IMG/VR virus record: IMGVR_UViG_3300021400_004213 | Origin: an uncultured virus (IMG/VR IMGVR_UViG_3300021400_004213) | Lineage: Duplodnaviria > Heunggongvirae > Uroviricota > Caudoviricetes | Strand: one strand, 5' to 3' | Length of the DNA: 26,175 nucleotides | Shown here: piece after piece, positions 1-26,175 of the stretch | How the letters are laid out: each line of letters opens with the position of its first letter | Position numbering within the stretch: position 1 is the stretch's first letter | Position numbers and translations under genes: made by a program | The notes under the pieces: generated by a model | Told to the model about the DNA's origin: nothing | Databases searched by the model: none | What the model saw: the letters and a program-made list of their open reading frames with translations, nothing else

Positions 1-487
1 CATCGAAGTTCGGAACCCAATCTACAGTGTTCTTATCAATGTCACGAAGCATTTCATCGGCAATCTTTGACATACGAGCTTCCGTATAACGGTAAGCAGC
101 AGGCGGATCGCCATCCATAGAACCAAAGTTACCATGTCCATCTACGAGCGGATGCCTCAGGTTGAAATCCTGTGCCAAACGAACCAGCGCATCATACACA
201 CTGGCATCACCATGCGGATGGTAATGCCCAAGCACGTCACCAACAGTGGTTGCGCACTTACGATACGCAGCAGAATGGGTGATACCAGCCTTATACATTG
301 CGTACATAATACGACGATGAACAGGCTTAAATCCATCACGCACATCAGGCAAAGCACGGTCTGTAATGACAGACATGGCATAGTCAATGAAGTTACGACC
401 CATAATATCAGGCAAACACACCTGTTCATAATGTGGATCATCTTCATTAATATCAAAAAATGTATTCAAATTCTTTTCATTATCCAT
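1..487 (-). CDS. gyrA: DNA gyrase/topoisomerase IIA subunit A, N-terminal part (runs off the window)
   Basis: Not in the ORF track; translated by hand from ATG 487 with RBS AGGAGAG overlapping the gyrB stop. Sequence MDNEK...[30 protein letters not shown]...[20 protein letters not shown]...[23 protein letters not shown] includes the catalytic Tyr. The GyrA-box lies outside the window, so parC is not excluded. Confidence 0.93.
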
Positions 488-499
488 ATCTGACTCTCC

Positions 500-2446
500 T
501 TAAGCATCAACATTTGCCAGATGAGCATTATCTTCGATATAACGTCTACGAGGCAATACCGAATCACCCATCAAAGTTACGACCAAATCTTCCGTCTCTT
601 CAGCACGAATATCATCAAAATATACAGCTCTCATAATACGACGGTTAGGATCCATTGTGGTCTCCCAAAGCTGCTCTGGGTTCATCTCACCAAGGCCCTT
701 ATAACGCTGAATATTATCCTTACCCTTTGCAGGACCAAGCTTCTTCAAAAGAGCATCCAATTCTTCGTCCGTATAGGCATAATATTCCTTCTTACCTCTC
801 GTCAGCTTATACAACGGAGGTTTAGCCACAAAAATATGACCCTGTTTAATCAACTCAGGCATATAACGATAGAAGAAAGTCAGAAGCAGAATCGCAATAT
901 GACTACCGTCAACATCGGCATCTGCCATAATCACAATCTTACCATAGCGAAGCTTGTTGATATCAAAATCATTACCAACGCCAGTGCCAAGTGCGGCAAT
1001 AACAGGCTGAAGCTTATCGTTATTGTAAACCTTACTCGGCTGAACACGCTCGACGTTCAGCATCTTACCCCAAAGAGGAAGAATAGCTTGGAACTTACGA
1101 TCACGACCCAACTTTGCACTACCACCTGCGGAATCACCCTCAACAATAAACAACTCAGTTTCATCCACATTCTTAGACTGACAATCTGCCAGCTTACCAG
1201 GTAATGTACTATTGGCCTCCATCGCAGTCTTACGACGAGTATTCTCACGAGCCTGACGGGCAGCATCTCTCGCCTGCTGAGCCAAAACAGCCTTCTCGCA
1301 AATCGCTCGACCGACATCAGGATGGAGTTCCAGATAAACTGTCAACTGCTCGCCCATAATGGTCTCAACGATACCACGAACTTCAGCATTACCAAGTTTC
1401 TGCTTCGTCTGACCCTCAAACTCAGGCTCCATAACACGACAAGAAACAACTGCAGAAAGACCTTCCTTCAAGTCCTCTGTGGACAAAGACATATCTTTCT
1501 TCTTAAACAGATTGTTATTCTTCGCATAGTTATTCAAGATACGCGTCATTGCAGCCCTAAAGCCTGTAATATGCGTACCACCTTCAGGTGTATGAATATT
1601 GTTGACATAGCCAAGCAAACGTTCCGAATAATCCTTTGTATGCTGAAAAGCAACTTCGACCTTCGTATCACCCTTCTCACCAGAAAGAACGATAATATCG
1701 TCATACATTGGCTCTCTACCCTTGTTCAAGAACTCAATATAACTGATAAGACCATTCTCCGAAGAAAACGTCTCAGTCCGCTCCTTACCTTCACGTTCAT
1801 CTGTCAACACAAGCGTTAAGCCCTTCGTAAGGAAAGAAACCTCACGCATACGTTCCTTCAATGTATCGTAGTCATATTCTGACACACTAAAAATCGATGG
1901 ATCAGGCAGGAAAGTAACTTTCGTTCCATGATCATTCACATCGGCAGTGCCGACACGACCAAATGGAACCGTTATCTTACCCTTGGAAAATTCCATTCCC
2001 CAAATCGCATCATCACCCTCACGGGTGACTTCAACACGAAACATAATAGACAGGGCATTAACAACAGATGCACCAACACCATGCAAACCGCCAGCACCCT
2101 TATATCCACCACCGCCGAACTTACCACCAGCATGAAGCTTCGTAAGTACGACTTCCAGAGCAGACTGACCCGTCTGCGGATGGATATCCACAGGAATACC
2201 ACGACCATCGTCTTTGACAGTGATCGAGTTATCAGGATGAATCGTCACATCAATATGATGACAGTAACCTGCCATCGCTTCGTCAACACCATTATCCAAA
2301 ATCTCATAAACAAGATGATGGAAACCACGCTCAGAAGTCGATCCAATATACATACCAGGACGACGACGAACAGCTTCCAAACCTTCTAAGATTTGGATAT
2401 TCTCTGCATTATAATTCTCATGAATCTTAGCGGGAATATCATTCAT
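500..2446 (-). CDS. gyrB: DNA gyrase/topoisomerase IIA subunit B (648 aa, Gram-positive length)
   Basis: Motifs LEAVRRRPGMYIG, EILDNGVDE, DDGRGIP, LHAGGKF, GLHGVG, EGDSAGG, DADVDG and QRYKGLGEMNPEQLWETTM; RBS AAGGAG. Confidence 0.95.
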   Translation of the reverse strand: MNDIPAKIHENYNAENIQILEGLEAVRRRPGMYIGSTSERGFHHLVYEILDNGVDEAMAGYCHHIDVTIHPDNSITVKDDGRGIPVDIHPQTGQSALEVVLTKLHAGGKFGGGGYKGAGGLHGVGASVVNALSIMFRVEVTREGDDAIWGMEFSKGKITVPFGRVGTADVNDHGTKVTFLPDPSIFSVSEYDYDTLKERMREVSFLTKGLTLVLTDEREGKERTETFSSENGLISYIEFLNKGREPMYDDIIVLSGEKGDTKVEVAFQHTKDYSERLLGYVNNIHTPEGGTHITGFRAAMTRILNNYAKNNNLFKKKDMSLSTEDLKEGLSAVVSCRVMEPEFEGQTKQKLGNAEVRGIVETIMGEQLTVYLELHPDVGRAICEKAVLAQQARDAARQARENTRRKTAMEANSTLPGKLADCQSKNVDETELFIVEGDSAGGSAKLGRDRKFQAILPLWGKMLNVERVQPSKVYNNDKLQPVIAALGTGVGNDFDINKLRYGKIVIMADADVDGSHIAILLLTFFYRYMPELIKQGHIFVAKPPLYKLTRGKKEYYAYTDEELDALLKKLGPAKGKDNIQRYKGLGEMNPEQLWETTMDPNRRIMRAVYFDDIRAEETEDLVVTLMGDSVLPRRRYIEDNAHLANVDA

Positions 2447-2503
2447 AATCGTTCAATTACTCCTTTTCAATTCGTTCTAATACCATTTCTGTTTCACATA
2501 CTT

Positions 2504-2532
2504 ATTATATCACAAAAAACCTCATATATCAA
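2504..2532 (-). promoter_or_regulatory. sigma70/SigA promoter of gyrB-gyrA
   Basis: TTGATA-17 bp-TATAAT with extended TG. Confidence 0.75.
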
Positions 2533-2541
2533 GGTTTTTTG
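2513..2541. repeat. Perfect 10-bp inverted repeat overlapping the gyrB -35 (terminator of the upstream gene and/or operator)
   Basis: CAAAAAACCT-9 nt-AGGTTTTTTG, just after the stop codon at 2546. Confidence 0.6.
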
Positions 2542-2545
2542 AAAT

Positions 2546-3457
2546 TTACTCACCAGAATCTTCAGTCGTAGACTCGCTTTTTTGGTCATTCAACTTCGGT
2601 GAATATCCATTCTCATCAGTCAGCGTTCCAAACACACCAGAACCATCTGACACAACAGCTGTCGAAACAACCTCTTCAGGTGGCAAAATATCGGTTAAAT
2701 CATCTAACGGTGCAACATCAAACGTCCATGTAATCGATGCGGTTAACTGCGTCGACACATAATTAAAATCCGTAACCTTCACACTTTGAATCACACCTTG
2801 TTTATCACAATGATAAACAACATAAGCTGACTTAGCCGCTTTTTCAAACACGCTATCGTCTGATGATGCAAAATCACCCATAATTGAAAGAATCAAATCA
2901 TCCAAACCCACTTTCGACAAGAACTCAAAAGAGTCTGCTTGGATATCATAACCACCATCAACCTCTTGACGATGTGTGATCTGAAGGAAAGACGAATCAC
3001 TAAAGATGGAATAATCCATCACACCGTGTCGTCCACCTACAACCTTCCAACCAGTCAGTTCATCGCCACCTTCATTTGTTTGAATATAAGTAGCAGGCGC
3101 ATCTCCACCTACAACATAACTGTCACTCTTATGGACAAAGTCTTGTCCAAGCAATGACATCTTCATAACCATTAAACTATGCTCATCAACATCATGCACT
3201 TTACTTGCCGTTGTCATATTGACAACGATAGGGAGTCTCGTTGGTTCTTCGCCATCTTCTAACACAACAGGCGAATATGCATCAATATCCAATTGGCTTG
3301 ATATTCCATAATCATCTGGCATATGAACCGTAAAAACATTACCGTCTGTAGATTCTTGATTCTGTTGCCGTGAATTGACAAACAAAAGCGTTCCGCCAAC
3401 ACATAAACCGACAACAACAAGAACACTTGCAAAAACAATCCAAAACTTTCGGCCCAT
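2546..3457 (-). CDS. Hypothetical membrane-anchored/exported acidic protein (303 aa)
   Basis: Start moved to ATG 3457 (MGRKFWIV) after GGAGG; single N-terminal hydrophobic helix. Confidence 0.75.
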   Translation of the reverse strand: MGRKFWIVFASVLVVVGLCVGGTLLFVNSRQQNQESTDGNVFTVHMPDDYGISSQLDIDAYSPVVLEDGEEPTRLPIVVNMTTASKVHDVDEHSLMVMKMSLLGQDFVHKSDSYVVGGDAPATYIQTNEGGDELTGWKVVGGRHGVMDYSIFSDSSFLQITHRQEVDGGYDIQADSFEFLSKVGLDDLILSIMGDFASSDDSVFEKAAKSAYVVYHCDKQGVIQSVKVTDFNYVSTQLTASITWTFDVAPLDDLTDILPPEEVVSTAVVSDGSGVFGTLTDENGYSPKLNDQKSESTTEDSGE

Positions 3458-3671
3458 TCTTATTATACCTCCCATATTAAAAGCCAAAAATATTCATTTA
3501 TCAGGCTTTCTACTCAATGATAACACATTCACTAACCAAAATCAAGCTAAAACTATAAAATTATATAATATAAGCGGGTGTATACACACCTAAATAAAAA
3601 CAACAAAACAAAGAAAAATCGTGTATAATATCAAGTGATATACACTACAAACATCGAAAGGAGAACCAAAA

Positions 3672-4079
3672 ATGGTTACGAGAGAAGACCTTCTCGAATA
3701 TGTTCGTGAGGAACACGAACGTCGAGGCAATAACCCCGACGATAAGCCCATTTTCAGTTTGTTCTTATTCGAACATCCTGATAAGGAACGCATCTACGAT
3801 ATGAAAGATGGTTCCAAGAAACCATCTGGTTTCCCCGACACAGGCGGGGCATATGAACCAGGGTTCTACTACAATCTCGACCATGCCATCGAAGCGATGA
3901 ATGAAAACGCATGCGACATTCGAGAAACATGCTATAACGCAGGCTTCATTCTCTGCCGATTCGCAGGAATGTATGAATGCTGCGGAAGACACGCCCGTAT
4001 GTACTTCGTCTGGGACGACGAAAAGAAAGGATTCTTCCAACAGGAAGAACCTGACATCTTTAAGCACATCGCATACTAA
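3672..4079 (+). CDS. Hypothetical protein (135 aa)
   Basis: RBS AAAGGAG; TATAAT at 3624-3629; hairpin plus T-run downstream. Confidence 0.8.
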   Translation: MVTREDLLEYVREEHERRGNNPDDKPIFSLFLFEHPDKERIYDMKDGSKKPSGFPDTGGAYEPGFYYNLDHAIEAMNENACDIRETCYNAGFILCRFAGMYECCGRHARMYFVWDDEKKGFFQQEEPDIFKHIAY

Positions 4080-4092
4080 ACATTCCACGAAC

Positions 4093-4131
4093 ATCCTCAA
4101 TTCAATTCAAATTGGATTGGGGATCCTTTTT
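4093..4131 (+). terminator. Probable intrinsic terminator
   Basis: ATCCTCAATTCAA / TTGGATTGGGGAT stem with G-U pairs, followed by CCTTTTT. Confidence 0.5.
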
Positions 4132-4139
4132 CTTCTCCA

Positions 4140-4168
4140 TTGAAAAACCGAGTGCCATCCTGTATAAT
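4140..4168 (+). promoter_or_regulatory. sigma70/SigA promoter
   Basis: TTGAAA-17 bp-TATAAT. Confidence 0.75.
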
Positions 4169-4204
4169 AAAATATACTAAATTCTAATGAAAGGAGCGCA
4201 CATA

Positions 4205-5095
4205 ATGGCAATTTTCGTAACAGGCGACACGCATGGCGCCGATCAGCTCGGTTTCTTTGACGTTAGCGGTTACATGCCCCGCTTCAACACAAGAAACTTC
4301 CCTGAACAAAAACAAATGACAAAAGATGACTACGTCATCATTTGTGGCGATTTCGGTGGAATCTGGTCTACTGACCGAAACAAACTCGCCGAAACAGCCA
4401 AAGAGAAACACGATTTGGATTGGTTAAATGAAAAACCATTCACGACATTGTTCGTACCTGGAAATCATGAAAACTACGACCGCTTGACTGGCATCAAAGA
4501 TGAAAAACTGTTGAACAGTTGGCTGTTCGAAAAGATGTCAGACGAAGATAAAAAGAAATTCCGTCAAGGATACCCTCGTAAACAATGGCACGGCGGATAC
4601 GTCCGTGAAATTCGCCCATCCATCTTAATGTTGGAACCTGGCGTATTCGAAATTGACGGCATGAAAATCTTCGCATATGGCGGTGCGCCAAGTCATGATA
4701 TTTCTGGCGGCATTTTGAATCCTTCGGATTACAATAGCGAAACGCAATTCAAAAATGCCTATGCTCGCAAGAATCAAGGATCCTTGCCATTCCGTGTAAA
4801 AGGCATCTCTTGGTGGGAACAAGAACAGCCTGATACAGATGCTGAAAAGCAAGCTGAAGCTGCTTTGCAGGCCAACGACTACAAAGTCGATTTCATTTTC
4901 ACACATGATTGTGCGACATCGGATCGTGCTATCTTAGGATACGGAGATGAAATCACCCGTATCAATCAGTTCTTGGAAATCATCAAATATAAAACGGAAT
5001 ATAAGCATTGGTTCTTTGGACACTTGCACAACAATGTGAACTTGCCAGGTCATAAAGAACATTTGATTTACGAACAAGTCGTTCAAATCGCATAA
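4205..5095 (+). CDS. Calcineurin-like metallophosphoesterase (296 aa)
   Basis: Motifs GDTHG, GDFG, GNHE, THD and GHLH; start moved to ATG 4205 after AAGGAG. Confidence 0.9.
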   Translation: MAIFVTGDTHGADQLGFFDVSGYMPRFNTRNFPEQKQMTKDDYVIICGDFGGIWSTDRNKLAETAKEKHDLDWLNEKPFTTLFVPGNHENYDRLTGIKDEKLLNSWLFEKMSDEDKKKFRQGYPRKQWHGGYVREIRPSILMLEPGVFEIDGMKIFAYGGAPSHDISGGILNPSDYNSETQFKNAYARKNQGSLPFRVKGISWWEQEQPDTDAEKQAEAALQANDYKVDFIFTHDCATSDRAILGYGDEITRINQFLEIIKYKTEYKHWFFGHLHNNVNLPGHKEHLIYEQVVQIA

Positions 5096-5101
5096 CATGC
5101 A

Positions 5102-5138
5102 AATGGGTGTCTCTACACGAGGCACCCATTCTTTTTTT
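5102..5138 (+). terminator. Intrinsic terminator between convergent genes
   Basis: AATGGGTGTCTC-TACAC-GAGGCACCCATT followed by CTTTTTTT. Confidence 0.75.
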
Positions 5139-5218
5139 ATAAAAAATCCGTTTTATGTTTGCAACCAGATATATCTTTCCAAATCGAACATGAGCCATTC
5201 AAAAATCACCTCAAACAA

Positions 5219-5644
5219 TTACTTATTAAATTGAAATTTAAACGACCCAGTATTTGTCGCAACTTTCTGTTGCTCCAACATCTTCGCTTTCTCAGCTATC
5301 GCTTTCGCACGAGATTCAAGGTTGATTTTCTGTCTTGTATTGACACGAGCCTGCAACTCTGTTGCTAACACAGGTCCATCATGTACCCGAACATGCTTTC
5401 CATCTTCTCCAACCATGTTGTAATGCAATGCATATGATTCTTGCGTCAGAAGAACATTCACACAATCACCACGACCCTTCACGGCACTTGACGGCACATA
5501 AATTTTCGCGGAACCATATGGCGAAGCGGCATGTGGCACCGAAACGGCAGCCAACTTCATATCATTTTTTTCAAAATATTGAACCGCCTGATTACTCATA
5601 TTATTCAACCAAACAGACCTCGCTCCATCGATACCTTTCGTCAT
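5219..5644 (-). CDS. Hypothetical protein (141 aa), stand-alone copy of the C-terminal domain of 5791..7284
   Basis: Start moved to ATG 5644 after GGAGG; shares AAVSVPHAxSPYGSxKIYVP and RVHD with its neighbour; TGTGGTATAAT upstream. Confidence 0.8.
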   Translation of the reverse strand: MTKGIDGARSVWLNNMSNQAVQYFEKNDMKLAAVSVPHAASPYGSAKIYVPSSAVKGRGDCVNVLLTQESYALHYNMVGEDGKHVRVHDGPVLATELQARVNTRQKINLESRAKAIAEKAKMLEQQKVATNTGSFKFQFNK

Positions 5645-5724
5645 TACGCAACCTCCATTCAATCAGCTATTTTCCTTGATTTTTGTAATAAAATTATACC
5701 ACAAGCTACCAAAAAAATAAAGAG

Positions 5725-5762
5725 AAAAAAGGCCCGAATCTCAAAAAAGATTGAGCCTTTTT
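5725..5762 (-). terminator. Intrinsic terminator (A/T tracts on both sides)
   Basis: Minus strand AAAAAGGCTCAATCT...AGATTCGGGCCTTTTTT. Confidence 0.7.
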
Positions 5763-5790
5763 CCTTCTATCAAATGGTAAAATTTAAGAC

Positions 5791-7284
5791 TTACTTCACA
5801 TCAGGTTCGCTTGATAATTCTGCCGCGCTATCACCTGCTTGAATTCCCTCAAGCGATTTCACACGTGACTTAATATTAGACTTTGTACGTTCGTCCACAC
5901 GGGACTTCAGTTCATCAGCACTAATGCCCTTATCGTGAACACGAATCTTATTACCATTTTCATCCTTAGAATTATAATTTACCGTATAACTATCTTCCTT
6001 CAAAGATACGTTATAAGATGTTCCACGTTCATTAAGTTTCACATCTTCCGCAGGAACATAAATCTTACCAGAACCATACGGAGATGAAGCGTGCGGTACT
6101 GACACAGCGGCCCAATCCTTATCGCCTTTATTAAAGAATTGAACACCATTCTTTGCCGTACTAATCATTACAGGATCCTTTTCAGGCGCTACAGGTTCAG
6201 ATTGAACCTCAGCACTCGCCACAGGACCTGTGATATCAATACCCTTGCGTTCACAGAACACACGATATGCCGACATTCTATTGTGCAACTCACCAGGGCT
6301 AACGCTACGAGAATCAAATGAATCTGGATTCTCAACAGCATACGTCTCACGACGATCCAACATCAAATTATATGTACCATCTTCATTTTGTTTCACCAAA
6401 TTTGAAGGAAGCGTAATTGAATCATTTACATGTGCTGGATCTAACTCATCGTCATATCCCCAACCAGCATCTGGCGTTCTAATAACAGCATAGTTTGCAC
6501 CGCTACGCTCCTCAAAACTAACCAAATGATTAGGAACGTTACGAACCTCTTCTTGGTTCATCAAACGATCTGCCTCTTCGTATACTTCTTCACGAGAACG
6601 TAACTCAATCTCAGGATGTTCCTTTGCAAACGCAGCATCGTATTCCGACTCATGCAAACCACCAAAGAGCTTTCCCTCCTGTCCTGGTGCAACTTCGCCA
6701 CGATCACGGAAACGATGACCATACAAATCCTTCGACCAGTCACTATACATGCTTGCATTCTCTGAAAGCATCATAGCGTCGTTCGCTACTTCCAAAGGAA
6801 GTTGCAAACGAACAGCAATATCAGGCATATGCTTATTCAAATAATCAGGATATGACATCTTACTATCTTCAGAACGACTATCCGTCCATCCTTCATAAGC
6901 CATATGAGCTACACGATTTGACAAAGCCCATTCGCGATCTGAATAACCTGCAATTTTATCCTCATAAAACTTATGAAAATCATCCTTACTCTTATCTTCC
7001 TGAGCCACAATTTCAGGCAAATCATTAAATGTCTTTGCAATCTCTAACAAGTTCTCGCTACCATAAAGATTTGCTCGATTACAATCAATCGAAAAATATT
7101 CCACATCAGAAGCCTTCCTTGGCGAACCATCACCATAGTAATATGGTTCTACATACAAACGCAAATCATTATCTTGAGGATGGGTCAAATCGATTGGCTT
7201 CCAGCCATTATCTTTGAACATTTCCTCCATCTTCGCTGCCATATCATGATCAGCTTGAGAGTAACGGTCTTCATTCGTAGCCAT
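5791..7284 (-). CDS. Hypothetical multidomain acidic protein (~497 aa; modules A+B+B)
   Basis: Long ORF; start ATG 7284 (or 7290) after AAGGGGG; visible similarity to both neighbours. Confidence 0.85.
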   Translation of the reverse strand: MATNEDRYSQADHDMAAKMEEMFKDNGWKPIDLTHPQDNDLRLYVEPYYYGDGSPRKASDVEYFSIDCNRANLYGSENLLEIAKTFNDLPEIVAQEDKSKDDFHKFYEDKIAGYSDREWALSNRVAHMAYEGWTDSRSEDSKMSYPDYLNKHMPDIAVRLQLPLEVANDAMMLSENASMYSDWSKDLYGHRFRDRGEVAPGQEGKLFGGLHESEYDAAFAKEHPEIELRSREEVYEEADRLMNQEEVRNVPNHLVSFEERSGANYAVIRTPDAGWGYDDELDPAHVNDSITLPSNLVKQNEDGTYNLMLDRRETYAVENPDSFDSRSVSPGELHNRMSAYRVFCERKGIDITGPVASAEVQSEPVAPEKDPVMISTAKNGVQFFNKGDKDWAAVSVPHASSPYGSGKIYVPAEDVKLNERGTSYNVSLKEDSYTVNYNSKDENGNKIRVHDKGISADELKSRVDERTKSNIKSRVKSLEGIQAGDSAAELSSEPDVK

Positions 7285-7300
7285 AATCATATCCCCCTTA

Positions 7301-7933
7301 TTATTTTTCAAAATCTAAACTATTATCTGATAAAGTATGTATATCCTGCATCTCACTTACAGCTCGATAATCGGACATTCGATCCTTTACTTCAGGACGA
7401 ACTGACACCATCGACTTCTTCGGTGTCATATAACGAGATAAATTCACGTTCTTAACTGGTTTGGATTTTCGTGACGAACCAACGGACGATATACCCATCG
7501 AACTCATCTTCGCTTGCTCGCCACGCTCTTCTTCATACACACGAGCATATTCTGAAGAGGATACATCTCCTAACAACTTGGGCAGCGAACCTTTCTCTAC
7601 AGACCCTCGTAACAAAATGCTATCTGCCGTCGGCATACGATTTACATCCTGACTCAACGGATTTCGTTTCAAAAACTCGGTTCGCATTTCATTGTATTCC
7701 CACAAATTTTTGCGTAAATTCAAAGCATCTCGCACAGTCGCCATTGGCAACTGATGTTTCTCTGCAAGCTTATCCAACCGAACTGTTTTTCGTTTAGACT
7801 CATCTCTATTAAATGTTTCACCATCGCTTGATAAATCATAGTATAACTCTGCGCCCAATTTGAAATGTTCAGTTGGATGACCAGCAATTTTCTCATCATA
7901 GAACTGTTGCAATTCAGACTTGCTAACAATCAT
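7301..7933 (-). CDS. Hypothetical protein (210 aa), paralog of the N-terminal region of 5791..7284
   Basis: Start moved to ATG 7933 after GGAGG; FYDEKIAG vs FYEDKIAG and QLPMATVRDALNL vs QLPLEVANDAMML. Confidence 0.8.
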   Translation of the reverse strand: MIVSKSELQQFYDEKIAGHPTEHFKLGAELYYDLSSDGETFNRDESKRKTVRLDKLAEKHQLPMATVRDALNLRKNLWEYNEMRTEFLKRNPLSQDVNRMPTADSILLRGSVEKGSLPKLLGDVSSSEYARVYEEERGEQAKMSSMGISSVGSSRKSKPVKNVNLSRYMTPKKSMVSVRPEVKDRMSDYRAVSEMQDIHTLSDNSLDFEK

Positions 7934-8004
7934 GCTGATTCTACCTCCCAACTCTCATCCTAGTCCTACTATACTACCAAACCAGCCATAATGGAAGATA
8001 CGAA

Positions 8005-8101
8005 AACAAAAAGAATCTCCCAAAAACGGGAGACTCAAAACACATTCATTCGTATCAGAATTGTAATACAAAATGTAATACATTTTGAAACTATAACCCA
8101 A
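8005..8101 (-). ncRNA. Candidate ~95-nt small RNA or attenuated leader
   Basis: Lies between promoter TTGTAC-17-TATAAT (8136..8108) and terminator GAGTCTCCC-GTTTTT-GGGAGATTC-TTTTTG (8036..8007); contains a perfect inverted repeat CAAAATGTA/TACATTTTG; no RBS-led ORF. Confidence 0.4.
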
Positions 8102-8107
8102 TAATTC

Positions 8108-8174
8108 ATTATACAATAGTTCCATCATACGTACAAGATGAAATCTTGACATTCGTGGTTAACAAAACCATAAT
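8108..8174. promoter_or_regulatory. Back-to-back divergent sigma70 promoters
   Basis: Minus: TTGTAC-17-TATAAT (8136..8108). Plus: TTGACA-17-CATAAT (8146..8174). Confidence 0.65.
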
Positions 8175-8206
8175 AATAGAAAAACCGCTCATAAAGGAGA
8201 CTACAT

Positions 8207-8635
8207 ATGCTAAAGAAAATAATCAATCGTGAAACGATTGCTTACATCATATGTGGCGGCTTAACAACACTCATCAACATTCTTGTTTTCAGTGCCCTGA
8301 ATCGCACTATCGGTGAATCAAATATCATATGGTCAGAAACAATTGCTTTTGTTATAGCTACCCTGTTTGCATACATCACAAACAAATATTTTGTCTTTCG
8401 ACAAAAAAACACATCTACAAAAGCAGTTATTCAACAAATCCTAACGTTTTTTACGGGCAGAATCATCTCATACGGTATTGATCTCATCTTAATGATAGGT
8501 GCAAGAGACATCCTACATGCAGGCAGCATCGAAATTTTACATATCAACGGACTAACCATTGCTAAAATCCCTGTTGCTATCATCGTTATTATCATCAACT
8601 ACATATTTAGCAAAATCATCGTATTTCATAAATGA
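8207..8635 (+). CDS. GtrA family membrane protein (GtcA-like, cell-surface glycosylation)
   Basis: Four hydrophobic helices; YIICGGLTTLINI, FAYITNKYFVF and INYIFSKIIVF; RBS AAAGGAG. Confidence 0.9.
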   Translation: MLKKIINRETIAYIICGGLTTLINILVFSALNRTIGESNIIWSETIAFVIATLFAYITNKYFVFRQKNTSTKAVIQQILTFFTGRIISYGIDLILMIGARDILHAGSIEILHINGLTIAKIPVAIIVIIINYIFSKIIVFHK

Positions 8636-8670
8636 AAAAACGCCCCATATGAACCAAATCATACGGGGCA
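8635..8670. terminator. Terminator between convergent genes
   Basis: GCCCCATATGA-ACCAAA-TCATACGGGGC, with a T-run on the minus strand. Confidence 0.65.
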
Positions 8671-8688
8671 TTCATCTATTTGAAGTTC

Positions 8689-8898
8689 TTACACTGCCTC
8701 AACTTCGAAACGATTATTCTGGGCTTCACCCATATCCGCTAACAGCGCAATCTCGTTCTCAGCAGCCTTCTCTGACGCATATGTCTTAGCACCAGACTTC
8801 TCAGGAGCATTTACAAAATGTCCTTCCTTCTTGGAAATTTTTCCAACATAACCAGTCTCATGGCTATAGATATTGATCCACTTCAAATTACATTTCAT
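8689..8898 (-). CDS. Hypothetical protein (69 aa)
   Basis: RBS GAGG; has its own promoter and terminator. Confidence 0.7.
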   Translation of the reverse strand: MKCNLKWINIYSHETGYVGKISKKEGHFVNAPEKSGAKTYASEKAAENEIALLADMGEAQNNRFEVEAV

Positions 8899-8963
8899 AA
8901 TTACTAAACACCTCTTGCTTTCTTTAAAATCAAATAACCTATAAGTAACTGAATGAACAAATC

Positions 8964-9007
8964 ATCCAATAATATTGGATTATATCACAAAAATGAAGCT
9001 ATTTCAA
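8964..9007 (-). promoter_or_regulatory. sigma70 promoter with an operator-like palindrome over the -10/+1 region
   Basis: TTGAAA-17-TATAAT (9007..8979); ATCCAAT-AAT-ATTGGAT (8964..8980). Confidence 0.65.
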
Positions 9008-9014
9008 TAGAAAA

Positions 9015-9563
9015 TCAAAATCTATTTGGATGAGTCTCCCAATTAGGATCAGAAGGCAACTTATTGCCTGCCCGATAATGATCTGCTGGAAACTGCATTT
9101 CCATCAATTCATGCAAATACACCTCAGCAGCATTCTGATATTCAACCGATGTGATTTCACACATACTACGAATATCATCTGCCATCATACACTCTACATC
9201 AAATGATTCAAACTCATAGTGACCCAAATAATAATCACCAGGCTGACCAATCTTCGACGACCGATAACGAAACCAATACGTTGGATGCTCGTCAAACGCC
9301 AAACAGCTTACTCGATACTCGTTCTCACAACGATTTGACACAACACGATAATATCGATTCATTTCAGGAAACATAGGATGAGAAACTTTATGCACAAAAA
9401 AACGCCCAACAAGATCCGAATTCTTCTCCACTTGCATCTGCATTCGTTTCTCATAATCTTGTTTCGACATATCTTTCAGATATGCTGACAAGTCATTTCT
9501 CGACATTCCGTGACGAACTAAAAAATCATTTAGTTCGGTTTGCATTTTCTTATTTTGATCCAT
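9015..9563 (-). CDS. Hypothetical protein (182 aa)
   Basis: Start moved to ATG 9563 after AAGGAGAG; promoter TTGATA-17-TACAAT at 9629..9601. Confidence 0.8.
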   Translation of the reverse strand: MDQNKKMQTELNDFLVRHGMSRNDLSAYLKDMSKQDYEKRMQMQVEKNSDLVGRFFVHKVSHPMFPEMNRYYRVVSNRCENEYRVSCLAFDEHPTYWFRYRSSKIGQPGDYYLGHYEFESFDVECMMADDIRSMCEITSVEYQNAAEVYLHELMEMQFPADHYRAGNKLPSDPNWETHPNRF

Positions 9564-9648
9564 GATAACTCTCCTTTTTGCAAAATTCAAAACTCAATTT
9601 ATTGTATCACAAAAAGGTTCATTTATCAAATAAATTTATCCAAATTTC

Positions 9649-10941
9649 TTACAGTACCTCAACTAAAGAAAACAGCACAATCGAAACATTTTGCCAATTT
9701 CCGTTACACGTATACATAGCAATGTCGTCACTACCGTGATCCCAGACATTAATTCCATTCCAATCATACACATCATAGCCATCATTCGTGCCGCCGCCTA
9801 CATAATAACAGGAATACACATATGTATTCCCACCATGACGGATAAATGCCTTTGTGCCAGAGCCACAACTACGAATACCAGAAAAACCTTGATTCGTATG
9901 ATCGCCAATAAATGGCGTAGCACCCCAACCCGTCATATACACAGCAGAATCATCCGCGTCAACAACAGCCTGCGCATCTACATTATCATAATAACCAATC
10001 TGATATAGAGCTACATTAATCCCAACATCAGGAATATACAAACGACCATAACCGCCATAATTATCACAAAGAGATGTGGTAACACCATTATGGATATATG
10101 TATCAGACGAATACCATTCAGAGCACAAAGTGCCAGAACCAGTATAATATTTACCATCTTCTACTGTATCCATGGCATAACCACCATCTTTATATAAATA
10201 ATAAGTAGCATCATCAGAAGATACATACGTTTCTCCTGTTTGTTGCACACCATTATCATCAAAATAATACACTATATCATTGATTGTCTGCCAACCAGTG
10301 ACCAACAGACCATCGTCATTCAAGTAATAACGAACGTCACCAGATGTCAGCCAGCCAGTCCACATATGACCATCTTCAATAGAAAAATAATAAAGACCAT
10401 CCTCCGTTTCCAACCAATCTGTTACCATATGACCATCGGCATCGAAATAATACTTCTTGCCGTGATCTTCTACCCAACCTTTAGATAAACCACTGCTTCT
10501 ATCGAAATAGTAGGTTGAATCATCTAAAAATAAAAACCCAACATGCTGCGCACCAGTCTGGTCAAAATAAAAGGTTTTATCGTCTACATCGACAAAACCA
10601 ATCTGCATAATACCCGACGAATTAAAAAAATATTTTATGCCATCTTTTTCTAACCATCCAACAGTTGCTTTACCATTCTCATCTAAAAAATAACGATTAC
10701 CATCTAAGTCAAACCAACCCACACAAGGATTCGAATCCACATCATAAAAGTACGTTCCATCATCACTTTCAGATAACCCTTCAATACCGCCATCAAAATT
10801 TAATGTAATTTCATACACATTCGCTTTAACAGGCTTTATATCTGCCCCATCAACATCAAATGTCATGGCTGGAACCATAGAAATTTGATTGGCGGACACA
10901 AAAAGAAACATGATAATCGAAACTATCACTTTCAAAAACAT
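9649..10941 (-). CDS. Secreted protein with ~8 cell-wall/choline-binding repeats and a C-terminal sortase-like domain
   Basis: Signal peptide; ~20-aa GW/F-x5-(R/K)YYF-x3-G repeats; C-terminal GRLYIPDVGINVAL...FIGDH...MYTC. Confidence 0.75.
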   Translation of the reverse strand: MFLKVIVSIIMFLFVSANQISMVPAMTFDVDGADIKPVKANVYEITLNFDGGIEGLSESDDGTYFYDVDSNPCVGWFDLDGNRYFLDENGKATVGWLEKDGIKYFFNSSGIMQIGFVDVDDKTFYFDQTGAQHVGFLFLDDSTYYFDRSSGLSKGWVEDHGKKYYFDADGHMVTDWLETEDGLYYFSIEDGHMWTGWLTSGDVRYYLNDDGLLVTGWQTINDIVYYFDDNGVQQTGETYVSSDDATYYLYKDGGYAMDTVEDGKYYTGSGTLCSEWYSSDTYIHNGVTTSLCDNYGGYGRLYIPDVGINVALYQIGYYDNVDAQAVVDADDSAVYMTGWGATPFIGDHTNQGFSGIRSCGSGTKAFIRHGGNTYVYSCYYVGGGTNDGYDVYDWNGINVWDHGSDDIAMYTCNGNWQNVSIVLFSLVEVL

Positions 10942-11160
10942 TATTTCACCATCCTTTTATTCTATTTTTCAATGAAAGAATAGCAAAAACATTGATATAA
11001 ATCAATGATTGTTTATCACTATTACAACATTGCCTAAACAAAACCAAAAATAAGACAAAAATACAACCCATAAATTTTCATACGAGTGATGCAACGAAGC
11101 CTATCTCAAATTACACAAAAGGCTTCTTTTTTATCACAAATTGAAAGGATTGACGTGTTT

Positions 11161-11886
11161 ATGCATTCAAAACTAACCATACATCATCTTCTGCTAATAA
11201 TTACATGTGCTATCGTATGTATAGGTTGTACTACAACGCTCACAGTAAATAAAGCAAACGCTTCTGCGACCATTGTGCCTGATGAAACCGAAACGTTTTC
11301 ATCAACAACACCCGTTATCGTCATAAATACCGAAAATACAAATGCACAAGCAAACTCATCATCAACACCGTTTCACGGCGTTCGCAAATTCGAACTAAAC
11401 TGGCAACCAATTGAAGCCAAATTATATCATCACAACATTCATGGATTAAACAATCGATTCGACCCATATGGTTTCACCATGTTTATCCCAGACATATTCA
11501 ATGAAATTGAATCACTTGAATACAATCCAAATCGAATTGCAGCCTATCAAACGGAATATAACGATTATACACTGAGCATCACCAAAGAAACTTTCAATTA
11601 TGAAACAAACGATCTTGACGATATCGCTTCTCAAATGATAAACGACGCCGATAAGACCGTTTGCCGAGCCACCATTAACAACCTTCAATTCATAACCATT
11701 GAATCTTATTCAAAAGATACATTACAACTCATCACCCACGCAAACAATTTCTACGATTGGTTCGACGAAAATGAATATATCGTTTTCCAATTCGAACCCA
11801 TGAGTAATACAAAATATACAGACTTAACAATATCTATGTCAGGATCTATTCGACCCATGTTTCCAAAAGACAATCCAAACACATAG
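11161..11886 (+). CDS. Hypothetical exported protein (241 aa)
   Basis: Start moved to ATG 11161 after GAAAGGA; N-terminal signal-like helix; the TAG stop is followed directly by a terminator. Confidence 0.7.
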   Translation: MHSKLTIHHLLLIITCAIVCIGCTTTLTVNKANASATIVPDETETFSSTTPVIVINTENTNAQANSSSTPFHGVRKFELNWQPIEAKLYHHNIHGLNNRFDPYGFTMFIPDIFNEIESLEYNPNRIAAYQTEYNDYTLSITKETFNYETNDLDDIASQMINDADKTVCRATINNLQFITIESYSKDTLQLITHANNFYDWFDENEYIVFQFEPMSNTKYTDLTISMSGSIRPMFPKDNPNT

Positions 11887-11924
11887 AAAAAGAGCACCCT
11901 CAAACGAGGATGCTCTTTATTTTT
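11887..11924. terminator. Bidirectional terminator
   Basis: AAAGAGCACCCTC-AAAC-GAGGATGCTCTTT between convergent genes. Confidence 0.75.
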
Positions 11925-11938
11925 CTTACGAAAACATA

Positions 11939-12568
11939 TTACTGCTGATACTCAGCTTCATATGCAGTCTTTGCTTCTTGGAACTCATTATCACCAACAC
12001 CAACGTCACTAATGCTAATCAGCGTTGCATTTTCCAACCAAATAACATTCTCGGCTTCATCATAATGCACACGACCTGTCATTTGAACCCACTTATCGCC
12101 AGCAATACGATCTTTCCAATTCGTTGGAATAGCATCAATAATCTTTGCTTTAAATGTTGACTCACCATCCTGTGCTGACTCAACAACAATCACATCTTCT
12201 GCTGAAGCATCTACACTGCAATCCAAAGCAAAGACTGTAAAATATGTACCATCACCTTCACCATGTTCACGCATGTAAGAACGTACATAACCACTTGGAC
12301 AAGCATCTGGATTAGTAGCATCAACCTGATTATAACCAACCATATGTCCGCCCTCTTCTTCAGGCTCTAACAGAACAGAACCATCTGGCTCAACCTCTGT
12401 TTCCGTTTCATCATCTGCAACAACAGATTCCGAAATCACAGAACCTCTTTCTGCCCGTGCGCCTGTACCAGGCTTCACAGAGGACATAATATTCCAACCA
12501 ATCACGACAATCGAAACAATTGCCATTATCAACACAACAAGCCAAATCTTCTTGCGGTCATTATCCAT
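11939..12568 (-). CDS. Hypothetical membrane-anchored protein, possible OB-fold-like extracellular domain
   Basis: RBS AAGGAGG; one N-terminal TM helix; acidic linker; WVQMTGRV...IWLENA pattern (fold is a guess). Confidence 0.75.
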   Translation of the reverse strand: MDNDRKKIWLVVLIMAIVSIVVIGWNIMSSVKPGTGARAERGSVISESVVADDETETEVEPDGSVLLEPEEEGGHMVGYNQVDATNPDACPSGYVRSYMREHGEGDGTYFTVFALDCSVDASAEDVIVVESAQDGESTFKAKIIDAIPTNWKDRIAGDKWVQMTGRVHYDEAENVIWLENATLISISDVGVGDNEFQEAKTAYEAEYQQ

Positions 12569-12585
12569 ACCTGTTCCTCCTTTAC

Positions 12586-13137
12586 TTATTTCTTCGAAAA
12601 AACATCGTATTCCTTAGTTACTACGATATTCGGAATCAGATATGTCCAAACATCGTCGCGCATCAACTGGTTCAAAACAAACTCAACACCGTCGACTTGC
12701 TTCAAAATCAGACGCATCTGATTGAACCAAAATGCTTTCGCATCTTCATTATTCAAATCGACAACAGCTGCGTTCAACATAAAATGAAGAGCAATCTCAT
12801 TTCCTGGGGTACGCTTCAGATAAATCTTTGTGTACCAATCCATGACATCACCATGTTCCGTCAAATTCTCAGCAATCACATGAAATGAATATCTTACATT
12901 CTGATGAATAACACAATAATAAGAAACATGAACACCATGTTCATCTCGCCACATACGCCAACGAACTTCTTTCGTATCAACCTCAGGCATTCCATCAGGC
13001 GCAAATGGATGATTAATCTGTGCTTGAAGCAACTCACAAAACTCATAAAGTTTTGTATCTAACTCTTCATTCGAATACTTATCTGGATTCGCATGCACAT
13101 CCAGCAGATATTGCAATACAGCTTTTCTATCGGACAT
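12586..13137 (-). CDS. Hypothetical protein (183 aa)
   Basis: Starts 4 nt after the upstream stop; RBS AGGGGA; operon-like packing. Confidence 0.75.
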   Translation of the reverse strand: MSDRKAVLQYLLDVHANPDKYSNEELDTKLYEFCELLQAQINHPFAPDGMPEVDTKEVRWRMWRDEHGVHVSYYCVIHQNVRYSFHVIAENLTEHGDVMDWYTKIYLKRTPGNEIALHFMLNAAVVDLNNEDAKAFWFNQMRLILKQVDGVEFVLNQLMRDDVWTYLIPNIVVTKEYDVFSKK

Positions 13138-13141
13138 AATT

Positions 13142-14083
13142 TTATCCCCTAACAGCAGGACACACTGCTTTCATTTTATATGCATCAATTAACGCACATA
13201 ACCAAGCAGATGCACTATCATATCCGAAAGAAGACTCCAATGTTTTTCCAGGAATATACATTCTTACAAAACCAACAGTTTGTAAATCATTCATGATACC
13301 CATGAAAATAGCACCATTTCCATGGTAAAAACGAATAGATTCCGTAAACCATCTGTCTATTTCTAAACGCTTTCTCGTCAATACAGACCGAATGGCCTGT
13401 AATGTCAAAAAGCCATCTCCAAAATAATACGATAACGCCTCAATCAGCAGATTGAATGATTCTGCGTACTTCGCATCAGCTACAATCTTCTTCTGCATCC
13501 AATAAGAAACCATTTGTTCCATATCAGCATCAGATAAAGGAAACTCTGTACGCAAATCATATACATAGTATATATCGTCTGCTTGGTTATATTCAAAAAA
13601 CCAACCATCGCTGAACATAGATTCAGCTGTATAGATTTTTGCAGGATCACAATCACTCTTAAAAACAAACTGCTTGCGAACGTGATCATCTTCAAACAGC
13701 ACTTTATACTCTGGAATAAAATTACGTTTTGAAACTACGTGTGCAAGCCCATCCTTATCATATAAAACGATTGAATCATTACCCCAAATATACACGCTTA
13801 CTCTTCCTTTATCAAGCAAGTAATCGTGAATAATATCAATCAACGATTGATCTGAAACTGGCGGATGATTCAAATAAAAAGTTTTACCAAGCAAAACATT
13901 CTGTTCCAAACAGCCAACACGGCTTACCGTCTGGTTCTGTGATGTCCACTGATGTTCCCCATCAACAATTTTAGAAACCTTTTCTTTTCGAGATAAAAGA
14001 AAAGCGACTTGGTTTGGTCGTTTCGTCAATCCTTGACCAAGCAAGATCGTAGGATTTTCAATCCTTAACGCTTCAGCTTCCAT
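13142..14083 (-). CDS. Hypothetical protein (313 aa)
   Basis: Long ORF with RBS GGAGG. Confidence 0.8.
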   Translation of the reverse strand: MEAEALRIENPTILLGQGLTKRPNQVAFLLSRKEKVSKIVDGEHQWTSQNQTVSRVGCLEQNVLLGKTFYLNHPPVSDQSLIDIIHDYLLDKGRVSVYIWGNDSIVLYDKDGLAHVVSKRNFIPEYKVLFEDDHVRKQFVFKSDCDPAKIYTAESMFSDGWFFEYNQADDIYYVYDLRTEFPLSDADMEQMVSYWMQKKIVADAKYAESFNLLIEALSYYFGDGFLTLQAIRSVLTRKRLEIDRWFTESIRFYHGNGAIFMGIMNDLQTVGFVRMYIPGKTLESSFGYDSASAWLCALIDAYKMKAVCPAVRG

Positions 14084-14101
14084 AACATACCTCCGACATT
14101 G

Positions 14102-14197
14102 TCATTCAATATCATCGCTACGTTTACCAACAATCATGGAACACAAAACACCAAACATAATAAACGCAGCAAACACACCTGCAAAAATCAACAGCAT
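14102..14197 (-). CDS. Small single-TM protein (31 aa), below the ORF-track cutoff
   Basis: MLLIFAGVFAAFIMFGVLCSMIVGKRSDDIE*; RBS GAAAGGA; first ORF after promoter TTGATA-17-TATACT (14289..14261). Confidence 0.6.
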   Translation of the reverse strand: MLLIFAGVFAAFIMFGVLCSMIVGKRSDDIE

Positions 14198-14310
14198 GAT
14201 ATATTCCTTTCGTACCAAAACCATGACCTACAAACACAGGACAGAAATAAGATCATCATAAGTATACATCAAATCATCACATTTATCAATAGAAAAAGGA
14301 AAAAAGCTAT

Positions 14311-14341
14311 AAAAAGACCCACCTTCACATCAGGTGGATCT
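14311..14341 (-). terminator. Intrinsic terminator
   Basis: AGATCCACCT-GATGTGA-AGGTGGGTCT-TTTT right after the stop at 14345. Confidence 0.75.
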
Positions 14342-14344
14342 CAT

Positions 14345-15157
14345 TTACTTCGGAAAATCCTTAACACGAGGCTTTTTTCGAAACACATGTGGCGATTTCA
14401 CATACTGTTTCATAAACTGCTCACCCTGCGCACATATCGTATCATAATCATCAATTCTATTCTCATTAATCAAATGCTCGATAACTTCTGCATAATCACT
14501 TCGATAAAGACGCCAACCATAAAGATCCTCATACTGAGATGCGTCTTTATAATTGAACGGACATAAGACATAAAGGCCGTCAGGTAATTCGCCTCTATCA
14601 CCGCGAATTTTACTAACGGTATTCACCAAGGCTCGATCACTGGTATTCTGATACGACCAAATGCGATACCGTTCATTCTGATATTCCAAATACATATCCG
14701 TATGATCTGCAATATCATCCTCAGGACTACTACGATAACATACAGCATCGGTCAACTGATCTGCCAGTTTCCCAGGTAAATCCATTTCTCTCAAAAAGGC
14801 TGGGAGCGAACGAAGCCCTCGACCAACAATACCTGTAATCAAACCCTCATTATCAAAATGCTGATTGCATTCATGAATAAGTCTCATCATATATGATACA
14901 GGAGTTAAATAACCCTCATTTAACGCATCATAAAAGACTTGCGAATAACTAATCTGTCTCAAAGGACCCTCATACTTATAAGGAATACCCTCCACTGAAT
15001 ATCCATTCATCATCTTGTCCGTTAAATTCTGCATTTGCAGTATCGTCTTCGCTTGTTCAATTTCTTCTGCAGGATAACCATGACAAAACTTAAGACCATC
15101 AACGTAACTACGTTTCGCCCAAGCTCCCATGTATTTACGAACATTTTTGATATCCAA
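14345..15157 (-). CDS. Hypothetical protein (270 aa), possibly a restriction-endonuclease-like (PD-(D/E)XK fold) nuclease
   Basis: TTG start after AAGGAGG. The ORF is well supported; the function is a weak guess from RGLRS..FLRE and EDDIADHTD...IWSYQ. Confidence 0.45.
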   Translation of the reverse strand: MDIKNVRKYMGAWAKRSYVDGLKFCHGYPAEEIEQAKTILQMQNLTDKMMNGYSVEGIPYKYEGPLRQISYSQVFYDALNEGYLTPVSYMMRLIHECNQHFDNEGLITGIVGRGLRSLPAFLREMDLPGKLADQLTDAVCYRSSPEDDIADHTDMYLEYQNERYRIWSYQNTSDRALVNTVSKIRGDRGELPDGLYVLCPFNYKDASQYEDLYGWRLYRSDYAEVIEHLINENRIDDYDTICAQGEQFMKQYVKSPHVFRKKPRVKDFPK

Positions 15158-15185
15158 GGAACCAGTCCTCCTTCTATCGGGTAAC

Positions 15186-15244
15186 TATTGACGAAACAAT
15201 TCCGTCAATATGACTAATGTAACACAAAAGTTAGACAAATGCAA
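15186..15244 (-). promoter_or_regulatory. sigma70 promoter followed by an inverted repeat at +1
   Basis: TTGCAT-17-TACATT (15244..15216); TATTGACG-9 nt-CGTCAATA (15186..15210). Confidence 0.55.
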
Positions 15245-15275
15245 GTTTTGATATATGATCAACACATAAATGAAC

Positions 15276-15314
15276 AAAAAATAAGGGACTATCAAATTGA
15301 TAGTCCCTTAAAAA
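15276..15314 (-). terminator. Perfect 14-bp inverted repeat, probable terminator
   Basis: TAAGGGACTATCAA-A-TTGATAGTCCCTTA, with a T-run on the minus strand, downstream of 15339. Confidence 0.75.
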
Positions 15315-15338
15315 CATACTACATTTATAAAACTCCCA

Positions 15339-15911
15339 TCAACGTGAGAACTTATGTGTTTCGTAAGCAGTTTCCAAATCTGCAATTACATCTTCTATCG
15401 AAACAGGCGTACAAGCATGTGCATCTACACCGACATTATACATCCAATAATTTTCTTCACCTGTCTTTTCATCTCGAAAGAAACAATGTTGTTGATGTGT
15501 ATGACCAAAAAGATTTATTAAATCTTTTTTCGGTGAACGATCATCACCATGCATACACAATGTCGGATAATGACTCAAATAAAAACGATATTTACCATAC
15601 TTCACAATTGTTGCATACACAATCTCTACGACATTGTAACATTCACGATATAACCGCTCACGAGTATCTGTATCGTGATTTCCCAAAATAATATGGATAC
15701 GTCCTCTAAGTCGCTTGATGAACCAAAGACCACCTTCATTATTATTCAACATCAAATCACCAAGGACATAAACATCATCATCTTCTGTCACAATACGATT
15801 CCAATTGCGAAAAATCGCATTGTTCATATCGTAAACATTTGTAAAACCTCTCGGTTCATACAAAAACGGCTTATCGTGACCAAAATGAAGATCTGATGTA
15901 AAATAAATCAC
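15339..15911 (-). CDS. Calcineurin-like phosphoesterase of the short type common in phages (190 aa)
   Basis: IYFTSDLHFGH, WN..V...DDVYVLGD, GNHD, LSHYP, GHTH and NVGVDA; GTG start after GAGGTG. Confidence 0.9.
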   Translation of the reverse strand: MIYFTSDLHFGHDKPFLYEPRGFTNVYDMNNAIFRNWNRIVTEDDDVYVLGDLMLNNNEGGLWFIKRLRGRIHIILGNHDTDTRERLYRECYNVVEIVYATIVKYGKYRFYLSHYPTLCMHGDDRSPKKDLINLFGHTHQQHCFFRDEKTGEENYWMYNVGVDAHACTPVSIEDVIADLETAYETHKFSR

Positions 15912-15926
15912 GATATCACCTCACTA

Positions 15927-16316
15927 TTAATCCTTAATGATAACATCTCCAGAAACATCCGTCGAATATGTGAACCGAATCACACCATCCGATTCAACAT
16001 AATCAATACTTCCTTCGATGATATATCCAGAACCTTCTAACGAATGCAACACAGCAAGCATCTTTTCAGACTTACCTTTAACGTCAGCCTCCTTATAAGC
16101 ATCACTCTTCATAAGTGACGCAACACGCTGATCCACATAATTCATGATGTTCTCATTGGCTTCCTGCTTTGTATATTTACGTGTTGGTTCTACTTCATAT
16201 TCTTCAGCAACACTGCCAGATTCAACAACATTATCGGCACTTGCTTCTGAACTACCACAAGCAACCAACGTCACACATGTCATAACAACAAGTAACAAAA
16301 CAATCAATTTCTTCAT
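15927..16316 (-). CDS. Hypothetical lipoprotein (129 aa)
   Basis: MKK, hydrophobic stretch, then lipobox LVAC. Confidence 0.8.
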   Translation of the reverse strand: MKKLIVLLLVVMTCVTLVACGSSEASADNVVESGSVAEEYEVEPTRKYTKQEANENIMNYVDQRVASLMKSDAYKEADVKGKSEKMLAVLHSLEGSGYIIEGSIDYVESDGVIRFTYSTDVSGDVIIKD

Positions 16317-16337
16317 TTCGATACCTCAATTCATAAA

Positions 16338-16697
16338 TTATATAGCTTCGCCATTCTTTGTTTTCTTAGATACTTTCCTTGCATGAGCCATTTCCCACAC
16401 ATAACGGATAAAAACATCCCAATTTAACATGACCTGGTCATAAACATCAATCTTTTTTTCCTGAAACGAATCACTGGGAGGCCAATCCGAAAGAATAATC
16501 TCCCATTCTGCCTTACTCCAGAAATAATATTGAAGACTCTTTTTAATTTCTAACGAAAACACCTCAAAATCGTCCTTATATCGCTTATAAATTTTCCGCA
16601 CATCGTCCATAAAACGACCATGCCGAAAGATATTATATGCAGTAATATTCCGACAATTCATGTCTTCCACATAAACATACCATTCCATATCACGCAT
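16338..16697 (-). CDS. Hypothetical aromatic-rich protein resembling Firmicutes phage hypotheticals
   Basis: RBS AAAGGGG; YYFWSKAEWEII and KIDVYDQV..NW; promoter TTGATT-17-TATGAT at 16762..16734. Confidence 0.75.
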   Translation of the reverse strand: MRDMEWYVYVEDMNCRNITAYNIFRHGRFMDDVRKIYKRYKDDFEVFSLEIKKSLQYYFWSKAEWEIILSDWPPSDSFQEKKIDVYDQVMLNWDVFIRYVWEMAHARKVSKKTKNGEAI

Positions 16698-16763
16698 CGA
16701 CAAACACCCCTTTCGTCATGTATTTCTGCTACAATCATAACATAAAAAGACTCATAAATCAAT

Positions 16764-16794
16764 AAAAAAGCCGAAATCTTTCGATTCGGCTTTT
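16764..16794. terminator. Intrinsic terminator (bidirectional shape)
   Basis: AAAAAAGCCGAA-ATCTTTCGA-TTCGGCTTTT. Confidence 0.75.
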
Positions 16795-16806
16795 CGTCTT
16801 ATATAA

Positions 16807-18027
16807 TCAATTCAACAGATATGTTTTTCGTACAGGCTTCCACTGAATCTTATCTTTCAGCTTCGGATACGAATCAGAATCCAGTTCAATCATGTCCAAA
16901 ACATTCTCATCCTCATCAAAAACGCCATAGTACGAAAACCAAGGTTTGATACCAACAACATCTTTTTCTTCTATACGAAGTAAAATATTGTCTCGATTTG
17001 CAAACTCAACATCATAACCATGATCGATAAGTGCGACATACATCTTACATGCTGTCATGTTGGCGGGAAATGCACCACCTGTCAAATACAAATGACCATC
17101 CATCAAATATAAATGAATGCTATGCTGCCCCGTAAATGAAAACATAATTTCAAATGGATGACCACCAACATACGTATATGGAGGTTCGTGTTTCAGCCAC
17201 CTCTGGAATTCTTCCTCCGAATCCAAATCAACGGTCTGCAAACCGTCATCTCGCCCATCGGCATACCGATAATACAACTCTTTCGGTGTTACACCACCAT
17301 AACGACGATGCTCTTCATCCGTATCCGTAAATAACGTACCACCATCATCCAATCCGACAGCTCGATAACAAACCGCACACGCTTCATAAAATTCGCGCGC
17401 AGTTTTCGGCACAGTTGTTGTGGTCGGTTTCTCAAGCATTAACACCTGCTTCTCATGCTCAGACAAAGCATACTTTGTCTTTTCTTCAGGATAAACCTCC
17501 CAATACGCATGCCTTGAAATCGTCCCAACACGCAAATGATACGCCAAATTCTCTTTTACCCAATCATTATAAACGCCTTTCTTCAACATCTGCACAACAT
17601 CATTTACAATCGAAATCAAACCTTCGATAAATTCTGTTGCATCTGTTTCGGGCCATTCTACTTCGTTCCTATCATGAAGGCTCAACACATACATATCGTT
17701 GATATACACGCCATAAAACGGCTCATCTTCCCAATCTAACTGTTGATAAATCAACATACAATCAAACCAACCATCTGTTTCATGATTGTACCAATCTCGA
17801 AGCTGCGCTTCCGTACCGTCATGCAATTTCTTATAATCTTCGAAACTTCCTTTTGGAAGATAAAAATAAAAACGCTTCTTATGACCATTCTCATCTGGTG
17901 CTATCGGACTTGCTGCATCAAATAATTTCAGCAGCAAAGCCTGGGAAGCAGCATCCAACTTCATAACGTCCGAAATACCATTATCATAATACTCTATTAA
18001 TTGCCACATTTGCGGTGCAGTAAACAT
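16807..18027 (-). CDS. Hypothetical protein (406 aa)
   Basis: Long ORF with RBS AGGAGG; YADGRDDGL and GGHPFE look like conserved motifs but I cannot assign a function. Confidence 0.8.
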   Translation of the reverse strand: MFTAPQMWQLIEYYDNGISDVMKLDAASQALLLKLFDAASPIAPDENGHKKRFYFYLPKGSFEDYKKLHDGTEAQLRDWYNHETDGWFDCMLIYQQLDWEDEPFYGVYINDMYVLSLHDRNEVEWPETDATEFIEGLISIVNDVVQMLKKGVYNDWVKENLAYHLRVGTISRHAYWEVYPEEKTKYALSEHEKQVLMLEKPTTTTVPKTAREFYEACAVCYRAVGLDDGGTLFTDTDEEHRRYGGVTPKELYYRYADGRDDGLQTVDLDSEEEFQRWLKHEPPYTYVGGHPFEIMFSFTGQHSIHLYLMDGHLYLTGGAFPANMTACKMYVALIDHGYDVEFANRDNILLRIEEKDVVGIKPWFSYYGVFDEDENVLDMIELDSDSYPKLKDKIQWKPVRKTYLLN

Positions 18028-18064
18028 CGAACCACCACCCTCCTAATAAGCAATATATTGCTCA

Positions 18065-18250
18065 TTAACATTTGTTTTGATCAATAACATGCAAAATGTT
18101 ACTATTTAAAATTTCTGTTCGATTCGTCGTAATCACACGTTCTTTGCTACTATCATAGCCACAAACACAACGCCAAATCACAACAGGACTTCCAGCGACA
18201 TACGTCATCGAAAAGGTCATATACCGACCACATCTCGGACAAACCATCAT
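18065..18250 (-). CDS. Small Zn-ribbon protein (61 aa)
   Basis: CPRC...CVCGY; ATGA overlap with the upstream gene. Confidence 0.7.
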   Translation of the reverse strand: MMVCPRCGRYMTFSMTYVAGSPVVIWRCVCGYDSSKERVITTNRTEILNSNILHVIDQNKC

Positions 18251-18594
18251 ATCCGTTCACCTTCAATCTCACGAAATAATGCGTCCTTAAGTAACTCACC
18301 GACATCATCTTCAGGCTTTGCATAGATCGTAACGGTCTCAGGCACCTTCACGAGACGAAACGTCATCTTTACAGCACCTTTATTATATCCATTCCAAGCC
18401 CTACGCAGATCTTCCTCAGTTCCATCAATCTCGACTTGTCGTCCACAATTCCAGCACGATGCAATAAACCCATGCGTGCCGTCTTTATAAGTATGACAGG
18501 AAATGGACAACTTGTCATTCCCACACGCGCAACGATTATACCCTGGTCGTGGCATGTTACCCCAACATGCATTTGTCGTCCATTCCCTATACAT
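18247..18594 (-). CDS. Zn-ribbon protein, Lar (restriction alleviation)-like
   Basis: CACG...CWNCG...RAWN, matching the Lar-family CxxCG...WN pattern; start moved to ATG 18594 after AAGGAG. Confidence 0.6.
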   Translation of the reverse strand: MYREWTTNACWGNMPRPGYNRCACGNDKLSISCHTYKDGTHGFIASCWNCGRQVEIDGTEEDLRRAWNGYNKGAVKMTFRLVKVPETVTIYAKPEDDVGELLKDALFREIEGERI

Positions 18595-18606
18595 AAGCAA
18601 TCTCCT

Positions 18607-19134
18607 TTATTGAATAATCCTTACAAACGCCGTAGGCGTCATACAATACATATCTGCAATAAGCGTATCACTATCTGGGTTGGCTACATGAACAATCTGT
18701 CCGTCACCGATATAGATTCCACAATGCTCACCCCAGTTATACGCCACGATATCTCCTGGCTCTAATTCGTTCTCCGAGATGTTCCCCATCGCTTGAAACT
18801 CACTCGCTGTACGAGGGACACTCATTCCATACGTTTCGTAAATCAAATGTACGAATCCCGAACAATCCGTTCCTGTCTCCAGTGAATTTCCGCCATACAC
18901 ATATGGCAAGTCACCTGCAAAGGAACACGCATAATCCACTAACTTTTCTCTCAGTTCATTACATTCCTTCTGCTATTCTTCCAATCGCTTCAAGTGCATC
19001 TCATGAATCTTGATGCACAATTCATCTTTGTCAAGCAAATCAAACGGTGTTGCATAAACAGGAAGTACCGAACAACCGATGACCATAGTCATACAAAAAA
19101 CAAAAACAACCAACTTAATGACAATCTTTTTCAT
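18607..19134 (-). pseudogene. Secreted NlpC/P60 (C40) peptidase with an in-frame TAG at codon 54 (pseudogene or read-through)
   Basis: ATG 19134 (RBS GAAAGG) gives MKKIVIKLVVFVFCMTMVIGCSVLPVYA...KRLEE*QKECNELREKLVDYA, in frame with PYVYGG, DCSGFV, PRTA, HCGIYIG and VHVA. The TAG is at 18975..18973. Confidence 0.8.
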
Positions 19135-19215
19135 AACAATCAAAACCTTTCACTGTCATAAGAAATAACATACAGATATTTTCAAACGTATCACCCTTGG
19201 CGATACGCCATAAAC

Positions 19216-19599
19216 TTATTCCATCTCATTCGGATGGTCTTGCATATAGTTCCATACAAAACGATATTCTGGCGTCTGTTCAAAAGCGATGCATAACTGC
19301 TCAACTTTCGTTCTACTGTATTCGCCACGCTTTAACCATTCGAACAACAGATTCATCAAATCAGTTTCCAACTGATCCTCAAAACCAACACAAGCAGCAT
19401 CATCTTCTTGTGCGGTCAAACAGGCTGTGTCATTTCTATAATGACTACACATCTTACATGTTCGCTTCGATGACCCAAGATACACACAAGGCATATCTGC
19501 ATCTACAGCAAAGTATGATGTGGGGAGACTACAAACACCCATGGCAGCATCATTTCCCCCGAAAGGCATATATTTCTTACATTGACCACAACATAACAT
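19216..19599 (-). CDS. Cys-rich hypothetical protein (127 aa)
   Basis: Two CxxCxxY...C...C units; RBS GAGGAG. Confidence 0.75.
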   Translation of the reverse strand: MLCCGQCKKYMPFGGNDAAMGVCSLPTSYFAVDADMPCVYLGSSKRTCKMCSHYRNDTACLTAQEDDAACVGFEDQLETDLMNLLFEWLKRGEYSRTKVEQLCIAFEQTPEYRFVWNYMQDHPNEME

Positions 19600-19617
19600 A
19601 CGCCTTGCTCCTCATGT

Positions 19618-19660
19618 AAAAATTATCGGACATAGGTGTATCAATACATCATGTCCGATA
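19618..19660 (-). terminator. Long hairpin plus U-run just upstream of the RBS of 19599
   Basis: TATCGGACAT...ATGTCCGATA (10-bp perfect outer stem) followed by ATTTTT. Confidence 0.5.
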
Positions 19661-19758
19661 TGCCAAGTCTATTCAAACTGTACTAATACAATTTTAGTTC
19701 ATTTTTCAACATTTTTTCACGCAAAAAGACACAAAAATCGGATTAAAATCCGTTAGGA

Positions 19759-19965
19759 TTAACGCAAAGGACCATTGTAATCGTCATCCGCATCTTCCAT
19801 AGCTTGATTAAAACGGTTTGCAAGCTTATCCTTCGCATTCTTGCCAGCTTCAGCACCAGCACCCGCAAGCATTTCAATCACTTTTGAAAGGATATAAATC
19901 AGGAAACTGCCGAGACGACCAATGAGACTCGCAACCCATAAAATGACGTTGTTCAAAAAATTCAT
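19759..19965 (-). CDS. Small membrane-associated hypothetical protein (68 aa)
   Basis: RBS AAGGGAG; amphipathic/hydrophobic N-half; promoter TTGATA-17-TATTAA at 20038..20010. Confidence 0.7.
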   Translation of the reverse strand: MNFLNNVILWVASLIGRLGSFLIYILSKVIEMLAGAGAEAGKNAKDKLANRFNQAMEDADDDYNGPLR

Positions 19966-20079
19966 ATTCTTTACTCCCTTCTATGAAAGTTAAAAATCAT
20001 GTTACCTATTTAATACCATAAATCAGCGCATTTATCAAGAGAAAATACTAAAACAATCTCTATGAACACTAAAAATTTC

Positions 20080-20117
20080 AAAAGAAAAGAGGGCCCTCCA
20101 AAGAGAGTTCTCTTTTC
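20080..20117 (-). terminator. Intrinsic terminator of the adhesin gene
   Basis: GAAAAGAGAACTCTC-TTTG-GAGGGCCCTCTTTTC-TTTT. Confidence 0.7.
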
Positions 20118-20125
20118 ATAGAATA

Positions 20126-22720
20126 TCAATTCTGATCTTCTACATACCAGTAAACGTTATCCGAAATTGGCATTCCATTCTCATTACTAAATGTAATCTC
20201 AAATGTAAACGTATCGTCCTTGTTCGATTCAGTAAGCTCAGACCCATCCTTAGTGATCTTCAAAACACCTGGACGAGTATGATTATCAAACGCAACACCA
20301 TCTTCATCATAGGTAACGTCAGCAGTTAAAGCACCTTCAACAGGTAAATCAGCCGTTACCGTCATATAATAACCATAATTGACCATATCTGTCCAATTAT
20401 TATTTGTTGTTGGATAAGCATAACTATTATACAATACACTTAATGAATCGCCGTCAACATCAAATTCATCTGTCAAATACTCTTGGTCTTTTCCATTTAT
20501 ATAATAATACTGCTTCAAGGCTGTATTTGGATTAAAATCAGCACCATATGTCTGCGTACGCACTTCCTCATGTGCACCTTGCCAAATATAAAACTGACCT
20601 CTCGGATTCGTATACTTTACAGTCACATGTAACTTATCGGCACCAGGAATCGTAATAACATCCGTATAATACGTACTGCTTGAGTAATCATACTTCTTTA
20701 CGCCATTATCCAAAATATTACTCGAATGAGATACAACATTGACACTCTCCACATCACCAGCCAATTGACCAACAAGAACCTTGACTGTTTCCTCATGTGT
20801 ATCATAATCAATGCTATTATCCTGCGGATCTATCTCACGAATAATATATGTATGCGCTCCAAGATCAGCTTTTGTATATTCAATCGGATCAAACTGGATG
20901 AAACCGCCATCCACAACAAATTTCGTTTGAATTACATTGCGATTCTCATCAAGTAATTCAAATTGATAAGTACCTAACTTAGCTGGATGACCATCTAACT
21001 TTTTCGTTCCAGTAAACTGAACCGTTACAATATCAGGCTGATACTTGTTCCAAAACGATACAGCAGACTCTTCCAACGCCTCAATGACACCTGAAGCATT
21101 TTCTTGTTGAACAATCACCCATCCGTCAGGCGTAAGTTCATAGACTTGGTATGACGTTCCTGCTGGAATGTCATTAAATGTCGCCTTTTCACCAGCCCTG
21201 ATATCGAAGGTAAAGCTACCATCCTCCATATTTACAGAAAAATCGGTTCTTCTCCAAACAGCATTCAATTTGATATGAACATCCTTTGTACCAATATCAT
21301 TAGGCCCACTATAATGATACCAATAAAGCCTGCCGCCATCAGAAATCGTCTTATAAGACGATACTCCAGAACCATTGTCAACCGAAGGATCTAAAGCCCA
21401 ATGGTCAAACTCATAACCAGGTTTTACATAAGTGTTCGCAGGCAAATCAATACTATAATAATTTCCAGCATTATATTCAGGAACACCTTTTTCTACATGA
21501 ATCTCTGGCATCGAACCCGTAACACCAGCACCGCCGTCAAAAGACACATGAACATTAAATGTATCAACGGTATACTCCCACGTACCAGCTAACGATTCTG
21601 GATCATTATAATACGCCCTCGTTAATGCACGATAATCATTCTTATTCCAACTTGATGCATACGCTTCTGTATTTGCTTCTACATTGCGCCAACCAAATAC
21701 GGTATAAGAATCATTAACGATATAGTTTGAACTAGCAGGCTCATCAAGTCCAACTCGACAATCATAATATGGCGGCAAACCGAACCTGAAATTTGGTCCA
21801 ATCACAAATTTCTTCAAATGATACTTATAACTACTATAATTATAAGTATGTGCATATAGCATTGAACTAAATTGATCAGGATTTGTCATACCACGCATGT
21901 CAAAATTACGAACATCAATAAACTCAATGGGCGACCAAGAAAGCATGCACATACAACTCTGTAAACTTGGCGTATAAAAACTTGATAGATCTAATTCATG
22001 CATACTCGCCATAGAAGCAAACATATAATCCATATTTGTAACATTACGAGTATCAAAATTAGATACATCCAACATAGTTAATTTTTCACAATCATAAAAC
22101 ATCCAAGACATATCTGTGACTTGATTTGTATTAAAACTCGACAAATCAAGCGATTGCAAATTTTGACACTGCCTAAACATGTCCTTCATTGTTCGCACAC
22201 TACGAGTATCAAAACTTGATAAAGTCAAAGATTCTAAGGCATAACAATAACGGAACATAGCCTCCATCGATGTGACATTTCTCACATCAAAACTTGATAA
22301 ATCAAGAGATGTCAACTTAGAACAATTCTCAAACATAAAATTCATATTTGTAACACGCTGTGTATCAAATCCTGTTGCATCAAATGATTCCAAATTAGAT
22401 AAATATTCAAACATTCTTGACATATCGCCTTGTCCGTGAACAATACCGTCAAATCGGACAGATTTCACCTGATAACCATATCCAGAACACCAAACAGGAC
22501 TTGAATTACGATTACTCCTATACGTAAACGTCTGTTCAGTACCATCGCCTATAATCAATTCATAATCAGACGTAATACGCCAATCGACGCCATCGTATAC
22601 ACCCCCATCAAGGTCACCTTCTTGCTTGGCAGCATGTACCGTCTTCGCAGGCACCATTGCAAGCATTACAGCCACTATCATGGCGATGCAAAGCAATATA
22701 CCTTTCATTCCTTTCTTCAT
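20126..22720 (-). CDS. Secreted BspA/DUF285-type LRR surface protein with pilin-like Ig domains, paralog 1 (864 aa, no LPXTG or TM anchor)
   Basis: Start moved to ATG 22720 after GGAGG. Signal peptide (VHA); 7 x 26-aa MF..C..L..LDLS.FDT..VT repeats; Listeria-Bacteroides/InlB-B-like repeat; Spy0128/FctA-like domain (FTGTKKLDG...YIIREI...FDN). Confidence 0.88.
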   Translation of the reverse strand: MKKGMKGILLCIAMIVAVMLAMVPAKTVHAAKQEGDLDGGVYDGVDWRITSDYELIIGDGTEQTFTYRSNRNSSPVWCSGYGYQVKSVRFDGIVHGQGDMSRMFEYLSNLESFDATGFDTQRVTNMNFMFENCSKLTSLDLSSFDVRNVTSMEAMFRYCYALESLTLSSFDTRSVRTMKDMFRQCQNLQSLDLSSFNTNQVTDMSWMFYDCEKLTMLDVSNFDTRNVTNMDYMFASMASMHELDLSSFYTPSLQSCMCMLSWSPIEFIDVRNFDMRGMTNPDQFSSMLYAHTYNYSSYKYHLKKFVIGPNFRFGLPPYYDCRVGLDEPASSNYIVNDSYTVFGWRNVEANTEAYASSWNKNDYRALTRAYYNDPESLAGTWEYTVDTFNVHVSFDGGAGVTGSMPEIHVEKGVPEYNAGNYYSIDLPANTYVKPGYEFDHWALDPSVDNGSGVSSYKTISDGGRLYWYHYSGPNDIGTKDVHIKLNAVWRRTDFSVNMEDGSFTFDIRAGEKATFNDIPAGTSYQVYELTPDGWVIVQQENASGVIEALEESAVSFWNKYQPDIVTVQFTGTKKLDGHPAKLGTYQFELLDENRNVIQTKFVVDGGFIQFDPIEYTKADLGAHTYIIREIDPQDNSIDYDTHEETVKVLVGQLAGDVESVNVVSHSSNILDNGVKKYDYSSSTYYTDVITIPGADKLHVTVKYTNPRGQFYIWQGAHEEVRTQTYGADFNPNTALKQYYYINGKDQEYLTDEFDVDGDSLSVLYNSYAYPTTNNNWTDMVNYGYYMTVTADLPVEGALTADVTYDEDGVAFDNHTRPGVLKITKDGSELTESNKDDTFTFEITFSNENGMPISDNVYWYVEDQN

Positions 22721-22922
22721 ACTGAAATACCTCCATGATTCTTTATATATTCTTACATAAAGAAACGCCTCGATAATAAATGCAAGGCTATTCAACCTCG
22801 CATCTTCCTATCAAGGCGACGTCTATTATGACTTTTACGTGCTCAAAAAATAAGCACATATCGACCAATTCTTACTCAATTCTTTACTCTCATAATATAC
22901 TTGAATTATCAGTCTTTTTCAA
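22721..22922 (-). promoter_or_regulatory. Promoter plus structured 5' leader, copy 1
   Basis: TTGAAA-17-TATATT (22922..22894); small hairpin 22839..22857; 53-nt hairpin 22766..22818 followed by TTTCTTT; paralogous to 25600..25795. Confidence 0.75.
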
Positions 22923-22932
22923 GACACTTATC

Positions 22933-25599
22933 TTAATTCTCGACGTACCAATAAATATCATCACTGATCGGCATTCCATTCTCATTACTAAATGTAATTT
23001 CGAACGTAAACGTATCGTCCTTGTTCGCTTCGGTCACATTGGCATTCTTCGTAATACGGAGAATACCTGGACGAGTCTTGTTCTCAAACTTAATACCGTC
23101 TTCATCATAAGTAACTTCGCTACTCAACCTATTGCTACCAGCAGAAATATAAAATCCATAATTCGAATACTCTTTATATATCGGAATTGTGGATGGATAT
23201 GCATACGAACAATATAATACAGTAATCGTATCACCTGGAACATCCAATTCCTCAGTAATTAGCATATTATCTTTATCATTATTATATGAATATGCCTTAT
23301 ACGCAGTATTTGGATTTAAAGCCTCCGTATAACCAGAAATGCTTCCATTCGAATTTGCTGAAAGATTTGCAATCTCAACACTATGATCACCTTGCCAAAT
23401 ATAAAACGAACCACGTACATTCGAATAATTCATATTCAAATGCAACGACTCAGCACCAGATTTACTTAATACACCTGTATAAAGTTCATAACTTCCATAA
23501 TCATGCAGTTTATTTCCATCATCATCAATATTTGGCGAATGAACACACACTTTTGAATCAGCTACCGATACACGTACATGAACAACTTCTTCATGACTAT
23601 CATAGTCAATGCTATCATCTTGTGGATCAATCTCTCTCACAAAATACGTATGCTCACCAACATCAGCTTTTGTATATTCAATCGGATCAAACTGAACAAA
23701 TCCACCATCCAATACAGTCTTTGTCTGAAGTACATTCCTGTTTTCATCAAGAAGTTCAAACATATATGTTCCTTCTTTCGCAGGATGTCCATCTAACAAC
23801 TTTGTGCCTGTAAACTGAGTTGTTACAACATCAGGCTGATACTTGTTCCAAAATGTGGCTGCCGATTCTTCAAGAGCCTCGATCACGCCAGAAGCGTTCT
23901 CTTGCTGTACAAGCACCCATCCGTCAGGTGTAAGTTCATATACTTGATATGTCGTTCCTGCGGGAATATCCTTGAATGTAGCTTTCTCACCAGCTTTAAT
24001 GCTGAATTCAAAAGCACCTTCATTCATACTTATATTATGATTATCTTTTTCAAACATAGCTGTTAATGTAACGGTAGAACCTTCATCATAAATACCTGCA
24101 GGAATCGTACCGTTATTCTCATACTGATGCCCCTGTCCATCATCCCAATAAACAAATGAATGATCGAAAATATAATATTCACAAGACGGTAGTACAAATT
24201 CTTCCCCATATACAGCATATGAACTCTTCATAGATCCAGCAGCACCATCAGCAACATAATTTATATTATAGCCAGGTACTTTTTCCCAAACCCATGTTCC
24301 TTCAATTGAATCAGTATCATTTAAGCTAAGCAATTCACTTGCGTACAGAGCGCCTTCTTTTTCACCTTCCAAAATCCATTTTCCTGTATATGGATATTTA
24401 GAAGAGGCATTTGGAATATCACCCCAATAATGATACCTAGCAATATTATTACCCTTGTAATAATAATTCGGACCAAAAACTATCTTTTTCAAATTATTAC
24501 AATACGCAAACATGCCATGTAAATCAGTACAACGATGCGTATTAAAGTTCTGAATGTTAATAGATTCAAGAGACTCACAATGCGCAAAAATTTGACCAAG
24601 ATTCTGCGCACTTGAAGTAACCCAATTCGAAACATCTAATTCTTCTAAACTTAAACAATCCTCAAACACACTATCCAAACGTGTCACATGACTCACATCA
24701 AATGACGATACGTCAACACTCTTTAAACTTTTACAACCCCTAAACATGTGTTGCATTGTTGTTACACGATCGGTATGCCAATCAGATAAATCTAAAGTCT
24801 TAAGACTCGCACAACCATCAAATACACCGCTCATATCTGTAACAAGACTCACATCTAACCCAGAAACATTAGCAGATTCCAAACTAGTACAACCACGAAA
24901 CATCCGTCTAATATTCGTTAATTGACCAGCATTTAATGTAGATAAATCAACAGAAACCAAACTACTACAGTATTCAAAAACTTCCGCTAAACTCGTAACC
25001 TTTGGTACACGAAAACTAGATAAATCCACAGAACGTAAGGAACTACAATAACGAAACATATCGCCCATATAACGAACATTAGTGGTAACAAAATTGCTCA
25101 AATCAAGATCTATAAGATTTTCGCACATATAAAACATGTCAAGTAAACTTGTAACATTACTCGTATCAAAATTAGAAAGATCCAAATGTTGTAAACTAGA
25201 ACAACGACTAAACATATAAGACATCGTTGTTGCTCTAGAAGTATCTAAATTACGGAGATCCATCTCTGTACAATTGACCATATTTGCAAATAAAGAATAA
25301 CACCCCGCAGCAGTATTTACACCTGGCAATACCTTAACTTTTTTCACTGATTCCGCATAAGCACTCCATGAAGGAGATGCAGAAACGTAAGAATCAAGAA
25401 TGCCAATAAAGCCGTCCGTAGGAGGACTAATCGTCAATACACCATCCGCATCAATAACCCAGGAACAAGTACCTGATGTTCCTGACGCAATATCATCATC
25501 AGCGGCTTTCACTACATTCACGCCAAATATGGTAAACAAACCAGCACACAGCACAAATGCCAACAACAAGCCTAATATGCCTTTCATTCCTTTCTTCAT
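22933..25599 (-). CDS. Secreted BspA/DUF285-type LRR surface protein with pilin-like Ig domains, paralog 2 (888 aa, no LPXTG or TM anchor)
   Basis: Signal peptide (VKA); SGTSGTCSW..D.DGVLTI cap; 10 full plus 1 partial 26-aa LRRs; same downstream architecture and YWYVE end as paralog 1. Confidence 0.9.
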   Translation of the reverse strand: MKKGMKGILGLLLAFVLCAGLFTIFGVNVVKAADDDIASGTSGTCSWVIDADGVLTISPPTDGFIGILDSYVSASPSWSAYAESVKKVKVLPGVNTAAGCYSLFANMVNCTEMDLRNLDTSRATTMSYMFSRCSSLQHLDLSNFDTSNVTSLLDMFYMCENLIDLDLSNFVTTNVRYMGDMFRYCSSLRSVDLSSFRVPKVTSLAEVFEYCSSLVSVDLSTLNAGQLTNIRRMFRGCTSLESANVSGLDVSLVTDMSGVFDGCASLKTLDLSDWHTDRVTTMQHMFRGCKSLKSVDVSSFDVSHVTRLDSVFEDCLSLEELDVSNWVTSSAQNLGQIFAHCESLESINIQNFNTHRCTDLHGMFAYCNNLKKIVFGPNYYYKGNNIARYHYWGDIPNASSKYPYTGKWILEGEKEGALYASELLSLNDTDSIEGTWVWEKVPGYNINYVADGAAGSMKSSYAVYGEEFVLPSCEYYIFDHSFVYWDDGQGHQYENNGTIPAGIYDEGSTVTLTAMFEKDNHNISMNEGAFEFSIKAGEKATFKDIPAGTTYQVYELTPDGWVLVQQENASGVIEALEESAATFWNKYQPDVVTTQFTGTKLLDGHPAKEGTYMFELLDENRNVLQTKTVLDGGFVQFDPIEYTKADVGEHTYFVREIDPQDDSIDYDSHEEVVHVRVSVADSKVCVHSPNIDDDGNKLHDYGSYELYTGVLSKSGAESLHLNMNYSNVRGSFYIWQGDHSVEIANLSANSNGSISGYTEALNPNTAYKAYSYNNDKDNMLITEELDVPGDTITVLYCSYAYPSTIPIYKEYSNYGFYISAGSNRLSSEVTYDEDGIKFENKTRPGILRITKNANVTEANKDDTFTFEITFSNENGMPISDDIYWYVEN

Positions 25600-25795
25600 A
25601 TTGAAATACCTCCATAACTCTTTATATTTTTACATAAAGAAACGCCCCGATAAGAAATACAAGGCTATTCAACCTCACATCTTCCTATCAGGGCGACGTC
25701 TCTTTAACTCTTAAATATCCTTATGGATATAATCGACCATTCATTTATTCAATTCTTTACTCTCATAATATACCTGAATTATCAGTATTTTTCAA
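25600..25795 (-). promoter_or_regulatory. Promoter plus structured 5' leader, copy 2
   Basis: TTGAAA-17-TATATT (25795..25767); small hairpin 25715..25730; 53-nt hairpin 25643..25695 followed by TTTCTTT. Confidence 0.75.
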
Positions 25796-25839
25796 GATTC
25801 GAAAGCATTTTATTTCTAGTCTGAACCACTTTGCCATCA

Positions 25840-25880
25840 GAAAAGCACCCCAGTCGGCTCTTGCCTTCTGGAGTGCTTTC
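25840..25880 (-). terminator. Intrinsic terminator of the LPXTG gene / candidate sRNA
   Basis: AAAGCACTCCAG...CTGGGGTGCTTTT. Confidence 0.7.
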
Positions 25881-25945
25881 CTTTTGTCTGGAGGGATTTC
25901 TATGAAGAAATTCATATGTTACTCAGTAAGCAAAACTTACTGGAA
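25840..25945 (-). ncRNA. Candidate 3'UTR-derived antisense sRNA targeting the RBS/AUG of both LRR genes
   Basis: 5' hairpin CAGTAAG/CTTACTG (25924..25942); seed UUUCUUCAUAGAAAUCCCUCCA (25910..25889); terminator. Confidence 0.5.
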
Positions 25946-25965
25946 TAACCAATTCATTACGAGGA

Positions 25966-26175
25966 TTATTCATCCTCATCGTCATCCTTCTTCTTACGCA
26001 GCAAGAAGAATAATCCACCTGCAATAACCACAACACCGACAATTGTAAGTACAATCGCAGTTGTGCTACCAGTAGCAGGAAGTGTCACTGTTGCCTTGTT
26101 CGTGAATGTCAGATCCAAATTATCTGCATCCACCAGTTCTGCTTTCAGAATACCATCTTTGGTATCTGTGACTCG
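25966..26175 (-). CDS. C-terminus of a sortase-anchored (LPXTG) surface protein, partial
   Basis: Hand translation: ...KDGILKAELVDADNLDLTFTNKATVT-LPATG-STTAIVLTIVGVVVIAGGLFFLL-RKKKDDDEDE*. Confidence 0.9.
   Translation of the reverse strand, partial: RVTDTKDGILKAELVDADNLDLTFTNKATVTLPATGSTTAIVLTIVGVVVIAGGLFFLLRKKKDDDEDE

What the first reader, a model, noticed from the sequence alone, without database searches (positions are those of the whole stretch)
20126..26175. Anchorless adhesins with a split, order-swapped CnaB-like domain: possible natural tag/catcher system for head-to-tail covalent fibres
Seen: both paralogs contain an internal segment, G(S/A)F(T/E)FxI(R/K)AGEKATFxDIPAGT(S/T)YQVYELTPDGW...SGVI...FWNKY (21041..21223; 23839..24021). 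It follows the B-repeat directly, with no preceding LxIxK strand. Both proteins end with PGxL(K/R)ITK...KDDTFTFEITFSNENGMPISDxxYWYVE (20129..20270; 22936..23067). These segments are among the best conserved between the paralogs, both proteins stop at almost the same residue, and neither has an LPXTG, TM or SLH anchor. Known: CnaB-type Ig repeats of Gram-positive surface proteins run LxIxK...FxFxI...GxFxLxxGE...P.GxxYxVxE...FxN and form an autocatalytic Lys-Asn isopeptide via the Glu; SpyTag/SpyCatcher is an engineered split of such a domain. Inference: here the C-half (Glu of VYE, Asn of FWN) precedes the N-half (Lys of ITK), separated by a whole Spy0128-like domain on very short linkers. The tail of one subunit could therefore complete the internal half-domain of the next, building a chain of interchangeable LRR adhesins without a pilin sortase. 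The upstream LPATG protein ends in GxL...LTFTN, which resembles the end of a C-half, so it could be the wall-anchored base.
Basis: partly seen in the sequence, partly recalled or inferred. Interest (0 to 1): 0.88.

Follow-up and report, generated by a model that had tools for sequence, protein, structure and literature searches.

The report
Giant adhesin split into snap-together pieces
Two secreted adhesin genes of a gut bacterium look like pieces of a giant surface protein cut inside a self-crosslinking domain, so they probably click back together on a wall-anchored partner, which would be a natural version of the engineered SpyTag/SpyCatcher trick.

Summary
Both genes (20126-22720 and 22933-25599, minus strand) encode signal peptide, PARCEL/DUF285 LRR head, the C-terminal half of a DUF7601 isopeptide domain (Glu, Asn), a complete FctA domain, then the N-terminal half of DUF7601 (Lys) and a stop.

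Relatives explain it. Giant proteins of 3,500-6,500 aa carry the same elements in one chain. There the LRR head is an insertion in the mid-loop of a DUF7601 domain. The window genes are one period of such a giant, cut at that loop, each with its own signal peptide.

In fused relatives the unit-type tail is followed by a base-type C-half, never clearly by a unit-type one. The upstream LPATG protein (P0051) starts its stalk with exactly that base-type half, orphaned.

Best reading (about 0.6): separately secreted pieces reassemble in trans in the order tip, unit, wall-anchored base, locked by a Lys-Asn isopeptide. An open homopolymer fibre and cis closure are not supported but not excluded. AF2 does not close the monomer's split domain, yet folds the same halves well when contiguous.

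No complex prediction was available and no biochemistry exists. No published natural split CnaB system turned up.

The parts
25966..26175 (-). 3' end of the upstream 'base' gene: last FctA strand, LPATG, TM segment and basic tail. The full-length product is taken to be P0051 (1154 aa), which carries an orphan base-type DUF7601 C-half at residues 559-624.
   Evidence: One search gives the ORF. One search shows P0051 is 100% identical over these 69 residues and is listed without a source, as the window's own proteins are. Searches give the domain map and the Gram_pos_anchor hit.
22933..25599 (-). Unit gene 2 (P0002, 888 aa): signal peptide, PARCEL/DUF285 LRR head, weak B-repeat-like segment, DUF7601 C-half, FctA with insert, DUF7601 N-half tail, stop.
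23836..24030 (-). P0002 DUF7601 C-half (residues 524-588); Glu555 (23935-23937), Asn585 (23845-23847).
23074..23829 (-). P0002 FctA isopeptide domain (Lys600, Glu656, Asn840), interrupted by the ~137-aa CUB-like insert at 23128-23538.
22936..23073 (-). P0002 tail: DUF7601 N-half (residues 843-888) with Lys851 (23047-23049). The stop follows YWYVEN.
20126..22720 (-). Unit gene 1 (P0001, residues 26-889 of the listed ORF): same architecture with a different LRR head.
   Evidence: One search supports the ATG at 22720 by the GGAGG RBS and the leader shared with the paralog.
21038..21232 (-). P0001 DUF7601 C-half (residues 522-586); Glu553 (21137-21139), Asn583 (21047-21049).
20276..21031 (-). P0001 FctA isopeptide domain (Lys598, Glu654, Asn838), interrupted by the ~132-aa CUB-like insert at 20330-20725.
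20129..20275 (-). P0001 tail: DUF7601 N-half (residues 841-889) with Lys849 (20249-20251). The stop follows YWYVEDQN.
22721..22932 (-). Leader of unit gene 1: promoter-like TTGAAA-17-TATATT (22922-22894), ~170-nt conserved leader, GGAGG RBS.
   Evidence: consensus match only, not above shuffles
25600..25800 (-). Leader of unit gene 2, homologous to that of unit gene 1 (promoter-like site 25795-25767).

Best explanation
The two genes encode exchangeable middle modules ('units') of a fibrillar adhesin that in other Bacillota is one giant polypeptide.

In the giants the stalk is an alternation of DUF7601 and FctA isopeptide domains, the two domains of Spy0128-type pilins. LRR heads are inserted in the mid-loop (between the third and fourth strands) of two successive DUF7601 domains.

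In this lineage the gene has been cut at those loops, and each piece has its own signal peptide. Three piece types result:
- A tip piece ends in a tip-type N-half.
- A unit has head, unit-type C-half, FctA and unit-type N-half.
- A base has head, base-type C-half, more stalk and LPXTG.

Inferred mechanism: after Sec export, the unit's 49-residue tail (three strands, Lys849 or Lys851) inserts into the orphan base-type C-half of the sortase-anchored upstream protein (P0051 residues 559-624; Glu590, Asn621). This rebuilds a complete DUF7601 sandwich, and the Lys-Asn isopeptide forms autocatalytically and fixes the unit to the wall-bound base. The unit's own orphan C-half would likewise accept a tip-type tail. 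No tip gene lies in this window.

The two units (six on a related contig) would be alternative heads competing for the same base.

Shown: the split architecture, the fused homologues, the type-specific order, retention of the triad, and the separate signal peptides. Inferred: physical complementation, bond formation and partner specificity.
For: 1. The split is clean: DUF7601 profile 50-116 lies internally and 2-45 at the C-terminus.

2. Rosetta-stone evidence.
- The 18 genome-contig loci and several metagenome loci (all 29 listed fused ORFs are over 1,600 aa; full-length ones 3,500-6,500 aa) show N-half, a 400-1,600-aa insert, C-half, FctA, N-half, insert, C-half and so on.
- The inserts are DUF285 LRR plus Flg_new, the same head as in the units.

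3. Type-specific pairing, using my own typing by alignment score to six reference segments.
- A unit-type N-half is followed by a base-type C-half in 21 of 21 locus ORFs where a C-half follows: 20 with an insert and 1 contiguous.
- Among 189 proteins, 48 have a C-half after a unit-type N-half: 38 base-type, 9 untyped and 1 marginally unit-type (P0151, scores 71 and 124).
- A tip-type N-half lies upstream of the unit-type C-half in 57 of 57 long proteins.
- A base-type C-half with at least 1,500 aa upstream is preceded by an N-half in 64 of 66 cases.

4. All three piece types exist as separate genes.
- Base: P0051 and P0052 have an orphan base-type C-half and LPATG. Eight proteins have this half as their first half-element.
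- Tip: the L021 protein of 2,584 aa and the L024 ORF end in a tip-type tail.
- In L024 the gene order is tip, unit, then an LRR-head gene, with gaps of 4 and 38 nt, collinear with the giants.

5. Orphan halves keep the triad: Lys in 141 of 141 N-half hits, Glu in 181 of 181 C-half hits, Asn in 172 of 181 (the other 9 are truncated envelopes) (redundant set).

6. The units are real secreted proteins.
- 38 of 44 unit-type proteins have a signal-peptide-like N-terminus by a crude rule; the other 6 look N-terminally truncated.
- 34 of the 50 proteins in hand stop within about 25 residues of the third strand, and none of those has an LPXTG-like motif.

7. The tail-ending state arose more than once: parsimony gives 7 changes and strongly supported branches force at least 2. 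The window's units sit in an all-tail clade of 26 rows (quick tree).

8. AF2.
- In the P0001 stalk alone (34-sequence alignment) the tail has no DSSP strands (pLDDT 66-82) and the C-half has only 2 strands (pLDDT 52-76); pTM is 0.54.
- In a natural relative where a unit-type N-half is contiguous with a base-type C-half (L032), the same pipeline with 25 sequences gives a nine-strand sandwich at pLDDT 89-98.
- Together with the preceding FctA, that domain aligns to whole Spy0128 (3b2m_A, Z 12.1, 219 residues, rmsd 7.5).

9. Engineered splits of either Spy0128 domain do react in trans (passages of PMC5487036).
Against: - There is no direct evidence of binding or bond formation.
- No tip gene is in the window and the genome is not held, so the unit's own C-half has no identified partner here.
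- Gene order here (base, unit, unit) is not collinear with the giants.
- Unit paralogs outnumber known bases (2:1 here, 6:1 on a related contig), which would also fit polymerisation.
- The consensus core patterns of tip-type and unit-type N-halves, and of unit-type and base-type C-halves, are similar. Cross-reaction therefore cannot be excluded, and the proposed specificity rests on orthology alone.
- Exposed half-sandwiches outside a Gram-positive cell with no evident chaperone might aggregate or be degraded.
- Covariation between halves did not discriminate partners.
- Some relatives (P0008, P0010, P0011, P0014) carry the N-half internally, followed by other domains rather than a stop. A terminal tail is therefore not obligatory.
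Confidence: 0.6

Rival explanations
1. Open head-to-tail homopolymer or heteropolymer. The tail of one unit completes the C-half of the next unit, giving a covalent fibre of LRR adhesins growing from the LPATG base.
For: - Every unit carries both a donor half and an acceptor half.
- Units are multi-copy and outnumber bases: 2 here, and 6 on the 284-kb contig that also holds P0052.
- The core patterns of the different half types are similar, so cross-fitting is conceivable.
- The stalk parts of the paralogs are far better conserved than the heads.
Against: - No fused relative has two units in a row.
- A unit-type N-half followed by a unit-type C-half occurs in 0 of 21 locus ORFs.
- Among the 48 of 189 proteins where a C-half follows, there is 1 marginal case against 38 base-type.
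- The unit-type C-half always has a tip-type N-half as its upstream partner in long proteins (57 of 57).
Confidence: 0.13
2. Cis closure (circular permutation). Within one molecule the tail folds back onto the internal C-half, making a closed, soluble, secreted LRR protein with no covalent partner.
For: - Both halves are in one chain with short linkers to the FctA domain.
- The AF2 tail has moderate pLDDT (66-82), so it is not predicted as fully disordered.
Against: - It leaves the orphan C-half of the LPATG bases and the orphan tail of the tip proteins unexplained.
- In fused relatives the two halves of a unit belong to two different domains.
- AF2 builds no strands in the tail and only two in the C-half of the monomer (pTM 0.54). 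It folds the same half types well when they are contiguous in canonical order.
- In the monomer model the tail aligns roughly where the N-half of the Spy0128 C domain lies, beyond the FctA domain (3gld and 3gle, Z 8.9 and 8.5, rmsd 7.2 and 7.9). This is weak evidence.
Confidence: 0.1
3. No reassembly. The fission products work as independent secreted or anchored LRR proteins, and the half-domains are tolerated remnants or have another role such as a folding, retention or degradation signal.
For: - No binding data exist.
- Some relatives have the N-half followed by unrelated domains.
- The orphan unit-type C-half in the control model is still predicted with pLDDT 80-87 and 4 strands without a partner.
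Against: - Lys, Glu and Asn are retained in all orphan halves examined.
- The tail is among the best conserved parts across about 35 clusters at 90% identity and across a deep all-tail clade.
- Fission recurs at the same loop.
Confidence: 0.1

Closest known systems
Spy0128 / T-antigen backbone pilins of Streptococcus pyogenes (FctA N domain plus DUF7601-type C domain; PDB 3B2M, 6N0A, 6BBT)
   Same: - The same two domain families, each with a Lys-Glu-Asn isopeptide triad.
- A profile of the family hits T-antigens at E 1.7e-25 to 1.3e-13.
- The FctA part of the unit model matches FctB at Z 13.4 and Spy0128 at Z 8.6.
- The fused relative's FctA plus DUF7601 matches whole Spy0128 at Z 12.1.
- DUF7601 is predicted to carry Lys190, Glu263 and Asn305 in a T-antigen (table passage of PMC12617251).
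   Different: - Pilins are joined by a pilin-specific sortase through LPXTG and a pilin-motif lysine, and each domain is contiguous.
- The units have no sorting signal, and no sortase gene is in the window.
- One DUF7601 domain is divided between two proteins.
- Large LRR heads sit in the domain's mid-loop.
Engineered split isopeptide systems: split Spy0128 domains (Zakeri and Howarth 2010), SpyTag/SpyCatcher, SnoopTag/SnoopCatcher
   Same: - A CnaB-type domain is divided so that the reactive Lys is on one partner and Asn (or Asp) plus the catalytic Glu on the other. The partners dock by strand complementation and ligate spontaneously.
- As in SnoopTag, the Lys is on the N-terminal-strand piece.
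- The first such systems were cut from Spy0128 itself (passages of PMC5487036, and PMC6539128).
   Different: - Those are man-made, with a single-strand tag of 12-16 residues.
- Here the split is natural, lies at mid-domain (three strands against four or more), recurs in evolution, and comes in at least two sequence types that would act as orthogonal pairs.
- Reactivity is untested.
Donor-strand complementation fibres: chaperone-usher pili, type V pili, TasA, and archaeal threads (Saci_0406)
   Same: - An incomplete beta-sandwich of one subunit is completed by strands of the next.
- In archaeal threads, complementation is combined with an apparent intermolecular isopeptide bond (passages of PMC9715654).
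   Different: - There is no homology to these systems.
- They donate one strand and mostly bind non-covalently, with chaperone/usher or protease help.
- The thread bond is Asn to the N-terminal amine, between subunits n and n+2.
- Here three strands are donated, the bond would be the canonical intradomain Lys-Asn, and the assembly appears finite and ordered.
Giant LRR-decorated fibrillar adhesins of rumen and gut Bacillota (unnamed; loci L001-L018, L026-L034; P0054-P0189)
   Same: Direct homologues: the same tip, unit and base segments, heads, CUB-like insert and anchors, in one polypeptide.
   Different: They are fused. The window's version is cut into separately secreted genes.
Earlier notes of this scan on split DUF11/CLIPPER isopeptide-domain operons in Gram-negatives (e1-3039127, e1-5233982)
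   Same: The same idea: an adhesin cut inside a self-crosslinking Ig domain, with pieces proposed to clip together. These are unchecked AI notes.
   Different: A different domain family (CnaA-like DUF11), Gram-negative hosts, a different cut position, and an outer-membrane barrel as anchor.

Membership tests
DUF7601 (PF24547), CnaB-type isopeptide domain | Match to the family HMM above the gathering score | tested here: met
   P0001 scores 52.7 bits and P0002 60.1 bits against a cutoff of 27.
DUF7601 (PF24547), CnaB-type isopeptide domain | One contiguous domain covering the profile from first to last strand | tested here: not met
   Profile 50-116 lies at residues 522-585. Profile 2-45 lies at the C-terminus, about 255 residues later.
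DUF7601 (PF24547), CnaB-type isopeptide domain | Lys (first strand), catalytic Glu and Asn (last strand) conserved | tested here: met
   K849, E553 and N583 are invariant in A1. Lys is present in 141 of 141 hits, Glu in 181 of 181, and Asn in 172 of 181.
DUF7601 (PF24547), CnaB-type isopeptide domain | The isopeptide bond actually forms | not testable with these tools
   This needs mass spectrometry or a structure.
FctA (PF12892) / TIGR03786 streptococcal pilin isopeptide linkage domain | HMM match, fold and triad | tested here: met
   HMM scores are 38.3 and 39.5 bits against 22.1. TIGR03786 scores 36.4 bits against 31.85 for P0001, but 28.4 for P0002, which is below the cutoff. The model matches FctB at Z 13.4 and 5ttd at rmsd 2.1 over 108 residues. 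K598, E654 and N838 are invariant.
Sortase-assembled backbone pilin | C-terminal LPXTG sorting signal | tested here: not met
   The units end YWYVEDQN and YWYVEN, with no Gram_pos_anchor hit. Only the upstream base has LPATG.
Sortase-assembled backbone pilin | Pilin-specific sortase gene in the locus | tested here: not met
   None of the 23 other ORFs of the window hits a sortase family at E <= 1e-3. The rest of the genome is not held.
Natural Tag/Catcher-like split domain (trans complementation) | Donor and acceptor halves on different polypeptides, with fused homologues showing which halves make one domain | tested here: met
   A contiguous domain of unit-type N-half plus base-type C-half occurs in L032 and L017 and folds at pLDDT 89-98.
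Natural Tag/Catcher-like split domain (trans complementation) | The halves bind and ligate in trans | not testable with these tools
No biochemistry exists.
Circularly permuted CnaB domain (cis) | The two halves of one chain form one sandwich | tested here: inconclusive
   The AF2 monomer has no strands in the tail and 2 in the C-half, with pTM 0.54. No coordinates were available to inspect.

The most novel reading that the evidence does not exclude
These gut Bacillota run a natural, sortase-independent Tag/Catcher system with at least two orthogonal split-domain pairs: tip-type N-half with unit-type C-half, and unit-type N-half with base-type C-half. Separately secreted modules ligate autocatalytically, in a fixed order, onto a wall-anchored base. 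A cell can then mix and match LRR heads from a library of unit genes on one stalk. The split has evolved repeatedly from giant single-chain adhesins.
Probability: 0.5. Interest if true: 0.9.

Novelty: new variant of a known kind. Interest (0 to 1): 0.8.

Why it matters
If the pieces ligate in trans, this would be the first natural counterpart in Gram-positive bacteria of the engineered isopeptide Tag/Catcher tools. It would also be a third route for covalent surface display, beside sortase anchoring and sortase pilus polymerisation.

It would explain how anchorless BspA/PARCEL-type LRR proteins, which are common in gut and rumen Clostridia, stay on the cell. It would show how giant adhesins of 4,000-6,500 aa can be delivered in parts and diversified by swapping heads.

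It would also supply ready-made, evolution-tested and possibly orthogonal ligation pairs for protein engineering.

The claim is directly testable with two recombinant fragments and an SDS gel.

Tried and rejected
No support or refutation from it exists.
A planned fold of full-length P0051 (alignment A3) was dropped in favour of the smaller L032 control.
- The whole genome is not held, and the metagenome loci are not in held records. The genes upstream of the LPATG gene, and any tip gene of this organism, could not be read.
- The 100%-identical metagenome copy L019 ends about 530 nt upstream of unit gene 2.
- Covariation (APC-corrected mutual information) was run on 51 non-identical fused proteins. 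The mean of the top ten was 0.222 for unit N-half against base C-half, 0.207 against unit C-half, and 0.198 for the two C-halves against each other. There was no discrimination.
- The careful ML tree did not finish in three runs, so only the quick tree is used.
- A single-sequence search of PDB sequences gave only chance hits (E 0.38 or worse). The profile search was informative.
- ESM Atlas gave no hit above 0.77 and holds no model.
- Rfam found nothing in 22600-26175.
- No RNA holder was listed for the stretch. The contigs laid show that the best holder covers it without differences in the listed pieces, but that run may be the source sample.
- Five literature searches found no description of a naturally split CnaB or isopeptide domain used for trans assembly. 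Subscription papers outside the library were not searched.
- Pseudogene or assembly artefact was considered and rejected, because the units have their own signal peptides, promoter-like leaders and RBS, and many independent metagenomes show the same stop position.

Full report
WHAT IS THERE

The last 6 kb of the window carry three genes on the minus strand:
- the 3' end of an LPATG-anchored protein (25966-26175);
- P0002 (22933-25599, 888 aa);
- P0001 (ORF 20126-22795).

P0001's real start is the ATG at 22720. It sits behind a GGAGG RBS in a leader that is nearly identical upstream of both genes.

Both products begin with a Sec-type signal peptide and a PARCEL/DUF285 LRR head (TIGR02167 E 4e-51 and 6.9e-64; PF03382). 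The stalk follows. Pfam puts DUF7601 profile positions 50-116 of 116 on residues 522-585 (P0001). It puts a complete FctA domain after it, and DUF7601 positions 2-45 on the last 50 residues. The proteins stop 3 and 1 residues after YWYVE, and neither has an anchor.

The corrections are minor:
- The segment before the half-domain is only a sub-threshold B-repeat in these two proteins.
- The FctA domain carries a ~130-aa insert.

In a 34-sequence alignment both triads are invariant: K598/E654/N838 for FctA, and K849 (tail), E553 and N583 (internal half) for the split DUF7601.

THE FAMILY

A search with the stalk found 48 relatives. With the two window proteins that makes 50. Of these, 34 end within about 25 residues of the third N-half strand. 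None of the 34 has an LPXTG-like motif. The odd ending is thus a conserved feature and not a truncation.

A full scan of 1.84 billion cluster representatives gave 2,353 hits at E <= 1e-3 and 495 at E <= 1e-30. Many of them are proteins of 3,000-8,000 aa.

THE KEY RESULT: FUSED RELATIVES

All 18 relatives in species-representative genomes, and several in metagenomes, are giant proteins. They come from rumen and gut MAGs labelled Lachnospiraceae, Erysipelotrichaceae, Oscillospiraceae and Peptostreptococcaceae, plus one labelled Coriobacteriales. HMMs built from the window-type halves show a repeated order in them: N-half, a gap of 400-1,600 aa, C-half, FctA, N-half, gap, C-half, FctA and so on. 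The series starts with an N-half and ends with a C-half.

The gaps are DUF285 LRR plus Flg_new repeats, which is the same head as in the window proteins. In the giants, then, a DUF7601 domain is contiguous in fold but carries a whole adhesive head in its mid-loop. The window genes correspond to one period of this pattern, cut at the junction between N-half and head.

TYPING THE HALVES

I classed each half by local alignment score against six reference segments taken from P0001, P0051 and the L021 tip protein. This is an ad hoc rule: score at least 70 and a margin of at least 20.

Every giant has the same three successive segments:
- a tip segment ending in a tip-type N-half;
- head 1, unit-type C-half, FctA, unit-type N-half;
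- head 2, base-type C-half, FctA, further DUF7601/FctA domains and an anchor.

The counts are as follows.
- In locus ORFs, a unit-type N-half is followed by a base-type C-half in 21 of 21 cases where any C-half follows: 20 with an insert and 1 contiguous. It is never followed by a unit-type C-half.
- Among 189 proteins, 48 have a C-half after a unit-type N-half: 38 base-type, 9 untyped and 1 unit-type. The single exception, P0151, has marginal scores of 71 and 124 and looks like a generic stalk domain.
- With a tip-specific HMM, a tip-type N-half lies upstream of the unit-type C-half in 57 of 57 long proteins.
- A base-type C-half with at least 1,500 aa upstream is preceded by an N-half in 64 of 66 cases.
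- In L032 and L017 the unit-type N-half and the base-type C-half are directly contiguous, forming an ordinary DUF7601 domain.

THE UPSTREAM LPATG PROTEIN

The 69 residues in the window match a 1,154-aa protein, P0051, at 100%. It is listed without a source, as the window's own proteins are. I take it to be the full-length product.

P0051 has a signal peptide, a small DUF285 head and a Flg_new repeat. Directly after these comes an orphan base-type C-half (residues 559-624; DUF5979 profile 34-103 of 104; Glu590 and Asn621 conserved). Then follow FctA, a complete DUF7601 (766-874), two FctA domains and LPATG. It has no N-half tail.

P0052 has the same stalk with a larger head. It lies on the 284-kb contig that also carries six unit paralogs. 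In all, eight proteins have a base-type C-half as their first half-element.

The terminal LTFTN is simply the last strand of a complete FctA domain.

TIP PIECES

In L021 a unit gene is followed by a 2,584-aa protein. This protein equals the N-terminal part of the giants and ends in a tip-type N-half plus a short low-complexity end. An LRR-head gene follows it.

In L024 the order is tip-type ORF, unit, then LRR-head gene, with gaps of 4 and 38 nt. That is collinear with the giants.

Other cut patterns also exist:
- tip plus unit in one protein ending in the unit tail (P0170);
- unit plus base in one anchored protein with an orphan unit-type C-half (P0028, L032).

On a quick ML tree of 107 stalk segments the tail-ending state needs 7 changes by parsimony. 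At least 2 are forced by well-supported branches. The window's units lie in an all-tail clade of 26 rows (SH-aLRT 92). The careful search did not finish.

Orphan halves keep the catalytic residues: Lys 141 of 141, Glu 181 of 181, Asn 172 of 181, with the other nine being truncated matches (redundant set). Of 44 unit-type proteins, 38 have a signal-peptide-like start by a crude rule, and the other six look truncated.

STRUCTURE PREDICTION

AF2 on the P0001 stalk (residues 515-889, 34 sequences) gave mean pLDDT 79.3 and pTM 0.54.
- The FctA domain and its insert are well formed (pLDDT mostly 82-97).
- The internal C-half shows only two DSSP strands (pLDDT 52-76).
- The tail shows none (pLDDT 66-82).

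As a control I folded a natural relative, L032 residues 295-750 (25 sequences). It contains an orphan unit-type C-half, FctA, a contiguous unit-type N-half plus base-type C-half, and FctA. It gave mean pLDDT 91.0 and pTM 0.72.
- The contiguous domain has nine strand segments at pLDDT 89-98, including three clear strands in the N-half.
- The orphan C-half has 4 strands at pLDDT 80-87.

So the pipeline folds these half types when they are in canonical order, but it does not close the unit's two halves in cis.

The control's FctA plus DUF7601 aligns to whole Spy0128 (3b2m_A, Z 12.1, 219 residues, rmsd 7.5). Its three domains align to a tandem T-antigen (8f70, 323 residues, rmsd 10.6). In the monomer model the tail aligns roughly with the first part of the Spy0128 C domain (3gld and 3gle, Z 8.9 and 8.5, rmsd 7.2 and 7.9).

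This is moderate evidence against cis closure.

INTERPRETATION

Established:
- The split architecture.
- Its origin by fission of a giant adhesin at the head-insertion loop.
- The existence of tip, unit and base genes.
- The type-specific order in fused forms.
- The retention of the triad.

Inferred: the pieces reassemble after export. The unit tail would complete the base-type orphan half of the wall-anchored P0051. A tip tail would complete the unit's own half. Each junction would be locked by the domain's own Lys-Asn bond.

The inference is of the Rosetta-stone kind. It is strengthened by the fact that engineered cuts of either Spy0128 domain ligate in trans (passages of PMC5487036) and that the Lys-on-tag arrangement works in SnoopTag (passages of PMC6539128).

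I put trans reassembly of some kind at about 0.7, and the ordered tip-unit-base version at about 0.6. The rivals are an open unit-on-unit fibre (0.13), cis closure (0.1) and no reassembly (0.1).

Weak points:
- There is no binding evidence.
- There is no tip gene in view for this organism.
- Gene order here is not collinear with the giants.
- Units outnumber bases.
- The core patterns of the half types are similar.
- Covariation was uninformative.
- No chaperone is evident for exposed half-sandwiches.

COMPARISON WITH WHAT IS KNOWN

By sequence and fold the stalk belongs with Spy0128-type pilins. DUF7601 is listed as a predicted CnaB-like isopeptide domain of a T-antigen (table passage of PMC12617251).

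It is not a sortase-assembled pilin. The units lack a sorting signal and no sortase gene is in the window.

It would work like donor-strand complementation fibres. Among those it is most like archaeal threads, where complementation is combined with an apparent intermolecular isopeptide (passages of PMC9715654). It would also work like the engineered Tag/Catcher pairs.

Five full-text searches found no natural split CnaB system. Two earlier, unchecked notes of this scan describe an analogous split of DUF11 domains in Gram-negative operons.

SURROUNDINGS

The rest of the window holds:
- gyrA and gyrB fragments at its start;
- a choline-binding-repeat protein with endolysin-like matches;
- an NlpC/P60 protein;
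- phosphoesterases;
- many ORFs without family hits.

There is no sortase and no further DUF7601 half.

VERDICT

This is a natural, recurrent split of an isopeptide domain that most likely serves modular covalent assembly of an adhesin on a wall-anchored base. Interest is high (0.8), and a simple gel assay can test it.

Noticed in passing
window 20330-20725 and 23128-23538 (minus strand): The ~130-aa insert inside the FctA domain has no Pfam hit. It folds confidently in AF2, and its best PDB matches are CUB domains (Kremen 5fwt, Z 8.9, rmsd 2.8 over 99 residues; C1s CUB1 1nzi, Z 8.6). In many giants the same module sits in the mid-loop of the next DUF7601 domain, and it occurs near the N-terminus of other proteins. 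It may be a second binding module.
   Followed up: partly
window 22721-22932 and 25600-25800 (minus strand): Both unit genes have a nearly identical ~230-nt upstream region: promoter-like TTGAAA-17-TATATT, a ~170-nt leader and a GGAGG RBS. There is no Rfam match. Contig depth over 25562-25767 is 150-185 in two other metagenome runs, against roughly 0-57 in the other bins, so the leader is multi-copy there. It could be a regulatory leader or a cassette boundary for recombination between unit genes.
   Followed up: partly
L020:1776-3488 and L020:3617-5320 (same genes at L023:9019-10731 and L023:10860-12563): Two ordinary LPXTG backbone-pilin genes (GramPos_pilinBB plus SpaA, 571 and 568 aa) lie between unit genes on a related contig. 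Sortase pili and the split adhesin genes are therefore neighbours there.
   Followed up: no
P0008, P0010, P0011, P0014 (relatives, 1,373-1,548 aa): In these proteins the unit-type N-half is not terminal. It is followed by a linker and further domains (Cna_B, a second LRR head or an unknown C-terminal domain) but no C-half. The cut can therefore lie on the far side of the next head.
   Followed up: partly
L001 (contig JBMNUM010000015.1): One giant homologue sits in a MAG labelled Coriobacteriales (Actinomycetota), among otherwise Bacillota relatives. It nests within them on the quick tree. This may reflect transfer or a binning error.
   Followed up: no
window 9649-10941 (minus strand) and 18607-18939 (minus strand): A 430-aa choline-binding-repeat protein has endolysin-like PHROG matches. 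A 110-aa NlpC/P60 protein resembles phage tail lysins. Both lie among many ORFs without family hits. The adhesin genes may sit next to, or within, a mobile or prophage-derived region.
   Followed up: partly
window 2-2446 (minus strand): gyrB (complete) and the 5' part of gyrA lie at the window's start. They could be used to place the organism taxonomically, which was not done here.
   Followed up: no

Follow-up and report, generated by a model that had tools for sequence, protein, structure and literature searches.

The 3' untranslated region (UTR) of an LPXTG surface-protein gene, located at one end of the 26,175-nt stretch of viral DNA that we analyzed (hereafter the window), contains a short sequence that mirrors the translation starts of the two adhesin genes downstream of it. 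These 22 nt, which we refer to as the seed, are a genuine inverted copy of the translation initiation region (TIR: SD, spacer, and AUG-AAG-AAA) used by these tandem DUF285-LRR/pilin-like genes. We consider it plausible, at somewhat less than even confidence, that the seed acts at the RNA level as an anti-TIR element within the LPXTG 3' UTR, in a manner similar to the 3' UTR of icaR (discussed below). The resemblance of the seed to a translation start is more than chance, and the structure around it is that of a transcript of the LPXTG gene, while the energy of its pairing with the adhesin starts is largely generic.

The window lies on a 114-kb contig and also encodes topoisomerase II subunits, an endolysin-like choline-binding protein, an NlpC/P60 tail-lysin-like ORF, and many ORFs that belong to no family; the element looks like a large, phage-like one from the ruminant gut. 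The 3' end of the LPXTG gene occupies positions 25966-26175 on the minus strand (the last 69 codons plus the stop codon at 25968-25966) and matches the Pfam family Gram_pos_anchor with an E-value of 2.1e-11, with the remainder of the gene extending past the end of both the window and the contig. Two full-length relatives of the encoded protein, P0003 (1154 aa, with a tail 100% identical to the one in the window) and P0004 (1428 aa), combine DUF285, pilin-like, and LPXTG domains. Downstream of the LPXTG gene, also on the minus strand, are the genes encoding adhesin 1 (22933-25599; 888 aa) and adhesin 2 (20126-22720; 864 aa), both of which have DUF285/BspA-type LRRs together with DUF7601 and FctA (Spy0128-like isopeptide) domains. 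No sorting signal was found in either adhesin.

Both adhesin genes are preceded by a 5' leader of about 160 nt, which is 90-94% identical between the window copies and alignable in four copies overall. On the minus strand, a promoter-like TTGAAA-17-TATATT sequence with 10/12 matches is present for adhesin 1 at 25767-25795 and, as a twin, for adhesin 2 at 22894-22922, and the -10 region and the bases that follow it are invariant in 4/4 copies. The 5' UTR of adhesin 1 is also predicted to fold into a terminator-like hairpin followed by UUUCUUU (25643-25695, minus strand), with a twin in the adhesin 2 leader (22766-22818, minus strand); three pairs of this hairpin are changed on both sides among the four copies compared. 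Promoter, leader, TIR, and signal peptide together make up a duplicated cassette of about 215 nt with 90-94% identity between the window copies. The first-pass annotation had suggested that an RNA element would explain the identical MKKGMKGIL starts of the two adhesins, but this identity belongs to the duplicated 5' cassette, making RNA targeting unnecessary as an explanation, and the adhesins of a related contig (L081, described below) start with MKKLMTF and MKKLWAF instead.

The TIR of the adhesin genes is probably shared by the LPXTG gene. The called N-terminus of P0003 has a 13-residue extension, MQKYIKKYGGISV, ahead of MKKW, and we suggest a shared TIR because this extension together with MKKW reads as if a leader and TIR had been translated. 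In the frame of the P0003 extension, the leader of adhesin 2 gives M*EYIKNHGGISV*, and BLASTP aligned M1 of adhesin 1 to M14 of P0003. The suggestion is drawn from the protein sequence of P0003 only, the 5' end of the LPXTG gene being outside the window and its contig.

On the plus strand, the seed spans positions 25889-25910 and reads TGGAGG (25889-25894), G (25895), ATTTC (25896-25900), and TATGAAGAAA (25901-25910). The start of adhesin 1 reads TGGAGG-T-ATTTC-AA-TATGAAGAAA on the minus strand (25614-25591, with the ATG at 25599-25597), and that of adhesin 2 reads TGGAGG-T-ATTTC-AG-TATGAAGAAA (22735-22712, with the ATG at 22720-22718). These letters and coordinates had been reported in the first-pass annotation and proved exact on re-reading. 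The seed reads UUUCUUCAUA-GAAAU-C-CCUCCA in minus-strand RNA and is there the reverse complement of the SD, spacer, and first three codons of the adhesins, and the pairing originally described for it (10+5+6 bp, with one mismatch and a 2-nt bulge) was reproduced by RNAduplex. A G>T variant at position 25895, which abolishes the sole mismatch between seed and target, was the only letter read in runs X3 and X18, was found in one contig each in X1 and X2, and is also present in L081; a G>A variant at 25886 is present in other runs. The runs listed as containing this stretch included none of RNA. X18 was labelled metatranscriptomic but flagged as "probably DNA", and its contigs over 25632-26175 were excluded as expression evidence.

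The occurrence of such a start-like string was evaluated in two ways. A search of both strands of the window for GGAGG-N5-10-ATGAA[AG]AA[AG] returned three matches, namely the two adhesin starts and the antisense seed, while 863,828 bases of other loci returned another three, two of them in L081 and one in L050. The matches in L081 are its own seed and one adhesin start, so that about 0.85 Mb of unrelated loci contained a single match. Local alignment of plus-strand positions 25830-26000 to the minus-strand cassette (25800-25500) gave a score of 32, which was reached by 0/500 simple shuffles (mean 17.1, maximum 28). Similarity between the seed and the cassette is confined to a core of 22-24 nt and stops sharply at its edges; a relic with wider homology is ruled out by the lack of any similarity past this core.

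The fold of the LPXTG 3' UTR was examined on the minus strand. Within its 130 nt, the stop codon is followed by hairpin 1 (25918-25949, predicted fold), the seed, and then the intrinsic terminator hairpin of the LPXTG gene (25839-25882), which has a lower stem of 15 bp including the U run and a tail of UUUUCUG. This anatomy matches the earlier description of a seed between a 5' hairpin and a strong terminator. The anti-AUG had also been placed in the loop of a small stem, and we recovered UCAU in the loop of a mini-hairpin with six pairs (AUUUCU/AGAAAU, 25911-25896, minus strand). The CCCUCCA block is mostly single-stranded, with an unpaired probability of 0.63-0.95, giving the region an sRNA-like architecture of 5' hairpin, open C-rich linker, and terminator. 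A 144-nt region folds with -50.4 kcal/mol, corresponding to z = -5.2 relative to 200 shuffles. No Rfam family reached its gathering score anywhere in the window; the best permissive match, SQ1002, was rejected (E-value 0.67, 15.8 bits versus a gathering score of 128).

Comparison of the two strands indicates which of them this structure belongs to. Hairpin 1 is more stable on the gene strand than on the other strand both in the window (-13.8 versus -9.1) and in L081 (-18.5 versus -12.4), and the same is true of the terminator (-32.4 versus -23.9 in the window and -28.0 versus -14.8 in L081). Where the window and L081 differ, the substituted bases can still form G-U pairs on the gene strand, whereas they would give C-A mismatches on the other. 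In addition, the apex of hairpin 1 in L081 is an unrelated palindrome that is 9 nt longer, with the pairing of the stem retained. Because both hairpins are steadier on the gene strand, the compatible changes occur only there, and the apex has been swapped with its pairing kept, we conclude that the tail of the LPXTG transcript is the selected RNA and is under structural constraint.

We assessed the specificity of pairing using a 31-nt seed region. The duplexes with adhesin 1 (target at 25591-25614, minus strand, with the SD TGGAGG; -26.1 kcal/mol) and adhesin 2 (target at 22712-22735, minus strand; -25.1 kcal/mol) ranked first among the 80 candidate TIRs of the window, the next being -18.4, and little energy is required to open the partners (4.0 kcal/mol to open the seed and 4.2 and 4.4 to open the respective targets). 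Among 1550 TIRs from 80 unrelated loci none reached -24 (best -23.1), and the 58 foreign TIRs with GGAGG and ATG averaged -13.5; likewise, none of the 731 TIRs from 44 low-GC loci reached -25.1. While the adhesin TIRs therefore outrank the 80 window, 1550 foreign, and 731 low-GC TIRs, generic GGAGG...ATGAAGAAA starts do nearly as well. In a set of 3000 synthetic TIRs composed of GGAGG, a random spacer of 6-10 nt, and ATGAAGAAA, the mean was -21.4 (sd 3.2), and 13.6% and 9.2% of them reached -25.1 and -26.1, respectively. Most of the pairing energy of the seed is thus generic, and the portion of the match that is specific to the adhesins (ATTTC and the flanking Ts) is not significant alone. Such specificity as the seed shows comes from the adhesin family, which alone among nearby genes has GGAGG...ATGAAGAAA starts, these being rare in the element. 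Equal pairing with generic starts of this kind had been proposed at the outset as grounds for discarding the idea, and it weighs against it in part, because 9-14% of the synthetic starts pair equally well. Strong duplexes with upstream sequence also occur elsewhere: 25 of 689 low-GC-locus TIRs (3.6%) form a duplex of -26.3 or better with the 128 nt located 239-366 nt upstream of them. This figure is from a repeat of the test on the 44 low-GC loci, the version with all loci being dominated by high-GC contigs. If the seed has no regulatory role, these values would serve as a caution that an antisense start-like string can give strong duplex energies that come mostly from generic SD and Met-Lys-Lys pairing.

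We also searched several collections for relatives of the locus. Among metagenome contigs there were three loci, of which L080 is the window's own contig and L081 is the sole useful relative; the third, L082, was rejected as a relative because it has 42% identity and is not syntenic. Genome contigs yielded no relative in a scan with the protein P0001 and no match to a 25-nt promoter pattern, viral contigs had no match to three DNA patterns and none in an alignment of the LPXTG protein, and plasmids had no match. A further alignment search of viral contigs returned 79 loci that match the DUF285 repeat region only, at no more than 50% identity and with none of them syntenic, and blastn in distant mode against phages returned three records, each with 2% query coverage.

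The L081 contig is distinct from that of the window and is arranged identically, with the LPXTG end followed by the 3' UTR, promoter, leader, and adhesin, and then by the second adhesin. Both this contig and that of the window stop inside the LPXTG gene. The aligned region, including the 3' UTR, is approximately 91% identical between the two. In plus sense, the L081 seed is TGGAGG-T-ATTGC-TATGAAGAAATTT, with the ATTTC block changed to ATTGC, and its adhesin targets are TGGAGGTATTTCGCGTTATGAAAAAG and TGGAGGTAATGAAGGTATGAAGAAATTA. Its cognate duplexes (-24.1 and -26.3) are the top two of 28 L081 TIRs, followed by one at -15.8. Seed, layout, and pairing are therefore all present at this homologous locus, where the first-pass annotation had called for a check of co-conservation, but the seed is conserved no better than its flanks. 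The two changes in the 22 nt are both in the spacer, leaving the SD and AUG blocks intact, although at 9% divergence a restriction of changes to the spacer is not significant. Cognate matching is one-sided, in that the window seed binds the L081 targets 4-5 kcal/mol more weakly, whereas the L081 seed binds the window targets equally well or better. With one relative that is 91% identical, a comparison of covariation between seed and TIR is without power.

The alternative that survives best is that the seed is a functionless by-product, either the relic of a past rearrangement in a locus whose conserved 5' cassettes recombine heavily or a start-like string that arose by chance and is tolerated in the 3' UTR. 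We regard this as rather unlikely, though it deserves serious consideration. The abrupt end of similarity at 22-24 nt and the ordinary conservation of the seed relative to its flanks are both compatible with it, and the locus is mosaic: the LPXTG proteins are near-identical over a C-terminal stalk of about 650 aa and have different heads, conserved parts of the paralogues are connected by numerous "skips" and "goes back" joints in metagenome contigs, and the contigs of the window and L081 both end inside the LPXTG gene. However, a rearrangement would need two precise breakpoints around a piece of 22 nt, and the SD and AUG blocks have remained intact in both lineages with changes limited to the spacer. 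An origin by chance is further opposed by the single motif match in about 0.85 Mb of unrelated loci and by the failure of all 500 shuffles to reach the alignment score.

A second alternative is that the string is a real plus-strand RBS and start, belonging to a convergent gene for a 41-aa protein that overlaps the end of the LPXTG gene. The ORF in question (25902-26027, plus strand, 41 codons) begins at the start-like string and is probably not a gene, and we consider this reading improbable. By Firmicute standards the start is ideal, with GGAGG placed at a spacing of 7 nt from ATGAAGAAA, and the ORF is open in L081 with the same stop despite a 9-nt in-frame length change, but we estimate that a frame would stay open over the 21 intergenic codons and this indel about one-third of the time by chance. 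The ORF had no homologues among proteins of 22-72 aa; this is weak evidence, as small overlapping ORFs are routinely missed by gene callers. The predicted peptide is wholly different at the swapped hairpin apex (SVSKTYWNN versus SVICWSSHDWNN), and because the base pairing is kept where the peptide has changed, the constraint is on structure and not on coding. Moreover, both hairpins are built for the opposite strand, and the plus-strand SD lies about 7 nt past a hairpin and T-tract with no promoter-like site in between. The nearest plus-strand promoter-like site, at 25704-25733, has no TATAAT-type hexamer at its counterpart in L081, as judged by eye from the alignment. A translated gene here was one of the outcomes that the first-pass annotation named as fatal to its proposal, and the missing homologues, the unconserved apex peptide, and the strand of the hairpins all speak against one.

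Finally, the two copies at 25591-25614 and 25889-25910 could be recombinase sites around a 274-bp invertible segment carrying the promoter and terminator of adhesin 1, forming a phase switch. Switches of the fimS/cwpV type invert a promoter that precedes a surface-protein gene and is flanked by short, imperfect inverted repeats, and surface adhesins are typical phase-variable cargo. The geometry here is comparable (imperfect inverted repeats of 22 and 24 nt, with 21 matching positions and a 2-nt gap, bracketing the promoter-like sequence at 25795-25767), but the locus differs from those switches in that its two repeat copies have internal spacers of unequal length (a difference of 2 nt in the window and of 4 nt in L081), which RNA pairing tolerates and a recombinase core site usually does not; that a scan of 26 ORFs across the 26-kb window detected no recombinase Pfam family; that a third copy (22712-22735) is in direct orientation to 25591-25614; and that no inverted form or other strand-changing joint occurred among those listed (15 of 23 joints from four metagenome runs, in contigs, which drop rare forms), leaving this explanation very improbable indeed.

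Returning to an anti-TIR element in the LPXTG 3' UTR, which we prefer tentatively, we infer both the RNA as drawn here and its effect on translation from sequence, predicted structure, and pairing energy, together with the seed found in one relative. The RNA link put forward in the first-pass annotation has partial support at the level of sequence from the inverted copy, its pairing, and its occurrence in L081, while its side claim concerning MKKGMKGIL was wrong. In the mechanism that we propose, the copy would be displayed in the mostly single-stranded linker between the 5' hairpin and the terminator, where its CCUCC and CAU blocks could pair with the SD and start codon of a target and occlude the ribosome. 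The resulting duplex between seed and TIR may also form a double-stranded RNase substrate.

Such pairing might operate in any of three modes, all of which fit the sequence and are not separated by our data. It may act in trans, with the mRNAs of the two downstream paralogues bound either by the 3' end of the intact LPXTG transcript or by a fragment of about 100-130 nt processed from that end. It may also act in cis on the LPXTG mRNA itself, as in icaR, a mode that we include given the apparent presence of the adhesin TIR in the LPXTG gene as well. Lastly, it may act in cis on RNA extended past the LPXTG terminator by read-through, in which case adhesin 1 would be translated solely from transcripts of its own promoter. 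In the predicted minimum free energy structure of such a read-through RNA, 21/22 seed nucleotides are paired with the adhesin 1 TIR, and the mean pair probability between seed and TIR is 0.90 for the window and 0.84 for L081. This third mode is weakened by the strong terminator, which argues against much read-through.

It is tempting to consider a more ambitious version, in which the LPXTG 3' UTR would be a family-wide translational silencer, holding a mirror of the start site common to all of the tandem head-variant adhesins, its own gene included. Through RNA pairing alone, the expressed LPXTG gene would then dictate which of the alternative LRR heads is translated, and the downstream start would be masked in read-through RNA, together amounting to an RNA-based exclusion circuit. 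We regard this as quite unlikely. Should the anti-TIR element itself be real, it would offer an uncultured gut element a simple RNA-based means of coordinating its tandem adhesin paralogues with their variable heads.

Several known 3' UTR regulators offer points of comparison. NarS and RsaC are reportedly 3' UTR-derived sRNAs that share the terminator of the upstream coding gene and have their seed upstream of it. The seed described here also lies upstream of the terminator of a coding gene, but in contrast to NarS and RsaC, the candidate comes without a known processing site, internal promoter, RNA species, or chaperone context, and it belongs to no Rfam family. A closer parallel is the icaR mRNA of Staphylococcus aureus, in which a UCCCCUG motif in the 3' UTR pairs with the SD of the same mRNA, blocking initiation and making a substrate for RNase III (PMC3868564). 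Like the icaR 3' UTR (PMC3868564), the one described here exceeds 100 nt and contains a C-rich anti-SD motif, CCCUCCA within 130 nt, and the LPXTG gene probably has a complementary TIR of its own, judging from P0003. The pairing predicted here differs from that of icaR in that it extends over the start codon and the two codons after it, with about 21 bp in two blocks, and in that two downstream paralogous genes match equally.

In Listeria monocytogenes, the hly 3' UTR pairs with the prsA2 5' UTR in an mRNA-mRNA interaction that stabilizes the target against RNase J1 (PMC8722363). The trans mode suggested above would resemble this interaction, in which an intact mRNA encoding a surface or secreted factor uses its 3' UTR to bind the 5' region of a functionally linked transcript in trans, thereby coupling the expression of both (PMC8722363). 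It would differ in its outcome, since pairing over the SD and AUG, as predicted here, would lead to repression and not to the stabilization described for hly-prsA2 (PMC8722363). If real, the element would lie beyond the few model Firmicutes represented by icaR and hly-prsA2 and would add a further bacterial case in which a 3' UTR occludes both SD and start codon. Relative to these known 3' UTR regulators, its distinctive feature would be that it covers the SD together with the first three codons, and that in doing so it matches a whole family of tandem paralogues.

The 5′ untranslated regions of both minus-strand, non-anchored adhesin genes contain a hairpin that is both long and strong (25643-25695 for adhesin 1 and 22766-22818 for adhesin 2), followed directly on its 3′ side by UUUCUUUAU, with the Shine-Dalgarno sequence lying about 35 nt further on. 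The same element precedes the two adhesins of L081, a related contig with the same layout (about 470-530 and 3355-3415), so that the hairpin is kept in all four copies, and three of its pairs have two-sided changes among these copies, for example from C-G to U-A. The hairpin together with UUUCUUUAU resembles a terminator or attenuator within the leader, and its retention, along with the two-sided pair changes, suggests that the adhesin genes are under antitermination or attenuation control. A promoter-like match on the plus strand (TTGAAA-16-TATATT, 25601-25628) overlaps the translation-initiation region of adhesin 1, read here in reverse. A transcript from this site would be antisense to the adhesin 1 leader and would end at the bidirectional hairpin; the match may also be due to chance in AT-rich sequence. 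Leader sequence also appears to have entered a database protein, as residues 1-13 of P0003, a full-length relative of the LPXTG protein, read MQKYIKKYGGISV, which seems to come from translation of a 5′ leader and initiation region through a mis-called start. The true start of P0003 is probably M14.

At their other ends, both non-anchored adhesins stop at a common point (22933-22945 and 20126-20140), terminating in ...ISD(D/N)(I/V)YWYVE(N/D) without an LPXTG motif, and an L081 adhesin ends likewise (3235-3250). The -35 box of the next gene begins about 13 nt 3′ of adhesin 1. Because the adhesin tail aligns, weakly (E 0.51), to the start of a domain that runs on in the LPXTG paralogue, the non-anchored adhesins may be 3′-truncated paralogues or cassettes.

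The gene content of 1-19000 is phage-like, including the start of a topoisomerase II A-subunit (2-487), a topoisomerase II large subunit (500-2446), two metallophosphoesterases, a GtrA-like protein (8207-8635), an endolysin-like choline-binding-repeat protein (9649-10941), and an NlpC/P60 ORF (18607-18939). Many ORFs in this region belong to no assigned family.

Among the joints listed for contigs of the ruminant-gut runs, many that skip forward or go back fall at 22400-25700, where they run between conserved 5′ and 3′ portions of the genes for adhesins 1 and 2; in one contig from run X3, 23016 is joined to 25555 with two nucleotides between. These joints suggest that relatives vary across 22400-25700 in a cassette-like fashion. 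The C-terminal stalk, about 650 aa long, is nearly identical in P0003 and in P0004, another full-length relative of the LPXTG protein, and their DUF285 head regions differ; both L081 and the window's own contig (L080) terminate within the LPXTG gene. The common stalk, the differing heads and these contig ends fit a mosaic, recombining head-and-stalk family.
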